Positions 1-64,000 of a stretch of DNA of 64,000 nt are shown here, one piece after another (within the stretch, counting starts at the first letter, position 1; each line of letters starts with the position of its first letter). Source of the stretch: a virus (lineage: Duplodnaviria; Caudoviricetes); IMG/VR virus record IMGVR_UViG_3300034101_006325, positions 64,001 to 128,000 of that record. One strand, given 5' to 3'. A program made the position numbers and the translations under genes. Under the pieces are notes generated by a model. That model saw nothing but the letters and a program-made list of their open reading frames with translations. It made no database searches and was not told where the DNA came from.

Positions 1-695
1 GGGTCTCCATGCATTACACCGATGTTGTCGCGGAGCTGATTGATGCAGAGCAACGTCACGTTGTTCTGGCCAATGACACCCGTAATCTTGCGCATGCCTT
101 TGGAGATCGCTCGAGCCTGAAGACCGATGGAGTTTTGGTCATAATCGCCATCCAGTTCTGCCTTTGGAGAAGTTGCAGCTACTGAATCCCAGATGACAAG
201 GATAGGAATGTTCTTTTCAAGAATTTGCTTTGCCTTGGTGATTGTGGACTCAATGATCGAGAAAACCTCTTCAGTACAGTGCGAGTCACAATAGACAAAA
301 CGCTTGCGAACATCTACACCCATGTCAGCCAATTTGGCAACAGGCGTGGCATTTTCTGTATCAATGTAGACAACCAATCCTCCCATCTGTTGGACAACGG
401 CTGCTGCATGATAGGCAAGATGTGACTTTCCGCTTGAAGGAAGTCCACTGATCTCAATGATTCGTCCTTCAGGATAGCCGCCATCCATCGCATTTCTGAT
501 AGCATAATTTAATTGAATTGATCCCGTGTCGATCCATCGCTTTACGACAGTCGGTGCATCCATCTCAGAAAGATTATAAGCAATTCTTTGACCAAATTCC
601 TTGTTGATGGAGGTAATGAGATCCTTCATCATGCTGTCGACTTCGGACTTTTTTGAAACTGTTTCGACGTCTTCAAACTTTTCTTTTCTTGCCAT
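1..695 (-). CDS. recA: RecA/UvsX recombinase, N-terminal part (runs off the window start; missing from the ORF track)
   Basis: Manual translation from ATG at 695: MARKEKFEDVE...WIDTGSIQLNYAI...GGYPEGRIIEISGLPSSGKSHL (Walker A)...VVYIDTENA...LVIWDSVAA (Walker B)...IGLQARAISKGMRK...LLCINQLR. Confidence 0.95.
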   Translation of the reverse strand, partial: MARKEKFEDVETVSKKSEVDSMMKDLITSINKEFGQRIAYNLSEMDAPTVVKRWIDTGSIQLNYAIRNAMDGGYPEGRIIEISGLPSSGKSHLAYHAAAVVQQMGGLVVYIDTENATPVAKLADMGVDVRKRFVYCDSHCTEEVFSIIESTITKAKQILEKNIPILVIWDSVAATSPKAELDGDYDQNSIGLQARAISKGMRKITGVIGQNNVTLLCINQLRDNIGVMHGD

Positions 696-726
696 GTTCC
701 CATTATCCTTCATCAGCATAAAATAG

Positions 727-756
727 TTCAAGCGCCGGTGTTACCCAGCGCTTGAA
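727..756 (-). terminator. Stem-loop between ssb and recA (terminator or processing hairpin)
   Basis: Minus-strand UUCAAGCGCUGG-GUAACA-CCGGCGCUUGAA, a 12-bp stem with one G-U pair. The U-tract is weak. Confidence 0.45.
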
Positions 757-771
757 TTTAAGAGATTAACT

Positions 772-1617
772 TCAATCGTCGCCCATTAGATCGGCGAAGG
801 CATCGTCCAGAGACTGTTTCTTGGGAGAATCATCGTCTGCCTTCTTTGCCTTCTTTGGCTTCTCAGGAGCAGCTGCCTTTACCTCAGCGACGAGGTCGTC
901 CAAGGCATCAACAGGAGTAGGTCCACGAGTCGTCTCAGGAGTCGATGCAACTTCTTCAGTTGTACCGCCATTCAGCCAGTTGTTAAGAACTGCCTCGATC
1001 TCTTGCGTCGACTTGAGACGATACATGTCGTCAATGTTAGGCACATGCTCGAGCCAATTTGCCATGACCTTTTGATCATCGTGAAGCTTGGATGGACGCC
1101 TTGCTGGATCCACCATCGTGTCATTGAACTGCTTGCCTGGTGCCTTGGAGATTGTCACCTTGAGGTCGAATCCGCTGTTAGGATCAAGAATATCACCGAC
1201 CTCCTCGTCGAGGAAGAATCCAAGCATGCGCTGGTATACGATCTTGCCGAATGACCAGACCTGAACTCCCTTGTCCTCCTCACCTCGAACCACGACAGGT
1301 GCATAGCAGCGCATCTTCGGAGCAAGCTTCTTGGCAAGGACTCGATCGTCAGGCTTGCCACTGCTGTACAGCTTGCGAATTAAATCGTTGATGGGATCAG
1401 GCTTTCCAAACTGATTTGGCGAAAGAATTGCGGCATTCTCTCCAATGTAGTAGAACCAACGCTCCATGAAAGGTTGCCCCTCAGCAGCATTCTTCCAAGG
1501 CAAACATCGAACCTTGTACTCACCGACCGTGGGCTTCCACATCTGGACAGCCGAGGTCTTCTTCACACCGCTGAGCTCTGCAACACGACGCTTAATTGCT
1601 TCAAGATCAATAGCCAT
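772..1617 (-). CDS. ssb: T4 gp32-like single-stranded DNA-binding protein
   Basis: WKPTVGEYKVRCLPW, WFYYIG, YAPVVVRGEEDKGVQVWSFGKIVY, GFDLK motifs; acidic C-terminus (LDDAFADLMGDD); next to recA. Confidence 0.88.
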   Translation of the reverse strand: MAIDLEAIKRRVAELSGVKKTSAVQMWKPTVGEYKVRCLPWKNAAEGQPFMERWFYYIGENAAILSPNQFGKPDPINDLIRKLYSSGKPDDRVLAKKLAPKMRCYAPVVVRGEEDKGVQVWSFGKIVYQRMLGFFLDEEVGDILDPNSGFDLKVTISKAPGKQFNDTMVDPARRPSKLHDDQKVMANWLEHVPNIDDMYRLKSTQEIEAVLNNWLNGGTTEEVASTPETTRGPTPVDALDDLVAEVKAAAPEKPKKAKKADDDSPKKQSLDDAFADLMGDD

Positions 1618-1879
1618 TTTATTTTCCTATTCCTTTTCCTCTTTCGATATCAAATTTCGATGTCACGACACCGTGTCGTGAGCCACCGAGCATATCAATC
1701 TAAGTCTTTGTCAACCTATCATGCAACGAAAGAGTTGTATCAACTTAACATTCGTCGTTGGATCTTTGCACAATGCCTTTTCAAGGCAGAACAAATGTGG
1801 TTTCATGATGCACTTCCTGTCCCTCTTCCGTTTCCGCATCGATCTAGGTCGATATTATTAAATATCGACAAACCAAAAA

Positions 1880-2188
1880 TTATGCCGCCATCATTGCGAC
1901 GCCGATCAGAGAAACAATGAAGCCTGCAAGTTGAAGCGGAGTCAGGCGGTCGCCGAGGAGGAAGAACCCAAAGACGAATGCCGCTGTATAGATCACGTCC
2001 ACAAGAACTGACATGAGGCTGAGATTGTGGGATCTTTTTGATATCAGACCCCACAGGATACCACTGACGATGGAAGGCCCGACAGGCGCCCAAATGGGGA
2101 GCAATTCTGCCTGAACTTTTTTTGTGACAAAAGCACCGATCACGCCCGTCGCGAAGAGGGCGATGTAAGGAATTATTAAGTTTTTCAT
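1880..2188 (-). CDS. Small 4-TM membrane protein, DMT/SMR-like
   Basis: 102 aa with four hydrophobic segments. The C-terminus LLGDRLTPLQLAGFIVSLIGVAMM resembles the DMT/EamA/SMR end motif. Confidence 0.55.
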   Translation of the reverse strand: MKNLIIPYIALFATGVIGAFVTKKVQAELLPIWAPVGPSIVSGILWGLISKRSHNLSLMSVLVDVIYTAAFVFGFFLLGDRLTPLQLAGFIVSLIGVAMMAA

Positions 2189-2189
2189 T

Positions 2190-2417
2190 TCACTTCCAGC
2201 CGGGTTTCTTCTTTTTTCCTGGCGTTTTTGCGCCGAGGGGAAGTGTGGGTCCGACGATGTTTGCTGTTACACTCATCTCGTCTACTTCGTTATCATCTCG
2301 CTCTTTTTTATCTTCGTCCTTGGGAGAATCGGTGCTCATGAGTTGGTTTCCTACGCGAGGATTCCTTTTGACTTCCAAGATCATCTCCTGTATATACTGA
2401 CGAAGCACGTCGGACAT
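2190..2417 (-). CDS. Small hypothetical protein with putative head-targeting N-terminus
   Basis: MSDVLRQYIQEMILE start; ATACTTA motif 5 nt upstream; abuts the next gene. Confidence 0.65.
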   Translation of the reverse strand: MSDVLRQYIQEMILEVKRNPRVGNQLMSTDSPKDEDKKERDDNEVDEMSVTANIVGPTLPLGAKTPGKKKKPGWK

Positions 2418-2428
2418 ACACTTAAGTA

Positions 2429-3025
2429 TTACTTAACGAGCAATTCTTTTTCCTGCTTTGTAGAGATAATGTCTGCCATGTGAACAATATCAGCCAAACG
2501 TGGTTCCTTCATCTTATAAGGGGCATTCACCTCGTCGTATTGACCATCATTTAGGACGATCGAAAGCCACTCTTCCTGAGTAAGCTTCAAGCCAAAGTGT
2601 TGACACAACCACACGCCTCGGTGAGGAACGGTCATGTACTGCATATCCTTGTTGTGTTTGTACATCTCTCCAAGCTTCTCACGATGCCAGTCAGAGTCCT
2701 GCGGGACATAGTAGTCCTTCTCGTGGTCTCCTGCCTTGCCTAAATCATGGAAGAGGCATCCAATGATCAGCGACTCCTTGGAAACCTCCCAGCCAAAAGT
2801 CTTGCATAGCTTCATGGCATTTGTAAGGACTCGCAAGGAATGATCGACCAAACCTCCTGGAATTGCATGGTGAAAATCCTTGCGTGATGATGCAGGACAC
2901 AATGCCAACCTCTCCCCCAAATGGTCGACCAATGCCAAAGCTGATTCCGATCTATCATTTAGACGCTCACACAGCGAACGAAACTTGTCAAAATTTGATG
3001 CAATATCTTCTGGACTTAGACTCAT
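2429..3025 (-). CDS. HD-domain phosphohydrolase (YhaM/Cbf1-like)
   Basis: HHAIPGGLVDHSLRV...CLFHDLGK...VHMAD gives the H...HD...D metal-binding pattern. Confidence 0.85.
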   Translation of the reverse strand: MSLSPEDIASNFDKFRSLCERLNDRSESALALVDHLGERLALCPASSRKDFHHAIPGGLVDHSLRVLTNAMKLCKTFGWEVSKESLIIGCLFHDLGKAGDHEKDYYVPQDSDWHREKLGEMYKHNKDMQYMTVPHRGVWLCQHFGLKLTQEEWLSIVLNDGQYDEVNAPYKMKEPRLADIVHMADIISTKQEKELLVK

Positions 3026-3050
3026 GCAACGACATTATCTTGTTTGCGCT

Positions 3051-4262
3051 TCAATGTTCATGCAATGTTTCCACTTTGAGTGGGAAGGGCGCAGTGTAAC
3101 CCGGCACTTCGATCGACGACACGCATTCGACGTCCTTTATCCTGTCGTTCCGCACGTCGAGTATCAGTGCATCATGGAGGACGAAGAGGGGACGAATGCC
3201 GTCGGTCCCGAGTCGGTCAAGAATTGCCTTGAATCCCAACAGAGAAACGTCGACACCGGTGCTCTGTGCATAGGTGTTGACGAATAGATGCTCGGAAGAA
3301 GAATCATCGACAGTCAGCGGCCGCCCATACTTGTTGTGTATGAAGCCTGTGGAGGATAGATCCTCAGCAATGCGGCGCCGTAGATCGGGCGTGCGGAAGT
3401 AGGATCGAATCCTGTCGATAAATTTATCCAACTGCTCGCCCGACATGTCGAGGCGTCTAGAGATGAGCCCTTTCGATGCACCGTATAGTTCAGCAAGGAC
3501 GGCCACCTTCACGGCTGCTCGGTCGATCGACCCGTCAAAGAGCTCCTTCGAAATATGTCCGTAGACATCAGCAGAGGGTGCATGGACGTCAGCCTCGTGC
3601 AGGATGATCCTCGCCTCGAGGGAGGAAAAATCCAGCGACACAACCTTGCCATCGGGAAAGTGCGACCTGATCATCCCACGATGTTCTCTCTTCAGAGTCA
3701 ATATGTTGGGACCTGACTCTACGACGAGGCGGCCCGTCCTCGTGCCGAATCGATCATAGACGACTGGCGGCGAGTATCCCCCTGCACCGGGTCGAAATGA
3801 TTCCAATGCTCCGTTGCCCGTGCCGCACTCTTCGATCAGCGCACGAAATCTAGATGAATCAACCTTCGCAGGACGCAAGGAATCCAGGACCTCACCGCAG
3901 GGAATCCACGTTTCATTAAAATATTCCACGGGAAGTCGATCGAAGCTTCCAATGACCTTTTTTAGAATATTTTTTATGTGTGCTTTGTATTGACTCGGAG
4001 CCATCACTTGCGACCATGGGACGTCCGATTCCAGACCCACGGTTCTCATCGCAAGCCTCCATTTTTCTGAGGGCATGACGTCGACAGGAGAACCTCCTAG
4101 CCTGAGCAATGAATCTAGGCAAGGAGAACCAGAGTTTCGAAACCTGCCCGTGAGCAGCAAAGTCCCAGGAGGAACTCGAGAAATGCTGCTAAAACCTTCG
4201 GAGTGCACGAGGAGGTGTGCCTCGGCGCCGAGAACAGTTTTGTCCACACAAAAATTCTGCAA
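3051..4262 (-). CDS. Minimal family A DNA polymerase-like protein (polymerase domain only)
   Basis: TRTGRL, motif A VSLDFSSLEARI, motif B RAAVKVAVLAELYG, motif C LFVLHDALILDV. Only 403 aa, with no recognisable exonuclease motifs. Confidence 0.75.
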   Translation of the reverse strand: MQNFCVDKTVLGAEAHLLVHSEGFSSISRVPPGTLLLTGRFRNSGSPCLDSLLRLGGSPVDVMPSEKWRLAMRTVGLESDVPWSQVMAPSQYKAHIKNILKKVIGSFDRLPVEYFNETWIPCGEVLDSLRPAKVDSSRFRALIEECGTGNGALESFRPGAGGYSPPVVYDRFGTRTGRLVVESGPNILTLKREHRGMIRSHFPDGKVVSLDFSSLEARIILHEADVHAPSADVYGHISKELFDGSIDRAAVKVAVLAELYGASKGLISRRLDMSGEQLDKFIDRIRSYFRTPDLRRRIAEDLSSTGFIHNKYGRPLTVDDSSSEHLFVNTYAQSTGVDVSLLGFKAILDRLGTDGIRPLFVLHDALILDVRNDRIKDVECVSSIEVPGYTAPFPLKVETLHEH

Positions 4263-4320
4263 TTTAAAAAATATTAAACAAAAAATAAAAATTTTACAAC
4301 AAATAACACCTTATTTTTTG

Positions 4321-7300
4321 CTAACCTCCTGTACGATTAAAAATTTCTTCTCTTTGGGCGTCAGTTACTGCGCCGGGACTATTTGTCCCTGAGGTGCCCG
4401 CTGCTTCAGTAGGAGTAGTAGTAGAAGAAAAAGGAGAAAACGCAGATTTCACCAGAGACGCTCCTGCTCCGGCGAACGTCTGCGGGCCCGGGGAAGACGT
4501 CGTTGCTTTTTCTATCTGTCTCTCGAGGTCGTTCATGTAGGAGATGACGCGTGCGTAGCCGTCGATGGGAGTGAACGTGAGAGACGTGTCGAACTTTCCA
4601 AGGGAGATGTTGTGGGTGACCTGTATGACGGAGTACACGTTGTCGATCGAGGTGCCCGTGTCGAAGTCGACGAGGTATTCCTGGTAAGGCTCTATCAACG
4701 GGCAACCCTTCACGTTCATGGACAGCTGGGCTGGAAGCACGCGGATCGGCAGGTTGTATTCCTCCATCTGCAGACCGTTGGGCGCAAGAGTGCTTCTCGT
4801 CTTGAAGCTTCCTGCCTGCATGTGGGCGGTCGACAGCAAACTGTCGGTCTTCGACGCGAGCTGGACGTTGTAGATCAACGATCCGTTGGTGTTGATGTGG
4901 AGGCGACCTGTCCTCGGCTCGACGAACTTTTCGAGGACCTTCAGGCCACCGTACTTTTCAAAAGTTTCGGTCTGTAGGTTTCCTCCCGAGGCTGTAAATC
5001 CAAGCGCCACCTTGTCCTTGCCCTTTTCTTCGACGGTCGTATAGGCGGGCGGCTTGCGCTGCATGATGACCTCGTTTGTCTTGCCACCTTTCACACCCTT
5101 CGTGACAGTAACCGTCTTTGGCTCGAGCGTCGCATTGGAATCGAGAAGACCGCTGGGCGTCAACTTGGCATGCTGCGCAGATGCCGCTGTGTCGTAGATG
5201 TCGATCCGCATGACAATCGATTTGCCTTTATAATTTGTCTTGATTTCGCTGTTCGTAAGATTCAAGCGAAACTTTTCAGATAAATTTTCGACGATTGGGT
5301 CGCCCTCGGGCATTGTATCAACACGCATCGCAATCCCGGGGATCTTCAGGTTGCCCCACTTGGTGAACCAATCTCCAATCGCGTTCGCGAACTTCCAGCG
5401 CTTGGCATCGGCGGTCTCCGCAGCAGCAGCGGCCGCGCCGGCCGCGGCCCGTGACTTGGCGTCCTCGGCCTTCTTCTTCTTGGAATTCTTTTCGTACCAT
5501 TCAGCGCTCGGTAGAGAGAAAGCCACATTCGTCGTCGAGGCGGGAGGCGGATTCGGAGGCGGTGGCTGGCCTTTTGAATCGGGAGTATCTGCAGGCTGTG
5601 TTGGGTCTTTTAGAAGGTCTATCAGGATGCCCTGTTCCGTCTCATTTAATTTATTAAATTCTGTCAACTGATCTTTCGAAGGTTGAGTCGAGGGAGAAAC
5701 GAAAGCGAATGCCTTGTACATTGTCACTGAGCTCTCGACCTGGGAATAAGCATAAGTACTAGTTTTGGTCAGCTTTGCCCGAGCGTCTTGCCTCGCATTG
5801 TTTTCTTCTTGTTGTTTTTTTGCATCAGCAGCACCTGCAGCAGCTTGCTGCGTGGCGAGGAAGTCTTTGCGCATCATGGTGCGAACTTTCGTTCCTATGA
5901 ATATCAAGTCAGCGTCACGATCGGCTTGGGGCCGAGTCGTATCGAAGACTTTGTCTTCGCCTCCGCGGGCGTCGAGGGCATCGTTGTAAGCATCATTATA
6001 TTTTAATTCTGTAAAAATGGGTGAAGGCTGCGGCGCGCCTTTTTCGTCGTTTACCTTAAACTCAACGGAAATTGTGTCTTTGCCTTGCAGCACTGAATTA
6101 AAAAGCTTCTTAAGACTCTGGTTTTTAGGGTCGTTATCGTCTAGTTTGTTGTTTACGTGAAAATTAACAATAGATTCGGCTTGAACTCTGGAATTTTTGG
6201 GATCTGGCTTTGTTTCTAAATACCTCTGTAATTTGGCTATTTTGTCGGCTTTGGGGTCGTCGAACACGAGCGGCGGGCCGCCAAACAAAGACGAGTAATC
6301 TGCGTTGATTAATTTCCACATTGCAGGGTTATAACTTGTAGCTAAAAGTATTCCACCAGACTTTGTCAAATAATGTTTGATGTACATCTGTACTGCTTCG
6401 TCTTTTTTAAGTGGAGACTCGGCCCACATCTGCAGTTCAGCGTTCAGCCCCTGCGGCTGTGGGCCGCCGCCGCCTCCACCCCCGCCGCCGCCTTGGGGCT
6501 TGACCTGTTCGTCTGGGCGCTGGGTGAGCTGGGGTCGGACGGGGGAGTAGGGGAGGTAGTATTCCGACATGGCGTAGCCGGGGGATCTGCGGTCGGCGAA
6601 CTGGGTCTCGGCGACGAAGGACATGAATTCCTCGAGGGTCATCGCCTCGCCGCCTCGCTTCGCGACGAAGTCGGCGAACTGTCCGAGGAACATGTCCATG
6701 TCGATCGGGAACTCAGAGATGTTGATGCCGCTCATCGGGCCGCAGGACTCGTTCATCTGGAAGAAGTTGATCTTGACGCTGTCGATGTCCTCGTCCTTGG
6801 CGATCCTGAGGATGGCGGGCAGGGCGAAGACGCTGAACACCTTGCCGAATGAAACGACGCGGCGTCGGTCGCCCTTCCGCTTGTCTGCTTCGATCTTCGC
6901 GTCGAGGGCCTTTTGCTCCTCTGCGGAAAGCTGGGCGATCGGAGGCTGCTCCCAGTAGTATTTGTCGTCGGAACGCATGGCCTGCGAGCTTTGAACCTTG
7001 TCGATCGCCTTGATTAGATCGGGATGGAAGCCGTTGAAGTTGACGAGCTCGTTCTTGAGCGCCTCATTTTTGTTGGCCGTGGGCAAAAAAGGATCAGGAG
7101 AATTTGCATCGAGGCACTTCTCAAATTTGCTGTAGGCGAAAGATTTCCCTTCAAGCCTGGCTTCAGTCCTCAGCGACTGACTTGACGCGAAGTATTTTTC
7201 GACGTCATCTAGGAGATCTATCGCAGCAAGCCTCTCCTCTTGGTTGGCTCGTTGATCGATGAATTCTCTTGCCTTTTTAAGCAGCAATTCTCTCTCTTTT

Positions 7301-8988
7301 TTCGGAATGCTGCTCTTGAGGCTTGAACTGTCGCCCTGCAGAGGCTCATCGAGTATTTGAAATATCCTGATGTCTCCCTCGAATCCTTCGGGCTTGTTGC
7401 CAAAGGCCGGCCTATTTTGCTTAATTTTATCCAGCAATTCTTGAAGCCGACGGGAGGCGGCGGCAACCCTAGGAGAGTCTGAATCGTTCATGGTGTCCAT
7501 CTTGATCGAAGCCATTCCTTTTGACACGAGTTCGACCTTTATTAGGACTTGCCCCACGGCATCGAATGAAAAGGAGGAGTTCATCACGGTGAAGTCTCGC
7601 TGAACCATCATCGTTTGATTGATGAAGTCGTAGTAGTGATTGGAACGATTTGACACGCCACCAATTCGGTCATCTGCTTGGTTAGGAGCGACCCAACCGT
7701 ACGTGAGCCTCACGAACATCCTCTTGGTGCCGGAGTGACCACGCAGGAATTCTGCGAATTCCCCTATCCTGTTCTTATCGTGTAATTTGATGTCGAGTGT
7801 TGCTGTCGTGTGAATAGTGGCGCCTGCTCCTGCATTTTTGAAGGTTATGGCTGCAGCGACTATCGAAGCAGGCGGCAAAAATGGTTTTGAATCTATGAGT
7901 TTTGAAGCACCGTTCGCCTGCAGAGTGTCCATATTGATGAGAGTCTGAGGAGAGGTGAAAAATTCCATGCCTGTCGTGTACAAGGCACCAGGCGATTCAG
8001 GTCCATAAAATTTGGGGGTATTTGAGGTGCCCGAAGACGCAGCAGGCGCAGGTGATCCTGTGCCCGGGGATGCGGGCGATGTTGACACAGCTGCAGATTT
8101 TTTTGCACCAGGTGCTGAAGCTGTCGTGGCAGGTGCGGTGGTCACGGGATCATCAACTTTGTTGAGTGCCCTTGTGTCGCTAAAATTTTTGCTCGTTTGA
8201 GTCAGAGATGCATCTGCAGGATGCAAACTTTTTCTGTCGACCTCGATCGATCCTTGCAAGAACCTGAGGAGCGAAGGAGTGCCGAGGAACCTTCTGTATT
8301 TTTCATCGGAAGCATTCCTGTCGTCGCCCGTGATGAACTCATCGTCGAGCTGCGGCATGATGAACTCCACGTTAAAATGCGGCATCATGTTGCTGGCGAC
8401 GAGAGGCGGCAAATGATTGACAAAGGTCTCGACCGGGACAACATGTCTGGCCGACAGTGATATCAGTGGAGACCTAATGATGGTCATTATGAACTCTCTT
8501 GCCGGGGCTTGATCTCGCGGGGCGCACACCGAGGCATAAAAATTATCAATGGAGACGGCAGCAGGCGGAGGAGAACCGGAAGGCTTGCCAGGCTTGCCAG
8601 GGGCAGGTGGAGCTACGGGGGCAACTTTTGCGCTTGCAGCTGCAGGAGACCAATAGCTCTTACCCGGTGTTGTCCCTTTTTGCTTGTATGATGGTGTATA
8701 ATCTGATTCAAGACCGTCCTGTGCTTGATAGACTGCGCTGATAATGCCTGTTGCAACTACGTCGTTGTTGATACCACCGGGCATGACCCCGTTGAGATCC
8801 CCCGCTGTGTAAACATGCTTAGATTCAGTCTCAAGATCATAGTCAAGAACAAATGCTGACATTGACTTGAGATTATCGTCATCAATTATGCCTCGACCAA
8901 GTCCGGGCCTTATTCTTCCAATTTGGTCTCGGGGGCCGATAAAATTATAAAATCGATCCAGCTCGCTGAAATCACTTGGGTCACTCAT
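4321..8988 (-). CDS. Large baseplate hub-like protein (gp27/GpD-like ends) with central insertion
   Basis: 1555 aa next to the LysM-like and tape measure genes. Contains VMNSSFSFDAVGQV; the C-terminal NVYSVIQVTHNISLGKFDTSLTF resembles hub-protein C-termini. Confidence 0.6.
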   Translation of the reverse strand: MSDPSDFSELDRFYNFIGPRDQIGRIRPGLGRGIIDDDNLKSMSAFVLDYDLETESKHVYTAGDLNGVMPGGINNDVVATGIISAVYQAQDGLESDYTPSYKQKGTTPGKSYWSPAAASAKVAPVAPPAPGKPGKPSGSPPPAAVSIDNFYASVCAPRDQAPAREFIMTIIRSPLISLSARHVVPVETFVNHLPPLVASNMMPHFNVEFIMPQLDDEFITGDDRNASDEKYRRFLGTPSLLRFLQGSIEVDRKSLHPADASLTQTSKNFSDTRALNKVDDPVTTAPATTASAPGAKKSAAVSTSPASPGTGSPAPAASSGTSNTPKFYGPESPGALYTTGMEFFTSPQTLINMDTLQANGASKLIDSKPFLPPASIVAAAITFKNAGAGATIHTTATLDIKLHDKNRIGEFAEFLRGHSGTKRMFVRLTYGWVAPNQADDRIGGVSNRSNHYYDFINQTMMVQRDFTVMNSSFSFDAVGQVLIKVELVSKGMASIKMDTMNDSDSPRVAAASRRLQELLDKIKQNRPAFGNKPEGFEGDIRIFQILDEPLQGDSSSLKSSIPKKERELLLKKAREFIDQRANQEERLAAIDLLDDVEKYFASSQSLRTEARLEGKSFAYSKFEKCLDANSPDPFLPTANKNEALKNELVNFNGFHPDLIKAIDKVQSSQAMRSDDKYYWEQPPIAQLSAEEQKALDAKIEADKRKGDRRRVVSFGKVFSVFALPAILRIAKDEDIDSVKINFFQMNESCGPMSGINISEFPIDMDMFLGQFADFVAKRGGEAMTLEEFMSFVAETQFADRRSPGYAMSEYYLPYSPVRPQLTQRPDEQVKPQGGGGGGGGGGPQPQGLNAELQMWAESPLKKDEAVQMYIKHYLTKSGGILLATSYNPAMWKLINADYSSLFGGPPLVFDDPKADKIAKLQRYLETKPDPKNSRVQAESIVNFHVNNKLDDNDPKNQSLKKLFNSVLQGKDTISVEFKVNDEKGAPQPSPIFTELKYNDAYNDALDARGGEDKVFDTTRPQADRDADLIFIGTKVRTMMRKDFLATQQAAAGAADAKKQQEENNARQDARAKLTKTSTYAYSQVESSVTMYKAFAFVSPSTQPSKDQLTEFNKLNETEQGILIDLLKDPTQPADTPDSKGQPPPPNPPPASTTNVAFSLPSAEWYEKNSKKKKAEDAKSRAAAGAAAAAAETADAKRWKFANAIGDWFTKWGNLKIPGIAMRVDTMPEGDPIVENLSEKFRLNLTNSEIKTNYKGKSIVMRIDIYDTAASAQHAKLTPSGLLDSNATLEPKTVTVTKGVKGGKTNEVIMQRKPPAYTTVEEKGKDKVALGFTASGGNLQTETFEKYGGLKVLEKFVEPRTGRLHINTNGSLIYNVQLASKTDSLLSTAHMQAGSFKTRSTLAPNGLQMEEYNLPIRVLPAQLSMNVKGCPLIEPYQEYLVDFDTGTSIDNVYSVIQVTHNISLGKFDTSLTFTPIDGYARVISYMNDLERQIEKATTSSPGPQTFAGAGASLVKSAFSPFSSTTTPTEAAGTSGTNSPGAVTDAQREEIFNRTGG

Positions 8989-8989
8989 T

Positions 8990-9289
8990 TTAACCTACCA
9001 ACGATCTGACGTCCTCGAGGCTCGGGACGTTAATTAGAGTGTTGGGTGGAACCTGAAGTCCCCAGCCGATGCCGCTCGCAGCTGCGAGGACCCACCATAG
9101 GCTGGCGTCACCATATAGGACTCCTGCGAGTGTGTCGAGTCGATCGAGCTCGGTGGTCACGATTGTTCGCTGAATCCTCAGATTTCCATTCCGAAGAGCA
9201 TTCCTCAGATAAAAAACCGCGCCAGGAGAAGCCAATCCTTTCCTGTCGTCGGCAAAATTATCCCTCTTGTACCTGCTAAAAGATGCCAT
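8990..9289 (-). CDS. LysM/tail-X-like baseplate protein
   Basis: DRLDTLAGVLYGDASLWWVLAAASGI...PPNTLINVP motif in baseplate context. Confidence 0.78.
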   Translation of the reverse strand: MASFSRYKRDNFADDRKGLASPGAVFYLRNALRNGNLRIQRTIVTTELDRLDTLAGVLYGDASLWWVLAAASGIGWGLQVPPNTLINVPSLEDVRSLVG

Positions 9290-9303
9290 TTTAATTACAA
9301 TGT

Positions 9304-12300
9304 TTATAGATGATCATCAGGATTATAACCTGGAATTTCTCTATCCAAGTCTTTTCCTATTACTAACTTAGCACCGAAGCCCCCTAGTCCTGCTATGGGC
9401 TGGTCGCCAACTGAGGCTACTTCACGAGAATATCTATTTGTGCTACTTACTTCTTCTACATGTGACCCAACTTTTTTACTAGGCGGCGGCAATACAGGTC
9501 CTCTTGGAACTCTTGCGTCGACTCCGACAGGATATACTGGTGCTCTATTATGACCCATGCTGTCGAGACCTGGTGTGATATCGTGGATTGGGCTGAAATT
9601 GATGGAGACCTTGCACATTTTAGGTGCCTTTCGATTGGTGTCAGTATCCCATGTCGTGCCGCTCAACCAATCAAAATTGATGGAATCTATAAAACCTGCA
9701 AGACCTTTGCCGCTCATCGTTTTGAAGGATCTAACTATTGCATTGGTTTTGTTTTCTTCTGAAGAAGTTTCAGAAGCAAGGAAATTATTCATTTCATCGT
9801 AATACATTTTTGCTTTGTTGTAGTGAGCAAGGCTTTGTTTTTTAGCAAATTCTGCAGTTAATAATCTTTCAGAGATTACTTCAAGCGAATTTATCAGATC
9901 TTCTTTTTTAAATTTTAATCTAAAATCAAAATTAGAGTATTTGTTTCGATTAGAATTTAGTATTAATTCTGTTAACTGTTGTTCGACAGCTTTATCTGTA
10001 GCCTTATCTGGAGATTTTTCATTTTTCAAAGCATCCGCTTGATATTCAATTAAAATTTTTCTTGCAAGCTTTCTTCTGGCTGCTTCGTCGGTTTCGACAT
10101 TCATGATCATTTCAGCTTCAGTGCTGTTTAATACTTTTTTTATAGCTTTGCGAATTTTTTTTAATTTTTCAACTTCATCAGTATCACTTTTTACTTGATT
10201 AAAAAGATCAATATTGCTGTCATATTTTTGATTATTTAATTTTGCATCATTAGGATCAAAGAGACCAAATATACCTGCAAGGTTGAACTTTGAATAATTG
10301 CTGGCGACGACGTTGCCAATCCTCAACCTGATCATTGGCGCACCCATTGGAGACTGTGTGAATGGTTTTTCGAATCTGTACCCGTCGTTATCAGGATTGA
10401 CGTAGGGTTTTCCCTTCCCAAATTGTGGATAGACCATCGACACCAGCTTGTTGATTTTAAGCCACATGGATTCGAAGTCATGTCTGTCGGTCGAGGCAAT
10501 TATAAAACTAAACGTCAACTTGCGTAAAGTATTTTTGTAGACCTTGACGGGCTCAATTCTGCCGATGCCTTCAGTGGACTCATAATTTGCAGAGTAATCG
10601 TCTGTCAACGTGTTGAGAAAGGCATGAAAGCCCAAGATTTCGTTCGTCCTAAGATCGTGAAAGTAAAAGGGAACATATTCTGAATCAAATTGTCTTTCAA
10701 TCTTTTCTCTCAAGGCAGTCGGAATCCTGTTCTTGCCTTCAGAGATTGCAAATTTAGTTTTTTGCAGCGGGTCGTCGGTGATAAGGCGCCCGGACATCAA
10801 TTTTTCATCAACAGCTGCCAAATTGAACTTAGACTTGGGGATCAAAAATAGGTCGGGAGTCCTATTCGTCGACCATGCCAGCTTTGTGATAGTGTCTTTG
10901 CCGGTGCCCAATCGACTCTTAACGTGAGTCGCGGCGGGATCATTATCGTACATTGCATCTATTGTGGAAATTTTCATGCCAGCGTCGAGATTTGCAACTG
11001 TAACATTCTGTAGATGCACAGTAGAAGTGGGAGATCCTTCGATGGACCCAGCACTAACCTGAGCAGTTGTTGCATCCATTACGAGTCGATCACCGAGTCG
11101 AGCGAAGAGTGCGATTGCTGCAATAAGCCTGGAGTTTCTAATCGTCTCGATGATTTCCACGAGCTGCACGATTGAGCTGATGATGCCGCCCGTTGCGGCT
11201 GCAGCGCCTGCCGAAGGTGCCTTTGTCACGGCACCTGCAATAATTTCGCCGAGCTCCTGGAAAGCCATCGTAATTTTTACAGTCGACCTGACCACTGCTC
11301 GTGCCAATATCGCATAAAATCCTGGATTTTGCAGTGCTGGTGTCGTATTGTTTGAGTTGCCATCACTCAAGGGATTCATCTGGGCAGTCACAGACTCAGC
11401 AACTCCCGGTGTTGCTGTAGTAGGTGTTGCGAGGCCGACAATGTCCTGCGCTCCAAAGAACACTGCCGTGCCTGCGGTCACAGCCTGGGTGAAGTTGCTG
11501 ACAGTGGGTGTGATTCCAAAGAATCTAAGAATTTTCTTGCCGCCCGACTCGTCCACTCCTGGCATGAACATGCTGATAATGTCGTTGGCAGCCATTGATA
11601 TCGGCATGCCGCCCTGATACGAACCTATTCCGTGGCGTCCCTTGTAATATTTTTGATCCACCTTCGCAGGCTTTCCAAAGAACCAGTTCTGCGCTTCCTC
11701 ATCCTGTGCTGCACCTAAAAGTGCAGCTATTCCTGTGATGGCGGCGATTATCACGACGACGAGAGATGCTGACAAGGCGATCATTCCAAATGCCGTGAAG
11801 CCTGAAAACTTCTCGTAGACGCTGTTGACGACGCCCTCGAACGATGAGTTCGGATCGATGTATTGATTCTCAGGCACGGGATTTTTCGTCAAATTCTTCA
11901 GGAGTTCACCGACGTCAAGATCCGTTATCGAACGGGGTATTCCTAGCTGACCAATTCCCGGGAGAAGAGTCCCTGCCTCTGCTGTGGCCGTTGGATCAGC
12001 ACTGCCGCCGTCGACCATGCCTGACAGGTCGCCAGTTGCTCGAAGTTGCAGGAGAGTGCCGAGCTGTGCAAGTCGATCAAAATTAAATGTTCGAGGCGTC
12101 TCAGAATCTGTTCCTGGCGACACGCCAAATTTTAGCCTGTCGGGGGCGACGAAAGTGTCGTAGGGTACGCCTGTGGGTGAAGGTCTATCGAGTCCGGCTG
12201 CTAGTCCCTGGGCAAGGAGGCCAGTCGTTGCAGTATTGCCTCTCAGACCCTGAGAAGTAATGATTGATACTGCTGCCCTGATTGCTTCTGGGTCTTGCAG

Positions 12301-13500
12301 GTTATTTGCATTAAATCGATTCTTCTTCAACACAGCTGATGTGTACTTGTCTACAACATTGTCAGTTCTCTTAACGGTTTTAATGAACTCTTCGCTTTGA
12401 GGAGCTCTAACGGCGACGTTGGGAAGAAGGGTGTGACCGTCCGGTCCTGCGTTGGAAGATTTGCCGCGTCTAATTGCAGAATTTAACTGAACTTCTTTGG
12501 CGACATCAGAGTAGGATGAAGGCAAAACAAATCCAGGCGCAAATTTATAGCTCTGCAGGGTATTTGGGTCCTCAAAGCCCGCCACAAATACCTCTGAACT
12601 CTGATCGTTAGTTGGAGAACGCGGATAGCCTTTTTCATCAACTATGCTGACATCCTTGAACAGAGGATCTGTTTCTCCCTCTATATTTTGATTTGCCGTA
12701 AGCCCTGGATTATACCTGTTGGGTATCGATCCGGGGACGTTGACCTTGCCTTCGATTTGACTCTTGGCATGCGACAGGAATGTTTCCTTCTTTAACTCCC
12801 TCGATGTGGGAGACGAGATGACTTGATCGAACGTTCCCTTGTCCTGTCCTCCAATCCTCACGGCATTTTCGTCGAGGAGTGCTGTGGAATGCAAAGAGTC
12901 TGTGCCGAAAAATTGACCCTTCTCAGCCACAGCCGGATCGTCAAACTTGTTCGTCACGTCGTTGTACAAATTTTTGCTCAACGCCTTGTCTGTATAGCTC
13001 TTGACAGGCTCGTTCAAGCCGATTGCATTCTTTATATAAGGACCGCCTGCTGTGCCGGGGGTCGCTGCATTTGGCAGGAGAGTGTTGCCGTCGTCTCCTT
13101 GACCGCTAGCTATACCTCTTTTGATGCCAGGAGGAGCAGGAGCGCCTATATTCAACTTCTTGAAGAATTTTTCATTGGATGTCTCGCCGAGGGGCATCGG
13201 AGTGCCGTCGGGAGCCGAGAGAGAAATGTTGCTGATGGAAGTCGTCTCACCAGTGCCGACAGGATACACGTTGGGATGGGTCGAGGAGCCGACCTGCGCC
13301 AGCGTAGACTTGCTTAAATACCTTGCGAAAGTCTCCTTGGTGGGCTTTGTGATGTCCTTGACCGAGTTGTCGACATTGATGTTGCCAGGAGACCACGGTC
13401 CTTGGCTGCCGCCCTGAGAATCGGGCAGGCCAACGTCCATAGAATAGACCTTTCCATCGATTTCTATTCCGCCTGTGCCCGTGTCGTTGCTGTTGGCCAT
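9304..13500 (-). CDS. Large baseplate / tail-tube initiator-like protein
   Basis: 1398 aa. C-terminal YVPFYFHDLRTNEILGFHAFLNTLTDDY...GRIEPVKVYKNTLRKLTFSF and GKGLAGFIDSINFDW...KAPKMCKVSINFSPIH resemble tube-initiator folds; located between tape measure and LysM genes. Confidence 0.6.
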   Translation of the reverse strand: MANSNDTGTGGIEIDGKVYSMDVGLPDSQGGSQGPWSPGNINVDNSVKDITKPTKETFARYLSKSTLAQVGSSTHPNVYPVGTGETTSISNISLSAPDGTPMPLGETSNEKFFKKLNIGAPAPPGIKRGIASGQGDDGNTLLPNAATPGTAGGPYIKNAIGLNEPVKSYTDKALSKNLYNDVTNKFDDPAVAEKGQFFGTDSLHSTALLDENAVRIGGQDKGTFDQVISSPTSRELKKETFLSHAKSQIEGKVNVPGSIPNRYNPGLTANQNIEGETDPLFKDVSIVDEKGYPRSPTNDQSSEVFVAGFEDPNTLQSYKFAPGFVLPSSYSDVAKEVQLNSAIRRGKSSNAGPDGHTLLPNVAVRAPQSEEFIKTVKRTDNVVDKYTSAVLKKNRFNANNLQDPEAIRAAVSIITSQGLRGNTATTGLLAQGLAAGLDRPSPTGVPYDTFVAPDRLKFGVSPGTDSETPRTFNFDRLAQLGTLLQLRATGDLSGMVDGGSADPTATAEAGTLLPGIGQLGIPRSITDLDVGELLKNLTKNPVPENQYIDPNSSFEGVVNSVYEKFSGFTAFGMIALSASLVVVIIAAITGIAALLGAAQDEEAQNWFFGKPAKVDQKYYKGRHGIGSYQGGMPISMAANDIISMFMPGVDESGGKKILRFFGITPTVSNFTQAVTAGTAVFFGAQDIVGLATPTTATPGVAESVTAQMNPLSDGNSNNTTPALQNPGFYAILARAVVRSTVKITMAFQELGEIIAGAVTKAPSAGAAAATGGIISSIVQLVEIIETIRNSRLIAAIALFARLGDRLVMDATTAQVSAGSIEGSPTSTVHLQNVTVANLDAGMKISTIDAMYDNDPAATHVKSRLGTGKDTITKLAWSTNRTPDLFLIPKSKFNLAAVDEKLMSGRLITDDPLQKTKFAISEGKNRIPTALREKIERQFDSEYVPFYFHDLRTNEILGFHAFLNTLTDDYSANYESTEGIGRIEPVKVYKNTLRKLTFSFIIASTDRHDFESMWLKINKLVSMVYPQFGKGKPYVNPDNDGYRFEKPFTQSPMGAPMIRLRIGNVVASNYSKFNLAGIFGLFDPNDAKLNNQKYDSNIDLFNQVKSDTDEVEKLKKIRKAIKKVLNSTEAEMIMNVETDEAARRKLARKILIEYQADALKNEKSPDKATDKAVEQQLTELILNSNRNKYSNFDFRLKFKKEDLINSLEVISERLLTAEFAKKQSLAHYNKAKMYYDEMNNFLASETSSEENKTNAIVRSFKTMSGKGLAGFIDSINFDWLSGTTWDTDTNRKAPKMCKVSINFSPIHDITPGLDSMGHNRAPVYPVGVDARVPRGPVLPPPSKKVGSHVEEVSSTNRYSREVASVGDQPIAGLGGFGAKLVIGKDLDREIPGYNPDDHL

Positions 13501-13516
13501 GTTGATTTAAACTTCT

Positions 13517-13741
13517 CTATTTAGATATCTTTTTATCCAAAAGTTCGGCCACCTTTTCTGGATTTTCTTGCACTATTTTCTGGGCGTTGAAAAAACCTTG
13601 CACCAACGTCATATAAAACTCTTCCGTAAAAGTTTTTATCTTCTTCCTCTCGCCTTCGTCCTTGACCTTGGACAATATGGCGCCGTACGCATCGTTTGCA
13701 GCCAGATATTTTTCGAATTTTTCTTTTAAGTCTTTATCCAT
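13517..13741 (-). CDS. Hypothetical protein
   Basis: 74-aa ORF filling the gap in the operon; GGAG SD upstream. Confidence 0.7.
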   Translation of the reverse strand: MDKDLKEKFEKYLAANDAYGAILSKVKDEGERKKIKTFTEEFYMTLVQGFFNAQKIVQENPEKVAELLDKKISK

Positions 13742-13762
13742 CGAATTATCTCCAATTAAACG

Positions 13763-16700
13763 TCAGTAATCGTAGGTCGCATAATCCAAAGGTATAATGT
13801 TGGTCCTCAACCTTGCGCCTTCGCGGTCGGATGCAAGGAGGCCTGTCGCATCTCCACCTGTTGACTTCGGCATTGCATTAATCAGCATGTTGAGGCGCTG
13901 CTTGATGATGGACTTGGGGTTGGTTACTATGATCTTCTCGAGCTCGCCGCCGTCGATTGCGATCCTAAAATTAACATTAATATTGACGTCTTTGGCCTGC
14001 ACCTTGTATGCTGCCTGCGAACCCATTGTTTTGCCGAACTTCGATGTGAATGTTTTGAGCTTTGTGTCGATGTCAAACCTGAGGCCTTTGTCCAACGCAC
14101 TGTTCAATCGGCCGGCGGCCTCAACCATCATCTCGACAGCCTCAACTGCAGGAATTAATCCTTCTGCCATGGTAGCTTTGGCATACAAAGCTTTGTCTGT
14201 TATGTTCTGGAACAGGTCGGCATGCTTGGCAAAAGCATTCATGAACAATTCTATATTTCCAAAGGCGGGCTCGGCCGCGCCGATGTTGCTCAAATCTTGA
14301 CCTGCTAGACTGGTGAGGGCCGCGTTGATGCCTGGTGCATTTGTGCTCAGCGAATTCATGAAATTTTTCGTGGCTTCAATGGTTTCAATCATGTAACCCA
14401 CATTGCTTGCCGATAAAATGCCGCCTACTTTTATTATTCCTTCAAAAATCTCTCCTGATAATTCTGGTGTTGCGAGGCGGACAAACAATTGACCAATTGC
14501 CCTAAATTGTTCGATTATTGTGTTGATGTCATCAACTGCGATGCCTCCGCTCTTATAATCTTTGAGTGCAGTCGCAGCCCACGCAGCCGCTGTAATAACA
14601 TTGAATGCACCAATCGTAACTTCCAGCTTTTTACTTATGTCGCCGATGCCAGCAAACTTCGTCCCAATAACGTCGACGGCCGTCAAGAAAGCCTGAAAAT
14701 CATTCGTTGTTATAAAATCTTTGTTGAGTACATCCAGGACTCTCGCGACCTTTTTGACGCTTTCAATTAAGCTCATTATGGCATCTTGATCAACTGACGC
14801 CATCTGGCGAGGCATGTCAAAAGTCATCGTACCCACCTGCGACATCAATGCGAAGATGTTGCGAAGAGTATTGATATTTAAATCAAATTTACCGCCAGGC
14901 AATTGACTGATAGCAGCAATTGCAGGTCCCAAGCTTTTTATTATCGATGGAAGCACTTCGCCTAGCGATTTTAAGATCTCTGTTACTACGCCACTGATGT
15001 CTTTTATGAATTTAAGTGCAGATTGAGCAGCAGCATCGTCGGGTGTTTTGCCCGACAACGTCGTGTCGATTAGTTTAAAAATAAATTCAAACACTGAGCT
15101 TAAGACGTTCGTGACAGCAGACAGCGCCTGAATCGCAGAAGAATCAACGTAAGTCACAGAAGAAATTATTTTTTTAATCTGATTGCCTGCAACATCGAGG
15201 ATGCCGCCGGGGCGACCTAGCTCTTGTATTACGCCTGTCGTGTAACGATTCATCGCATCAATCACTTTAGGCAATTTCTCAAAGTCGCTCTTGTCTATTT
15301 TCTCAAAAGCTTTGACAAGGCCCGGCGCCGATGCTGCTGTGATGATTGACGCGAGGCCCGACAGCATAGAACCGAATGCGGTGATCACCTGAGGATTTCC
15401 ACTGAAATCTTTTATTTTTGGGTCGTTGATAATGTCGACAATTTCTTTTACAAATTCTTTCAGAATGTCCTTCATTTGCCTGAAGTTTCTGGTTACTTGC
15501 TCGACGATGCTGATAACATATGGTGCACTGTCGGCATCCACACCCTTAAGACTGACGGCGGCGCCCGAGGTGAAGGCCTGAGCCACCTTGGCAGCAGTAT
15601 CGAGCGCCTTGGAAAGAACATCTACGCCTTTGGCAACTTCAGGATTATACCCAACCTTAATTGCCAGATCGACGACCAATTTTATCAAAGTCTCCAATTT
15701 GTTGAACGTGTCCTTTATGATTCCGTTGACAGTCTCGAGAAGTTTCTGTCTTGTGCCGCCGTCGTCGATGTCCTCGAGATTGAGTGCTGTGAACATCCCG
15801 GGAAAGGCTGAAGTCAACTTGGCAATATTACCAAGCATGTTGCTGAGTGCATCGACCTTCTGTTCAGTTCCATCGGGTATTTTCTTTGCTTCATTGACTA
15901 TAATCTCTGCCAAGCCAACCAAGTCTTCAAGAGCCCCTTCGACTGTTTCAATGCCTACTTCGAGCGCAATGTAAGCCGCGCCAAATGTTCCTATCATGAC
16001 AGCGCCAACTGCTATGAATGCAAGAAGTGACATCATGGCAACAATCATCGTTGCGGCTATGAGACCGAGGGCGAATGCAGAATTTTTTATTTCTTCAGGC
16101 GTAAACTTAGCCTTTTTGACTTCGTCGACGAGCAACCTGCCCAGCTCAACAAGTGCGATGATGGTGAGACCTAATGCCACTAAGCCAGCTGCCAAGGCCG
16201 CAAGGCCCGCGCCGCCTGTGAAAATTAAAATGGCGCCGACAGCCATGAGACCAATCATGGCAATAGACGCAACAATGGCGGCGGCGGCGATGGCAGCGAT
16301 TACTGCTGCTCCTATGAGAAGCTTCGCTGGATCTGCGGCACTAACAAGGGCACCAATCAGGAAGCCTATTCCAACGAGAGCGACCATTCCTAAGCCTAAC
16401 GCGAGAAGTCCTGCCGCCAAACCTGCAGGATCCACCTTTATCTTCGAGATAATCCACATTGCTCCGGCGCCGATCACCATAGCACCCATGATTGCCAACA
16501 TCACTGCAGCTCCGGCAAGCACAGTCTGTGGTTCATACTGACTGGCAATTGCAACGATTGCTGCGAATGCCAAAGTTCCTACTGCCATGAACATCGCAAA
16601 GCCTGCAACAAATTTTAAGATTGTAGACCAACTGACCTTTATCTCAAGATTTTTAAGAGCATCACCTGTGCCGCTGCCGATGTCAGGAATAATAGATCTT

Positions 16701-19186
16701 CTGCGGCCGAGGGGAGTCCTCGGCTGCGGTATTGAAGAAGATTTGCCCATTATTCCGCCTAGAGTGCCAGCAAGCTTTTGCAATACTCCGCCTAAGCCGC
16801 CTCCGGCTGCCATCGCTGCGGTCCTTGTTGCTGCCATCGCGATGCCTTGCGACATTATTGTCACCATCGCGCCGGCAAAGGCACCCACCATAGATTGAAT
16901 TAGAGCAGGCCCGAACAATATCGCGGCAATGACAGGATAGTATGGCTCAATTAGGGGCAATGCCTTCGTCATGAACCAATTTCCTAAAGATTCAAACGCC
17001 AATGTCATCAGGTCGCTGAACGCACTAGCAAAGGCAGGCCACGACTCTCTAAAAGCCTCGGATATAGGTGTTATAAATGTCACTGCAGCAGCGCCAATGT
17101 CACCAACACCTGGCACTTGCGTGGGATTTTTAATAAAACTGACAACGTCTCTGAGGAATTGAGTCAATGTCTCCAGCGCCCAGCTCAGTCCCTGTGCTAG
17201 TATCGTGGAAAATGCGATTCCAAATGTCTTCAGCCCTTCGAGAAACTGTCTGCCGCCTGGGGCGCTTTTGTCAAAGAAATTAAAAAATTTATCCTTTAAT
17301 CGCTGCATGAGGGCTGGGAATGATGCCTTGCCGCTCTCAAGATCATGAAAAAATTCGAGTATAATATTGGTGACGCCGTTGGCAAGATTGCTAAAATGCT
17401 TGGGATTAAAAATTGCAGTGAGGCCGTCGACGATCTTCTTCATCCCCGGGAAGGACTCAATAAACAACAATCCAAGCCTCCGGCCTGCCCAATAGACGTT
17501 GATCAGGGACATCTTGATGTTTGCAAGAAGCTCCCTGAAATCCTTTGAGTATTGGATGCCATCCGTGAAACCTTCGAGGAATTTATCGAAAAATCCTCCT
17601 TCCTTGGCTTCCATGGATTTTAAGAATTTATCCATGCCGTCGGCGAGTTTCACCAATGCCTCTTCCTGAGTCATCGTCTTCGCCTCGTTCTCGTCGGCGG
17701 CCTTGCTGACGTCGCTGAGCGAGTTTGCATAATTACTAGTTGAGAATGCTGCGATCTGCGTGGCGTCGTCCCATCCCATCGTCTGTTGTATGAGACCTCT
17801 ATGGACGCGCGTCAATTTTTCTCCTTGAATGCCGACCTTCGCGAGTTCTTTGCGAACCATCTCCATCTGCTGCATTGGAGTCTCTGCGTTCATCATCTCC
17901 ATGGCATCGACGGATGTACCGAACACCTCGTTAAATTTCGATACGTTCTCTGCTGCCTGATCAAACGTCTGGAAATTATCGAGAGAGGCAGTCACCTTAT
18001 CAAGTGAAATTCCTAACCTCTCCGCCTGAACAGCTGCTGCAGCAATTGCCTTGTCCGAGACGTTGCCAAAGGCTCGAGCATCTGACATTGCTTTTGCCAT
18101 TGATTTTGAAATGGTCTTGACGTCGATGTTGAACTGCCTTCCCATCTCTGCAGCCTGCTTTGTGACATTTGATAAAACTCTGGTGAGCGGCAAACCCGAT
18201 GCCACAGCCCTGGTTGCAAGTGCACCTAATTCTTCGTTCGAGAGACCAAGACCTTTCTGCAGACCTAAAATTGCGCCGCCGGCTTCGTCAAACTCTTTTC
18301 CAAATTTTCGAACAGCCGGGCCGCCCTGAGTCATGACCTCAGTCATGAGCTTCGTTCTATCGGCGAGATCGCCGAAAATCGAAAAGGCTCTAAGGCCAGA
18401 ATCTGCAAAACCTGCCATGCTTTTGGCTGTACCTTGGATTGTTGAAGCAATTGGTCCTGCCAAAGAACCGAATTCTTTTCGTATGTTGTTGATCGCCTCC
18501 TGCAGAGGTGTGATCTGATTCATGTACTTGTTCGCCATGTCGATGAGCTTATCGAACATCTTGAACGGAAGAGAAAGAATCGAGAATCCTATGTCAGCAA
18601 TGGTAGAGGCAACTGTGCCGAGGAATCCAAGTATACTGGATCCCATCGCTATGAAATTTTCAAAACCTTTCTTCAGCCCGCTGAGGGCTCCAGTGACTGC
18701 TCCAATTGCGGGTGCAAATACTGTTTTTAAATGCTTTGAAACTCTTTGAATCTTATCGTCAAACTTTTCTGTTCCTTGACGACCTTGATTGATCCGAGTC
18801 GTCAGATCCCTAACAGCATTGGGTTTTACATTGCCAAGGGCCTGCCCTATTCTTCCAACACCTGCTGAAATACCATTCGTGGCGGACGCTGCCTTGCCTC
18901 CTTCGCTGATTATAACGGCAAAAATACCTTGAAAAGCTGAAGAAAGCTGTTGCACTGCGTCAGCGATCAACTTTAGTGTCTCATTTATTTGAGTGAGCTG
19001 CTCGGCTGCAGGTGAGCTCTTCAGTTCTGACATTGCATCCACCATTTTTCTGGTGGACTCTGCCTGGCTTTCAAGAGAACGCTCGAGGGCAGCAGAGGAC
19101 GATGCCATGCTGTCGAACAGACTTTTCAGCTTGGCTGCTATCTCTACTTGATCAGGAGATGGTCCGCTGCCGGTAGGTGGTGCCAT
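13763..19186 (-). CDS. Tail tape measure protein
   Basis: 1807 aa, Ala/Gly-rich and helical with a long hydrophobic segment; downstream of the tube and chaperone genes; AGGAG SD. Confidence 0.85.
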   Translation of the reverse strand: MAPPTGSGPSPDQVEIAAKLKSLFDSMASSSAALERSLESQAESTRKMVDAMSELKSSPAAEQLTQINETLKLIADAVQQLSSAFQGIFAVIISEGGKAASATNGISAGVGRIGQALGNVKPNAVRDLTTRINQGRQGTEKFDDKIQRVSKHLKTVFAPAIGAVTGALSGLKKGFENFIAMGSSILGFLGTVASTIADIGFSILSLPFKMFDKLIDMANKYMNQITPLQEAINNIRKEFGSLAGPIASTIQGTAKSMAGFADSGLRAFSIFGDLADRTKLMTEVMTQGGPAVRKFGKEFDEAGGAILGLQKGLGLSNEELGALATRAVASGLPLTRVLSNVTKQAAEMGRQFNIDVKTISKSMAKAMSDARAFGNVSDKAIAAAAVQAERLGISLDKVTASLDNFQTFDQAAENVSKFNEVFGTSVDAMEMMNAETPMQQMEMVRKELAKVGIQGEKLTRVHRGLIQQTMGWDDATQIAAFSTSNYANSLSDVSKAADENEAKTMTQEEALVKLADGMDKFLKSMEAKEGGFFDKFLEGFTDGIQYSKDFRELLANIKMSLINVYWAGRRLGLLFIESFPGMKKIVDGLTAIFNPKHFSNLANGVTNIILEFFHDLESGKASFPALMQRLKDKFFNFFDKSAPGGRQFLEGLKTFGIAFSTILAQGLSWALETLTQFLRDVVSFIKNPTQVPGVGDIGAAAVTFITPISEAFRESWPAFASAFSDLMTLAFESLGNWFMTKALPLIEPYYPVIAAILFGPALIQSMVGAFAGAMVTIMSQGIAMAATRTAAMAAGGGLGGVLQKLAGTLGGIMGKSSSIPQPRTPLGRRRSIIPDIGSGTGDALKNLEIKVSWSTILKFVAGFAMFMAVGTLAFAAIVAIASQYEPQTVLAGAAVMLAIMGAMVIGAGAMWIISKIKVDPAGLAAGLLALGLGMVALVGIGFLIGALVSAADPAKLLIGAAVIAAIAAAAIVASIAMIGLMAVGAILIFTGGAGLAALAAGLVALGLTIIALVELGRLLVDEVKKAKFTPEEIKNSAFALGLIAATMIVAMMSLLAFIAVGAVMIGTFGAAYIALEVGIETVEGALEDLVGLAEIIVNEAKKIPDGTEQKVDALSNMLGNIAKLTSAFPGMFTALNLEDIDDGGTRQKLLETVNGIIKDTFNKLETLIKLVVDLAIKVGYNPEVAKGVDVLSKALDTAAKVAQAFTSGAAVSLKGVDADSAPYVISIVEQVTRNFRQMKDILKEFVKEIVDIINDPKIKDFSGNPQVITAFGSMLSGLASIITAASAPGLVKAFEKIDKSDFEKLPKVIDAMNRYTTGVIQELGRPGGILDVAGNQIKKIISSVTYVDSSAIQALSAVTNVLSSVFEFIFKLIDTTLSGKTPDDAAAQSALKFIKDISGVVTEILKSLGEVLPSIIKSLGPAIAAISQLPGGKFDLNINTLRNIFALMSQVGTMTFDMPRQMASVDQDAIMSLIESVKKVARVLDVLNKDFITTNDFQAFLTAVDVIGTKFAGIGDISKKLEVTIGAFNVITAAAWAATALKDYKSGGIAVDDINTIIEQFRAIGQLFVRLATPELSGEIFEGIIKVGGILSASNVGYMIETIEATKNFMNSLSTNAPGINAALTSLAGQDLSNIGAAEPAFGNIELFMNAFAKHADLFQNITDKALYAKATMAEGLIPAVEAVEMMVEAAGRLNSALDKGLRFDIDTKLKTFTSKFGKTMGSQAAYKVQAKDVNINVNFRIAIDGGELEKIIVTNPKSIIKQRLNMLINAMPKSTGGDATGLLASDREGARLRTNIIPLDYATYDY

Positions 19187-19205
19187 TGTGAACTCCTAAA
19201 ACAAA

Positions 19206-19490
19206 TCAGAGGGGCCAACTTACATCGAATAATCTCTCAAATTTCTGGGCAGCGACGTGCTTCTCTCCAAGCAGTCGCATGATCTCACTCAGCTGCGAGT
19301 TGCCTCCAACGACAGCATTGTGAAAATTCATTGTAGACGCGTAGGCCTCGGTGAGAGCCTCGATCTGCTCTTTGCTGCCTTTGAGGCTCACGTCGAAATT
19401 CTCACCGACCAACCACGCGCACAATGTCGAATAAAAGTTCCCGTCGTTAAGGTCCACCACAGCGCCAATTTTGCCGTCCATTTTATCCAC
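19206..19490 (-). CDS. Hypothetical protein
   Basis: 94-aa ORF in the tail operon (GTG at 19490 or ATG at 19481); ATAATTA motif at 19524-19530. Confidence 0.65.
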   Translation of the reverse strand: MDKMDGKIGAVVDLNDGNFYSTLCAWLVGENFDVSLKGSKEQIEALTEAYASTMNFHNAVVGGNSQLSEIMRLLGEKHVAAQKFERLFDVSWPL

Positions 19491-19556
19491 GATGCCTCTT
19501 AAAAAATCTTAAAACGTTATCCCTAATTATAGGCACCCAATAAAAAACAACATTTT

Positions 19557-19829
19557 TTAAGTAAAACGTCGTAGCCTTGAAGGCGTCTGAGCGCGAGCCT
19601 TGTTCTGCATTGCCCTGACATCGGGAGAATTCTGGTGCAATGCACGGGATTGCGTCGAGCCTGCATCGTTCGACTGCTTGAGCTCCTTACTTATCCGCTC
19701 AATGAACCAACGCTTGTAAGAAACAGGAAGATTATAAGTCTCCCGCCACAGGAACCCGCCATAATACATCAGTAAAAAGGCGGGCTCCAGTATGACTGCA
19801 GGCTTATCTTCCGGATGAAGGCCAAAGAA
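19557..19829 (-). CDS. Tail assembly chaperone extension (gpT-like), probably reached by +1 frameshift
   Basis: The frame is open from a TGA at ~19851 to the stop at 19557 and reads FFGLHPEDKPAVILEPAFLLMYYGGFLWRETYNLPVSYKRWFIERI. It overlaps the end of the upstream chaperone; the first ATG (19769) has no clear SD. Confidence 0.68.
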   Translation of the reverse strand, partial: FFGLHPEDKPAVILEPAFLLMYYGGFLWRETYNLPVSYKRWFIERISKELKQSNDAGSTQSRALHQNSPDVRAMQNKARAQTPSRLRRFT

Positions 19830-20685
19830 AGTTGGCTCCGAGCGGCATGTTCACCTCCTCGGAATGTCCACAGGATGGACATGACGTCTCCTGCTTCATA
19901 ATTACACCCGGCTCGTGGTCCTTAATATAGTTCCTTAGAGCCAAAGAATCCCTGGCTGGCATGTGCTTGATGAAATTGGCGATCTTCGACCGATCCTCGA
20001 CTCCATCGACTGACACGATCGAATGCATGAGATTCGTCGTCACGTTGGACTCTCCGCTGAGACCCAACTTCTTCTGCTTCTCGGACAATGCAAGGAGCTC
20101 TTCCTCGTCCCTGCCTGTGAGGAACCTAAACTTAACGTTCTTCTTGCTAAAAGGCAACATAAACTGGAACAGATTTGTTCCATTCATGACGGGTGTCAGC
20201 TCGAGCCTCCTGATCGGCAACTCTGCCAAATTGAACTCGTGCTGTGTCTTTGTGCTACATGCCTGACATTCGATCTCGGCATTGTAATCCGGACCATATC
20301 CTGTAATCCTGATCGCAACCATCAGAGCATTTCGATCTCCACCAAGGAGATCAGCTGGGTTGACGCTCTTGTCAACAAGACACGACCTGAGGAGCTCAGT
20401 AATAACTGTACCCTTCTTCAACAAAGCCCTGCTGGTCAAAATATCCTCTTCTCTTGCGGTCATTGGTCGAATCTCGACGGCCTCCATCGCATGCAGCGAC
20501 GAATCAGGCGAATATACCTTGCCATTCGACGGCAACGGGACGACCTCAAGAGGTATATCTAAACCAAACTCTGCCTTCACCTTGTCTGCGGCCGACATCG
20601 ACGGCATCCGTGGATCAACACCCGGTGGGAGGTGAGAACCAGCTGAAAACACTGCATTACGTTGATCGCGATCTTCTGTGCTCAT
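19804..20685 (-). CDS. Tail/baseplate assembly chaperone (T4 gp26-like, gpG position)
   Basis: VPLPSNGKVY, IRPMTAREEDILT, two CxxC pairs (CQAC, CPSC), ends NFLWP; located between tube and tape measure genes. Confidence 0.8.
   Translation of the reverse strand: MSTEDRDQRNAVFSAGSHLPPGVDPRMPSMSAADKVKAEFGLDIPLEVVPLPSNGKVYSPDSSLHAMEAVEIRPMTAREEDILTSRALLKKGTVITELLRSCLVDKSVNPADLLGGDRNALMVAIRITGYGPDYNAEIECQACSTKTQHEFNLAELPIRRLELTPVMNGTNLFQFMLPFSKKNVKFRFLTGRDEEELLALSEKQKKLGLSGESNVTTNLMHSIVSVDGVEDRSKIANFIKHMPARDSLALRNYIKDHEPGVIMKQETSCPSCGHSEEVNMPLGANFLWPSSGR
19821..19833 (-). other. Putative +1 ribosomal frameshift site AAC-UUU-CUU-UGG-C
   Basis: UUU->UUC or CUU->UUU re-pairing links the chaperone frame to the 19557 frame. 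Confidence 0.62.
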
Positions 20686-20811
20686 TTATTTTTTCCTCAA
20701 ATTACAAGAAGCTGATGTATCGTAAACACCAGCGGCGACGCGTAAATAAACGAAACACAAAATTATGGACCAAATTATAAAATGCAGCAAATCAATCAAA
20801 ATATGCTTTGC

Positions 20812-21600
20812 TCATGTCTCGTGCTCGGCATCGTGACACGAAGAACACAGCACCCTGCCACTGACGTCGGCCTCCGCGTGGTACCACAGCACCCAGTCGA
20901 CGAAGCAGGTCTTGCGGTCAAAGTCGTCCCCAGGCTCGCCGAGGGTCTCGATGCCCTTCTGGAGGATCTCTGAGAACCTCTCCCCGTCGTGGTGCACCTC
21001 GAGGTCCCGCGTGGCTCCGCAGGCCGTGCACTTGAATCCTGCAGCCTTCATCTTCGGGAACGACCACTCACGATAGAGGCGGGATCGGCACATGGCACTG
21101 AGGGCGGAGGTGCCGCCGCGCCACTGTGAATGAGCTGATCCAGTCAGAGGAGTGATTAAACCTTTCTCCCACGAAGTCTTCATCGTTTTTGATCTTGCTT
21201 GACGAAAAGAATCTGACCCATAAGCTTTATTCGAAATTTCCCGAAAGACCTCGTTATTTTCTTTTGTCTTCCCGCGATTCCATGGATCTCTGCTCCACAG
21301 CCCTTCTTCTCTTCTCTTCTTGAGGCTCTTCTCTTTAGCAGATTCATTGTGTCCCCAGTTGTTGTTCACTCTGGCGGAATGGCCGCGAACGAACTTGGCA
21401 AATCCCCGCTGGAGTGACCAGAACTTCGGTGTCTGACCGCAGCCACATGCACACTTGACGTCTTTGCCGTCAAGAAACAGCTGACTATAAAGTTCGATAG
21501 AAGAGAGCTGATGCTTCTTTTGACAGTGAATTCTGATAGAATCAAGATCAGTTGATTGATATTCCTTACATGAAGGACAGGTAAATGTAGAAAGGTCCAT
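20812..21600 (-). CDS. Free-standing HNH homing endonuclease with N-terminal Zn-finger/NUMOD3-like module
   Basis: CTAC...LEVHHD...LCSSCHDAEH HNH core; N-terminal CPSC..H...H, CACGCG and PWNRGK. Start moved to ATG 21600 because the track start overlaps the tube gene. Confidence 0.8.
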   Translation of the reverse strand: MDLSTFTCPSCKEYQSTDLDSIRIHCQKKHQLSSIELYSQLFLDGKDVKCACGCGQTPKFWSLQRGFAKFVRGHSARVNNNWGHNESAKEKSLKKRREEGLWSRDPWNRGKTKENNEVFREISNKAYGSDSFRQARSKTMKTSWEKGLITPLTGSAHSQWRGGTSALSAMCRSRLYREWSFPKMKAAGFKCTACGATRDLEVHHDGERFSEILQKGIETLGEPGDDFDRKTCFVDWVLWYHAEADVSGRVLCSSCHDAEHET

Positions 21601-21679
21601 GGTAATAAGTATACCATGAACCTCTTTACTTGTATATTTGATTGCTGCTTTTGTTCTTCTTTTTTGTCGAATGTTAACG

Positions 21680-22171
21680 TCAAAATTGCAGCACACAATT
21701 GTCAAAGCGAAGTGTCATGCTGATTTCCATTGGACCGCCGTCCTCGTATGTGACCTCGCCGAAGTTTGCTTCTGTGATGAATGCGCCCTTGATGTCCCAG
21801 AGTTCGACGACGGTGCCGACGGGATCGAGCATTTTGAGTTGGATGTCGCGCTTGTAGAAGTCTGCGTAGCCTGCGCGGCCCGAGACCGATTCGAAGTGGG
21901 TGCGGACCCATTCCATCACCTGTTGCGCGCCCGAGGGAGCGATTGGGTCGTGGAGGGTGACCGAGATCGTGTTGAAGGTTGTTTTTCCTGCGAGGTAGCG
22001 TCTGCTGTTGATGAAGGGCACCTCGACCTCTTCTGTGGCGATCGTTGGTCGAGCCGCGGTCTTGATGATGTAGGCGTCGATGCCTTCGATCATGAGGATC
22101 CATCGGTTCTTGCGCTTCGGCTCGAACTTGTTAGGAATCATCGATGTAACGTCAAGTGTCTCTGCGGCCAT
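21680..22171 (-). CDS. Tail tube protein (T4 gp19-like)
   Basis: FEPKRKNRW, ARPTI, INSRRYLAGK, VTLHDPI, WDIKGAFIT..NFG motifs; directly downstream of the sheath. Confidence 0.92.
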   Translation of the reverse strand: MAAETLDVTSMIPNKFEPKRKNRWILMIEGIDAYIIKTAARPTIATEEVEVPFINSRRYLAGKTTFNTISVTLHDPIAPSGAQQVMEWVRTHFESVSGRAGYADFYKRDIQLKMLDPVGTVVELWDIKGAFITEANFGEVTYEDGGPMEISMTLRFDNCVLQF

Positions 22172-22196
22172 GTTTTAATCTCCTGTTATCCTTTTG

Positions 22197-22203
22197 TAAG
22201 TAT
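22197..22203 (-). promoter_or_regulatory. ATACTTA putative late-promoter motif upstream of the tail tube gene
   Basis: One of at least 14 ATANTTA copies placed just upstream of gene starts. Confidence 0.55.
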
Positions 22204-22356
22204 GCACAATTTTCGAAATTTTCGAGGGATTTTTAGTTTCTGTGAATTTGTCGCCCTCGAGGTCGACGTGTTTGAAGAGTAATTATTGAATATTGGTGAG
22301 GAGTTATCAGTTTATAATTTTTATCGAATTATTCTGATAACTCCTGCGAACCGCCG

Positions 22357-25300
22357 TCACTGCACCTGTTGTAGGTTGTTGGCCACCACGAAGTCGAGGC
22401 TGACGAACTCGATGCTCTTGGTGGGTTGGACGTAGATCTTTCCGCGGACCGTGTTGTTCTCGATGTCGACCTGCGTCGTGGTCGAGGAGTCGATGATGAC
22501 GCGGAATCTCTCGAGGCCGCTGAGTGCCTGGATCCTCTGGAGCCTTGGTGTGACCGCGGCCGAGAAGCGAGCGAGTGTCGCCTCGCGGTTGGGCTCGAAG
22601 ATGATCGTCTGCGCGATCTCGCGGACCTGACGCCTGATCTCGATGAGGAGGCGGCGGACGTTGACGCGATCGAGAGCCGATGCTGCGAGCTGTAGTGTCT
22701 TCTGACCCCAAATCACGAGGCCTGATGCAGGATTTGTTCCGCTCTTTGGCGATCCGACGAAGGCGATGAGTGGGTTGAGTCTCTCGTTGTAAAGCACGTC
22801 GAGGTCCTCTTCCTTGAGCTTCGTCCTCGCCTCGAGAGCTGCTGTTGGAAGAGCACCACGTGTGAAGCCTGCAGGAGCGAACCATGGGTGTCCGACAGCA
22901 TCGTTGAGCGAGAGTGCTCCCATCACGAGGACCGACGGTGGAACGAACACGTTGTTGCCATCGGGAGCCGAGTAGAGGACGTCTGGGAAGTAGGCCGATG
23001 CGAAGCTCGAGTCGATCGATCGATCCTTGAAGCTCGTCACAGTGTTGTTGACGGAGACGATTTGATCGTCGCTCTTGACCTCGTAGTCGGAGTCAATTCC
23101 TTCGTCGGTGTACTGCTCTACGTCCATGATGTAGAGAGCATCGAACCTATCCTCGACTGCGACTGTTGCGTAATCTGTCACCACTGGGTGACGAATGCCT
23201 GGGATGGCAAGGAGCTGGATGTCGATATTTGATGTATTTCTCATGATATCGACGGCCTTGAGGTATGCCTTTACGTTTGGTCCATTGTTGAGGAGACGAC
23301 CATTCGAAGCGATCATGTCCTCACTGATGGCGGCGTTGCTGAGCGTGAACTCATCCTGATCGAAGATGTTGACGCCGTTGAATCCGCCTTGGACGAAGAA
23401 CGTGAACTTTGAGTAGGTCCTGTTGACTGTCTCTCTCAAGTCCTTGACCTGAAGTGCTCTAGTCTTGTTGGCATTGTCCACACCGACCACGCCGCTTCTT
23501 ACGTAGACTGCGTCGTCCCACTTAAGTGTGTCTGCCAGACCAGATGATCCTGTGACGACCTGCACGTGCTCGAGGCTGAACATGTTGTTGCAGAACCTAT
23601 CGGCGTCGAGGATTCCATGGGTTGCCGTGTCTGCAACGCCATCGTTGTCACCCACAATGAATGGCATGAACGATGTGTGGAAATCTGGGAAGTACTTAGC
23701 ATAGCTCTTCATTGAGTCATTTGCAAGAACTGACGCATTTGGCTTTGTAATATTCTCGACGTGTTCAAACTGTGATCCCCAGTAGAATTTGTTGTTCGGT
23801 GCTTCTGCTTCTGTTCCAATGATACCGTCGGTGATCTTAAGGCGGTAAGGAACGGGTGGTACAACTGACTTTTGCAGGACGCTGAGATTGGGTATTCCAT
23901 TGATGCCGCCAAGGACAGGGTCTGAACTGTTTCCAAACTGTGGAAAGATCACACTTCCTGACGTCACAAGATGCGCAGGTCCTCTAAAGCCCATTGGAAT
24001 TGCTGTCGCGTCGACGAATCCATTTTCCACATCTGGGTGGACTTCAACCCTGACATATTTCGATCTGTTAGGATAGCTTCCATCGATAACGATCTTTTGT
24101 TCTTCGTCGTCGCGATCAAAGTCAAAGTAGGAGTTAATGTTTCCGATGATTTTTGCAATGTAGCGAGGAGATGTTGGATTGAGATCAACAGTAAAGCTTT
24201 CGCCAGTCGTGATAAGCGACTGTTTCTGGTCTCTATCGTTCCATTGTCTGATCTTTATTGTAAAGCTGCCGTATCTATTGACAGGATCTATTGAAGGTGT
24301 GATATTCTCAATTGAAATCTTGTAAAGAGTCGAGATATCCTGTCCTGCGTCGAGCGAGTGAAGTCTAAAGAGATTCACAGGCTTTCCACCGAACTTTTGA
24401 GAAATCACCCACGGTGACTTTGCATACCTGAATCTATCTTCAAAGTTCTCATAGTTTGGAACGTCAGCACTGCCAGTATTTCTATCTACCGAAGACGTTA
24501 GGATGAATGCTGAAGTTTCAGTTCCTGGCTTTGCCACGTGAGAAGTGGCTCCAGCTCCGTGTGTGCCCGAGAGAATTCCTGAGCCTGTAACGACTGCCAA
24601 AGAGCTGTGGATGTCCCAGTTTGCGTATAGATAATGACCTTTTTCTTGAATCTTAAGAGGATCTCTGTTGAGAACTTTTGCGAAGTATCCATTAGATGAC
24701 ACATCGAACGATGCTGTAATCGTGTTAGGATTATTTGCATCTCCTTTGTGCCCGTTCAAAAAGAGAACAAAGTCCTTCTTTGAGATGCTGTTCTCTGTGA
24801 AAACAACGGAACCAATTGTGGTGCCGTGAAGGCTTGGATCTCCTAGAGCACCTACAGTATTTGTGCCTAACTCTCCGCCAAAATTGGTGCCGCCGAGACC
24901 TGATGAAAGGGCCAAGAGAACGCCCGAGGGCGCCATTAGAACGCCTCTAACGATTGGAGTAGCAACATTTTGTCCTTTAACCTGCAAGCCAGCATCAGAA
25001 AGATAATTTGATCCTGCCGATTCTGACATAAAGCAGCCGAGGAAGTATGTCCTTCCCATCTCGCCGTCGTCGTTAGCGTATGGATTTTTATCGAGGGCCC
25101 CGAGCGTTCCACTTGGTTGCTCCTCACCGACGACGAATCCTGCATTTGTTACAGCACCTGGATTGGCTCCATTGCCATCCTGACGTTCAAGACCATCGCC
25201 GACGCCTAGGACACGTAGATAAGTGACTGCCTGTGCATTTCTTAGCCACTCAAGAACTGCCATTGGTCCAAAGTGTTTACTATCAACATTTCCGAATCTT

Positions 25301-25467
25301 GACTGGAAATCTGATAATAAACCCACCGTTACGGGAACGAATGCTGGTCCCTTGGCCGCAGTTCCGATGATGCCGGCAGGTATTCCTACTGGCTGAATCG
25401 CTACTGGTCCTGAGATGTCTATCTCGTTAGCTGTTACTCCTGCTGCTCCTAATTTTAGCTGTGCCAT
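22357..25467 (-). CDS. Tail sheath protein, paralog B (gp18-like)
   Basis: N-terminal GIIGTAAKGPAFVP; C-terminal PWFAPAGFTRG, RLNPLI, VIWGQKTLQ, ALDRVNVRRLL, GKIYVQPTKSIEFV. Confidence 0.93.
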   Translation of the reverse strand: MAQLKLGAAGVTANEIDISGPVAIQPVGIPAGIIGTAAKGPAFVPVTVGLLSDFQSRFGNVDSKHFGPMAVLEWLRNAQAVTYLRVLGVGDGLERQDGNGANPGAVTNAGFVVGEEQPSGTLGALDKNPYANDDGEMGRTYFLGCFMSESAGSNYLSDAGLQVKGQNVATPIVRGVLMAPSGVLLALSSGLGGTNFGGELGTNTVGALGDPSLHGTTIGSVVFTENSISKKDFVLFLNGHKGDANNPNTITASFDVSSNGYFAKVLNRDPLKIQEKGHYLYANWDIHSSLAVVTGSGILSGTHGAGATSHVAKPGTETSAFILTSSVDRNTGSADVPNYENFEDRFRYAKSPWVISQKFGGKPVNLFRLHSLDAGQDISTLYKISIENITPSIDPVNRYGSFTIKIRQWNDRDQKQSLITTGESFTVDLNPTSPRYIAKIIGNINSYFDFDRDDEEQKIVIDGSYPNRSKYVRVEVHPDVENGFVDATAIPMGFRGPAHLVTSGSVIFPQFGNSSDPVLGGINGIPNLSVLQKSVVPPVPYRLKITDGIIGTEAEAPNNKFYWGSQFEHVENITKPNASVLANDSMKSYAKYFPDFHTSFMPFIVGDNDGVADTATHGILDADRFCNNMFSLEHVQVVTGSSGLADTLKWDDAVYVRSGVVGVDNANKTRALQVKDLRETVNRTYSKFTFFVQGGFNGVNIFDQDEFTLSNAAISEDMIASNGRLLNNGPNVKAYLKAVDIMRNTSNIDIQLLAIPGIRHPVVTDYATVAVEDRFDALYIMDVEQYTDEGIDSDYEVKSDDQIVSVNNTVTSFKDRSIDSSFASAYFPDVLYSAPDGNNVFVPPSVLVMGALSLNDAVGHPWFAPAGFTRGALPTAALEARTKLKEEDLDVLYNERLNPLIAFVGSPKSGTNPASGLVIWGQKTLQLAASALDRVNVRRLLIEIRRQVREIAQTIIFEPNREATLARFSAAVTPRLQRIQALSGLERFRVIIDSSTTTQVDIENNTVRGKIYVQPTKSIEFVSLDFVVANNLQQVQ

Positions 25468-25489
25468 CTATGACTCCCGATCTACATGC

Positions 25490-25496
25490 TAACTAT
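25490..25496 (-). promoter_or_regulatory. ATAGTTA putative late-promoter motif upstream of sheath B
   Basis: Recurrent ATANTTA motif followed by a GGGAG SD. Confidence 0.55.
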
Positions 25497-25515
25497 TCTG
25501 TTAGTTTCAAATTTC

Positions 25516-28500
25516 TCAAACGAACTGCACGCCAGCGTTGGTTACGATGAAATCTATCGCAATGTATTCAATTGCTCTTGTCGGTACGACGACAATTCTT
25601 CCATTGAGACGATTGAGATCAACGTCAACCTGCGTGTTGTTTGTCTCGTTCATCACGACCTGGAAGGCCTCGATGCCTGCCTGGGTTTGGATGAGAGACA
25701 GTTGGAAAACTGCATCCGAAACGAATCTATTGCGAACAGCGGGCGTGTTCTGCTCAAACACGATCTTGTTTGCAATTCCGATGATGATCCTCTTGACCTC
25801 GAGGAGCAGGCGTCGGACATTGACTCGGTCAAGTGCTGATTTATTGATTTGAAGCGTCTTTTGTCCGTATATTACGAAGCCAAGACGTGGGAACGTTGCA
25901 ATTGGATTAATTCTTGAATCATAAAGAACGTCTCTATCTGCAACGCTCAATCGAACTGCTACGTTGGAAACAAAGTCAAGAGCTGCTCTGTTGAATCCTG
26001 CAGGAGCAAACCACGGGTATGACACACGATCATTAAAACCTAGGGCTCCAAGTGCAGCAACAGACGCGGGCACCTTGACTCGTCTCACGTTTCTTGTATC
26101 GTCGATGTATACATCAGGGAAGTAAGTTGCCGCATAGTTGTTGTCTATGACCCTGTTGTCAAAAGCGGAAGTTGTTTCCTTGACGTTCGGTCTAACAGCA
26201 GAATCATCATATATTCTTCTGCCTCCATCGTCATATGCAGGAATATCCATGACGTGCATTGCTAATCCATAATCACGAACTTTCTTTGAAGTTCTATCCA
26301 TAATGTAGGGTTCTCTAATACCAGGTATCGCGAGAATATTGACGCCTGCTGTGTACGGATCAGTCATTATTTCGACTGCTGTCATATATGAAGAAACGCC
26401 GTTGTTTTCCTTGCCTGTTCCTGAGACATTAGCACTAAATCCATCAGGGACATAGTTTGTCGAAGCGCCACCAATCGAAAGCGTATCAGCATCGAATGAA
26501 ACAGACTTATCATTGAGACGGCGAGCGTCGCGATCAAGATAATTTGTCCCATCGAAACCACCGTACATGAAGGTAGTAAACTTGGCAAAAGGTGAGAATC
26601 GATTGAAAACTGCCGGAGTAGCTTTTGAAAGAAGCGTAGCAAATGTTATTCTGTCTGTGATGGTTCCGTCAGAAACAGTGTAATTGCTTGAATCTGGTGT
26701 TGCATTCCTGAGATACGCTGCTTCCTTCATGTGTGTCGAAGCAGAACCAGTTAGATCGTTGACCGAACTGTTGTAGAATGCGACCTTGGCCAGAGTAAAC
26801 TTGTTATTGTTGAATTGATCTGCGCCTGAGCCTGTATGCAAGACGTCAAGCTTTTCAATTCCCATGAACTTAGTTAATGAACCAAGCAGAGAATTCTTTT
26901 CATTTATGACGTTGTTGTTTAAAACTTCTGATTCCTTGCTCAAGGCATTTCTTTCAAACTTAACGCCCCAGTAAAGTGCAGGGAGAGCAACTGATTTTGG
27001 TCCAGGCAATCCTGCAACTGTTGTGTTAGTATTGATTTCTCCTCTAGTCACCTTGTAACGATAAGGAATTGGAGGAAGCACAGATCCTGTGAGAATATTA
27101 CTGGGTGTAATCGATGGATTTGTTAAGGAACCTGAGAAGTAGGCGCCTAGTCTCGCGCTTCCCGTTGGAAGAATATCAAAAACATTGCCGTTATCATTTG
27201 TTTTAAGTAATGATGGTCCTCTAAAACCGAATGGCAAAGATTCATTCGGAACGAGCTTCTTAGCAACCAAGTCGGAGATTACTACTCTAACGTACTTTGA
27301 TCTATTTGGGTACTTACCAGAAGCAATCAGTCTTCTTTCTCGCGGGTCAACGGCATCGAAGTAGTAAGAAACTTTTCTATCTCCGATTAGCTTGCCAATA
27401 TAATTTGAAGAATCTGGATTTAGATCACAATTTGTGAATTGCTCTATAATGACGGGATTTGTGTCTGTATCGTTCCAATCACGTATCTGCACGTTGAACG
27501 TTCCAAATTTATCGGCATCGTCCGGCGAAGCCTTTATTGTTGCAATTGAAATCTTATAGAGTTGATTTGCATATTCGCCGTCGTCAAGTGCTTCGAGCTT
27601 AAAGAGATCGTACTCTGTTGTTCCAAAGGGTTGCGAAATAAACCAGGGTGTGACAGGTGCTTTAAACCTTGTGTCGTATCTTCCGAAAATTTCTCTAAAC
27701 TGCAGCGAAGGATCGCTTGCAGCAGAATTGTTTGATCCTGAAAGAACGGCAACCCAGCTGGCGGCCTCAACAGAAGCAATTTGATCATCGACAGCAAAAT
27801 CACCAAGCAGATAATGCTGATGTTCATTGAACCTATCGGGATCTGTGTTGAGTATCTTCGCAAAATAATTTTCAGCTGTCGGATCAAACGATGCCGAATA
27901 GATTCTTAGGCCTGGATTTCCGTCGTCGGCTGCAAACGACGCACCTAACGAAGAAGATATTCCTATCTTCACTATCGAAGAACCATTGACGCTGGCTGTT
28001 TTTCCTGCCTCGTCCTCGTGTGTAACTGAGCTTGTGATTGCCTGATCACCATTGAAGACTACCAAACGCGAGCCAGAAGGAACCATGACTAGCCCACGGA
28101 TGAGCGGTATTTTTGTGCCAGCAAATCCTGTGAACGTATCGTTGTCGCTAAACATCGGCATGCCATAAACTTCGTAATTTGAAGCCGTGTGTTCAGCGGC
28201 AAGGAATTGAACGACTGCTGTGTGTCTATTGAGTGCATTCGCATCAACTAGACCAGGCAAAGAGAAACCTGCGTTAGTAACAGTTCCACGTGTCAGAGTC
28301 TCATTGATATCATCAATTGTGTTGTTTGACCCTGCTCCGAGGACCCTCATGAATGTAAGTGAGTTTCTGTTCTTGAGGAACTCATTGACAGCATATGGAC
28401 CAAAGTATTTCGGATCAAGATTACCAAAGACTTCAACGAACTCATTGAAGTTTGCAACAGTGACCGGCACGAACGCAGGACCTTTATTGGCGGGTCCAAT

Positions 28501-28599
28501 AACACCAGCTGGCGTTCCTATTGGCCCTCCCTGTGCTGGGACCGACAGGTCTATTTCGCGCTCATAAAAGTTTGGTGACCTAAAAATCTGCTCGGACAT
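25516..28599 (-). CDS. Tail sheath protein, paralog A (gp18-like)
   Basis: SPNFYEREID, GVIGPANKGPAFVP, PWFAPAGFNRA, RINPI, IYGQKTLQ, ALDRVNVRRLL. Confidence 0.93.
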   Translation of the reverse strand: MSEQIFRSPNFYEREIDLSVPAQGGPIGTPAGVIGPANKGPAFVPVTVANFNEFVEVFGNLDPKYFGPYAVNEFLKNRNSLTFMRVLGAGSNNTIDDINETLTRGTVTNAGFSLPGLVDANALNRHTAVVQFLAAEHTASNYEVYGMPMFSDNDTFTGFAGTKIPLIRGLVMVPSGSRLVVFNGDQAITSSVTHEDEAGKTASVNGSSIVKIGISSSLGASFAADDGNPGLRIYSASFDPTAENYFAKILNTDPDRFNEHQHYLLGDFAVDDQIASVEAASWVAVLSGSNNSAASDPSLQFREIFGRYDTRFKAPVTPWFISQPFGTTEYDLFKLEALDDGEYANQLYKISIATIKASPDDADKFGTFNVQIRDWNDTDTNPVIIEQFTNCDLNPDSSNYIGKLIGDRKVSYYFDAVDPRERRLIASGKYPNRSKYVRVVISDLVAKKLVPNESLPFGFRGPSLLKTNDNGNVFDILPTGSARLGAYFSGSLTNPSITPSNILTGSVLPPIPYRYKVTRGEINTNTTVAGLPGPKSVALPALYWGVKFERNALSKESEVLNNNVINEKNSLLGSLTKFMGIEKLDVLHTGSGADQFNNNKFTLAKVAFYNSSVNDLTGSASTHMKEAAYLRNATPDSSNYTVSDGTITDRITFATLLSKATPAVFNRFSPFAKFTTFMYGGFDGTNYLDRDARRLNDKSVSFDADTLSIGGASTNYVPDGFSANVSGTGKENNGVSSYMTAVEIMTDPYTAGVNILAIPGIREPYIMDRTSKKVRDYGLAMHVMDIPAYDDGGRRIYDDSAVRPNVKETTSAFDNRVIDNNYAATYFPDVYIDDTRNVRRVKVPASVAALGALGFNDRVSYPWFAPAGFNRAALDFVSNVAVRLSVADRDVLYDSRINPIATFPRLGFVIYGQKTLQINKSALDRVNVRRLLLEVKRIIIGIANKIVFEQNTPAVRNRFVSDAVFQLSLIQTQAGIEAFQVVMNETNNTQVDVDLNRLNGRIVVVPTRAIEYIAIDFIVTNAGVQFV

Positions 28600-28639
28600 T
28601 ACATTTCTCCTTCAGGATACACGCTCAATGCTTGAAGCA

Positions 28640-28646
28640 TAAGTAT
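28640..28646 (-). promoter_or_regulatory. ATACTTA putative late-promoter motif upstream of sheath A
   Basis: Recurrent motif followed by a short hairpin (ATGCTT-C-AAGCAT) and an AAGGAG SD. Confidence 0.55.
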
Positions 28647-28682
28647 CATTGAAAAATCGATAATTTATATTTGTAGCAAAAC

Positions 28683-29936
28683 TTACATTTTATCTACGGG
28701 AATTAAGAAGATACCGTCTGTGATATCTGTAAGTGTATAGACTGTTTCACCATTCTTTAATTTTTTCGGTGTTCGTCCTCTTGGTATTGTTGTAAGTGCT
28801 GGGTCATTTTGGTCAACAGCATCTTCAGCATTTGACGGCTGCACTTTTTGTATACGCCAGCCGGGCCGACGCTGGTCGTCTCGAACATTTCCTCTATCAT
28901 CCAACGGAAGCGTTGGATCATCACTGCCTAGCACGTAGTTGTCGTACTTGACGCTCTCTTCTTGCGGGTTTTCGAGGCCGTTCCTCTCGGTTCCGACGTC
29001 GAAAGAAATAATTGGAGAAGAAATATATCTCTTGACAGGCACAGGAGAACCAGGAGATCGTGTGGCCCAGACATAAGCAGGAACCTTCACCATGAATTTT
29101 TGTTTAATAAATCTCTCGGAAGTTGACATGTCATCGAAATTTGTCTCCATAGAAAAGCTGCCATTTTCTACCATGGCTGTAAACCAATAACCTTTGGGAG
29201 TAGTAATCTTCCAAGATTGAGCTTGAGGCAAAAGCGAAGCAAGCAATTTTTCCATAATTTGATTCATGTGCTGTGTATATTGCGTCCAAATCATCACCTC
29301 GTACGTTGCCGTATAAAATTGAGGTGAAGGCACAACGATAGTTTCAAATATATTGTTTTTCAAATTACTTTTAAGCAACGCACCTTCTTGAACAGAATTA
29401 ACATCTCGAAGAATGCCTACTTCTCTGTCGGTGGTCAGCTGATTTGCGACCTGTTGTGTTGAGGACCCTACAGCAACATTCTGTTGATTTTGAATAAACA
29501 ATCTATTGATGAGATTCTGATAACTTCTATCGGTCTTGTCTAGACGCCTCCTGACGACAAGCTCACCTGTCTGTTGATTTATTCCTCGGCCAACAATATC
29601 ACTGCTGTCTTGAGATATTTCTGTTCTCATTACAGTTATTATTGGCAAGATGAGCGTGTTGCTCCTGTCACGAATAGGCTTGCCTTTTTTAAGAAGCGCC
29701 CATTTTTCTCCAGCAGCAAATATAACTGGTACTTTCTTGACCTCGGTCGAATCCTGCCCACCCACCATTACCTGAATTTCTTTATCAAAAAGGTTGAATA
29801 GAGCTATGTCGACGTCCTCTATTCCGCAGGGCGGAATATAAAGATCACTCTTAAGACCGTCATACCCAGATTTTATTCCTGGGACAGAATAATTTACTTG
29901 ATCTTTAGCGTCAAATCTTGTTGTCATAGGCTTCAA
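28683..29936 (-). CDS. Tail terminator / sheath stabiliser (gp15-like)
   Basis: IEDVDIALFNLFD, KVPVIFAAGEKW, LILPIITVMRT, PSPQFYTATYEVMIWTQY; position after the neck genes. Confidence 0.7.
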   Translation of the reverse strand: MKPMTTRFDAKDQVNYSVPGIKSGYDGLKSDLYIPPCGIEDVDIALFNLFDKEIQVMVGGQDSTEVKKVPVIFAAGEKWALLKKGKPIRDRSNTLILPIITVMRTEISQDSSDIVGRGINQQTGELVVRRRLDKTDRSYQNLINRLFIQNQQNVAVGSSTQQVANQLTTDREVGILRDVNSVQEGALLKSNLKNNIFETIVVPSPQFYTATYEVMIWTQYTQHMNQIMEKLLASLLPQAQSWKITTPKGYWFTAMVENGSFSMETNFDDMSTSERFIKQKFMVKVPAYVWATRSPGSPVPVKRYISSPIISFDVGTERNGLENPQEESVKYDNYVLGSDDPTLPLDDRGNVRDDQRRPGWRIQKVQPSNAEDAVDQNDPALTTIPRGRTPKKLKNGETVYTLTDITDGIFLIPVDKM

Positions 29937-30601
29937 TCCTCATCGTAGAAAGAAGAACCGGCACCAGTTTGATCTCCTTTTTCAGAGACTTCTTTTGGTC
30001 CTGTGATAGGTGAGTCGAGGACTCCATTTTTTACAAGGTCTCGGACGTCACCATTGGGATTGTTTGGATCTTCATCAATGCCGCGCTGTTGTGTAAAATT
30101 CTTTTGAACAGCATCCGCGTCTGTGTAAGAAATGTCTGTTGGGCCAATGATTGGCGCATCAAATTGAGCCTGACGAGACTTGGTGCCAACAATTCTAACA
30201 CCGTCTTTGTGTTCAGGCATGCCGTAGATATTTCTCATAAAATTGCGTTCGGTGATCTCATAAAAAATATCGGAAAAAGAAAAGAAATCTCCTATGTTAA
30301 CGTTTATTCCTTTTTCAACAAGATCTCTATGTTGGATGTATACCTCTATTTTATATTGTGCGTCAATTCCAAATTTGTCTATTCTGGTGTCTGTTTGAAA
30401 GTTGTTGTCAACAAGTGCGTCAAGAATAATAGGATTATCCCAGACCTTTTTTACTGCTTCGTTGTAAACACCGTGTGTTTTTGTTTTTATTTCAGATATA
30501 GGATAGTAAATGATTTTTTGACCAATTACATCTTTGACTATCTCTTTGGTGATGTCCGATATAAAATTAACTTCTCGTGGGGTGATGAATAGTCTAGCCA
30601 T
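29933..30601 (-). CDS. Neck / head-closure protein (gp14-like)
   Basis: KEIVKDVIGQKIIYY, HGVYNEA, KFGID, GDFF...FYEI; 4-nt overlap with the downstream gene. Confidence 0.75.
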   Translation of the reverse strand: MARLFITPREVNFISDITKEIVKDVIGQKIIYYPISEIKTKTHGVYNEAVKKVWDNPIILDALVDNNFQTDTRIDKFGIDAQYKIEVYIQHRDLVEKGINVNIGDFFSFSDIFYEITERNFMRNIYGMPEHKDGVRIVGTKSRQAQFDAPIIGPTDISYTDADAVQKNFTQQRGIDEDPNNPNGDVRDLVKNGVLDSPITGPKEVSEKGDQTGAGSSFYDED

Positions 30602-30608
30602 AATTGCC

Positions 30609-31784
30609 TTAGCCGATTGTTATAGATTTTCCAAGCGGCATTGGAATGTATTTTAATTGTTTTTGAAGATTTTCGGCAGCCAATGCATCATTCTCAAGCA
30701 TCTTTTGATGCGTCAAATTCTCAAGGAACTCCTTCATTTGCGTCACAAGCTTTTCTTTGTCCTCACGACCTTGTGAAACAAGGGCCTCGCCGTTGAGTTG
30801 AAGCTCAGCATTAGGAATAGGAATATTCTGAAATTTTGACCTAATCAAACCTAACAGTTCTTTGCACAGTGCAAGTGTGTACTGTCTAATCCATTGCCGA
30901 CCAGGTTGATTAATCGAAGTGAAAGGTATGTTTCCTAGCGGGAAATTGCTCGGACCAGACACACCGCTGATAGAATCGTCCTTGTATGCTGGATTGTATG
31001 GATCTTTTGGTGGCATGACTTTTATGTACAGCCTACCTGTCTGAAGATCTGTCGTGGGTATTGGGAATATTCTAAGCTTTGTTCCTAACACCTCATAGCT
31101 GTAATTAGATCTTCTCACCCTGAATGCTGATTCAAGCATGCTTCTTCTCAAAACATCCTCAAAAATTGGCAGCACATAAAAAACCGTTGAATTGACATAG
31201 GACTCATAATTAAAATTGGTTGCCAAAAAATTTGTAATGTTAGAAGCATTCAAAAGAAAAGTCTGCGCTGCAAGAGGCTCAAAGTGAAATATTTCAACAA
31301 TTTTCATCTTGCCTTGTGAGCCCGATGGAAGCGAATTGAAAACATTGGATCCAGAGACTGCATCCTTTAGTTCTGTATAGATGTCATAATCTTGACGGCC
31401 GCTCACCAAGTCAAGATATCCAAGAGTCGCATTCTGAGAGCCTCCAACAAATGCCTCAGTGGCATATGCTTCCGCTTTGCGAAGAAGAAATTCAAGCGAC
31501 TGTCTCGCGTATTTATTTGTATAGTCAGCGGATCCAGTGGGAAGACCCAAGACGGTCGTCATTTCTGATCTTATCTTTGTCTCGTGCAAGAGTCGGCTGT
31601 ATTCACAGGCAGCTTCCTCAAAACAAGCCCATATTTCTTTCTTCGTCAACTCGACAGACAAAACATCGTCTCCGAGCTTTCTTTTGACGAAAGTTACCAT
31701 GGCGTCCGCCTCTGTCTGAAAAGCTGCGTCGCTATCAAAAAATGCAAAAGGTGTAGGGTTGACGATATCGTTGAAGCCTGGCAT
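30609..31784 (-). CDS. Neck / head-tail adaptor protein (gp13-like)
   Basis: RKLGDDVLSVELT, WIRQYTLALCKELLGLIRSKF, IPIPNAELQLNG motifs. Confidence 0.78.
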   Translation of the reverse strand: MPGFNDIVNPTPFAFFDSDAAFQTEADAMVTFVKRKLGDDVLSVELTKKEIWACFEEAACEYSRLLHETKIRSEMTTVLGLPTGSADYTNKYARQSLEFLLRKAEAYATEAFVGGSQNATLGYLDLVSGRQDYDIYTELKDAVSGSNVFNSLPSGSQGKMKIVEIFHFEPLAAQTFLLNASNITNFLATNFNYESYVNSTVFYVLPIFEDVLRRSMLESAFRVRRSNYSYEVLGTKLRIFPIPTTDLQTGRLYIKVMPPKDPYNPAYKDDSISGVSGPSNFPLGNIPFTSINQPGRQWIRQYTLALCKELLGLIRSKFQNIPIPNAELQLNGEALVSQGREDKEKLVTQMKEFLENLTHQKMLENDALAAENLQKQLKYIPMPLGKSITIG

Positions 31785-31798
31785 TTCTACTCCAACTA

Positions 31799-31805
31799 TA
31801 AGTAT
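31799..31805 (-). promoter_or_regulatory. ATACTTA putative late-promoter motif upstream of the gp13-like gene
   Basis: Recurrent motif followed by a GGAG SD. Confidence 0.55.
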
Positions 31806-31823
31806 CGATCAATTCATCTACAA

Positions 31824-32225
31824 TTATTTTAAACGTCCAATTGCCTGACAAAGATCCGCACTTACCTCATAATTTGGCGACATTTTTTTTGAATCCCACG
31901 ACACAACGGTGGAATTCTCGTCAGGCAATACGACATAAGGAACAGGGTCGGCATGCAAATCCTTTGTCCTGAGAGCTGCCGTGCAGCCCGACAAATAATC
32001 GGAATAATTGTCCTCTAGATAACCATAAAAATTTGGAAAAGTTTTTTTAATGTCATCCATGGACGATTTTTTCATGCCAGAGATGTAGATTCCAACGATT
32101 TGCTCTCTAATAAAAAGACGCAGACCCTCCTCAACATTGACTTTTTCCTCGTCAAGATCTTCAGGATTGTCTGCGTTGGTCAAAGTTTTGCGCGAGGCAA
32201 AAGGCTTGTAACCTGTCATCGTCAT
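31824..32225 (-). CDS. Hypothetical protein
   Basis: 133-aa ORF with 4-nt overlap coupling to the upstream gene. Confidence 0.6.
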   Translation of the reverse strand: MTMTGYKPFASRKTLTNADNPEDLDEEKVNVEEGLRLFIREQIVGIYISGMKKSSMDDIKKTFPNFYGYLEDNYSDYLSGCTAALRTKDLHADPVPYVVLPDENSTVVSWDSKKMSPNYEVSADLCQAIGRLK

Positions 32226-32794
32226 TTCTGGAATTTTTCTTTGAGCGATGAGTATTTTTCTCTCAACATCGATTCTGTGGACTTCTTCTTGTCCTTGTTG
32301 CCCTGATCATTCTGAAGGGTCTTGACAGTTTGTGTCTGTTGAACTTGGCGAACAACAGGCTTCTCTTCAGGAGCCTCAATAACTACAGGTCTTGGCTCGG
32401 GACGAGTTGCCTGAACGACTCTTATTGGTGCAGCAGTCACTCTCACATCAAACTTAGGTGCTGCTGGGGCAACCTGGATGGATTCTGCGAATACCTTCAC
32501 GGGCTTCTTAAAATTTAATTGAAACTGCACGGGAGAAAAGTATCTATTCTCTATTAGGACTTCCACGCGAGCAGAATATGTTCCTTCGTCAATTTTGTCC
32601 TTCATCTGAGGAATGACGAACTGCACAACGCCCTCTTCGCCTGTCCCTCTGCCCGAGAACATATACGACACATCATTGCTCTCGCAAATTAGTCGAACCT
32701 TCGCAGGAGAATTGGCGCCTTCAACTTTGATCTTAAAGGCCAGCTCATTGGCCTCTTCCATGTCAAGTGTAACTGTTTCTGTAAGCTGTTCCAT
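32222..32794 (-). CDS. Hypothetical protein (beta-rich N-terminus, charged tail)
   Basis: 190-aa ORF; ATAATTA motif at 32801-32807. Confidence 0.7.
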   Translation of the reverse strand: MEQLTETVTLDMEEANELAFKIKVEGANSPAKVRLICESNDVSYMFSGRGTGEEGVVQFVIPQMKDKIDEGTYSARVEVLIENRYFSPVQFQLNFKKPVKVFAESIQVAPAAPKFDVRVTAAPIRVVQATRPEPRPVVIEAPEEKPVVRQVQQTQTVKTLQNDQGNKDKKKSTESMLREKYSSLKEKFQK

Positions 32795-32806
32795 CGGTCT
32801 TAATTA

Positions 32807-33175
32807 TTACTTAATTCTGCTAATTGTGATTTTTATATCATTAAAAATATTGCGAACTTTTGAAGAAATGCTGCCAGCAAGTGTAACGGCAATTCTCTTT
32901 GCCTTGTCTATGCCGATTTTTACGTAACCTTGGACATTTTGTTGAGGACGCTGATCATTAACTCTAATAAGTTTGGCCCAAACAATTACTTCTTCTAGCC
33001 CATCTTTAATGTACTTGGCGCCGTCGCCAGCTTTTTGCTTTATAAGCTGAATGAATTTTCTAAATCCGCCGCCGCCGGATGCAACAAGCCTCATATTTGG
33101 ACCCATTCCTCGTGTAAGAGTCCTATGAATTACCCTGGGCTGGCCCGGTTTAGGTATCAGCTGTGGGTTGGACAT
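32807..33175 (-). CDS. Hypothetical basic protein
   Basis: 122 aa; start overlaps the stop of the upstream gene by 1 nt. Confidence 0.65.
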   Translation of the reverse strand: MSNPQLIPKPGQPRVIHRTLTRGMGPNMRLVASGGGGFRKFIQLIKQKAGDGAKYIKDGLEEVIVWAKLIRVNDQRPQQNVQGYVKIGIDKAKRIAVTLAGSISSKVRNIFNDIKITISRIK

Positions 33176-33705
33176 TAGATGACCTTACGTCTATCGAAGA
33201 CAGCATCCATCGATGGATCGCCATTTTCATCGAATAGATCGAATCGACAAATTTCTGTCAAATTGTCATCCTTATAAAATATCATCTGATAATTTTCAAT
33301 CTTCCAGCGGCCGGCGGACATCTGGAATGTATCGTCTAATTTGTCCAAGATTAAGTCTATCTTGTTGTTGAGCGATCCTGCAACGATGGTATTTTCAATC
33401 GTGTTGAGTTTATCATAAATTGTATCGGGCAAATTCTCTTCAGTATTATGCTGCTCCGATGCATAATAAGTCTCTGCAAAAGTCGACCCTGTATCCCACA
33501 AAATTTGTCCTCTAAACTCATCCGGAAATGTAATATATGCGGCATATATTCCAGGAGCAGTTTGGTGGACTCCTAAAGTAGTTCGAGCAGTTACAACACT
33601 ACCCTCGTAATTTAAAAGTTGATATCCCACACCCGCAGAACCCGTGGCATTCAATTTAGATCTACCGAAATTAACAATTCTAAGTTGCTGAAAAGTTGCA
33701 GTCAT
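33175..33705 (-). CDS. Putative virion structural protein
   Basis: GVHQTAPGIYAAYI and GRWKIENYQMIFYKDDN..EICRFDLFD motifs. Start moved to ATG 33705. Confidence 0.65.
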   Translation of the reverse strand: MTATFQQLRIVNFGRSKLNATGSAGVGYQLLNYEGSVVTARTTLGVHQTAPGIYAAYITFPDEFRGQILWDTGSTFAETYYASEQHNTEENLPDTIYDKLNTIENTIVAGSLNNKIDLILDKLDDTFQMSAGRWKIENYQMIFYKDDNLTEICRFDLFDENGDPSMDAVFDRRKVI

Positions 33706-33880
33706 GGGAATTAATATAAAATTATACAATTATAAGAATTTGTTCAGACAAAATTATTGTTTCAAATATGAAACCTTATGTTTAATTAATTCAAATTATT
33801 GCAATAGTTATCTTTGAGGGTATTTACAAATTCCTCAAAACATGCAATAATGAAAATGTTACTAGCCATAACAATCGCCG

Positions 33881-33915
33881 GCTGAGGGAATAAACAATAT
33901 TCCCTCAGCTTTTTT
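33881..33915 (+). terminator. Intrinsic terminator oriented on the + strand (antisense to flanking genes)
   Basis: GCTGAGGGAATA-aacaa-TATTCCCTCAGC perfect 12-bp stem followed by TTTTTT on the + strand only. Confidence 0.6.
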
Positions 33916-34508
33916 CATTTGGCTGACTTCTTTTTTCTATTTTCCTTGAGCCTCTGCACTGTCTTGGCTAAAGGACCGACTTCATCGGGGCGAGGTTTTC
34001 TACCTCTTTTTGTTTTTTTGTCTTCTGTTTCCTTAACAACATCTGTGGGTGGAACAGTAAAAGACTCTACTTTTTCCTCGACGGGAGTCAATAGATTTAG
34101 CAAGTTTTGCTTCTCAATCTCGGTTTTTTTGAAGGAATACATGTCTTGCTGCAGCTTTAATAATTTTATTGAGTTATCGATCGCAGATAGCTCTCCTATC
34201 TTCACATTAAGCTGCGCAGTTTTGTCCGACGTAAATTTTTTCAAGACTTCCTGAGATTTCTGTAACCAATTCCAAACATACTTGACTACTGCGTCAGAAA
34301 CCTGTCCCTTCTTGACTTCTTCAGCTAATTCATCCCTTGACTTTGTCATGAAGCTGTTAAAATTTTCTTGAGACTCTTTCGCAGAAGACGCCGCTCCCGA
34401 CAACAATATTCTTTCATTTTTTTTGTTGACAAGCATTTCTTCAAATTTAGCGCCGACTTCTTTTAATGTCAAAAGTGATTGATCTAATTTTTCTATTTCT
34501 TTGCTCAT
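33915..34508 (-). CDS. Hypothetical coiled-coil protein
   Basis: Start moved to MSKEIEKL (34508), because the track start runs through a terminator; ATATTTA at 34520-34526. Confidence 0.7.
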   Translation of the reverse strand: MSKEIEKLDQSLLTLKEVGAKFEEMLVNKKNERILLSGAASSAKESQENFNSFMTKSRDELAEEVKKGQVSDAVVKYVWNWLQKSQEVLKKFTSDKTAQLNVKIGELSAIDNSIKLLKLQQDMYSFKKTEIEKQNLLNLLTPVEEKVESFTVPPTDVVKETEDKKTKRGRKPRPDEVGPLAKTVQRLKENRKKKSAK

Positions 34509-34530
34509 AGGCTTTAAGGTAAATATCAAT

Positions 34531-34563
34531 AAAAAAGGCGTGGACCTTAAAAAGGTCCACGCC
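34531..34563 (-). terminator. Rho-independent terminator
   Basis: GGCGTGGACCTT 12-bp perfect stem with 3-nt loop and U6 tract on the minus strand, downstream of the 736-aa gene. Confidence 0.85.
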
Positions 34564-34588
34564 CACCTCAAATTAATTTAATTTAATT

Positions 34589-36799
34589 TCAGGGATTTGG
34601 GTCTGCGTTGTGAATGACCACTGTGAGGCGGTCGTCTGCCATTGTGGAGACCTCGAGGTCGAGCTCTGTCACGCTGGTGATCTCGTAGTCGTCGCCGTAT
34701 GCAAGGCGCACGCCGTTGAGATAGACGTCCATTGCAACCTTCTTTGCAGCTGCGTCAGCAATTGATGCTGTGCGAAGTGTTCCAACAGAGCTGAAGTCGA
34801 TTGCAACGCCAGCAGCTACAACTCCTGGGAGGAATGAATCCTGCTTGAAGTTGCCGCCGCCGCCTGCTGCGACGATTGCCTGGACGAGCGTCATGCCGGG
34901 GAACTGAGCGTCGAAATCTGCCCAATCGCCCGATTCCATGAAGCTGATTCCTGTCTCGCCGTCGGCTGCAAGGAAGAGCTCTCCACCAGAAGAACCTGCC
35001 TGGAGGATGAGGTCCTTGCCGCTTTCTGCTGAAAGTTTTGCGCCTGATGCATCAGCTGCGAATGAACCGCTCTGTGCACCCTCGAGGGCGCCGACCTTGA
35101 TCTCTGACATCCATGCTGGGACGAGTTCTGCGCCGTTGACGCCAACGCTGTTGTCGCCATCGACGTCAGCGTGGTCTGGTGATGTGTGTGCGAGCTTGGC
35201 GAAGACGAACTCACCAGCTCCGCCGTCCTGAGCAAGCATTAGGTCTGCCGAAGCGCCTGCACCGCCGTGGAGGACGATACCGGAGTTTTCAGCGCCTGTG
35301 CTACCAGTTGCGAGGTGGATGAATGCATCTTGCACCTTGAGGTTTGTTGTCTCGATGTAGGTCATTGCGCCCTTGACATAGAGATCACCAGCAACGTGGA
35401 CGTCACTCTTGAAGAATGCGTCGTCGCCGTTGAGCTCGAGGACGACGTTTCCTGCCGATGACTTGAGTTCGTTGCCCATCAACTTGAGGTCGCCAGCGAT
35501 TGTGACGTCGCCACCGCTCTCGAGGGTGATGTTGAGGCCAGCCGAACCCGAGATGTCGTTGCCAGCAACCTTGAGGTCGCCGCTTGCTTCAACGATATCG
35601 CCAGTGAGAAGTAGCGTTCCTGCTGTTGCGCTGGAGATCGACATGCTGTTCGAGAGAGTGATGTCTCCGCCCTTGACTTCGAGGTCAGACTGAAGCTCGA
35701 GTGAACCCGACACGTAGAGGAGCGACTGGTCGAACCAGAGCTTGGCTTCGTCCTTGATTGATCCATCTTCGTCGACAATGTAGAGACGCTTAGCAACGTC
35801 GTTGTCGATCGAGACCTTCTTTACAGTGAGGTCGCCGTCGACGTCGAGGTCGCCGGTGAACGAACCGCTCACTGCTGAGAGGTCGCCGGTGAGTGTCACG
35901 TTGACTGCGTCGATGTCCTGAGCAACTGTGAGTGAGCCGCTGACGCCGAGGTTAGCTGCCATGAAGACGTCTGACTGGAAGTCTGCAACGCCGTCGACGT
36001 TGAGCGTGCTGTCGAAGTCAACAGCCTGTGTCACTCCCATTGTTCCTGAGACCTCGAGGCGATCTCCTGCAACTGTGAGGCCTTGAGCAACTTCCATTGC
36101 GCCGCTGACGTAAAGGTCAGCTGCCATATAGACGTCTGCAGCGAAGTCAGAAACTCCGTTTACAGCGAGTGTACCGCTGAGTCCTGTTGCGCCTGCCACG
36201 TAAAGAGCACCGAGGTCGGCGGTGCCTGATACGTCGAGGGCTCCAGTGATGTCGAGCGAGTCATTGCTGAAGATTAGTTTTCCTTCTTCAGCGATTTCGC
36301 CTGCTCCACCGACGAGGTAGAGGGCGCCTGCTGGGGCGTCGCCATCGATCTTGATGACCGAAGCTGAGAGCGTGCCATCCACATCGACGATTGCTCCTGT
36401 GAAATGTGCGTCGCCGCCGACATCGAGTGTGCTCTGGAGGTTGACTGCACCCTGGAAGTCAGCTGAGCTGTTGACATCGAGATCGCCACCGAGCTGCATG
36501 CCTGCTGAGCCTGTGATGGCTGCATCGAATGTTGCAACGCCTGTGACGTCGAGTGTTCCTTGGAAGTCTGCATTTGCACCGGACATGTGCACTGCTGCAT
36601 AGATGTCTGCGAGGTCCTGTGAACCGCTGAGTGCATCGTACCAGTTTGTTCCACCGATGATCTTGTTGATCTGTGAACGGAGGGCGTCGAGGTCGCCTAC
36701 GAGTGTCTGCTTGTATGCAAGGCTGGAGCCTGCTGCCAATGTATCATTAAATTCTAATGAACCACTAATTTGTGATTGCTGAACAAATGTCTTTGCCAT
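34589..36799 (-). CDS. Abundant fibre-like virion protein with GxLxVxG beta-repeats
   Basis: Many GxLxVxG/ADFQG repeats; IKVQDAFIHLATG..SGI motif; capsid-like codon bias; own promoter motif and terminator. Confidence 0.65.
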   Translation of the reverse strand: MAKTFVQQSQISGSLEFNDTLAAGSSLAYKQTLVGDLDALRSQINKIIGGTNWYDALSGSQDLADIYAAVHMSGANADFQGTLDVTGVATFDAAITGSAGMQLGGDLDVNSSADFQGAVNLQSTLDVGGDAHFTGAIVDVDGTLSASVIKIDGDAPAGALYLVGGAGEIAEEGKLIFSNDSLDITGALDVSGTADLGALYVAGATGLSGTLAVNGVSDFAADVYMAADLYVSGAMEVAQGLTVAGDRLEVSGTMGVTQAVDFDSTLNVDGVADFQSDVFMAANLGVSGSLTVAQDIDAVNVTLTGDLSAVSGSFTGDLDVDGDLTVKKVSIDNDVAKRLYIVDEDGSIKDEAKLWFDQSLLYVSGSLELQSDLEVKGGDITLSNSMSISSATAGTLLLTGDIVEASGDLKVAGNDISGSAGLNITLESGGDVTIAGDLKLMGNELKSSAGNVVLELNGDDAFFKSDVHVAGDLYVKGAMTYIETTNLKVQDAFIHLATGSTGAENSGIVLHGGAGASADLMLAQDGGAGEFVFAKLAHTSPDHADVDGDNSVGVNGAELVPAWMSEIKVGALEGAQSGSFAADASGAKLSAESGKDLILQAGSSGGELFLAADGETGISFMESGDWADFDAQFPGMTLVQAIVAAGGGGNFKQDSFLPGVVAAGVAIDFSSVGTLRTASIADAAAKKVAMDVYLNGVRLAYGDDYEITSVTELDLEVSTMADDRLTVVIHNADPNP

Positions 36800-36873
36800 A
36801 ACTTTATCATCCTTTGTTGCGGGGACTTAATCCCCTGTCTGTACGTACTTGGGAAGCTCATCTTCCCAAATTG

Positions 36874-36880
36874 TAAATAT
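36874..36880 (-). promoter_or_regulatory. ATATTTA putative late promoter followed by two 5'-UTR hairpins
   Basis: Motif followed by UUGGGAAG-AUGAG-CUUCCCAA and GGGGA-UUAAG-UCCCC hairpins before the SD/ATG at 36799. Confidence 0.5.
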
Positions 36881-36949
36881 ACTTGATGATAAAAATAAAC
36901 GATTAAATTTTTAAATTTCATTGACGATCTATGCAAAATATAATTTTAT

Positions 36950-37939
36950 TTAGTAAGGATAAGTCGCCGATAAATTGCTTCCTTCCACAGGAGCAGTTTT
37001 GAGTATTACGGTGTTGCTAGAAGCCAAAAAGTCGTAATTTTCTCCTTGGATCTGTAGAATTCCGTTGACATAGAACATCAGACCGCTCAATGGATAAGGA
37101 GAGTGTTGCAAAGTAAAGACAACGTTGGCACCATCAATATCTCCTACTGGTGTTTCAGCCCACGACACATATTTGCCAGGCGTAGAAGCAGGCTGATATG
37201 TGTAAGTGGCTGTTAAATTGCTACCTTGATTGGGTGCATTTAAAAGCGCGACAGTGTTGTCTGTCAACGTATAATCATAACTATTACCTTGCTTTTGCAG
37301 CACTCCATTGACAAAAAACATTAAAGAAGTTACTGGAACTGGGGAGGCAGAAAGCTCAAATACCATATTAATTCCATCAATATCACCCGATGGTGTTTCC
37401 ATCCATGCGATGTCTGTATTCTGAACAGGCGGAGTCGGAGGCGAAGGATCTATTGTAGATGATATTGTTATCTGGCCGTTGGATCCTGTCGTTATAGAAA
37501 TATTTTGTCCGGCGACGAGGTAAGGTGATCCATCTGAAAGGGTTGTAAGAGATCCTGATACATTTGTTACTGTCAGTGTTGATGTGTTTTTATTAAAAAC
37601 AAAATTGGTATTTCCACCAAAGTAACCGCCGTCGTTAAATTGTACGTGAGTATTTGATCCTCCTGGGTCAGTTGATCCGCTGCCTCCGCCGCCAGCAACA
37701 AATTCAACAAGATCAGAATCATCAATGCCGTCTCTGTACCAGAATTTCCTTGAAACACCGTTGACAATGAGACGAACCTCCATCGACTGAAATCTAATGG
37801 CGGCTGGAATTGCGGAATTGGCATCGGAAACAGCAGTTGCAACATCAACAGCAGAAAATGGACCCGACCATGAGTCAACGGGTGCCGGATTGACCGGCTG
37901 AATTCCAAAAGGAAGCTGTAATCCTGTAATTACCGACAT
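36950..37939 (-). CDS. Virion protein with two tandem ~75-aa beta-sandwich repeats
   Basis: Repeats WMETPSGDIDG...MFFVNGVLQKQG..YDY and WAETPVGDIDG...MFYVNGILQIQG..YDF. Confidence 0.7.
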   Translation of the reverse strand: MSVITGLQLPFGIQPVNPAPVDSWSGPFSAVDVATAVSDANSAIPAAIRFQSMEVRLIVNGVSRKFWYRDGIDDSDLVEFVAGGGGSGSTDPGGSNTHVQFNDGGYFGGNTNFVFNKNTSTLTVTNVSGSLTTLSDGSPYLVAGQNISITTGSNGQITISSTIDPSPPTPPVQNTDIAWMETPSGDIDGINMVFELSASPVPVTSLMFFVNGVLQKQGNSYDYTLTDNTVALLNAPNQGSNLTATYTYQPASTPGKYVSWAETPVGDIDGANVVFTLQHSPYPLSGLMFYVNGILQIQGENYDFLASSNTVILKTAPVEGSNLSATYPY

Positions 37940-37946
37940 TTTCTAC

Positions 37947-39314
37947 TCATGCTCTCGTGACTCTATGACGATGATTGGAAGTATATGGAATGGCATTTGT
38001 CATGATATAGACATCGTAAGAAATTAATGTTCCTCCGCCATCTTCCACATTAAAAGTATTGAGCACATAGTTGTCAGTAATATTGGCATTCAAAGCGTCA
38101 AGATCAATCACCTCAGTTATGGAAAGAGAACTAGGCATAGCAACCGCAAAATTATTATAAACAGTGCCAGTATTTAAATTAAAAGGATTAGAAGAATCAG
38201 TAAAAACTTTTGATCCAAGACTTCTAACATCAGCCGAAGATGTCGGAGAATTAGAAGCAGGTCCATGAAAAATAACATTTAAAAAGTTAATTGTTGTCGT
38301 TGAAGAATTTGTTGTTTGATATTCATCAGTCACTCTAATTCTATAATATAGAGCAGAATAGGTTTTAAGGGAAGCATCATTATGTGAAGTAGATGGAATT
38401 GGAACAGACGAAGGATTGCCCGACACTACGACATTTGATAATCCCGGTACGTCGGACCACACTGATCCATTAGTCGAATATTGCACAGAATAACCCGTTA
38501 TTGGGACATTTACTCTTTGTCGTGTTATTGTTCCTGTGATGGTGGAGCCAACATTTCCTTTTTCACGCTTCGTGTTAGTTTCTCCTGATACTCCTGATGC
38601 TGAACTAGTCGCAATTGACAGAGAAAATGTAGGTGATGCATAAGCTTGAGGTGTCAAATTAAGCGTTGCTGTGGACAATGCGCCTTGTGTATCTTCGACT
38701 ATGTAACGATAGTTGAGTACTTGCGTAAAAAAAGGTGCAACATTAAAAGTATGGTCGTAATTAAGCGGTGAAGCTGTAGATGTCGTTAAATTCGTCCAGT
38801 CTCCTGCATTTCCTGTCCTAAACTGAAGTGTTGCAGAAGAAATTGAAGCACCTGCGCTATTAATAACATAGGAACCGAGTATGGATGTTGTGACATCGCC
38901 AGTAGTGTTGAATGCTGTTGTTAAAATATTATTTCCCGACAAATTAACAGTGGGATCTATCGGCTCAGCGATCGCCATAAGAATGACTTCAGCAGGCGTC
39001 TTACCTAATGCAGGAATTGTCTCACCAGAGCCATACCTACCAAAGGTCTTTCCTCCTGGCAAAGAAACAGTGAGATTATCTTCAAAAACAAACTCTTCGC
39101 CCGCATTTATGACAAGTTCATTACCCGGCCCATTATCTACGAGAGAAACTCCTGTGCCTGCAGTTAATAATCTTGCATTGGCGGGAATTTCGCCAAGTGA
39201 TCCTGACGGTACAACAAAAGGTGTTGTATTGACATGTGTATCGAGCTGATCATGTGTAAGACTGCCTACATTGTCTAGCTCTTTATGATCATCTACAACC
39301 CTAATCGCAGTCAT
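37947..39314 (-). CDS. Putative tail fibre / Ig-like virion protein
   Basis: 455 aa, Thr/Ser-rich beta-strand sequence with an AGTGVSL linker typical of fibres. Confidence 0.6.
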   Translation of the reverse strand: MTAIRVVDDHKELDNVGSLTHDQLDTHVNTTPFVVPSGSLGEIPANARLLTAGTGVSLVDNGPGNELVINAGEEFVFEDNLTVSLPGGKTFGRYGSGETIPALGKTPAEVILMAIAEPIDPTVNLSGNNILTTAFNTTGDVTTSILGSYVINSAGASISSATLQFRTGNAGDWTNLTTSTASPLNYDHTFNVAPFFTQVLNYRYIVEDTQGALSTATLNLTPQAYASPTFSLSIATSSASGVSGETNTKREKGNVGSTITGTITRQRVNVPITGYSVQYSTNGSVWSDVPGLSNVVVSGNPSSVPIPSTSHNDASLKTYSALYYRIRVTDEYQTTNSSTTTINFLNVIFHGPASNSPTSSADVRSLGSKVFTDSSNPFNLNTGTVYNNFAVAMPSSLSITEVIDLDALNANITDNYVLNTFNVEDGGGTLISYDVYIMTNAIPYTSNHRHRVTRA

Positions 39315-39370
39315 TTCTTAATTCCTTTACGCAAATATACAAATCAATATTTAAAAAGTTTTACAAAGGC

Positions 39371-39408
39371 AAATAAAAAGACCTCTAATGCTATTGCATG
39401 AGGTCTTT
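39371..39408 (-). terminator. Rho-independent terminator ending the tmRNA-containing unit
   Basis: AAAGACCUC-AUGC-AAUA-GCAU-UA-GAGGUCUUU followed by UUAUUU. Confidence 0.7.
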
Positions 39409-39450
39409 CTGACCAAACAAAACTTTAGCGGGAATTAAATATAATTGTGA

Positions 39451-39672
39451 TTACATTCCTGTAACAATAGCCTGCACTGCAGTTTTAACTCTTTCCTGAA
39501 GTTCTTTTGGAAGCGCAGACAGCAGGACATAATCTTCTATTTTTTTTGAATTTGCAGGAATTCCTCCTGCAAACATTTCAGCAGTCGTTGTGACTACTGT
39601 CCTAAGAACGAGAGGCGCTGGTCCTACTCTATTTGACTCTAAAGGTTGATATAAGTCTACTTTTGGATTCAT
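39451..39672 (-). CDS. Hypothetical protein
   Basis: 73-aa ORF, 1-nt gap from the upstream gene. Confidence 0.6.
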   Translation of the reverse strand: MNPKVDLYQPLESNRVGPAPLVLRTVVTTTAEMFAGGIPANSKKIEDYVLLSALPKELQERVKTAVQAIVTGM

Positions 39673-39673
39673 T

Positions 39674-39853
39674 TTAGCCTTTTAAAATTTGTTTATTTTC
39701 GTTCAATGCCTTTGAAGCGCTAAAAAGCTTTTCCTGTAGAAGCGTCAACTTTTTACGAAGATCTTCACAATTTTCGCCTTTAATTTCTTTTGCAGCAATT
39801 AAAATTTTTAGCTCTTCAACTTGTTCCATCAATGCTTCAGTTGTAGCTGACAT
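39674..39853 (-). CDS. Small coiled-coil hypothetical protein (59 aa)
   Basis: Start MSATTEALMEQ at 39853 with GAGG SD. The longer track start lies inside the tmRNA. Confidence 0.65.
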   Translation of the reverse strand: MSATTEALMEQVEELKILIAAKEIKGENCEDLRKKLTLLQEKLFSASKALNENKQILKG

Positions 39854-39877
39854 AATAACCTCTATTATACTATATAG

Positions 39878-40249
39878 TGGAGTCAACCGGTACTGCCCCG
39901 GTGTCCGAAATTTCTTTTTAATTAACTTCTTCACAGACTTGGAATGATTTTATCGACGTCATCCTAGTCTATTCAATCTGACCTCTTTTACGACCGGTCG
40001 GATCAAAACCCGTTAGTCGTCTTCCGGAACCACCTTCCGAGAGAAACCCACCTCATACAGTGAGGATAACCATTGGTTGTGACTTTCTGTTTCTAGGTTG
40101 TCACAAAACCAACCAGTCAGGCCGCTAGGTTGACTGGGACATAGCCGTTATCGTTGGCAATTGTACGTCACTTGGATTTTTACCAGGTTCCTCGTGCACC
40201 TGGGTCTGCATTAATTAATCAAAAACTCCGTCGAAACTATATTGACCCC
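39878..40249 (-). ncRNA. ssrA: tmRNA (ssrA), one-piece standard gene order, 372 nt
   Basis: 5' GGGGUCA pairs with 3' UGACUCC-A (G3-U70 alanine determinant); D-loop UUCGAC; T-arm ACCGG-GGCAGUA-CCGGU; helix-2 complementarity (GCAGAC/GUCUGU, UUUUUGAUUAAUU/AGUUAAUUAAAAA); internal tag ORF. CCA is not encoded. Confidence 0.95.
40117..40158 (-). other. tmRNA tag reading frame ANDNGYVPVNLAA*
   Basis: GCC resume codon, ANDN start, LAA degron end; stop codon inside the CCAGUCA...UGACUGG hairpin. Confidence 0.92.
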
Positions 40250-40250
40250 T

Positions 40251-40592
40251 TTATTGCTTATTTTTCTTAGGCCTACCTATTTTAACAGGCATATCTTTTT
40301 TAACTGGTTTAAACTTGTTAACTAGCACTTCTTGAGGTATTGATTCCTTTATTTTGTCTAATTCCGTCTGAAGTCCTTGGATCTTGTTTGTTTCGGACTT
40401 TATCCATTTGTCAAAACCAGTAGAAAGCTCCTTCAATTCAAGGCTCTCGAATGCGCCTACAATAGCGTCTTCCATTGCCTTTTTCACGCTTTTATAAGTC
40501 TCTTCTTCTTCCATGTCTCGAAAAGAATTTTCGTTATTTTTAATACAATTGTAAAGAAGAAGAAACTGCTTTGGTTGAAAATTTAAGATCAT
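40251..40592 (-). CDS. Hypothetical protein
   Basis: 113 aa, GGAGGA SD; stop lies 1 nt before the tmRNA 5' end. Confidence 0.7.
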   Translation of the reverse strand: MILNFQPKQFLLLYNCIKNNENSFRDMEEEETYKSVKKAMEDAIVGAFESLELKELSTGFDKWIKSETNKIQGLQTELDKIKESIPQEVLVNKFKPVKKDMPVKIGRPKKNKQ

Positions 40593-40613
40593 CTTTCCTC
40601 CAAAATTAAAACT

Positions 40614-40638
40614 GGGCTGAAAGTTTATCTTTCAGCCC
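40614..40638 (-). terminator. Probable terminator hairpin
   Basis: GGGCUGAAAG-AUAAA-CUUUCAGCCC followed by AGUUUUAAUUUU. Confidence 0.55.
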
Positions 40639-40657
40639 CCCATAATTTATCTAATTG

Positions 40658-40936
40658 TCAATATGACTTATTTGAAGTTTGATAATGCTTTTGAAGAAGC
40701 CTATAAAGTGTTCGGGCCTGACGACCGTCAAACTTTACATAAGTTTGATCAGGAAAATCTACAAATAAGCTTGTCGAATCATTCTTTGGATTTGTGCTCA
40801 CTGCTGCCGTAAACGAATCATCATCTCGTCGAATTGTCTCAGTTCGAAGATTGCCTCTTCGATCCTCACGTGTTCTAATTGTTGCATTGCGATTCTGAGG
40901 AACATACTTACGATTGCTTCGTGAACGAGTTGTCAT
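40658..40936 (-). CDS. Arg-rich small hypothetical protein
   Basis: 92 aa, GGAG SD; N-terminal half very Arg-rich. Confidence 0.7.
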   Translation of the reverse strand: MTTRSRSNRKYVPQNRNATIRTREDRRGNLRTETIRRDDDSFTAAVSTNPKNDSTSLFVDFPDQTYVKFDGRQARTLYRLLQKHYQTSNKSY

Positions 40937-41014
40937 TGTTTTTCTCCAATTTAGAGGATTTAATTCCTCTGTAATATGAAGAAATATTAGACTGTAATCA
41001 GTGCGTTGTTCAAA

Positions 41015-41338
41015 TTACTTTTTATCTGCTGGTGGTGCACTCTTTTTAACACTTTGAAGATAGTCACGAAATGCTGCCATCATTACACTTGCATCTACGT
41101 CAGCAAGGGGACCAAGAAGACCTGCCATTGTATCTTTGACTAAATTTTTCTTTTTATCAAGATCTTTAATTTGATCTAGTTTTTGTAAAACTGCTTGTAT
41201 CGGTGCTGATTTGTCCATAGCTGACGCAAATTTAGTTCCTAATGTTCCCATTTTTACAGGAGTTTCAGGATTTTCAGAGAGTGATTTGGAAAGTTCTTCA
41301 CGAATTATTTTTCGAAGCATGGATTCTGTAATTTTCAT
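41015..41338 (-). CDS. Small putative internal head protein
   Basis: MKITESMLRKIIREELSKSLSE N-terminal motif; GAGGA SD. Confidence 0.7.
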   Translation of the reverse strand: MKITESMLRKIIREELSKSLSENPETPVKMGTLGTKFASAMDKSAPIQAVLQKLDQIKDLDKKKNLVKDTMAGLLGPLADVDASVMMAAFRDYLQSVKKSAPPADKK

Positions 41339-41421
41339 ATTTCCTCAGTTATCAAAAACAAAACAACAGTTCATATTTATGTCTCTAAATTAAAAAATAT
41401 TTTTATAATTATGAGAAAATT

Positions 41422-42684
41422 ATGTCAAGTCATAAAAAATCACCAGTCAGCATGTTGCTGAAAAATTTCATAAATGAAGCAAAAACAGGCACGCTGCGGT
41501 TGTTCGACAGCATCTATCAGATGATAGAAGACAAAAAAGAATATTCATCGGACTCTGAAAAGTTCAAAATTTTTATAAATGAACTCATGCCACATTTAAA
41601 TTTATCGGGGAAGAGTTTGAAAAAAGGTTCTTCAAGGATAGTGTTTATGCTTGAAGATAAACAGGTTTTGAAGGTAGCTTTAAACGAGGCAGGTTTTGCA
41701 CAAAATGGAATGGAAGCAACAATTGGAATGGACGATTCTGTCAGTGAAGTTGTTGCTCCTGTGTTGGACACAAGTGATATTGTCGACTACAACGGCTTTT
41801 TATGGATTGTTTCGCAAAAAGTAGAACCGTTAACTGATGATTTAGTTGAAAGAAGTTGGCCTGAATTTTCTGATCTTCTTCGAAAGGCTGCAACAACAAA
41901 TGAAAAAATTGTCGGCATAAAGATGGGTGTAGGCGGCGGTGTGGGTCCTAGGTCTCCTAGCGATGAGAAAACAGTTGTCCCTGGTGAAGAAACAAAAGTA
42001 GAAATTCCACGGGCCGCGGCCAAAAAAATAAAAAGCAAAAATGAAAAAGCAAAATTATCTGCCGAAGCAGAAAAATTACTAAAAAGTCTAGATGAAAACT
42101 TCTTTGAAGCTTTTAGAACTTTCACTAGAAAATATAGAGGAGCTACAACAGCCGACCTTTTGAAGCCAGACTCATGGGGCATCGATAGAGGTAAGTTAAA
42201 GCTTCTAGATTATGGGTATACGAGAAGAATAGCAGAGGATTTCTATGTCAGCGGTCGTCCTACAGGAACCGAAAAAGCAAAAGAAAGCATGATTGCGAGA
42301 AATCAAGAGAGAATACAGAACATTAAATCCACAGTGGCCGACAATATTGATACAATAGAAAATACGAAGAATATTCCTCCAATGGTATCGCTGCTTCTGC
42401 TGGTTCGTGGCGTAGTGGCAGGAATACCTCTCAATATAGAAACATTTGCGGTCGGTAATCCTCTTAAGCCCCTGACGGAAACAGAGAAAGCTACAGCAGC
42501 AGAAGCAATCAGATCCAATCAAGGAAAAGTCGAGAGAATTATTGACATGGTTACTGACTCGTCATTAAAAAATAAATTATATGATGAGCTGGATGATATT
42601 CTCTTAACAACTGGGTCGTTAGGAAAGAAATCACAGAAAGAATCTTTGATTAGAAAATTCGTTCTAGAGTACCTTAAAAATTGA
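41422..42684 (+). CDS. Atypical protein kinase-like protein
   Basis: KKGSSRIVF (P-loop-like), VLKVA (beta3 Lys), AQNGME (alphaC Glu), ADLLKPDSWG (catalytic-loop-like), LLDYG (DFG-like); ATAATTA at 41405-41411 on the + strand. Confidence 0.68.
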   Translation: MSSHKKSPVSMLLKNFINEAKTGTLRLFDSIYQMIEDKKEYSSDSEKFKIFINELMPHLNLSGKSLKKGSSRIVFMLEDKQVLKVALNEAGFAQNGMEATIGMDDSVSEVVAPVLDTSDIVDYNGFLWIVSQKVEPLTDDLVERSWPEFSDLLRKAATTNEKIVGIKMGVGGGVGPRSPSDEKTVVPGEETKVEIPRAAAKKIKSKNEKAKLSAEAEKLLKSLDENFFEAFRTFTRKYRGATTADLLKPDSWGIDRGKLKLLDYGYTRRIAEDFYVSGRPTGTEKAKESMIARNQERIQNIKSTVADNIDTIENTKNIPPMVSLLLLVRGVVAGIPLNIETFAVGNPLKPLTETEKATAAEAIRSNQGKVERIIDMVTDSSLKNKLYDELDDILLTTGSLGKKSQKESLIRKFVLEYLKN

Positions 42685-43590
42685 TCAGACTGTTGGTTCC
42701 CATTTCTTGATGTCTCTTCGCTTGGCGGAAGCGGCATCAAAGAATATAATTTCGCCTTCTCCCCCTCGAACTCGTCGGACGCCCATGTTGTCCGGCTTGA
42801 AATCGACCATTCCAAGCCTGTAATGATTTTGAATACCTTTAATGAATTTTGTGAACCAATCAGGTGACAATCTGTAGCGTTCTTCAACTACTGCCATCGT
42901 ATCTTTTGGCAGCATTTGTATAAGCTTTGCTACGATGTCTGCAGTCCTTCTGTCAGCAAACTTTGTCGGCACAGCACCCGGCAAGCCCTGATCAGCAGCA
43001 TATGTCGTCATCGCAGTAATCTCTTGAGGAGACATGCCTTGTTTCTTTAGCTTTTTTTCGTAGTCCTTTATTGACTTCTGCTCTTCGGACACAATCTTTG
43101 CTATACCTTCGGAGATCAAACGCCACAAAACTTTCCAATCAGGATCTTCGCCAATTTTATCAGCATCCTGCACCTTCTCAGAGATCGACCATCCGATATT
43201 TCCGATATTGCTCTTGAAGATGCCTGTGGCCAAGACGCCAGGAAGTCCTCCTCCGACGTCAGATCCTGAATATAAGGCATCTTCTATCTCTGATGCCCTT
43301 GAAGCACCAGGCTCAAGCTTTAAGACTTTATCAGAACCCAGAGAAAATGCGCTACCTTGACGTCCAGACCCCAAGTATTTTATGGATCCTTGAGAAAAAA
43401 TTTTTTTCCAATCATCAAAATTGTCTTGTAAAATAGAAAATTCGTCGACATCGAGACCTAACGATCTAAAGACCCTAGATTTTCTAAGTTCATCTCTTAT
43501 TGCTCCCATTTGTAGCTCAGAAAGCTCAGGAGAGTTTGATGTCATCTCAGTCAAGATTGTTCTAATATAACGACGCAATAATTCTGTCAT
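42685..43590 (-). CDS. Ser/Thr protein kinase-like protein
   Basis: YLGSGRQGSAF (GxGxxG), VLKLE, MVDFKPDNMG (DxKxxN), IIFFDAA. Confidence 0.78.
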   Translation of the reverse strand: MTELLRRYIRTILTEMTSNSPELSELQMGAIRDELRKSRVFRSLGLDVDEFSILQDNFDDWKKIFSQGSIKYLGSGRQGSAFSLGSDKVLKLEPGASRASEIEDALYSGSDVGGGLPGVLATGIFKSNIGNIGWSISEKVQDADKIGEDPDWKVLWRLISEGIAKIVSEEQKSIKDYEKKLKKQGMSPQEITAMTTYAADQGLPGAVPTKFADRRTADIVAKLIQMLPKDTMAVVEERYRLSPDWFTKFIKGIQNHYRLGMVDFKPDNMGVRRVRGGEGEIIFFDAASAKRRDIKKWEPTV

Positions 43591-43646
43591 AACGCTGACA
43601 ATAAAATATCTAATACAATTAGAACTAGAAATCTAATTTTCTTTAA

Positions 43647-44129
43647 ATGAACATCTTTGTACTCAACGAAGATCCTGTACAAGCTGCAAAAGATCAATGC
43701 GACAAACACGTCGTAAAAATGATACTTGAAAGTGGACAAATGTTGTGTGCTGCACACGAACCAGGACTATCGCCATGGAAGAGAACACACTACAATCATC
43801 CTTGCACTATTTGGACTAGATCATCGAAAGAAAACTATCGATGGTTGGCAGTGCACGGTCTTGAACTTTGTGCTGAATACACCCGACGCTACGGGCGGAG
43901 ACACAAGGCCGAGGATGTTTTGATCTGGTGTGCTGAAAATGTTCCTGAAAGTGTGCCCGATGTGCCTCAAACTCCCTTTACAGTAGCAATTAAAAATCCA
44001 GATTATCATAAGGACAATGCTGTCGACTCTTACAGGGCATATTACCTAGGTGAAAAAATTAGATTCGCTAAGTGGAAGTATTGTCCCCCGCCGAAGTGGT
44101 GGATCGATGCGCTTTCTTCCGCAAAATAA
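43647..44129 (+). CDS. Pyrimidine-dimer DNA glycosylase (DenV / endonuclease V-like family)
   Basis: MNIFVL..DP..AA...CDKHVVKMILES.QML, HYNHPCTIW..SKENYRWL, AYRAYY motifs. Confidence 0.75.
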   Translation: MNIFVLNEDPVQAAKDQCDKHVVKMILESGQMLCAAHEPGLSPWKRTHYNHPCTIWTRSSKENYRWLAVHGLELCAEYTRRYGRRHKAEDVLIWCAENVPESVPDVPQTPFTVAIKNPDYHKDNAVDSYRAYYLGEKIRFAKWKYCPPPKWWIDALSSAK

Positions 44130-44427
44130 GGGGATTTTCCTTAATTTTCCAAAATTGTTGCTCAAGAGGAGGAATTTCACCTCTCCTAAAAAACATCAGC
44201 TTTCTGCCATTTGTAGAATCATAGACGCCTATGATCGTAATCTCACCAGCATGTATTAGATCATGGCAAATATGACAGACTATACTTAAATTATGATTAT
44301 CATTGGTGCATCTAGGATCGCACCGAGGAATAATGTGATGAATGTTGAGAGCGGAAGGATTGTCATAACCGCAAATTTCACATTTGTCTTTTTTAAGTTT
44401 TGTCTGTTGACTATGACGTCTCTTCAC
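44068..44427 (-). CDS. Small HNH endonuclease
   Basis: CEICG...LNIHHIIP...NDNHNLSIVCHICHDLIH. Confidence 0.82.
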   Translation of the reverse strand: MKRRHSQQTKLKKDKCEICGYDNPSALNIHHIIPRCDPRCTNDNHNLSIVCHICHDLIHAGEITIIGVYDSTNGRKLMFFRRGEIPPLEQQFWKIKENPLILRKKAHRSTTSAGDNTST

Positions 44428-44459
44428 GCTGACAATAATACAGCATCAAAATATCTTCA

Positions 44460-45017
44460 TCACAAAATTCTCAATATTTCGTGACACTTATCCTGAATAC
44501 TCTTGGGAAGCATCCTGGAAAACATTTCCACATCATTTAATGCAATAAATCTTCTCATGTCCGTTCCGGACACATTAGGTGTTTTAGATCCCCTCTTTAT
44601 TCCCATTCTTATTATTTGCCCGCTGTCGAAAAGCTTAGGTGCCTGTTTTCGCAAATTGACAGGAGTGAATCTAGAAATATCCTCAGAGTCTGAGTAAATT
44701 GTATGCACATCGTATGAGTAATTTTTCTCAGCTCGATTCAACGTATTAAAAACCATGGTCACAGGAGTGACTGGTGGGTCAGCATAAATTACTTCAACAT
44801 TGCCGAGCAGCCTTAAAGACGGCTTTACAAACTTTTCCATAACAATTCTCATCTTGTCACCCTGAATCGACAGCTCTCCTTTTCGAGGCCTGTCTGCTGT
44901 GGAGGCAAAAACAAGGACCTCGTCATTTTCAGAAGAAGCTAGACGAACAAGAGCATCATGACCTGCATGGTAAGGTTTGAAACTTCCAGGAATCAATCCA
45001 ATTCTTTTTGAGTTCAT
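44460..45017 (-). CDS. Cytidylyltransferase-like (HxGH) nucleotidyltransferase
   Basis: IGLIPGSFKPYHAGH and C-terminal VSGTDMRR. Start moved to ATG 45017. Confidence 0.75.
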   Translation of the reverse strand: MNSKRIGLIPGSFKPYHAGHDALVRLASSENDEVLVFASTADRPRKGELSIQGDKMRIVMEKFVKPSLRLLGNVEVIYADPPVTPVTMVFNTLNRAEKNYSYDVHTIYSDSEDISRFTPVNLRKQAPKLFDSGQIIRMGIKRGSKTPNVSGTDMRRFIALNDVEMFSRMLPKSIQDKCHEILRIL

Positions 45018-45028
45018 TATTAAATAAA

Positions 45029-46408
45029 TCAAACTGGGCTTTGGTTCACAATGCCAGAAATCCACTGGCCTGAATAAAATTCCTCGACTCTTAGACGGTC
45101 ACCTTTTGAAACTGCAAATGCCACTGCTGCTCCGGCTGCTGCAGAAGTAGAATTTGCAGACTGTCCAGGTACATCATTGCCAGTCGCTGGATCGAATCCT
45201 ACAACAGATCCATCTGATTTTACACCACCAAACCATCCTGTCTTTGTGTAGCCATTACCCATCACATATATCCAATTTGAATTTCCAGGCGTTCCATCAG
45301 GCCAGCCAGACCTTTCCAGCGGTGTCTTGGGTGTGTCGCCATGGACTGTAAAGACTAAATTATCTGCGAGAGTCTTGTTGGAACATGTCGGATCAGAGAT
45401 TCCTGATAAATCACTCATAAACATGTCTAAAATCAATCCTAAATGATCGACAGTCTGCAAGAGGCTGCCCATGTCGGCAAAAGCACCGTGCGGATCATCT
45501 CTAAAAACAGGCGCAATTACACAGGAAGTTAAACCAAGCTTGAATGCCTTTGACGTGGTAATTAAAGTCTTTGCTAGCTCTCTGAGCTTATTAGGTGTAG
45601 AAACTGTAACACCATAACGGGACAGATCATCCTGGGATGGTTCTAATAATGCCGCCAAATTCTTTCCTAGGAAATTAGCACTCTTTTTTCCAATATTTAA
45701 CGGTCGCTGCACAGTGGATCTAGTCGAAGCAGAGTTTAGTCCAAGGAACGCCTTGTAGTATGCTTCAAAAAGTTTGGAATCCTGTTCGACTTCGAGTATT
45801 GAACGACTGGCAGCACTGTTGAACAGCTGAACCATTCCATCAGCATTTCCTACAGTTGTAAGTTGAGGAGAACCGGGCGCAGTGCCAAAGGCAACAGGGG
45901 TAATTCCAATGACAGGAATTAAGGTCGGATTTGCCCTTTGTATCGACGAACAGACGGCCATCATGCTTTGTCCTGCTCCGACGGTTGCAGAAGAACCAGG
46001 CGTCGGTGTGTGAGTCTGGTTTACTCCTGCCATGAAAGCCGATATTCTTTTTGTCCTGTCTTTGTTTTTCCAAGGAGATTGTGGGACATGATACAAGGTT
46101 TTGTCAGCATCGTCTGCCTTGACCTGCTGACCCTGAGCATGAAATGCAAAATTGGAATTTGTGGAAGTTGCAACTTCATTGTGAGGCCAAAGTAGCTGGA
46201 ACCATGCAAAGCCTCCATCACCGGCGACCAAATGGACGGATCTAAGAGTTGTAGAACAAGTGGCTTCGTCGGCCAATGCTGTTCCTGCTGTATCATTAAT
46301 TACGTTGAGAACCTGAGATCTATCAAGAGCCAATGCTGCGCCGGCTGCTGCAGTCCATCTCAAAAATTTTCTTCTAGATTCACCTCGTAAATTCTTTAGA
46401 TCCGACAT
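45029..46408 (-). CDS. Tat-exported protein, DUF1501/DUF1552-like architecture
   Basis: Twin-arginine signal SRRKFLRW followed by a hydrophobic stretch and ALA; RDDPHGAF and VHGDTPK segments. Confidence 0.7.
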   Translation of the reverse strand: MSDLKNLRGESRRKFLRWTAAAGAALALDRSQVLNVINDTAGTALADEATCSTTLRSVHLVAGDGGFAWFQLLWPHNEVATSTNSNFAFHAQGQQVKADDADKTLYHVPQSPWKNKDRTKRISAFMAGVNQTHTPTPGSSATVGAGQSMMAVCSSIQRANPTLIPVIGITPVAFGTAPGSPQLTTVGNADGMVQLFNSAASRSILEVEQDSKLFEAYYKAFLGLNSASTRSTVQRPLNIGKKSANFLGKNLAALLEPSQDDLSRYGVTVSTPNKLRELAKTLITTSKAFKLGLTSCVIAPVFRDDPHGAFADMGSLLQTVDHLGLILDMFMSDLSGISDPTCSNKTLADNLVFTVHGDTPKTPLERSGWPDGTPGNSNWIYVMGNGYTKTGWFGGVKSDGSVVGFDPATGNDVPGQSANSTSAAAGAAVAFAVSKGDRLRVEEFYSGQWISGIVNQSPV

Positions 46409-46426
46409 AATTCTTTCCTTTCAATA

Positions 46427-47152
46427 TCACTCGCAAGAATGTGCGGCCGACAATATGACAGCAACAGCTATTGACTTGCCTTTTTCAGGTGTTGAAGCAC
46501 TATTCACAATATCTGTACAAATTGCAAGATGCTGAGAAGTAGCAGGTCTGCCAAGAAGACATGTGACAGCAGGCTCGGTGCACCAATCATTTTGGTCAAA
46601 TACAGAAGTGCCAACACCATCTTCTTGACACTGTTGCAGACCAGGCATGGCTGTAATTATCTCTGATGATGCTTGAACAAAAATATCAAACTGTTTTGCT
46701 GCACCTGAGGACGTCCAAACGATTGACTCTCCCACGCGAGCATCATAAACAGCACCTCCGAGAGCTGCTGATCCTTCAGAAAAAAGCTGTCCTGCAGTTG
46801 GTGGATCTGCTGTTAATGTCATGTTCACACCAAATTCTTCCAGAATATTTCGAAGTGTCGCCACAGGAATCTTCTGACAGGAATGAAGTCTAGTCCTAAT
46901 CTCTGGTGGTCCTTCCTCCTGCCGCTGGGCCAATACTGTCATAGGATCCTTGCTGCCATCTTCACCCAAGCCGGACATATGATCAAATGTATTGTCTTCA
47001 TCACCTGTATAATCATCATCAGGAGGAGGATCTTCAGGGCTATCGACAGGTGGATCTTCCTTTGGTGGAATTAAACCGTTTGGTGGATCAATTCCACAGG
47101 ATGCATTAAGGAAAACCAATGGGAGGATCAAAAATAATCTTTTGTAATTCAT
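46427..47152 (-). CDS. Cys-rich putative lipoprotein
   Basis: Signal MNYKRLFLILPLVFLNAS-C, Pro/Asp-rich linker, several Cys residues. Confidence 0.7.
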   Translation of the reverse strand: MNYKRLFLILPLVFLNASCGIDPPNGLIPPKEDPPVDSPEDPPPDDDYTGDEDNTFDHMSGLGEDGSKDPMTVLAQRQEEGPPEIRTRLHSCQKIPVATLRNILEEFGVNMTLTADPPTAGQLFSEGSAALGGAVYDARVGESIVWTSSGAAKQFDIFVQASSEIITAMPGLQQCQEDGVGTSVFDQNDWCTEPAVTCLLGRPATSQHLAICTDIVNSASTPEKGKSIAVAVILSAAHSCE

Positions 47153-47167
47153 ACTGTTTTACCTGCA

Positions 47168-48334
47168 TCAGAAATTTACGAAATCTTCATGCTTAAACAT
47201 AAAACGAAGTGTCTCCTTGACGTCCATGCCAGATGACTCGTACTTTTTAACGAGAGGATCTAGCACGGAAGGCGGGATTGTCGCAAGGTCATTGACAACG
47301 TCTTCCTTTGACATCACCATGTTCCACAAACGAGTGACCACGCAATCTGAGACAAGAGGATCGTCTGCAATTGCTGCACCTAAGGCAGGAAGATCATTTG
47401 CTTCAATTCCAAACCTCCACGCAGTCTTTTCTCCACCATTCAACCAATGACTCATCTCAGACTTAATAGGATCTGGCAGGACGGGTGTGTTGACCTGACT
47501 TTGGCTCGTCCACATGCCATTTTCATCAAAATTAGCAAACAATGGCGCAATATGGTTCATAGTCGCGTGACAATTGGCACAAACAACGGACTGTGTGTCT
47601 CTAAAATCAATAGGAGAATTAGAAATTGATTCGAACGACCAAGGAGAAATATAATCCTTTCCTTCTATTTTCTGAGGATCTTTTGTGGATTCTGCAGGAA
47701 ACTTTTGACACATAAACACCTCCTGCATCCAACGGACTCTTCTAAATGCCATGTTGCTGTAAAACTGCTTCATCGAACCAGGATTGGTCAAAACACCTGA
47801 ATGAACTTCGACGCCATTATCACAATCCCCATCCACGAAGGCTCCATCTGAAAAGCTGGGACAAGTTCCCTGTGTTGCAGTGAAAATATCTGTAAAAGGC
47901 CGCCCTTCAACGGAAACTCTAGCAACAAATACAGGAGAAAAATCTAATTCTTGGGAACCACCTTGACGAAGAGTATCTCTCCAAAATTTTACCATCCGAC
48001 CAGCAAAGCGAGGATCGTCCAGCAAAGAATCTACTTCTAGTTCATATGCAGCCTTTTTGTCGTCAGCATTTTGAACACGTCTAATTTGACTCAAAGGAGG
48101 AAGTGTCCTGACCAGCTTTAAAGATGCTGTTCTCAATGCAGCATTATAATCCAAAATTCTGTCATCCAAAACGGACGACTTAGCAGACTCACCTCCGACG
48201 CCCGAAGCTGTAGAAGATTCGTCTGCGGTTCCTCCGGGGTCGCCTCCGTAGCTTCCTGTCCCAAATCCTGACGGTTCTTCGGTGCAGGCTGATAAAACCA
48301 AAAAAGACGCCAAATATTTGCATAACCTCTTCAT
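47168..48334 (-). CDS. Putative lipoprotein with CxxCH motif (DUF1549/DUF1588-like)
   Basis: Canonical lipobox LSA-C; LRTASLKL..TLP; CANCH heme-c-type motif; C-terminal PLVSDCV. Confidence 0.72.
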   Translation of the reverse strand: MKRLCKYLASFLVLSACTEEPSGFGTGSYGGDPGGTADESSTASGVGGESAKSSVLDDRILDYNAALRTASLKLVRTLPPLSQIRRVQNADDKKAAYELEVDSLLDDPRFAGRMVKFWRDTLRQGGSQELDFSPVFVARVSVEGRPFTDIFTATQGTCPSFSDGAFVDGDCDNGVEVHSGVLTNPGSMKQFYSNMAFRRVRWMQEVFMCQKFPAESTKDPQKIEGKDYISPWSFESISNSPIDFRDTQSVVCANCHATMNHIAPLFANFDENGMWTSQSQVNTPVLPDPIKSEMSHWLNGGEKTAWRFGIEANDLPALGAAIADDPLVSDCVVTRLWNMVMSKEDVVNDLATIPPSVLDPLVKKYESSGMDVKETLRFMFKHEDFVNF

Positions 48335-48397
48335 AACAACATACTACATATGCCCAAAGAAAAGGTACAATATTTATTTAATTCAAATAGGAATAAG

Positions 48398-48799
48398 TCA
48401 ACCTGTGCTGTCGGTATAAGAGCCTGGTGGATCAGTGACTCTCCGCTGAGTTTCAGTCGCAGGCCCTTTGTAGGTCTCTAGCATACGTCTCAGAGTCTTC
48501 ACGATGGCATCGTAACCAACTACAGAAACTCCACCAGATGTTGTATAGGCGAGAATTGATCCAGCCAATGTCTCGCCAAATGCCTTTGGAACAGGCAGAC
48601 CATACTTGAAACCAACAATGCCAGTCAATGCGCCAACAATCAGCGCATGCAATGGCAAAGTTGCCCAGTAAATTCTTCGCCAGCCAACATGTGCATCAGT
48701 TTCTCTTCGTCTATTACCTAGGATCAAATTACGAACAACCTGCCCACACATACCTATGATGAATGGAACTACTCCAAGTATGATCAGCCAATCCTGCAT
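48398..48799 (-). CDS. Membrane protein, possible holin
   Basis: Three hydrophobic segments and a charged C-terminus; ATAATTA at 48806-48812. Confidence 0.5.
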   Translation of the reverse strand: MQDWLIILGVVPFIIGMCGQVVRNLILGNRRRETDAHVGWRRIYWATLPLHALIVGALTGIVGFKYGLPVPKAFGETLAGSILAYTTSGGVSVVGYDAIVKTLRRMLETYKGPATETQRRVTDPPGSYTDSTG

Positions 48800-48846
48800 A
48801 CTTTGTAATTATCAACTGCAAATCTAAAGCTTTAGATAATTCGATC

Positions 48847-49065
48847 CTACTTCTTCTTTTTCATCGTCTTCTTAGCATCAGCTGTTCCGTGCTTCACGGC
48901 GTCTGCTCTAGGCTCTCCAGAGGCAATTCTTCTGGCAATCATCACGTCTGCAAAATCATTCTTACCGTCTTTATTGAGGTCATCCTTGCCTTCAGCCTCT
49001 GACATCTCAACCTCAGTGACTACCTCTCTAATAATTCTTCTTAATTCGCTTATGCTGATCTTCAT
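48847..49065 (-). CDS. Small putative head protein with an EF-hand/dockerin-like loop
   Basis: MKISISELRRIIREVV N-terminus; DLNKDGKNDFAD loop; ATAATTA at 49072-49078. Confidence 0.7.
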   Translation of the reverse strand: MKISISELRRIIREVVTEVEMSEAEGKDDLNKDGKNDFADVMIARRIASGEPRADAVKHGTADAKKTMKKKK

Positions 49066-49088
49066 GTGATTTAATTATTAATTAAATT

Positions 49089-50522
49089 TTATTCTTTTAG
49101 ACTAATAAGCATAATTGACGAACCACAGCCATAGATGCGTGAAACTCCGGCAGAAAATGCCACTTGTTTTTCAGACTTTCCGTCAGAAGCCCTAAATTTA
49201 AATCTGTCATACCTTAATTCATTATCAGTGTACCAGTAATCAGGGCCGGTCGATCCAACTAGTTCAAAACCAGCAGATAGATAACCCTTTCCTGTGCCAA
49301 TTCTCCTGTCGACGTAGGTCATAATACTAACAAAACCATTAATCTTGGCCCATGTCTTTGCTGTCTTTAAAAGCTTTGAAAGTGCACCAGGAACTGAAAT
49401 TCCAGGTAGGTTACTGAAACGAGCAATCTCGATAGAATTTTCATACTTTGTTGCGTGACGAGGAACCCTGAGCGACAATGCTGAAACGACGTCTCCTCTT
49501 CTATCTTTCAAACCCCAGCATATTTTAGCAGGTGTATAACCTGATACATGGGATATATTAAAGAAACTTCGCTGTTCATCTGATCCCAGCTCAACGACAC
49601 GTGTGGACCAAGTTTTACATTTCTTTGAATGAAGTCCAAGACGGTGCTGAATCATAGATTCGACAATTGGTCTTTTGTCTCTCCACTCATCCTCAAAAAT
49701 TTGGAATAAATCTATATTTTTTTCCTCAGCAAGTCTGGCTTTCAGCTGATGAGAACTTTTGTCAAATTCATCTTCTGGTTTTCCTGCCTCACTATGCCAA
49801 TACAAACCATGACATTCTATTCCAAATTTTTTGGTAGGCACATACACGTCAATTTCTTTTGGTGACAAGGCAGATCGATCTCCGCTTATTGCATCCTTCG
49901 ATATTGACTTTACATAGTTGTACACATCTAATTCCCAATTAGATTTTCCGACAGGATAACACTTGTAGCATCTACTTCCTCGCTCGAATGCTTGCAATGT
50001 TTTTGGTTGACTTTCACCGCATTTGACGCATTCAAATAACAAATACTGCTGTTGACGTGATCTATACTCGTCAAGAGGCGTCAATAATTTAAATTCTCCT
50101 GACCTCTGAATAATTCTTTCTTCAATCGAAGTAGTTGCCAAGGTTTTGCTTGTTGATATTTTCTGTAATGTCTCCTGGGTATGCCTACGGCCGTAAAAAT
50201 GATTCCCACTGCCCGACATTTTGAATGCCTGCAAAGCTATTCTTTCATCGGTAGTTTTGTCCTTTCCTTTGTTCCAAGCTTCTGCATGACCACCTATGGC
50301 ACCCCCTTCTTTCATTGCCAATCTTGAATGGTCCTTGCAATACTTCTTGAAGGTGAATGAAACATATCTAACTTGATTGCCGCATTCAGCGCAAGTTGGT
50401 TTAATGTCATCATGTAAGACTTTAATTGTGTATTCTTCAGAACTTAAACCGTGAGAAGTCTTGACATGGTCAGAGAATCTCTTTAAATCATCGTTATGAT
50501 AACTACACAGCTTACAATCCAT
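49089..50522 (-). CDS. Hef-like homing endonuclease (Zn-finger/NUMOD3 + PD-(D/E)xK + C-terminal domain)
   Basis: EIDVYVPTKKFGIECHGLYWHS nuclease motif; IEIARF...GALSKLL...IMTYVDRR..TGKGY C-terminal domain; located directly downstream of the capsid gene. Confidence 0.78.
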   Translation of the reverse strand: MDCKLCSYHNDDLKRFSDHVKTSHGLSSEEYTIKVLHDDIKPTCAECGNQVRYVSFTFKKYCKDHSRLAMKEGGAIGGHAEAWNKGKDKTTDERIALQAFKMSGSGNHFYGRRHTQETLQKISTSKTLATTSIEERIIQRSGEFKLLTPLDEYRSRQQQYLLFECVKCGESQPKTLQAFERGSRCYKCYPVGKSNWELDVYNYVKSISKDAISGDRSALSPKEIDVYVPTKKFGIECHGLYWHSEAGKPEDEFDKSSHQLKARLAEEKNIDLFQIFEDEWRDKRPIVESMIQHRLGLHSKKCKTWSTRVVELGSDEQRSFFNISHVSGYTPAKICWGLKDRRGDVVSALSLRVPRHATKYENSIEIARFSNLPGISVPGALSKLLKTAKTWAKINGFVSIMTYVDRRIGTGKGYLSAGFELVGSTGPDYWYTDNELRYDRFKFRASDGKSEKQVAFSAGVSRIYGCGSSIMLISLKE

Positions 50523-50543
50523 ACTTATTACTGCCTTGCATGG

Positions 50544-50572
50544 ATTATAATTAAAGACATGACAAATGTAAA
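50544..50572 (-). promoter_or_regulatory. Sigma70-type promoter for the Hef-like endonuclease
   Basis: TTTACA (50572-50567), 17-nt spacer, TATAAT (50549-50544). Confidence 0.7.
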
Positions 50573-50605
50573 AAAGTCAAAAGCCGCCTCACGGCGGCTT
50601 TTGAC
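50570..50605 (-). terminator. Rho-independent terminator after the major capsid gene
   Basis: Perfect 13-bp stem GTCAAAAGCCGCC with 4-nt loop, followed by a U6 tract. Confidence 0.9.
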
Positions 50606-50634
50606 GAACGATCTGTTCAGTTAATATTCAACTA

Positions 50635-52527
50635 TCAGATGATGTTCATGTCAAGCACAGTCACAGTTCCGTAGAAGTCGCTACGAACTGTCTTCTTACC
50701 GTAGCGAGTCATCACGCCCTTACGTGGTGTGAAATCTTCAGGTGCGAAGATTGTTGGTGTCACGATGAGTGGAACGTATGGTGCGTACACGTAGCCTGTC
50801 TCGAGGTAGCTGCCGCCCTTGTAGCCAACGAGGATCTTGTTACGAACGAAGTAGGGATCCTTGTAGACCGTGAAGCGGTTGCTGATTGTGCCGATTGCCT
50901 CTGCACCGATTGTGAATGGTGAAGCAACCTGACCCTCGCCGTCGATCGAGAACTTGGGCTTGTAGAGGACCGAGCTCTCGAGGATTGTTGCAACGTCTGG
51001 GCCTGTGACGAGGAAGTTCGCCGAGCCGCGGAGTGTCTTGCGGTGGATTGTGTTGGCGACGTCGATGATTGTCTCGACGAGTGTCTCGTACCACTCACGG
51101 ACTGTACCTGTGAAGGCTGGGCCGATTGAGAGGGCCGAGGCGAGCGAGACCGATTGACCTGTTGTCTTGTTCACGAATTTGCCGGGAGCGCGTGACCAGT
51201 AGTAGTTGGCGCCGTTGGCCTGTGTGACGAGGTCGTTGAGGATCTCGCGATCGATCTCGAGGGCGATCTGCTCCGAGAGGATCGAGGTGAGCTCAACCTC
51301 TGCGTCCATCGAGTGATAGGCGTTGAGGTCCTGTGCGAGCTCTGGTGACCAGCGAGCACGGAGCTTGCGGGTCTCGGCTGTGATTGCAATCGACTCGATC
51401 TTGATGTCGATCTCGGGGATTGCAGGAGCAGGTGTTGAACCAAAGTCCGACTCGAACGATGGAACTGTGACTGTTGCTCCGCTGTTCTGATCAACAGTGA
51501 GACCTGTTGAGATGGCGAACGAGAGCTTTGCGGTCGCTGTTGTTGGAAGGTTTGTGGCTCCATTTGCGCCCTTGAGGAGGAACTGGAGGTAGTTGCCGTT
51601 GAGTGCGTCTGGGACGAACTTGAGGCTTGCACCTGTTCCTGTGAGTGTTCCGCGCTTGTTTGCGCGGCGGAGGTTGAGCACACCTGTTCCACCTTGGTAA
51701 CTGTCTCCCCATGCTGTTGCATTTGTCACCGCGCCGTTGAAGAGCGAGAACTGCTGAACTGCAGTGAGGTCAGCTGCTGGCTCTGCTGCAACAACAACTG
51801 ATGTTGGCACGTAGAGGAAGAGAACGTCGAGGTCGTTGTTTGTGAGGGCTGTCTCGACCTGAGCATCGAAGTCCACCAAGCGAGCGTTTGATCCACTGAA
51901 TGATGTTCCGAGTCCAAGCACCGTGCCATCCGACCATGTTGTTCCATCTGCACCGAGGTATGAACCCGAGTAGACTGTTCCTACTGTGAGGTCGAGTGGC
52001 GAAACCGAACCTGTGACGCGTGAGTAACCTGTGCCAACGAGATCGTACATACCGCCTGTTGCGAGCGATCCGCTCTGCACGCCTTTGCCGCGTGGATTGT
52101 TATAGATCGAATCACCGCGTGTGTATGTCGAGTTGGTGTCGCCTGCAACCTGACCAACATTGCTGCCGTATGTATAGTCGAGGTAGAAGATGAGTCCTGA
52201 GGGGAGGCTCATTGGCTGGATCGAAACGAGCTCGTTGGCAACGAGGCCACCGAACACGCGGCGAACGATTGGGAAGGCGATGTTGCTGAAGCCTTGAATC
52301 TGTCCGCTGCCAACGATGTTGCCGCCGCCGGTCGAGAGAGCATTGCTCTCCTTAAGGACCTGTGCTGCCTGGTTCTCGAGGAGCTGTGCCATTGTCTCGC
52401 GGCGTGAGCCGTCGAGGCCACGGAGGAGGCCTGTGCGGCTCCACTTCTCTGTCAAACGGGCGCGCTCAGCACCGACGTGCTTCTCGCGGATGCCCTGTGC
52501 TAACTGATCTAATGTAAAGTTCTTCAT
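50635..52527 (-). CDS. Major capsid protein (T4 gp23-like)
   Basis: KWSRTGLLRGL, LLENQA, FPIVRRVF, VSIQPMSLPSGLIFYL, TRKLRARWSPELAQDLNAYHSMDAEVEL, YAPYVPL, FTPRKGVMTRYG. Confidence 0.97.
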   Translation of the reverse strand: MKNFTLDQLAQGIREKHVGAERARLTEKWSRTGLLRGLDGSRRETMAQLLENQAAQVLKESNALSTGGGNIVGSGQIQGFSNIAFPIVRRVFGGLVANELVSIQPMSLPSGLIFYLDYTYGSNVGQVAGDTNSTYTRGDSIYNNPRGKGVQSGSLATGGMYDLVGTGYSRVTGSVSPLDLTVGTVYSGSYLGADGTTWSDGTVLGLGTSFSGSNARLVDFDAQVETALTNNDLDVLFLYVPTSVVVAAEPAADLTAVQQFSLFNGAVTNATAWGDSYQGGTGVLNLRRANKRGTLTGTGASLKFVPDALNGNYLQFLLKGANGATNLPTTATAKLSFAISTGLTVDQNSGATVTVPSFESDFGSTPAPAIPEIDIKIESIAITAETRKLRARWSPELAQDLNAYHSMDAEVELTSILSEQIALEIDREILNDLVTQANGANYYWSRAPGKFVNKTTGQSVSLASALSIGPAFTGTVREWYETLVETIIDVANTIHRKTLRGSANFLVTGPDVATILESSVLYKPKFSIDGEGQVASPFTIGAEAIGTISNRFTVYKDPYFVRNKILVGYKGGSYLETGYVYAPYVPLIVTPTIFAPEDFTPRKGVMTRYGKKTVRSDFYGTVTVLDMNII

Positions 52528-52583
52528 TTTAAAAAAATCTCCTAAAGTTGGGTTATAAAAAATTAATACGAATTATCAAACAA

Positions 52584-54491
52584 TCACTTGAGTCCAGCAA
52601 GCTTGGCCCAGCGATCAGCCTCGAAGCCCTCGTTGAGGACTGTTGAAGCAGCGCGGGTTGGGGCTGATGATGATCCAACCACTCGATTCTTTGATCCTTC
52701 TGAGAGAGAAGCGCGTGAGGATCCGGCGAGCGTCTTGACGAGGCTCTCATAAACGAGCTTAACTTCTCTTTCGGTCTTTGCTTCATCGAGGCGTTCGATC
52801 ACATCTGCCTTCTGGCGCTTTGTGAGCGACTCGTTCTGGAGTAGCTTGTTGGTGTACAGCAATTTCATGTTGAACAGATTCGTTTCCGCCAACTTCTTGC
52901 GGAGATTATCGGAGTCTCCAGCTTCCCGCTTCTGGTTGCCATTAAGGCTTTCACCACTGCGCTTGTTTGTTTCAGCAAGCATTGTCTGAAGCTTAGCAAT
53001 GCGTCGGACCGACTCATTGTATTGAGAAGCGAAGTGATTATATGCCTCATGCATTTTATCCTTCTTCTTCTTTGCTTCAGCTTTTTCTTTCACGGATTTA
53101 GCAGCCTTTTCATCCTTGGCAGCCTTCTCCTTAAGCTTCTTGGCCTTCATTGCCTTGTCCTTAGCAGCCTTCTTCTTCTTGGCTTCTGCTACGAGTTTTG
53201 CCTCGAGCGTCTCCTTGACAGGCTGGCGGGCTTGACCATTTGACTGGTCTAGATCTCTTCCATGGTTTCCGCCGTATTCTGCAACGTCATCGGCTTCTTC
53301 CATGTCGCCTGCATGATCGGCTTCTTCCATGTCGCCTGCATAATCAGATTCTGACATATCGTCGCCTTCACCCATGTCTTCACCTTCTGTAGTGAGGTCG
53401 ACCTCGAGCGCATCCATCTCTTCTTCTGAAAAATCATCAGAAACCTCGCCAGCTCCGTGGCCCCACGACTGCACGTCATCTGCAGCCTCGCGAAGCATCT
53501 TCATGCGGCTAATTTCTCTCTTGAGCATTTTCTCGTCAATTTCAACAATGACGTCGTCGCTGAGTCTAAGTGACTCTTTGACACCAGGGACTGAAGGCAT
53601 TGACATTTCTTCAACTTCCTCTTCACCTTCTTCGTCATCGCCTTCATCTTCCTCTTCGCCTGCAGGAGCTTCTTCTTCTCCTTCTTCAGCGTCAAGGTCG
53701 AGATCGCCTTCGCCCTCGTCACCTTCAGCAGATTCTTCTCCTTCATCAGGAACTATTTCGAGATCTGCTTTTGCGAGTGCATCAGTAATTGCGTCGACGG
53801 CTTCTTCGGGAAGATCGTCGCCAAGATCGAGTTTAAATGTTAATCCGGTTTCTGTCAATCTGTTTTTCATATTTTGCTCCGTGAGCTGGTTGAGGTCCTT
53901 GTATAATTTTTCTAACTTATTTTCGTACAGTCCTTTGGAGTCTTCATCAACGACAGTCTCCTGAAGGGTCTGATAGAGGTTCTCGACCTCCGAGACCATC
54001 TCGGAGACGATTTTATTGTAGGATGGAGTCTGTCTGAGGGATTTTGATGCCTCAAGCAGTTCTCCTAATTTAGTCTCAATAGCTGAGACATTTAAAGAAA
54101 TTCTAGAAATTGCCGATTCCTTAATCTTATCGACGAGGGGTTTGAGCAATTTCTTAGACTCCATGCTAACAACAAATTCATTGTCACCCGTTGGTTGAAC
54201 GCATGGTTCCATGTCACTAGGTTGCTGATCATAGACTGATTGTATTTCGCTTCCTGCGTCCAAAGATTCTGTGGGATCATATCCAAATAAAAGTTTTTCA
54301 TCTTTACCTTCAGCATCACCCACAGATTCTTCGGTGTCTCCTTCTTCAACCTCACGAAGAAGCTCAGCCTCAATTAAATCTTTAATGCGAGGTGCAACGG
54401 CTTCGATTAATGCTTTTTTTGCATTATCTTCCGCAATCTCTTTGATCTTCTTTACGTCGGCTAAAGCTTCTTCGTATAGTTGCTTAGTCAT
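52584..54491 (-). CDS. Prohead core / scaffold protein
   Basis: Acidic coiled-coil; LYEEALADVKKIKEIAEDNAKKALIE start and ETNLFNMKLLYTNKL...RWAKLAGLK end; immediately upstream of the capsid gene. Confidence 0.8.
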   Translation of the reverse strand: MTKQLYEEALADVKKIKEIAEDNAKKALIEAVAPRIKDLIEAELLREVEEGDTEESVGDAEGKDEKLLFGYDPTESLDAGSEIQSVYDQQPSDMEPCVQPTGDNEFVVSMESKKLLKPLVDKIKESAISRISLNVSAIETKLGELLEASKSLRQTPSYNKIVSEMVSEVENLYQTLQETVVDEDSKGLYENKLEKLYKDLNQLTEQNMKNRLTETGLTFKLDLGDDLPEEAVDAITDALAKADLEIVPDEGEESAEGDEGEGDLDLDAEEGEEEAPAGEEEDEGDDEEGEEEVEEMSMPSVPGVKESLRLSDDVIVEIDEKMLKREISRMKMLREAADDVQSWGHGAGEVSDDFSEEEMDALEVDLTTEGEDMGEGDDMSESDYAGDMEEADHAGDMEEADDVAEYGGNHGRDLDQSNGQARQPVKETLEAKLVAEAKKKKAAKDKAMKAKKLKEKAAKDEKAAKSVKEKAEAKKKKDKMHEAYNHFASQYNESVRRIAKLQTMLAETNKRSGESLNGNQKREAGDSDNLRKKLAETNLFNMKLLYTNKLLQNESLTKRQKADVIERLDEAKTEREVKLVYESLVKTLAGSSRASLSEGSKNRVVGSSSAPTRAASTVLNEGFEADRWAKLAGLK

Positions 54492-54515
54492 TTTTACAAA
54501 ACCTCTTTTATCTTT

Positions 54516-54522
54516 TAACTAT
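54516..54522 (-). promoter_or_regulatory. ATAGTTA putative late-promoter motif upstream of the scaffold gene
   Basis: Recurrent motif followed by an AGAGG SD. Confidence 0.55.
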
Positions 54523-54536
54523 TGGCCAAATTCAAA

Positions 54537-55025
54537 CTATACTGCAGAACTTTTGCCAGGTGTAAGATTTTCTCCAAACGACATTGTACCAAGTCTTGGT
54601 GATGTTGTGTCTGGGGATGTCGTATTTACAGATGGATTTGCAGGATCGAAGTTTGGTTTGATGTCTGTTGTTTCGATCTTTGGGTCGGCATCCTTGTCTG
54701 TTCCATCAGTCTTGCCAGGTCCAGGCGAAGAAATATCAGGAACATATGGATTTGCAGGATCACCTGCTTGACTCCACTTAACTTTTGTTGTATCAGGAGC
54801 TTCTCCGTAACCAAATTTAACGCCAGATGGAAACATATCAGCGTCTCCAATACCAGCATTAAAAAGTCCCAATGCTTTTTGTGAAGTTTTCACGGCAGCA
54901 TCGGCGTTATTATCGCTCTCGTAAATGTTGGTCGCACCAAATTTAAAAAGTCTGTACAAAAGATCATATTTTTTGCTTTTACTCGGCATATACTTTGTGT
55001 ATCTGCCACTTCCTGGTGTTCCCAT
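54537..55025 (-). CDS. Hypothetical head-module protein (Pro/Gly/Asp-rich)
   Basis: 162-aa ORF in the head operon. Confidence 0.7.
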   Translation of the reverse strand: MGTPGSGRYTKYMPSKSKKYDLLYRLFKFGATNIYESDNNADAAVKTSQKALGLFNAGIGDADMFPSGVKFGYGEAPDTTKVKWSQAGDPANPYVPDISSPGPGKTDGTDKDADPKIETTDIKPNFDPANPSVNTTSPDTTSPRLGTMSFGENLTPGKSSAV

Positions 55026-55068
55026 AAAAACTCACTTTCACGGCATTGTCTGCCACAGATAATATCTA

Positions 55069-55314
55069 TCAAAGACTACGAGCAACTCTCTTGCGAGTTT
55101 CAACAACTTTTTCAAGTCTACGACGAAGTCTGCCTTCTTCGATCTTGAGAGCCTTCATATAATCCAACTTCTTCTCAAGCGACTTATCTGAACCAAATTC
55201 ATCGGCATCAACTTCTTCTGCGTCTTTTGCACGATCCTCAGTCGATTCCATGTCTCCGAACTTAGCAACTTCTTCCATTATTATCTGCTTGAGCAATTGA
55301 CTTGTTAATTTCAT
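55069..55314 (-). CDS. Small putative head protein
   Basis: MKLTSQLLKQIIMEEV start at 55314; GGAG SD; ATAATTA at 55342-55348. Confidence 0.7.
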   Translation of the reverse strand: MKLTSQLLKQIIMEEVAKFGDMESTEDRAKDAEEVDADEFGSDKSLEKKLDYMKALKIEEGRLRRRLEKVVETRKRVARSL

Positions 55315-55397
55315 TGTTAAAAATCTCCGTAACAACTTTTGTAATTATCAGCCACACCGAAAAAAAAATAAAAAATTTATATTTGATAACTCAGAAA

Positions 55398-55862
55398 CTA
55401 CTTTTTTATAGGATCCATGAAAGCCAAAGCAGCCCATTTTGAAGCAGCCTCTTCGCCAAAAAGTTGATCTGGGGTGGCCGCAGCAACAAGTCTTTCGACA
55501 GTTCCTGTGGGAGGCAATGGCGATGTTTTAGAACGATCACTTTCTAACATTGTTTGAAGTGTATTAGACGCAGTATCAGCAAGTATATCGGCCATTACGC
55601 TGTTTCCACCTGCTTCTCTTTTTATTGCTTCTTTTATAGCATCTTGCGACAAGTTGCTGGGTGCCAATTTTGTTCTTGACGCTGACTGCTGCAAAACTGT
55701 TGAAATTGAAGGCTGCATTGCTTTGGTCGAGGACGACCTTTGTGTTTTTTTCAAAGTTTCATTAAGAGCTGCTGCATTTTGACCAATTCCTTCGGCAAGA
55801 ATTTCAACCAGACATTCTTTTACAATTAACTTTAATTGATTTTTTGTAATTCCCATTGTCAA
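55398..55862 (-). CDS. Hypothetical head-module protein
   Basis: MGITKNQLKLIVKECLVEILAE start; 4-nt overlap with the upstream gene. Confidence 0.75.
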   Translation of the reverse strand: MTMGITKNQLKLIVKECLVEILAEGIGQNAAALNETLKKTQRSSSTKAMQPSISTVLQQSASRTKLAPSNLSQDAIKEAIKREAGGNSVMADILADTASNTLQTMLESDRSKTSPLPPTGTVERLVAAATPDQLFGEEAASKWAALAFMDPIKK

Positions 55863-56266
55863 CCTACGCCTTCCCAGAATGTTGCTCCACCAATAGAGCC
55901 AGTCAATGTTGGCATTTGATCTGAATCTATTCCAATGAGCTCTGCATAAATGCTGAACGGTGGATTGTCAGCAGCATCGTCAGCCCTAACAAATACTTCT
56001 TTTACTCGGGCATCAAATTCAAATGTCTGTCCTGCATCAACGAGAAAATAATTAGAATTTTCTACGCCATTTTTTGTAAATCCTACTCGGATATGCTTGC
56101 CAGCAGACGTATCGTGATTCCAGACACTAAGTCTCTTGGTAATTTTTTGAAATGAGTAGTTATAAGTTGTGCCTCCTAAAGCAACAGAAGACGTAACCCA
56201 TGGAAGTCCAGATCCCATGAATTCTGTAACAGAATTATATCCTATTCTTGGATCTCTTAGTCCCAT
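55859..56266 (-). CDS. Putative virion beta-sandwich protein
   Basis: SGLPWVTSS and IRVGFTKNGV..NYFLV segments; located next to the protease. Confidence 0.7.
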   Translation of the reverse strand: MGLRDPRIGYNSVTEFMGSGLPWVTSSVALGGTTYNYSFQKITKRLSVWNHDTSAGKHIRVGFTKNGVENSNYFLVDAGQTFEFDARVKEVFVRADDAADNPPFSIYAELIGIDSDQMPTLTGSIGGATFWEGVG

Positions 56267-56272
56267 TGTTGC

Positions 56273-56887
56273 TCAGTCCTTTCCTTTAGAAGAAATAATA
56301 TCATTTAATATTCTGTCTATCCTGTCAGACTTATTAAAAACTTTTCTAAGCTCATCTGAGCCTATTTTCTTGCCTTCAGGAAGCATAAAAGCTCCAGGGG
56401 TCGATGGTTCAGAAACATAGTCCCAACAAATTAGCTGAAAGTCGTCTTGGACTACAAAATAATCTCCTTGTTTTTTTGTCGAACCCACACCTCTCGATGA
56501 AATTCCTAATTTGACGCCACTTTCAACAAGAGACTGTAGAATTTTACCAGAAGGTGTATCAAGAAGTTCAACGGTGCCATACACGACGCCACTATCTAAA
56601 TAAGCTTCTTTGACAATATGAGAGACATTTTTAAGATTGACGACAGAGGAGTCGGGATGATCAAGTTCTCCCAAAGCTCTATTTTCAACAATAAATTTTT
56701 GATAATTTCTTACTTCTCTTTGAAGAACATCAAGTGGGTAAATTCTTCCATTCTGATTTAAAGTATCTGCTTTTTGCAGTATACCTTTCATTATAACTTT
56801 ACCGTTATTTTTCTCTCTAGACTCCTTAATCATTTCAGGAGTATAGTCAAAAACTTCATATGAATTTAAAAGTCTTAAATCTTTCAT
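56273..56887 (-). CDS. Prohead core protease (T4 gp21-like)
   Basis: GILQKADTLNQNGRIYP, RALGELDHP, LGISSRGVGS, WDYVSEPSTPGAF. Confidence 0.95.
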   Translation of the reverse strand: MKDLRLLNSYEVFDYTPEMIKESREKNNGKVIMKGILQKADTLNQNGRIYPLDVLQREVRNYQKFIVENRALGELDHPDSSVVNLKNVSHIVKEAYLDSGVVYGTVELLDTPSGKILQSLVESGVKLGISSRGVGSTKKQGDYFVVQDDFQLICWDYVSEPSTPGAFMLPEGKKIGSDELRKVFNKSDRIDRILNDIISSKGKD

Positions 56888-57753
56888 TGTTTGTCTCCTT
56901 CATCTCCTGAAAGTTCTTGTTTCAATGATGAGTAAAGCATGAACCTTGACACAGAAGAATCATCAATGACATCAAGAGACTCAGAAAGCATCTGTGATTT
57001 TGCCATATTTAACTTCTGAATAACGTAAGTATTTTCTGGATTTGATGAAATGTAAGAATCCATTGAATTTAACAAGTCTATTCTAATCTCTTCCAGTTTC
57101 TTCTTTATTGTTGTTTGATCGTCATTTGCTGTAGAAAATGCATATGAACGAATTATTTCTTTTTGATCGGAATTCAATGAATTTGAATATTTTTCATTGA
57201 GCTTTTTCATCATGACTTTCATCAACAATCTAGACGTTCCTGGGGAATCATCGTTTACCGAAAGATCTACCGACTTTTTCTCTGACAACAGCCAAATTCT
57301 AAGTTGATCTTCATATTTTCCTAGTGCTGCAATGTCGGCACTGCCCGGTGTTTTTCTCCACTCATTCAACAGAGTTTGTATTGAAGCATACATTTTATAT
57401 TCAGCAATCGGCTGATCATAAAAATTATCGTCCTTAATCATGTGATTTATGCTTCTTATCAACAAAGATTTTTCTCTGTCTAGCTCTGTTAAGTTGGCAG
57501 AAGAAGCAGCAGCTCTAGCCTCATTAATTATTGTTGATGAAACAGAGTCGGAAGAAACTGTCGTTTTCAACAATGCATTAAAAAGTCTAAATTCCTTATA
57601 AAGTTGCGTGCCAGGCTTATAATATTTTTTCAGTATCCTAAGCGCTGTAGATGACTTTTTCTTGTCGCCCTCCACCAGGGCAGCCGAAATTGTCCTTACT
57701 AAGAACTCGTATAGCAGCGCAGTATTACGCTTCTTATTGTGGGATTTTGACAT
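56884..57753 (-). CDS. Conserved hypothetical protein between portal and protease
   Basis: 289 aa, HNKKRNTALLYEFL start; overlaps the protease start by 4 nt. Confidence 0.8.
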   Translation of the reverse strand: MSKSHNKKRNTALLYEFLVRTISAALVEGDKKKSSTALRILKKYYKPGTQLYKEFRLFNALLKTTVSSDSVSSTIINEARAAASSANLTELDREKSLLIRSINHMIKDDNFYDQPIAEYKMYASIQTLLNEWRKTPGSADIAALGKYEDQLRIWLLSEKKSVDLSVNDDSPGTSRLLMKVMMKKLNEKYSNSLNSDQKEIIRSYAFSTANDDQTTIKKKLEEIRIDLLNSMDSYISSNPENTYVIQKLNMAKSQMLSESLDVIDDSSVSRFMLYSSLKQELSGDEGDKQ

Positions 57754-57758
57754 CTTTT

Positions 57759-59828
57759 TTACCTCTCGAATTCACTATTATTAATTAAGTTTCTGATAGA
57801 ATCAATACTGTCATCTTGCGTTAAATTTTCTTCATTTTCACTTAGAATTTTTTTATCATTTTTTTGAATATCAATCTTTGTAGATAAATTTCTTAGAGCT
57901 GACATCACATCTGGCGGTAAAGAAGTTTTTGTTCTGCTAGAATATGAGTTTGATTCTTTGAGCGGATTTTTAGCAACTGACTTCAAATAATCGGCTCCTA
58001 TAGGATCTTGTCTTTGCAAAGATTTAATGCCTGTCATATCGACAAAGTCAGGCATGTGGGTTTCTCTAGAACCCCCTCTTCCTAAAGTTCTTCTTCTTGC
58101 CCTGTTTCTTTTATTCTTAAATAATTGATTTGTTGCCTTAACTGGTGCATCATCTTTTTCGTACAATGGTGCAATAAAATCTTCATCGTCAGGATTGTCA
58201 GCTGACATTAAAAGCTCTAGATCACTTTCATTTGGATCGTCTGCTGGATCATCGGATGCGAATAGATCTTCTTCGCCTCCTTTTTCTCCTTCTTTTCCTG
58301 CTGGTTTCTCTTCTTTTTCAGTCTCTTCGCCTCCGCCGCCTCCACCGAATAAATCTTCTTCTCCTTCACCTCCAGAAGATTCACCACCTTCAGCAGAACC
58401 TGACTCACTGCCAATAGCATTTTCAATTTCTTGATCAATGAGTTTTTCTTTGTATCTTTGCGCGTCGATTTCTTCAATTTCTTCGTCTGTAAGTCCCCAG
58501 ATCTTCTTACGAACAAATTGTTTGCTTCCCATTCCCTCTGGGACTGATCCAGCAATTTCAAACTTGGCTCTCCAAAGTTCAAGCTTCTGCTGTTGTGCTA
58601 CTGTTGATGGATTAGAGAGGTGCAGGGTAAAGTTCTGTAAATCTTCAGAATCAAAGCCATTGGAATATAGATGGATTATTGCAAGTTTATTTAATTCAGC
58701 AAGAAGAACCTTCTGAATAACGTTGATGGTTCTGGAAAAACGAATATCTTCTTGGGCTAAAGTAGCCTTGGATGAAAGCATTTCGTCGTAGCCAAGATAT
58801 GCCCTTGGTATCTTTAAAGCTGCGAAAAGCTTTTTTTGAATGTAAGCAACGTCTTCGACGGCAGCAGCATTTTGACCTCCGGCCAGAGTATCAATTTTCG
58901 TACCGCTATCACCGCCTCGAACAGGAATAAAATAATCATCCTCTATCGAAAGCGGAGCATATCGAAGATCAAGTCTACCTGTTGCCCTATCGACAACCTG
59001 GTTAGTCCTTAGATTCTTTCTCTGTTCTTCAACATACATTGGAACGTTTTCAGGTGGTATGTTGGCAACATCAATATAAAAGACTCTACGTTCAGGAGCA
59101 CGTACTACACGATATACCAACATAGCGTCCTCAATAAGGATCAATTGTCGCCAGATGCGGCGAGCTGGTTCGATTACTGATGATCCATAAGGAAGAAACA
59201 TATCATTGCCAAGAAGTCTAAAGTGTGTAACTTCCCAGTTTTCAAGTGTTCTATTACCAAGAGTAACCCATCGATAACGAACTGCAAAAGGATCATTAGG
59301 GTCATAGTTCTCCTCCCGCTCTATTTCATTTACAGGTATTGGGAAAGCATTTACGACGCCATACTGCGGGGAAACGTCATTGTAGAGAAAGAAATCTCCA
59401 TATTTGACGAGATTGCGTGCCCATGAGCGGAGATTAAACTCAACATTGAGCGTATTATAGAAGAGATCTTCGAGTATTTCTTTAATCTTTTCGTTATCAG
59501 AATAGACATGAAGGACACGCCCTTTGTCATCCTGCGCGACAGTTTCATCTGCGTAGATATCCATTGCAGCAGCAATTTCAGGAGTATACTCCATCTCTGC
59601 GAAATCCTGATATCTCATCAAACGTTCTGATAAGTTATAAGCATTTGCTGTTATTGTTGCGTATGTCGGTGCAAGAGACTTTTGAAAAAGTAAGGCGCCG
59701 CTGCTTTTGGTTTTATCAGCAACAGCAACTGCTGTATCCAAAGTTCGTATTTTTCTCTTTACGACTGGTCCGCTTCTAAAAAGCTTGGTTAATCTTTGGA
59801 ACAGCGACTGTGGTTCTTTTTTGGACAT
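57759..59828 (-). CDS. Portal protein (T4 gp20-like)
   Basis: PYGSSVIE, QLILIEDAMLVYRVVRAPERRVFYIDV, EDDYFIPVRG, TKIDTLAGG, YIQKKLFAALKIP, EDIRF. Confidence 0.96.
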   Translation of the reverse strand: MSKKEPQSLFQRLTKLFRSGPVVKRKIRTLDTAVAVADKTKSSGALLFQKSLAPTYATITANAYNLSERLMRYQDFAEMEYTPEIAAAMDIYADETVAQDDKGRVLHVYSDNEKIKEILEDLFYNTLNVEFNLRSWARNLVKYGDFFLYNDVSPQYGVVNAFPIPVNEIEREENYDPNDPFAVRYRWVTLGNRTLENWEVTHFRLLGNDMFLPYGSSVIEPARRIWRQLILIEDAMLVYRVVRAPERRVFYIDVANIPPENVPMYVEEQRKNLRTNQVVDRATGRLDLRYAPLSIEDDYFIPVRGGDSGTKIDTLAGGQNAAAVEDVAYIQKKLFAALKIPRAYLGYDEMLSSKATLAQEDIRFSRTINVIQKVLLAELNKLAIIHLYSNGFDSEDLQNFTLHLSNPSTVAQQQKLELWRAKFEIAGSVPEGMGSKQFVRKKIWGLTDEEIEEIDAQRYKEKLIDQEIENAIGSESGSAEGGESSGGEGEEDLFGGGGGGEETEKEEKPAGKEGEKGGEEDLFASDDPADDPNESDLELLMSADNPDDEDFIAPLYEKDDAPVKATNQLFKNKRNRARRRTLGRGGSRETHMPDFVDMTGIKSLQRQDPIGADYLKSVAKNPLKESNSYSSRTKTSLPPDVMSALRNLSTKIDIQKNDKKILSENEENLTQDDSIDSIRNLINNSEFER

Positions 59829-59896
59829 GTTATTTGCTCGCCTATTTAAGGACAGCTCTTTAAATACTAAATTAAAAATTCAATTTGTTATAATTT

Positions 59897-60238
59897 CTAC
59901 ACAACTTTCTTGCTTGGCTTCACAAGAATTTTTTTGGCAGCTGGTTTAACTTCTGGTTTTTGCTCTACTTTAATAAATGAATCAGACGTATCGGCAACTT
60001 TTTTTACCTCGTCGACGACGTCTTGAAGAAGTTTAGGAAGAGTTGTCTTTGATTCATCAAATGACATTAATTCATCCTTTAAAACATTGTTTTGAAAGTC
60101 TTCAACGGCCTTCAACAACCCTGCCAAGGAAACTTTTAATTGTCCTGATGCTTTGAGTGCTGTAGCATTATTTTCATTTAGCTTTTTAAATTCTTCAGCA
60201 ATCAATGTTTCTAAAAGTTTTTTTGTTAGCTTTGGCAT
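59897..60238 (-). CDS. Small putative head protein
   Basis: MPKLTKKLLETLIAEEFKKLNE start; GAGG SD. Confidence 0.7.
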   Translation of the reverse strand: MPKLTKKLLETLIAEEFKKLNENNATALKASGQLKVSLAGLLKAVEDFQNNVLKDELMSFDESKTTLPKLLQDVVDEVKKVADTSDSFIKVEQKPEVKPAAKKILVKPSKKVV

Positions 60239-60278
60239 TTGATCGAACCTCTTAGTTTCAATACATATTCACTACATA

Positions 60279-61880
60279 TCAACGATAAAGCCAAGAAAAA
60301 TCAGAAACATCAACATGTTTTATCTGAGAAGGATCTCTTGGCTTGTGCACATCTCTGGCATTAGGAATAAGTCCTTTAATGGCGGGATTTGTTAAAGGTC
60401 TTGCAGATGACAAGTCTCCTGGCATATTTTCATTTCTATGCACTTTGGTGGCTTTCAACATTGCCATCGCGACAGCCATGGCTTGATCATTATTGTTTGA
60501 CTCTCCTGCAACGAGCCAAGATCCAATAGCCAGACTCATTATTAGATCATCATGAGCATCTTTGGCAGCTTGAGCTCTATTACCGTTCCAAATAAATGCC
60601 TGCAATTGATCGTATAATCTTTGTGAATACACCTTGACAATAGAATTTCTTATCAGCTCTTCAAGTTTTGCAAGAATTTGAGTTCTTGATTTTTGCTGTG
60701 TAGAAAAACCAGGAATGGCATCTGGATTACTCGATCTAAACTCAAATAAATCTCCTGTTGCTCCCTGATAATACAATCTTGGATAACCTTCGTCTCTTAA
60801 TTTTACACATGTAAAATATCCAAAGGTATTTTGTTCGGGACATAGAAGTGCATCATTGTATTTTTTACCCCATTCAAACAAAAGATCTGCAAATTTATCT
60901 GGGGGTAATTTGCCCATAAATTCTGCAACAACTTCGCAATTTTCATTATCTATGACATGAAAAGCTGAGAAATCTCCTGCATCGCCGCGGGCGACGTCTG
61001 CAGAAATTACATATTTTTTACCTGATTCAGGCCGGCGCCACACCCAAACTCCGCTTTGAGGCCCAGCTTTTTCTATTGGATTTTTTATTGATTCTCTTAT
61101 GCTCTCTAAATCTTTTGATTGCAAAAAAGTATCGCCAGAAGATATAAAATCACAAAGAAACTCTTGAGAAATACTTCTCTTAGAAAGATTTCTTGTTTCT
61201 TTTACAAACCATTCTTCGTCGTGCTCTGGGTGCACATACCATGGTAATTTTATGGTATTGAACTCATTTTGTTTTGTTTCGCCCTCCATCCACAAGCGGT
61301 AATATTGACCACCCACACCATTTGGTGTTGAAATAATAATAGCATTACCTCCAGTAGACAGAGTAGGATACAAACCTGTCCAAATATCTTCAAAGTCTCT
61401 AATGAATGCAGCCTCATCGACTATTAGAAGTGAAAGAGCTTCAGAACGACCTGCATCTGGGGACGTTGGAATGGCTGTTATATTTGAACCATTGTGAAAT
61501 CTTATGGACTGTTTTGTGGGTTCATATTTGGTAAGAAGCAGCCAGTTGGGCAATCCTTCAAGCATGATCTTTACCTTTTTGATAAAGTTCATTGCTGTCT
61601 GAAGCTTGGTAGCAATTACCAAGATATTTTTATCTTTTTTAAAGATTGCAAACCATGTTGCATAAGCTGCAGTAACAGTTGATAAACCTAGCTGACGAGA
61701 TTTAAGCACTATATTAAAACGATTTTTCTCAAATGAAGCTACACATTCATCCTGAAAATCATAAGTTTCAAATGGAATTAGACCCCGCAGCATGTGCTGG
61801 ATCTTCACGTATTTCTTCATGAAGTAGACGGGGTCTTTGCCACACCGAAGTATTTCGGCAATTTGTTCTTTTTTTGTCAT
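60279..61880 (-). CDS. Terminase large subunit (T4 gp17-like)
   Basis: DPVYFMKKYVKI, KSRQLGLST (Walker A), LLIVDEAAFI (Walker B), IISTPNG, ISADVARG and HDDLIMS nuclease motifs; no intein seen. Confidence 0.97.
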   Translation of the reverse strand: MTKKEQIAEILRCGKDPVYFMKKYVKIQHMLRGLIPFETYDFQDECVASFEKNRFNIVLKSRQLGLSTVTAAYATWFAIFKKDKNILVIATKLQTAMNFIKKVKIMLEGLPNWLLLTKYEPTKQSIRFHNGSNITAIPTSPDAGRSEALSLLIVDEAAFIRDFEDIWTGLYPTLSTGGNAIIISTPNGVGGQYYRLWMEGETKQNEFNTIKLPWYVHPEHDEEWFVKETRNLSKRSISQEFLCDFISSGDTFLQSKDLESIRESIKNPIEKAGPQSGVWVWRRPESGKKYVISADVARGDAGDFSAFHVIDNENCEVVAEFMGKLPPDKFADLLFEWGKKYNDALLCPEQNTFGYFTCVKLRDEGYPRLYYQGATGDLFEFRSSNPDAIPGFSTQQKSRTQILAKLEELIRNSIVKVYSQRLYDQLQAFIWNGNRAQAAKDAHDDLIMSLAIGSWLVAGESNNNDQAMAVAMAMLKATKVHRNENMPGDLSSARPLTNPAIKGLIPNARDVHKPRDPSQIKHVDVSDFSWLYR

Positions 61881-62293
61881 GCTAATTCAAATGCAGTTTT
61901 TCTTCGATAGTAAGCCGTTCTTTTTGGATTGTGTACTGCAAATCCAATTATCTCTAAAGAATCGCTGGTGGAATATTCCTTTGACTTCAGTGTTTTTCCT
62001 GAAAGCTCCGAATAAACAGCTTTCACATTCTTTAGAGCAGCATTAATTATTTCAATTGATTCAGACTCGTACATCTGTTTCATCAATGCCATCTCTTTTT
62101 CTGTTCCAAAATTTACAATAGCTGCATATGATGCAGTTAAAATAGGAGAACCATCTTCGCCTTCTGCACTGCTTCCTAACGCAGATGACAGTGTAAATTT
62201 GACGGAATAGGAAGCCGTTTTTGGTGTCGATGTCCTGCCCCAGGATGTATCAATTGCTTGTCCAAGAGCATTGTAGTCAATATTGGATGCCAT
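61877..62293 (-). CDS. Hypothetical protein
   Basis: 138 aa, GGAG SD, ATATTTA at 62308-62314; 4-nt overlap with the terminase. Confidence 0.75.
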   Translation of the reverse strand: MASNIDYNALGQAIDTSWGRTSTPKTASYSVKFTLSSALGSSAEGEDGSPILTASYAAIVNFGTEKEMALMKQMYESESIEIINAALKNVKAVYSELSGKTLKSKEYSTSDSLEIIGFAVHNPKRTAYYRRKTAFELA

Positions 62294-62320
62294 GTGTGTT
62301 CTCCATCTAAATATAATTAA

Positions 62321-62626
62321 TTATTCAAACTGAATTACTTTACTCACAAATTGACGATTCTGAACAGAAATTTCAATCTGATTTTTTGTAGGTCTCCAAC
62401 CTTTTTCCCATTCTACCTTGTGTGAATAAGCCCAAGTATCTGCACACGTTGAACAACAACCAAATTTTTTATGTGATTCTTCATCATCTTTTGTTGAATA
62501 TCTAATTTCACAGACATCACAAAAAATAGGTGTGTATTTTTTTTCATCGAAATTTTCAGGAATTATAACGCTATAATCCTCACAAATTTTTATCTTTCTA
62601 TTTCTTGTATAAGGTGACCACGTCAT
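62321..62626 (-). CDS. Small Cys-rich (CxxC...CCxxC) protein
   Basis: CDVC and CCSTC motifs; 4-nt overlap with the upstream gene. Confidence 0.7.
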   Translation of the reverse strand: MTWSPYTRNRKIKICEDYSVIIPENFDEKKYTPIFCDVCEIRYSTKDDEESHKKFGCCSTCADTWAYSHKVEWEKGWRPTKNQIEISVQNRQFVSKVIQFE

Positions 62627-63999
62627 TGTAGATCTCCGAAAATAATTTGTGCGTCTTTTTCAACCTTGGTTATGTCTAAAACATGATCGACAACGTCTTT
62701 GATGCCATCAACATGGGTTATAACAATAATAACCTTAAAATATCTTTTAAGAGATGTAAGCAATCTATTACATGATTCAACAGCAGAATCATCTAGAGTT
62801 CCGAACCCTTCATCTATAATAAAAAGATCTGGTTTTGGAAGAGAAGAAATATTAATCATGGCAACTCTAACTGCAAGAGAAGTTATTGTCTTTTCCATTC
62901 CTGAACAGAGTTCTATTATTCTTCTAGAATCACCATAATTAATGTAAATTTCGGTTGTGTCGGAGTCTTCTTCGTTCTCTAGCTCAACAGAAAAATCGAC
63001 TATTCCTTGCAATATTTTTGCAATTTCAGAATTTATTGCAGGAAGTTGTGAACGTGTAACAGCAAGTGGAATTCCTTTCTTAGAAAAAGCAGAAACAATT
63101 ATTTCGTTAACCTTGAGCTCCTCTAAAATTTTGTCTCTATTTAGTTTTTCTTCTATAAATTTTTCCAAATTAGCATTTAATTTGCCTTGCTGAGATGCAA
63201 TTTCCATTTTTTTAGAATCAATATTGTCAATTAATTTAGACAAAACTTCTAATTTTTCTTTGATAGAAACAGCCTCTATATTTTCTTGATTTTTTAAAGA
63301 CTGTTCTAGATTACCAAGGCGCAATCTAGCGCTTTGCAGTTCGGAAAAAATTCCATCCGATATAGACTTCTTTTTTAGATAATCATTTTCTTTTTTAGAT
63401 ACCTCAAATTTTAACTTTATCTCTAAGTCAATTAATTTCTCAATTTTTTCAAGTCTATCGATAAATCCACTTGATGTTATTGAATCTAAATTTTCGACTG
63501 CTTTATCAAGATTTGACTTAGCAAGTTTTACAGAATTAATTTGAATAATTTGCTTTTCTTTGTTGACATGAGCGTCTTTAATAAATTTGCAAGTAGGGTA
63601 TTGGTCGCCACAAGGAACTTCATCAAGTATCTTTAAAGACTTTTTTTGCTGTTCAAGAATAGATTCTTCTTTTTCAAAATTATGTCTAAGCGTTAAAAGA
63701 GAAGTTTCAAGTTGTCGATACTGCTCTTTTCTTTTCTTTAGATCTTCAATGTCATTGTTGTCTTTTACATCGGAGATCTTCTCAAGTTTAAGATTGACTT
63801 CAATAATTTCTTGTTGAAGTTTTTCAACTTGCTCAATAGACTGGTCATAGTTTGTCTGCAATTGATTAATTTTTTGTCTTAACGCATCAAGTGTTTCTTT
63901 TGAAACTGCAACGTATGGTCCTAATTTACTGATTTCTGATTGAAGACGTGAGTATTCAGCTCTTTTTTCTTCAGCATCTTGACTTAGATTTTTAAGATC
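62623..63999 (-). CDS. sbcC: SbcC/Rad50/gp46-like ATPase, C-terminal part (runs off the window end)
   Basis: Frame open to the window edge; coiled coil, CGDQYPTC hook, CSGME signature, FIIDEGFGTLD (Walker B/D-loop), VITH (H-loop). Confidence 0.92.
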   Translation of the reverse strand, partial: DLKNLSQDAEEKRAEYSRLQSEISKLGPYVAVSKETLDALRQKINQLQTNYDQSIEQVEKLQQEIIEVNLKLEKISDVKDNNDIEDLKKRKEQYRQLETSLLTLRHNFEKEESILEQQKKSLKILDEVPCGDQYPTCKFIKDAHVNKEKQIIQINSVKLAKSNLDKAVENLDSITSSGFIDRLEKIEKLIDLEIKLKFEVSKKENDYLKKKSISDGIFSELQSARLRLGNLEQSLKNQENIEAVSIKEKLEVLSKLIDNIDSKKMEIASQQGKLNANLEKFIEEKLNRDKILEELKVNEIIVSAFSKKGIPLAVTRSQLPAINSEIAKILQGIVDFSVELENEEDSDTTEIYINYGDSRRIIELCSGMEKTITSLAVRVAMINISSLPKPDLFIIDEGFGTLDDSAVESCNRLLTSLKRYFKVIIVITHVDGIKDVVDHVLDITKVEKDAQIIFGDLQ

Positions 64000-64000
64000 T

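Follow-up and report, generated by a model that had tools for sequence, protein, structure and literature searches.

The 64,000-nt stretch of DNA from a giant freshwater phage analysed here (the window) carries a one-piece, standard-order tmRNA gene at 39878–40249 on the minus strand; the parts of the tmRNA and its two neighboring genes given coordinates below lie on the same strand. A cmscan search matched it to the tmRNA model RF00023 at 40249–39875 with 73.7 bits (gathering score 47; E = 8.8e-27). The match spans the full model (1–374), and the same result was obtained on the whole 200-kb record. The gene measures 372 nt to the discriminator base. Its T arm follows the 5′ acceptor strand at a distance of 343 nt, so the gene is not circularly permuted. 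These observations bear out the first-pass annotation, which had described a complete ssrA in standard order within 372 nt and had proposed the RF00023 search.

The tRNA-like domain is formed by the two ends of the gene. The 5′ acceptor strand GGGGUCA (40243–40249) pairs with UGACUCC (39879–39885) and includes the G3.U70 pair, and it is followed by a D-loop analogue, UAG (40237–40239), at the position of UGG in standard tmRNAs and GG in the RF00023 consensus. The T arm (39886–39902) reads ACCGG-GGCAGUA-CCGGU, with the GGCAGUA loop at 39891–39897, exactly where it had been placed from the sequence. The discriminator A at 39878 is followed by CUA; CCA is therefore not encoded. Across nine relatives, 52–87% identical to the window tmRNA, the acceptor and T-arm stems are each 100% paired with three compensatory pairs. 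The long helix P2, whose 3′ strand (39906–39938) pairs with 40204–40230, is 80–100% paired in its segments P2a, P2b, and P2c, with 15 compensatory pairs.

Pseudoknot PK1 (40169–40203; CCAGG/CCUGG and CAC..GGA/UCC..GUG) is 98–100% paired, with compensatory pairs, and precedes the tag frame (40117–40158). This frame begins with Ala, is flanked by pseudoknots, and consists of the codons GCC AAC GAU AAC GGC UAU GUC CCA GUC AAC CUA GCG GCC UGA, encoding ANDNGYVPVNLAA and a stop that lies within a 7-bp hairpin (40113–40137). Across the phage family the tags follow the pattern ANDNG..AP.ALAA. Pseudoknot PK2 (40079–40110) comes after the tag and combines stem S1, GGUU/AACC, with stem S2, GUGAC/GUCAC, and a loop 3 of UAGAAACAGAAA, in which AACAGAA occupies 40085–40091; here too the earlier reading, AACAGAA within the GUGAC...GUCAC element, holds. 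PK2-S2 is 100% paired with four of five pairs compensatory, while PK2-S1 is weak in fixed columns (66%). A structured middle region (39939–40069) then comprises hairpin H3a, helix H3b, PK4, and a further pseudoknot-like element, with compensatory pairs in H3b (three), PK4-S1 (3/4), and the last helix (5/6). Apart from PK2-S1 and PK4-S2 (69%), all helices of the tmRNA, including PK1 and those after PK2, are 77–100% paired in the nine relatives.

The surrounding locus is conserved as well. An upstream 113-aa gene from the ORF list (40251–40592), with homologues at the same place in relatives, has a stop codon that ends 1 nt before the tmRNA 5′ end, and the two genes are probably co-transcribed; a terminator-like hairpin is found further upstream of the 113-aa gene, at 40614–40638. 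Downstream, a 59-aa gene (39674–39853) starts 21 nt past the tmRNA match and has syntenic homologues at 33–66% identity. More broadly, the flanking 113-, 92-, 59-, 73-, and 455-aa proteins are syntenic in relatives at 26–77% identity. The window tmRNA is a member of a conserved family found at a single syntenic position, flanked by small genes, within the region of virion genes, and the carriers of this family are mostly freshwater, distantly T4-like jumbo myoviruses. By major capsid protein, the closest database phage is LR756508 (48% identity), which also has a tmRNA. A neighboring gene with a Tat signal has a 67%-identical homologue in the Polyangiaceae, which fits poorly with the 39.5% G+C of the phage.

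The phage family comprises 10 sequence types with the GGCAGUA loop and 12 further contigs from a scan that was agnostic to the T-loop, 11 of which have a standard T-loop. All eight matches among 241 million metagenome records, in a scan that required the GGCRGUA loop, are phage types. Searches with blastn against cultured phages, using the window tmRNA, another one-piece type, and a permuted type as queries, returned no matches, nor did a search against plasmids. As the permuted type is known from published pelagimyophages, these blank results reflect low sensitivity rather than absence. A scan with AACAGAA and the T arm in which the 5′ motif was omitted recovered mostly permuted genes, with chance occurrences of AACAGAA in a conserved upstream gene.

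GGCRGUA and AACAGAA are the described signatures of alphaproteobacterial tmRNA, which is two-piece and represented by RF01849, and the first-pass annotation had taken both as marks of that type; full-text literature searches for GGCRGUA and AACAGAA returned nothing relevant. The two motifs fare differently. The loop GGCAGUA departs from the canonical TPsiCRANY, but at least 119 one-piece tmRNAs of bacteria deviate in the same way, so it is no bar to membership among one-piece forms. Parsed from a scan of bacterial species genomes, and thus a lower bound, one-piece GGCRGUA tmRNAs are present in at least 119 bacterial species from at least nine phyla, including Actinomycetota, Gemmatimonadota, Myxococcota, and Omnitrophota, and in more than 20 other phage contigs. 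Among sampled Myxococcota, 3 of 201 have a one-piece GGCAGUA tmRNA, one of them with a non-pairing stem and probably a chance match; among sampled Polyangia the count is 4 of 101.

Within the phage family itself, the T-loop alternates between UUCGAUU and GGCAGUA and the D-loop follows in all 23 members (23/23), with YAG paired with GGCAG-type T-loops and GG with UUCGAUU-type loops. At least two flips are forced by starred branches of the tree, and parsimony counts five. A similar difference separates the tmRNA of phage L112, with GGCAGUA/UAG, from its 68%-identical counterpart in Polyangium aurulentum, with UUCGAUU/CGG. Together, D-loop and T-loop form a labile two-site switch, of which GGCAGUA is one state and which has flipped repeatedly in bacteria and among close relatives in the phage family. 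Given these repeated flips, the loop tells nothing of alphaproteobacterial descent, and its standing as a signature of permuted alphaproteobacterial tmRNA is lost. Going from GG with UUCGAUU to AG with GGCAGUA eliminates the modification sites U54/U55, a change that may be under selection in copies carried by phages. GGCRGUA, a textbook mark of the alpha type, is thus not diagnostic and should not serve for inferring host or ancestry; phage host assignments have relied on features of this kind.

The bacterial groups with one-piece GGCAGUA tmRNAs include Thermoleophilia/Solirubrobacterales, Gemmatimonadota, some Polyangia, Omnitrophota, Ratteibacteria, Elusimicrobiota, and others. Like the window tmRNA, these have the standard order and a YAG D-loop and mostly lack an encoded CCA (112 of 119 among the matches listed), and some also contain the 5′ motif GAAAUAGUUUCGACGG. 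They are only about 45% identical to it overall, and, unlike in the window tmRNA, the first post-tag pseudoknot lacks AACAGAA in 118 of the 119 among the matches listed. Standard phage tmRNAs, such as those of the cluster C mycobacteriophages (e.g., Bxz1), Bacillus phage G, and huge phages from metagenomes (e.g., LR756508), are likewise one-piece ssrA genes that match RF00023, and their carriers, as the window phage, have large genomes. In contrast to the window tmRNA, those examined have a UUCGA-type T-loop, lack the AACAGAA pseudoknot, and are found by ARAGORN.

The second motif is of a different kind. AACAGAA recurs at nt 157–159 in the phage-family relatives and occurs in just one of the 119 bacterial one-piece GGCAGUA tmRNAs among the matches listed, so it is not a chance 7-mer. 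It is present in 94 of 108 permuted alpha-type phage tmRNAs, mostly at nt 117–185 of the coding piece and most commonly at about 150–160, and ACCuGGCAACAGAAacCucCACU forms the end of the RF01849 consensus. The two types have the context YCU-R-G-N-AACAGAA in common, placed in loop 3 of the post-tag pseudoknot some 158 nt from the 5′ end. Moreover, when a profile of the 5′ 184 nt of the family was searched, the best full-length matches were permuted coding pieces (E = 1e-11 to 1e-8). The post-tag AACAGAA pseudoknot is the constant hallmark of the phage family and the sole feature that it specifically shares with alpha two-piece tmRNA. Of the two proposed alpha signatures, then, AACAGAA stands and GGCAGUA, widespread and labile, does not. 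One-piece genes with the T-loop are common in bacteria and phages, which refutes the first-pass reading for that mark; for the two marks together, this applies within the phage family only.

As judged from this one short module, the AACAGAA pseudoknot points to a common origin of the module with that of the alpha type. Overall, we consider it probable that the gene specifies a functional phage-encoded one-piece tmRNA, with a T-loop uninformative on descent and a PK2 module suggestive of a common origin with that of the alpha type. Further likenesses to the RF01849 type are the GGCRGUA T-loop with its YAG D-loop, the position of AACAGAA in loop 3 about 150–160 nt from the 5′ end, tags of the form ANDN...LAA, and carriage by aquatic myoviruses; phage-borne copies of the RF01849 type have been described from pelagimyophages and the OM43 phage Melnitz (PMC9004378). 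The differences are substantial. The window gene has the standard order and no intervening sequence, whereas the alpha-type gene starts with the CCA-bearing acceptor piece, followed by an intervening sequence and the coding piece; in the permuted phage genes (n = 108) the 5′ acceptor strand lies 7–280 nt downstream of the T arm. The AACAGAA pseudoknot is internal in the window tmRNA, followed by about 130 nt of extra structured RNA, and terminal on the alpha coding piece. CCA, which is not encoded in the window gene, is encoded in 107 of the 108 permuted genes. The RF01849 search suggested in the first-pass annotation did not recover the window gene as a member: its two partial matches reach 16.5 and 14.8 bits, below the cut-off of 50, compared with 107.2 bits for a permuted phage gene.

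A shared module could also reflect convergence, with the AACAGAA loop serving as the binding site of a shared factor and arising independently in the phage family and the alpha type. The T-loop indeed shows that conspicuous tmRNA motifs can recur independently, and the phylogeny gives no supported link between the two groups. However, the match exceeds a 7-mer, taking in the adjoining S1 strand, the length of the loop, the order of the stems, and the position, and the tags are of the same ANDN..AP..ALAA style; we therefore give independent origin little credence.

If the module has a common origin, the next question is which order came first. The family may keep the pre-permutation order of the ancestor of alpha two-piece tmRNA, with PK2 homologous to the alpha terminal pseudoknot. 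The architecture of PK2, the motif in its loop, and its spacing from the 5′ end are in keeping with this, as are the best profile matches and the structured helices of the middle region, which occur where standard tmRNAs carry PK3 and PK4. In trees of the 5′ body, the phage family falls outside the starred main permuted clade (support 95) and is not nested in it, and joining the two costs no significant likelihood (AU test, p = 0.53 and 0.33), so a sister relation is neither supported nor rejected. On the other hand, in the free tree the family does not sit beside the permuted clade, deep support being effectively nil (23/66); the trees were built without cellular alphaproteobacterial sequences; and the T-loop, formerly a second shared mark, is homoplastic. 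We therefore regard retention of the ancestral order as rather doubtful. If it were correct, the phage family would preserve the one-piece form of the lineage from which the two-piece tmRNAs of Alphaproteobacteria and mitochondria descend; the pseudoknots further downstream would have been lost in the permutation, and the alpha 'signatures' would have arisen separately, before the split.

The opposite course, proposed alongside it in the first-pass annotation, is that an alpha-type permuted ssrA was duplicated in tandem and thereby regained the standard order, making the stretch after AACAGAA a later-built linker. A precedent for re-permutation has been named (PMC11915505), and alpha-type permuted genes are abundant in phages. 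Genes of the re-permuted Jakoba libera kind resemble the window gene in having the standard order and a relationship to the alpha-type permuted lineage; unlike it, they are mitochondrial and reduced and lack a tag frame. A profile of the middle region showed no sequence similarity to any other tmRNA group, as a newly built linker might, but this blank does not discriminate between the origins considered here. The proposed new linker at approximately 39960–40075 is no structureless spacer: the middle region that includes it consists of 130 nt of conserved helices with compensatory changes. Re-permutation is also opposed by the position of the family outside the starred clade and by the encoding of CCA, present in 107 of 108 permuted genes but in just one of the 12 family members whose T-loop is of the GGCAG type. 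Furthermore, many members of the family combine the standard T-loop with the standard D-loop, features that an alpha-type derivative must have regained. Nothing in the analysis points to a permuted stage in the history of the phage gene, and we judge this route improbable.

Alternatively, the family may have been captured from a hitherto unsampled bacterial host lineage whose one-piece tmRNA has the AACAGAA pseudoknot, in which case AACAGAA would not be alpha-specific. Phage tmRNAs can track host lineages: the L112 tmRNA resembles that of Polyangium not only overall but far more closely across PK2–PK4, and in family members with the standard T-loop the 3′ tRNA-like half is identical to that of Polyangium over about 33 nt. 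The scope of the searches is also relevant, since the bacterial scans for AACAGAA required the GGCRGUA loop and cells combining a standard T-loop with AACAGAA were examined in Polyangia only. There, none of the 301 sampled genomes had such a tmRNA, and the single pattern match lay in coding sequence, so Polyangia were rejected as the source of the pseudoknot. The rarity of AACAGAA in bacterial GGCAGUA tmRNAs and the restriction of the metagenome matches to phage types likewise speak against a bacterial source. The trees do not discriminate among capture, retention of the ancestral order, and re-permutation. Such a capture is possible, if on balance unlikely.

Under the favored reading of a functional tmRNA that shares its PK2 module with the alpha type, the conserved determinants suggest that the RNA would be alanylated, bound by SmpB, and used for tagging. 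It would be transcribed together with the upstream 113-aa gene, cleaved by host RNase P 1 nt past the stop codon of that gene, and trimmed at the 3′ end after the discriminator A, whereupon a host nucleotidyltransferase would add CCA. Host AlaRS would then charge the RNA with alanine through the G3.U70 pair, and host SmpB and EF-Tu would deliver it to stalled ribosomes, where ANDNGYVPVNLAA would be appended. This tag ends in LAA, the motif read by ClpXP-type proteases. The predicted dependence on the host agrees with two further points raised from the sequence: SmpB (PF01668) was not found in the 200-kb record of the window phage nor in an 84%-complete 278-kb relative, and the CCA-adding-enzyme family (PF01743) was not found, which, with CCA unencoded, is consistent with CCA addition by the host.

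The gene might instead be a decoy that titrates host SmpB, or a decaying remnant, in either case without trans-translation. A mycobacteriophage DS6A tmRNA consisting of the tRNA-like domain only inhibits host tmRNA (PMC4131195), and the absence of an encoded CCA might point the same way. Yet the lack of CCA is usual in the bacterial GGCAGUA tmRNAs, and the tag frame, resume context, stop-in-hairpin arrangement, and all helices have been retained even though the flanking proteins have diverged to 26–48% identity, which makes a decoy or dead gene highly improbable. There is a hint of expression for a close relative. Four metatranscriptome runs from rivers contain contigs of 325–352 nt that align with the L081-type tmRNA, 87% identical to the window tmRNA, over roughly nt 13–363; these contigs cross the middle region in one piece and stop near the tmRNA ends, with the caveat that an RNA library can hold DNA. 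No RNA datasets were listed with the exact window sequence.

Phage-encoded tmRNAs and alpha-type two-piece tmRNAs were already known. What the freshwater jumbo-phage family adds is a one-piece comparator for the origin of the two-piece form, and also for the role of the still unexplained AACAGAA loop. A further point concerns ARAGORN, the usual tmRNA finder for phage genomes. It did not call the window gene and missed all of the one-piece GGCAGUA tmRNAs tested, from phages (23/23) and bacteria (119/119) alike, but found all 11 sister genes with a standard T-loop (11/11). As ARAGORN misses the one-piece GGCAGUA forms, published phage tmRNA counts based on it are underestimates.

The tmRNA gene is the sole Rfam match in the window: cmscan places RF00023, the standard one-piece tmRNA model, at 40249–39875 on the minus strand, over the full model (73.7 bits against a gathering score of 47; E 8.8e-27). 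The window represents bases 64001–128000 of a 200,303-base virus record, and the whole record yields the same RF00023 match and no other. Read from the strand, GGGGUCA pairs with UGACUCC in an acceptor stem that contains G3.U70, and the T arm reads ACCGG-GGCAGUA-CCGGU, its loop occupying 39897–39891 (minus strand). CUA comes directly after the discriminator A at 39878 (minus strand), which means that the gene lacks an encoded CCA. The tag frame is ANDNGYVPVNLAA, with its UGA stop within a 7-bp hairpin, and AACAGAA occupies 40091–40085 (minus strand). The elements listed in the first-pass annotation are thereby all confirmed. The gene belongs to the standard tmRNA family, from which it departs in the T-loop only, as do many bacterial members. 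It falls outside the alphaproteobacterial (alpha) two-piece family, because gene order and model score both fail (RF01849 gives just 16.5 and 14.8 bits, over two fragments), although the two have a pseudoknot module in common. ARAGORN makes no call for it.

The first-pass annotation had treated the GGCRGUA T-loop as a signature of the circularly permuted alpha type. This does not hold, given the numerous bacterial one-piece tmRNAs with this loop and the loop flips within the phage family, both described below. Scanning IMG/VR for a GGCRGUA T arm with a CUCCA acceptor end recovered at least 120 genuine T arms; in 108 the 5' acceptor strand lies 7–280 nt downstream, the known permuted alpha type, while in three it lies 330–404 nt upstream, indicating one-piece genes. 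A standard-order pattern with GGCRGUA identified 21 viral contigs beyond the window's record and, in one genome per bacterial species, at least 119 one-piece tmRNAs, all with perfect T stems, so the one-piece form is already common as far as the T-loop is concerned. Judging from record titles, those among the matches listed belong to Actinomycetota (53; Thermoleophilia/Solirubrobacterales), Gemmatimonadota (12), Myxococcota (10), Omnitrophota (10), and Ratteibacteria, Elusimicrobiota, Acidobacteriota, Spirochaetota, and others. Within Myxococcota the occurrence is patchy: among 201 sampled genomes three have the trait, one of them probably by chance since its stem does not pair, and in the class holding Polyangium it occurs in 4 of 101.

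The window tmRNA belongs to a family of one-piece phage tmRNAs that carry an AACAGAA pseudoknot (PK2) after the tag. When the T-loop was removed from the pattern and AACAGAA held at its place, 12 further contigs were found, 11 with a standard T-loop and one with GGCAGCG; they are up to 81–83% identical to GGCAGUA members and occupy the same syntenic locus. In 23/23 family members, a GG D-loop accompanies UUCRAUY and a UAG D-loop accompanies GGCAG. On a tree built with the tRNA-like domain left out, starred branches require two or more changes of loop state, and parsimony requires five. The T-loop of this family is therefore a coupled two-site switch that flips repeatedly. A clean example of the same switch is provided by another phage tmRNA, L112:9058–9419 (IMGVR_UViG_3300033121_002140), which is 68% identical overall to that of Polyangium aurulentum and nearly identical (~90%) through PK2–PK4. 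The phage gene has a GGCAGUA T-loop and UAG D-loop, unlike Polyangium aurulentum with UUCGAUU and CGG.

AACAGAA is a constant feature of the family and a real link to the alpha type. Permuted phage genes contain it in 94 of 108 cases, mostly at nt 117–185 of the coding piece and oftenest at ~150–160, as in ACCUAGCAACAGAAAAGUCAC; in the window tmRNA it stands at nt 159 (AACCUAGAAACAGAAAGUCAC), and the RF01849 consensus, drawn from cellular Alphaproteobacteria, terminates in ACCuGGCAACAGAAacCucCACU. Both share the pseudoknot plan, with an S1 of 4 bp, an L1 of 2 nt, an S2 of 5–8 bp, no L2, and an L3 of 10–12 nt carrying AACAGAA. When the first 184 nt of the family are used as a profile, the best full-length matches are permuted coding pieces (E 1e-11 to 1e-8); against other one-piece tmRNAs the alignment reaches the tag and no further. 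Among the matches listed, bacterial one-piece GGCAGUA tmRNAs have AACAGAA in that region in 1 of 119 cases, and their pseudoknots look different. One-piece tmRNAs with AACAGAA and any T-loop occur in 0 of 301 sampled Polyangia genomes, and one-piece genes with both marks occur in eight contigs among 241 million metagenome records, all identical or 97–99% identical to the phage types.

The middle region (about 39960–40075) had been proposed as a new linker; pairing and compensatory changes in nine relatives (52–87% identical; structure defined by us from sequence) demonstrate that it is instead structured and conserved. Pairing is 77–100% in all helices except PK2-S1 (66%) and PK4-S2 (69%), and falls to 4–62% in the strongly paired helices when 3' partners are shifted by one or two columns. 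Compensatory pairs number 3 in P1 (the acceptor stem), 15 in P2a–c, 3 in PK1, 2 in the tag hairpin, 4/5 in PK2-S2, 3 in H3b, 3/4 in PK4-S1, 5/6 in the last helix before P2, and 3 in the T arm. Sequence similarity in PK2–PK4 is usually lacking between phyla, and a profile search with the middle region detected none to any other tmRNA group. Tags read ANDNG..AP.ALAA throughout the family. One member (L170:11978–12351 and L329:6775–7148) has lost the stop after ...ALAA, and its frame gives a tag of at least 30 residues.

In a tree that includes the tRNA-like domain, the main permuted clade (51 of 55) forms one side of a starred branch, with the family outside it. The family is thus not nested among permuted genes, which argues against its being the product of an early re-permutation, as do the structured middle region, the standard T-loop and D-loop of many members, and the encoding of CCA in 107 of 108 permuted genes versus just one of the 12 family members whose T-loop is of the GGCAG type. 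A tree forced to unite the family with the permuted clade fits no worse than the unconstrained one (p-AU 0.53), consistent with a sister or relic lineage of the alpha type. A second tree leaves out the tRNA-like domain and adds E. coli, Polyangium, and LR756508. In it the family forms a starred clade (96/99), and joining it to the permuted clade lowers the log-likelihood by 9 units (p-AU 0.33); here the deep position of the family is without support (23/66), which counts against the sister or relic reading. The family could also have been captured from an unsampled cellular lineage, or the pseudoknot could have arisen by convergence, and the data cannot choose among these four readings.

The genes on either side keep their order throughout the family, with 26–77% protein identity, so the tmRNA is a long-standing passenger inherited vertically. 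Its 5' end is 1 nt past the stop of an upstream 113-aa gene, its 3' end is 21 nt ahead of the next start codon, and a terminator-like hairpin occurs only upstream of the 113-aa gene. This layout fits co-transcription with that gene, after which RNase P and 3' maturation would release the tmRNA. Four riverine metatranscriptome runs contain contigs of 325–352 nt matching an L081-type family member, 87% identical to the window tmRNA. They extend from ~nt 13 to nt 363, loose ends matching L081 exactly included, span the middle region, and do not enter the flanking genes, a hint, though not proof, of a discrete one-piece RNA for this relative rather than for the window's exact sequence. SmpB, already reported missing from the window, was not found in the whole record; a 278-kb relative (84% complete) lacks it as well. 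The 200,303-base record also encodes no CCA-adding-enzyme family.

The phage record (estimated 61% complete, G+C 39.5%) is that of a myovirus, with a T4-like major head protein, portal, terminase, and two tail-sheath genes. The sheath paralogues are adjacent (22357–28599, minus strand), ~1030 aa each, and both have a long N-terminal extension before the sheath domain. ARAGORN finds no tRNA genes in the record. The nearest database relatives, LR756508 (484 kb, uncultured), Flavobacterium phage immuto, and Microcystis phage Mel-JY01, show 36–48% protein identity, and near-identical DNA comes from lake and other freshwater metagenomes in 17 studies. A Tat-signal protein 5 kb from the tmRNA (45029–46408, minus strand), part of a three-gene envelope cassette, is 62–68% identical to proteins of Polyangiaceae (Polyangium, Byssovorax), which suggests gene exchange with Myxococcota despite a phage G+C far below that of Polyangiaceae. 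In Polyangium aurulentum the Tat-signal gene adjoins a PSCyt2/3-domain gene. The Polyangium and window tmRNAs are unrelated (39% identity), and tmRNA features should not be taken as a host signal.

Phage tmRNAs are already known (PMC4131195, PMC9004378); this is not a new kind of system, and what is added is this family, the coupled switch, and a blind spot of ARAGORN. That program detects none of the 23 one-piece GGCAGUA forms from phages and none of the 119 bacterial ones among the matches listed; it detects all 11 standard-loop sisters and 3 of 6 permuted genes. In the permuted phage tmRNAs (L036–L155), the spacer between acceptor and coding pieces is 7–280 nt, and TATAAATA, resembling a T4 late promoter, stands ahead of many acceptor pieces; L108 is the one permuted gene without CCA. 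Two further loci, L063 (about 3610–3680) and L070 (6171–6249, its minus strand), have a GGCAGUA T arm with a matching 5' acceptor strand 39–49 nt upstream and look like mini-tmRNAs of the DS6A kind, comprising the tRNA-like domain only; Rfam makes no call for either at gathering score, and L063 additionally holds a tRNA array. LR756508 encodes a standard tmRNA of 447 nt and a second, 112-nt tmRNA-like element (LR756508.1 414804–414915) in which a short insert accompanies a tRNA-like domain (58 bits on RF00023). Finally, the 204-kb record G006, which contains L165, has, apart from its tmRNA, 14 partial RF00023 matches around 88–92, 136–138, 185, and 200 kb, which probably represent a large tRNA array.

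Follow-up and report, generated by a model that had tools for sequence, protein, structure and literature searches.

Two convergent genes of an uncultured freshwater T4-like giant phage, here named A and B, encode distantly related proteins with the features of a minimal kinase, and both proteins begin with an amphipathic tag that recurs on unrelated proteins. A and B are best explained as belonging to a large superfamily of minimal kinase-fold enzymes that is confined to phages. The common plan of these enzymes would comprise an N-lobe for ATP binding, then a helical segment, the catalytic loop and the metal-binding Asp, without an activation loop or a substrate-binding C-lobe. Our best explanation overall is that they are tagged minimal kinases that are loaded into the head, injected and act on the host, a reading that we hold tentatively and place just short of an even call. 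The window that we analyzed is a stretch of 64,000 nucleotides, and the positions of the main features within it are given in Table 1.

A conserved gene pair beside the capsid gene

The original prediction described two open reading frames with abutting stop codons, and their coordinates, strands and lengths proved to be exactly as claimed. The two stops adjoin as TGA followed directly by TCA at 42682-42687. This zero-nucleotide spacing holds in the present genome but not in its relatives, where the genes are separated by a 3-nt gap (locus L005) or by a gene of 93 aa (locus L006). In both of these related contigs the pair again lies tail-to-tail beside gp23, and the longest contigs of A and B homologues were equally long in three further cases; the two viral loci and these three cases form the basis of our synteny analysis. 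B has the same orientation as the capsid gene region and lies directly downstream of it in three genomes. Both genes are real and conserved, and they stay together next to the capsid gene. Both A and its short paralogue, A', are located on the minority strand, with A' among replication genes and cultured homologues in early-looking positions, a placement that would fit cytoplasmic early kinases equally.

Table 1. Positions of the two kinase-like genes and associated features within the window.
Feature	Position	Strand	Description
ORF A	41422..42684	+	420 aa; atypical minimal kinase-like protein, phrog_4301 family
ORF A layout			N-terminal tag, kinase core (~residues 20-280), disordered insert, C-terminal helical domain
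TATAAT-type -10-like box	41404..41411	+	Contains ATAATTA; 10 nt before the start codon of A
A N-terminal amphipathic tag	41452..41478	+	Residues 11-19; ends I-N-E
A glycine-rich loop GSSR, lysine K84 and N-x-x-G-x-x-Q-N-x-x-E segment	41620..41715	+	Invariant residues
A insert, N-lobe to catalytic loop	41899..42096	+	Residues 169-196 predicted disordered, pLDDT 33-47
A catalytic-loop equivalent D245...D250 and metal-binding DYG (D263)	42154..42216	+	D245, D263 and G265 invariant
A C-terminal helical domain	42259..42681	+	Residues 280-420; kept only in long A homologues
ORF B	42685..43590	-	301 aa; minimal kinase-like protein
B metal-binding Asp segment, FFD (D285)	42727..42744	-	F284 and D285 invariant, wider family included
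B catalytic loop	42781..42810	-	Residues 261-270; D263, K265, P266 and N268 invariant
B glycine-rich loop	43345..43377	-	Residues 72-82; G74, S75, G76 and G79 invariant
B N-terminal amphipathic tag	43546..43590	-	Residues 1-15; ends L-T-E
gp23-type major capsid protein	50635..52527	-	Pfam Gp23, E 1.6e-77
gp21-type prohead protease	56273..56887	-	Pfam Peptidase_S77, E 1.4e-24

The heptamer ATAATTA, which had been noticed upstream of the plus-strand gene, is present at 41405-41411, 10 nt before the ATG of A. It is the top enriched 7-mer upstream of genes genome-wide (12 of its 47 occurrences, 11.6-fold), and we infer that the TATAAT-type box containing it is a putative promoter. The T4 late promoter TATAAATA had zero matches in the window. 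It had also been suggested that the convergent arrangement could allow antisense cross-regulation. A promoter and terminator scan around the pair gave counts no different from those of shuffled sequence, and it found no terminator between the convergent genes. We therefore dropped this idea; relatives do not keep the abutting stops, and no regulatory element stands out.

Kinase-like fold and predicted catalysis

The motifs on which the kinase assignment had been based could all be located. In B they form a near-canonical set, consisting of GSGRQG (residues 74-79), VLK (89-91), DFKPDN (263-268) and FFD (283-285), with key residues invariant in 24 homologues. The ATP lysine K91 (43318-43320) is likewise invariant, and G76, G79, K91, D263 and N268 are also invariant in a 44-sequence wider family. 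A has the more atypical set of GSSR (69-72), VLK (82-84), DLLKPDS (245-251) and DYG (263-265), wherein G69, S71, R72, K84, D245, D263 and G265 are invariant in 17 homologues. Over the glycine loop, the ATP lysine and the family-specific N-x-x-G-x-x-Q-N-x-x-E segment, its invariant residues are G69, S71, R72, K84, A86, N88, G91, Q94, N95 and E98, most of which, but not N88, are kept by homologues in cultured jumbo phages. When profiles of the two proteins were compared, the catalytic segment of A aligned with the catalytic loop and FFD of B. Hence, the glycine loop, ATP lysine, catalytic Asp and metal-binding Asp that define the protein kinase-like (PKL) fold are all invariant in both families. 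The combination of catalytic Asp, Asn and downstream metal-binding Asp is complete in B and partial in A, because the Asn-equivalent position varies in the A family.

Predicted models and an unbiased structural search of 48,161 chains agreed with the proposed kinase-like fold for both proteins. The model of A (pLDDT 77) had kinases as 49 of its 50 top neighbors (Z 4.6-6.4), and that of B (pLDDT 83, pTM 0.72) had kinases as all 50 (Z 5.6-6.9, with 127-185 residues aligned). These neighbors, among which kinase-like phosphotransferases are counted as kinases, include Mps1, ULK4, Rio1, Ark1, PINK1 and APH. Since the Z values are middling (≤ 6.9), it is the uniform list of kinase neighbors that carries the weight, and on these models a kinase fold is very probable for both A and B. 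Sequence searches gave no comparable match. Neither protein matched any Pfam or NCBIfam model, with no hit to Pkinase (PF00069), APH, RIO or ABC1 even at E-values up to 1, or a kinase family in PHROG, and sequence searches of the PDB returned no significant family for either. The best PDB profile match of A was SteC, a Salmonella effector kinase, which we set aside as not significant (E 0.05, covering the glycine loop and Lys only).

Both proteins lack an activation segment, an APE motif and a helical substrate-binding lobe after the metal-binding Asp. B ends with a conserved 16-residue tail from D285 to its stop and therefore has no activation loop; among remote relatives of B, 69 of 146 end at the metal-binding Asp or within 3 residues of it. 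After D263, A continues into a family-specific helical domain that has no kinase match. This C-terminal domain had no usable match in the protein atlas, falls outside the fold-search alignments, and finishes in a tag-like amphipathic helix (residues 406-418). An insert of about 100 aa had been claimed for A. The insert exists, being missing from A' and the short homologues, but compared with the short paralogue it adds about 60 residues. A and B are probably both catalytically active, B more probably than A, which may be weak or inactive because its Asn-equivalent metal ligand is not conserved.

Relationship between A and B and their families

BLASTP detected no match between A and B. In contrast, comparison of their profiles with hhalign gave 93% probability (E 2.6e-7) over 163 columns that include the catalytic loop and metal-binding Asp, and profiles restricted to each family still gave an E-value of 3.8e-5. 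On these profile comparisons, A and B are distant homologues of each other. We found 19 homologues for A and 33 for B. The phrog_4301 family matched A over residues 57-277 (E 9.6e-18), and a genome-wide search with it recovered both A (E 2.0e-19) and A' (E 1.2e-25); it did not match B. Searching 50,697 phage records with tblastn returned nothing for A or B, and only A' reached cultured phages, with hits in 42 phage records. The profile of B reached 377 representatives at 50% identity, some of them proteins with three to five tandem copies. One giant relative, P0154, has the kinase-like domain fused to RNA-ligase and nucleotidyltransferase-like domains.

A portable N-terminal tag

The amphipathic N-terminal motif ascribed to both proteins is present at residues 1-15 of B and 11-19 of A. 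In B, E15 is conserved at 90% or more, and a second L-S-E follows at residues 23-25 (43516-43524) with S24 and E25 invariant; the segment has low model confidence and is thus not packed on the core. The A family keeps the hydrophobic pattern and Glu of the tag, and residues 1-20 of A have pLDDT below 50. Closer relatives of B carry an extra leader copy.

Across this genome, 17 hits to the tag motif lie within the first 30 residues, where 4 would be expected. One of the tagged genes lies within the prohead-core cluster and encodes a 154-aa protein with no match in cultured phages. In loci that encode remote relatives of B, this tag also stands at the start of a NUDIX hydrolase, an LRV/HEAT-repeat protein, and DUF6886 and DUF7178 proteins. 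The N-terminal amphipathic segment, as its distribution shows, is a portable tag common to unrelated proteins. This bears out the earlier suggestion of a shared head-protein motif, as the T4 prohead-protease motif [LI]-x-E closes the tag and the phage encodes a gp21-type protease. We had also considered the N-terminal helix of B as an intrinsic part of the kinase domain, based on its wide-family conservation and a seeming alignment to T7, and rejected this as the main reading because the start tag also occurs on the non-kinase neighbors at relatives' loci. An amphipathic helix ending in Glu could have another purpose.

Predicted packaging

Capsid loading of A and B is plausible because the tag is portable and ends in [LI]-x-E, and because a gp21-type protease is encoded nearby. 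We make this prediction guardedly, with slightly less than even confidence. Under the proposed mechanism, A and B would be active phosphotransferases, most likely on proteins. The tag would dock them onto the prohead core, like the T4 capsid-targeting sequence, and the gp21-type protease would cut it off, so that the mature kinases ride in the head and enter the cell together with the DNA. Host machinery or defense proteins would then be modified before phage gene expression, an action like that of T4 Alt with the chemistry of T7 gp0.7. Limited literature searching found no report of kinases as phage virion cargo.

It is also quite possible that A and B are the same kinases but are not packaged, being cytoplasmic and made during infection like T7 gp0.7 and JSS1_004. 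Their targets could then be host or phage proteins, and the N-terminal helix could serve partner binding, membrane association or localization. Every phage protein kinase of this type that is known is expressed rather than delivered (PMC12345140). The position of A' among replication genes points the same way, as do the transcription of A against the late structural genes and the location of cultured homologues close to terminal repeats or within stretches of small genes. Moreover, gp500c, a distant A-type homologue in phage phAPEC6, is absent from the list of 62 virion proteins of that phage. However, gp500c, which is only about 24% identical to A', has no tag, so its absence is no test of tagged proteins. 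Unpackaged kinases also fit less readily with a tag that ends in a head-protease motif and recurs on many unrelated proteins, one of which is encoded in the prohead-core cluster, or with the placement of B in three genomes, where it follows the capsid gene region directly and in the same orientation.

If the tag does load the capsid, the kinases would act at DNA entry, and this timing would matter against immediate host defenses. The repertoire of injected phage enzymes would then also extend past ADP-ribosyltransferases, RNA polymerases and restriction inhibitors, and the tag could serve as a simple marker in the sequence from which the virion cargo of metagenomic T4-like phages is predicted. 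The broadest form of the proposal is that A and B stand for a minimal-kinase superfamily, uncatalogued but widespread in uncultured T4-like and jumbo phages, whose members are loaded by the tag and injected, making them the first virion-delivered phage protein kinases. We consider this broad form rather unlikely. If true, it would mean a ready-made kinase arsenal, here a diverged pair, that targets defense or take-over before phage transcription.

Predicted substrates

With moderate confidence, we predict that the substrates of A and B are proteins. Alternatively, one or both could act on a small molecule or nucleic acid, such as a nucleotide, sugar, antibiotic-like compound, RNA or modified DNA, which we judge improbable. 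The best Foldseek matches of B are aminoglycoside phosphotransferases (APH(2''), E about 3e-4), but with low TM-scores (0.2-0.3), and both proteins have the archaeal RNA kinase Ark1 among their best structural matches; protein kinases nevertheless make up most of the top structural matches. The lack of an activation loop and peptide-binding lobe would suit such substrates, yet the same elements are missing from T7 gp0.7, Rio and Bud32, whose substrates are proteins. The domain fusions of P0154 also fit this alternative, as does a nucleotidyltransferase-like gene at 44460-45065, three genes away from B, although this neighbor is not kept in L005 or L006. More improbable still is a pseudokinase role for one of the two proteins, A being the likelier candidate, which would bind nucleotide or act as a regulator or scaffold of B, with the pair forming a two-protein complex: the variable Asn-equivalent ligand of A, its extra C-terminal domain and the adjacency of the pair in every contig long enough to judge would agree with this, but the Lys, catalytic Asp and metal-binding Asp of A are invariant even in cultured jumbo-phage homologues, and A-type genes also occur alone (A', XacN1 ORF170 and phAPEC6 gp500c). 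If A and B are active, kinases of related architecture would be common in large uncultured phages.

Comparison with known systems

Among cellular kinases, Rio1/Rio2, Bud32 and Ark1 are among the best structural matches of A and B (Z 5.1-6.7) and share a reduced C-lobe without an activation loop. At the sequence level no relationship of these cellular proteins to A or B is detectable, and they have other substrates and partners. Genuine homologues of A and A' are the phrog_4301 proteins of cultured jumbo phages, namely XacN1 ORF170, phAPEC6 gp500c and a "putative protein kinase" of Klebsiella phage Muenster. These share the invariant residues of A but are short (about 190-215 aa), without the insert and C-terminal domain.

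The closest parallel for the tag is found in T4, where the internal proteins IPI-III and Alt carry a short N-terminal amphipathic tag with an [LI]-x-E end on otherwise unrelated proteins. In IPII and IPIII the N-terminal tag shows this pattern and closes with I-A-E. Both T4 and this phage encode a gp21-type protease, and denV, which adjoins ipII and ipIII in T4, adjoins B here. Alt, an ADP-ribosyltransferase, is the ready-made delivered enzyme that A and B would parallel. In contrast to T4, the tag of A and B is longer and not homologous in sequence, the cargo would be kinases, and cleavage and packaging are predicted only.

Most of what is known of phage protein kinases comes from T7-like podoviruses, where the kinase is an early enzyme. 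The original prediction had invoked T7 gp0.7, a comparison that stands for architecture, whereas homology is only possible and would be remote. The kinases of T7 gp0.7 and JSS1_004 (phrog_2828, phrog_15752; PF27024) likewise have a minimal domain that ends just past the metal-binding Asp, and in T7 gp0.7 the glycine loop, Lys and Asp...Asn catalytic loop come in the same order. With hhalign, a wide B profile matched T7 gp0.7 at 85% probability (E 6.7e-6) in the N-lobe only; this link was not significant by HMMER or with a second profile (400-residue class), and a remote B relative matched phrog_15752 at an E-value of 0.084. One atlas neighbor cluster partly carries PF27024 (Phage_T7_kinase), and T7-group kinases are among the viral fold matches of A. 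Taken together, homology of A and B to T7 gp0.7 is only suggestive at the sequence level.

T7-type kinases are said to be almost exclusive to Autographiviridae, and such a kinase has a known part in taking over the host and phosphorylates many host proteins, several defense systems included (PMC12345140). The T7 type is an early, non-packaged enzyme of small podoviruses, with a C-terminal shut-off domain that is absent from A and B, whereas A and B are a tagged, diverged pair beside the capsid gene of a T4-like giant myovirus.

Two diverged probable kinases

ORFs A and B are two diverged, minimal, probable kinases from an uncatalogued phage superfamily, and their pairing is conserved. Both are real genes, located precisely where the original prediction had placed them, with abutting stop codons (TGA, TCA) and every quoted motif present in their sequences. 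A collection of 5.8 billion proteins holds 33 homologues of B and 19 of A, none of which carries a name or a Pfam domain. No Pfam or NCBIfam model matched either protein at E up to 1, and PDB sequence searches with both returned nothing significant. A matches phrog_4301 (E 9.6e-18), a jumbo-phage family with no function assigned.

We aligned structural models of A (pLDDT 77) and B (pLDDT 83, pTM 0.72) to 48,161 PDB representatives with no prefilter. Protein kinases or kinase-like phosphotransferases made up 50 of the 50 best chains for B (Z 5.6-6.9) and 49 of 50 for A (Z 4.6-6.4), and the matches included Mps1, ULK4, Rio1, Ark1, PINK1, PKR, APH and Bud32. Because single Z values are middling, the weight rests on the uniform list of kinase matches. 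Foldseek placed B near APH(2'') enzymes (E ~3e-4), with low TM-scores. A kinase fold is highly probable for both proteins, and the earlier kinase assignment agrees, at the level of fold, with these matches and with the invariant catalytic residues.

In the B family, the glycine loop (G74, S75, G76, G79), the ATP lysine K91, the catalytic loop (D263, K265, P266, N268) and F284-D285 are invariant; G76, G79, K91, D263, N268 and D285 remain so in a 44-sequence alignment reaching down to 21-30% identity. G69, S71, R72, K84, E98, D245, D263 and G265 are invariant in the A family, likewise in cultured jumbo-phage homologues. However, the expected metal-binding Asn position varies in the A family, so A is a less certain enzyme than B.

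B terminates 16 residues past the metal-binding Asp and is without an activation segment, APE motif or substrate-binding helical lobe; the rest of its domain is modelled as helices joining the N-lobe and catalytic loop. Among the 146 remote relatives listed for the B profile, 69 end at, or at most 3 residues from, this Asp. A shares the core up to residue ~280. Relative to short family members, its model adds ~60 residues between N-lobe and catalytic loop (169-196 predicted disordered) and 140 C-terminal residues that form a helical domain; no relatives of this domain were found. The C-terminus of A is a tag-like amphipathic helix (window 42637-42675).

BLASTP found no match between A and B. 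Comparing profiles of the two families gave an alignment across the N-lobe (E 3.8e-5). When the B profile was widened and set against the short A-type family, 163 columns matched at 93% probability (E 2.6e-7), and the catalytic Asp and metal-binding Asp of the two lined up; this makes A and B divergent members of a single superfamily. The B profile matches 377 representatives (E up to 0.001) in 1.84 billion clusters, none of them named. One class is ~400 residues long with the domain at the C-terminus, while the giant proteins P0106 and P0108 contain three to five tandem mini-kinase domains. In a relative of 2382 residues, RNA-ligase, nucleotidyltransferase and further kinase-like segments accompany the domain. 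Beside its tandem domains, P0108 contains a peptidoglycan-binding domain; in P0154, the mini-kinase domain is joined to a T4 Rnl1-type RNA ligase and to cytidylyltransferase-like and additional kinase-like segments. Homologues of the paralogue A', short A-type proteins, are also encoded by cultured jumbo phages (XacN1, Xoo-sp13, fHe-Yen9-04 and the phAPEC6 group), and a few annotators have already labelled them 'putative protein kinase'. A' keeps the invariant residues of the A family, has a tag-like start and neighbours a 5'-3' exonuclease, a dUTPase and a RecA-like gene.

Gene neighbourhood and regulation

The window spans bases 64001-128000 of a viral record of 200,303 bp and corresponds to the structural region of a T4-like myovirus, with no DNA-level relatives among 50,697 phage records.

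Coordinates of the gene pair, its relatives and surrounding features (window positions unless stated)
Feature	Position	Strand	Remarks
ORF A	41422-42684	+	420 aa
ORF B	42685-43590	-	301 aa
A'	genome 62384-63091 (L010:2384-3091)	minority	235-aa paralogue of A, just before window
-10-like box	41404-41411		TATAAT-type, contains ATAATTA, 10 nt before A start
Tagged gene	41015-41338		
Tagged gene	48847-49065		
Tagged gene	55398-55862		154 aa; in prohead-core cluster, protease one side, scaffold gene other
denV-type pyrimidine-dimer glycosylase	43647-44129	+	divergent neighbour of B
HNH endonuclease ORF	44068-44427	-	convergent with denV-type gene
Sheath	25516-28599		
gp15-like sheath stabiliser	28683-29936		
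gp23-type capsid protein	50635-52527		
gp21-type prohead protease	56273-56887		Peptidase_S77, E 1.4e-24
T4-type portal	57759-59828		
Large terminase	60279-61880		
B homologue, related locus L005	8001-8837	+	
A homologue, related locus L005	8841-10076	-	

The pairing of A and B and its location are conserved in relatives. In L005 the homologues lie tail-to-tail, two genes beyond gp23; in the related locus L006, gp23 is followed by a HAD-like gene, then B, then a tagged gene of 93 aa and finally A on the opposite strand. Three further contigs appear to carry both homologues, judging by A and B homologues whose longest contigs are equal in length. The zero-nt spacing is not kept in either locus and neither a terminator nor a promoter is conspicuous near the junction, leaving the proposed antisense cross-regulation without support.

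ATAATTA is the top-enriched upstream 7-mer in the genome (12 of 47 copies upstream of genes, 11.6-fold). Besides A, it precedes A' and the genes at 48398-48799, 48847-49065, 32222-32794 and 55069-55335, several being tagged or head-region genes; a near-copy precedes gp23. This distribution is a point for late expression. The phage's own sigma factor may recognise this box as its promoter class. In five genes exactly 6 nt separate the end of ATAATTA from the start codon, so the mRNAs would be leaderless or nearly so.

Several neighbours are noted in passing. The 3' ends of the denV-type gene and HNH ORF overlap by 62 bases. Planctomycete-type genes at 45029-48334 are a possible hint to the host: one encodes a PSCyt2/PSCyt3 (DUF1549/DUF1588) protein, another a 459-aa product bearing a twin-arginine signal. 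A NUMOD3-containing homing-endonuclease-like gene (49089-50522) lies directly downstream of the capsid gene, with a similar insertion in L005.

N-terminal tag and possible capsid delivery

A loose pattern for the tag, a short amphipathic segment, matched 38 times in 227 putative genes, with 17 matches within the first 30 residues versus 4 expected. Clear cases comprise ~10 small or medium proteins with no function assigned, all of whose tags end in [LI]-x-E. Similarly, T4 IPII and IPIII start MKTYQEFIAE, and T4 gp24 and gp23 have L-x-E maturation sites.

Across the wide family, at least 90% of sequences keep the Glu of the B N-terminal helix, as if the helix were simply part of the kinase domain. 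We checked this reading on loci of remote B relatives and rejected it as the main one, because many non-kinase neighbours share the start tag: L024 has seven such ORFs, and L018, L025 and L026 have more. Those with a Pfam name include a NUDIX hydrolase, an LRV/HEAT-repeat protein, a DUF6886 protein and a DUF7178 protein. Closer B relatives have an additional leader copy in front of the tag. Both observations imply a portable tag.

Resemblances to the tag occur elsewhere too. The gp23 N-terminus (first 15 codons) resembles the tag (MK...T..QL....I.E); ahead of its conserved Gly-rich segment, the closest [LI]-x-E is L-K-E (residues 58-60), which aligns near the T4 gp23 maturation site. An Fe/Mn superoxide dismutase outside the window (L008:8706-9419; genome 28706-29419) has a ~30-45-residue N-terminal extension containing a weak form of the motif. 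The HAD/5'-nucleotidase-like gene just upstream of B in L006 (7308-7979) encodes a tag-like motif at the C-terminus; trimming at both ends has been reported for T4 Alt.

Capsid delivery of A and B, as originally predicted, stands at slightly below even chances. The distant A-type homologue gp500c is absent from the phAPEC6 virion proteome (62 proteins), which argues against packaging, but gp500c has no tag. The position of A and A' on the minority strand, with A' amid replication genes, also argues against it. A limited search of the literature turned up no account of phage kinases delivered by virions.

Comparison with known systems

Homology to the T7 kinase gp0.7 is suggestive only. The N-lobe of the wide B profile matched gp0.7 at 85% probability, one of the nearest atlas clusters of B carries PF27024 (Phage_T7_kinase) in part, T7-group kinases are among the weaker viral fold matches of A, and the catalytic segments look alike by eye. 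HMMER and a second profile gave no significant match. The denV-type gene adjoins B here, as T4 denV adjoins ipII and ipIII. Of known systems, T7 gp0.7 is functionally the nearest to the pair, whose tag looks from its sequence to be a T4-style head-loading signal.
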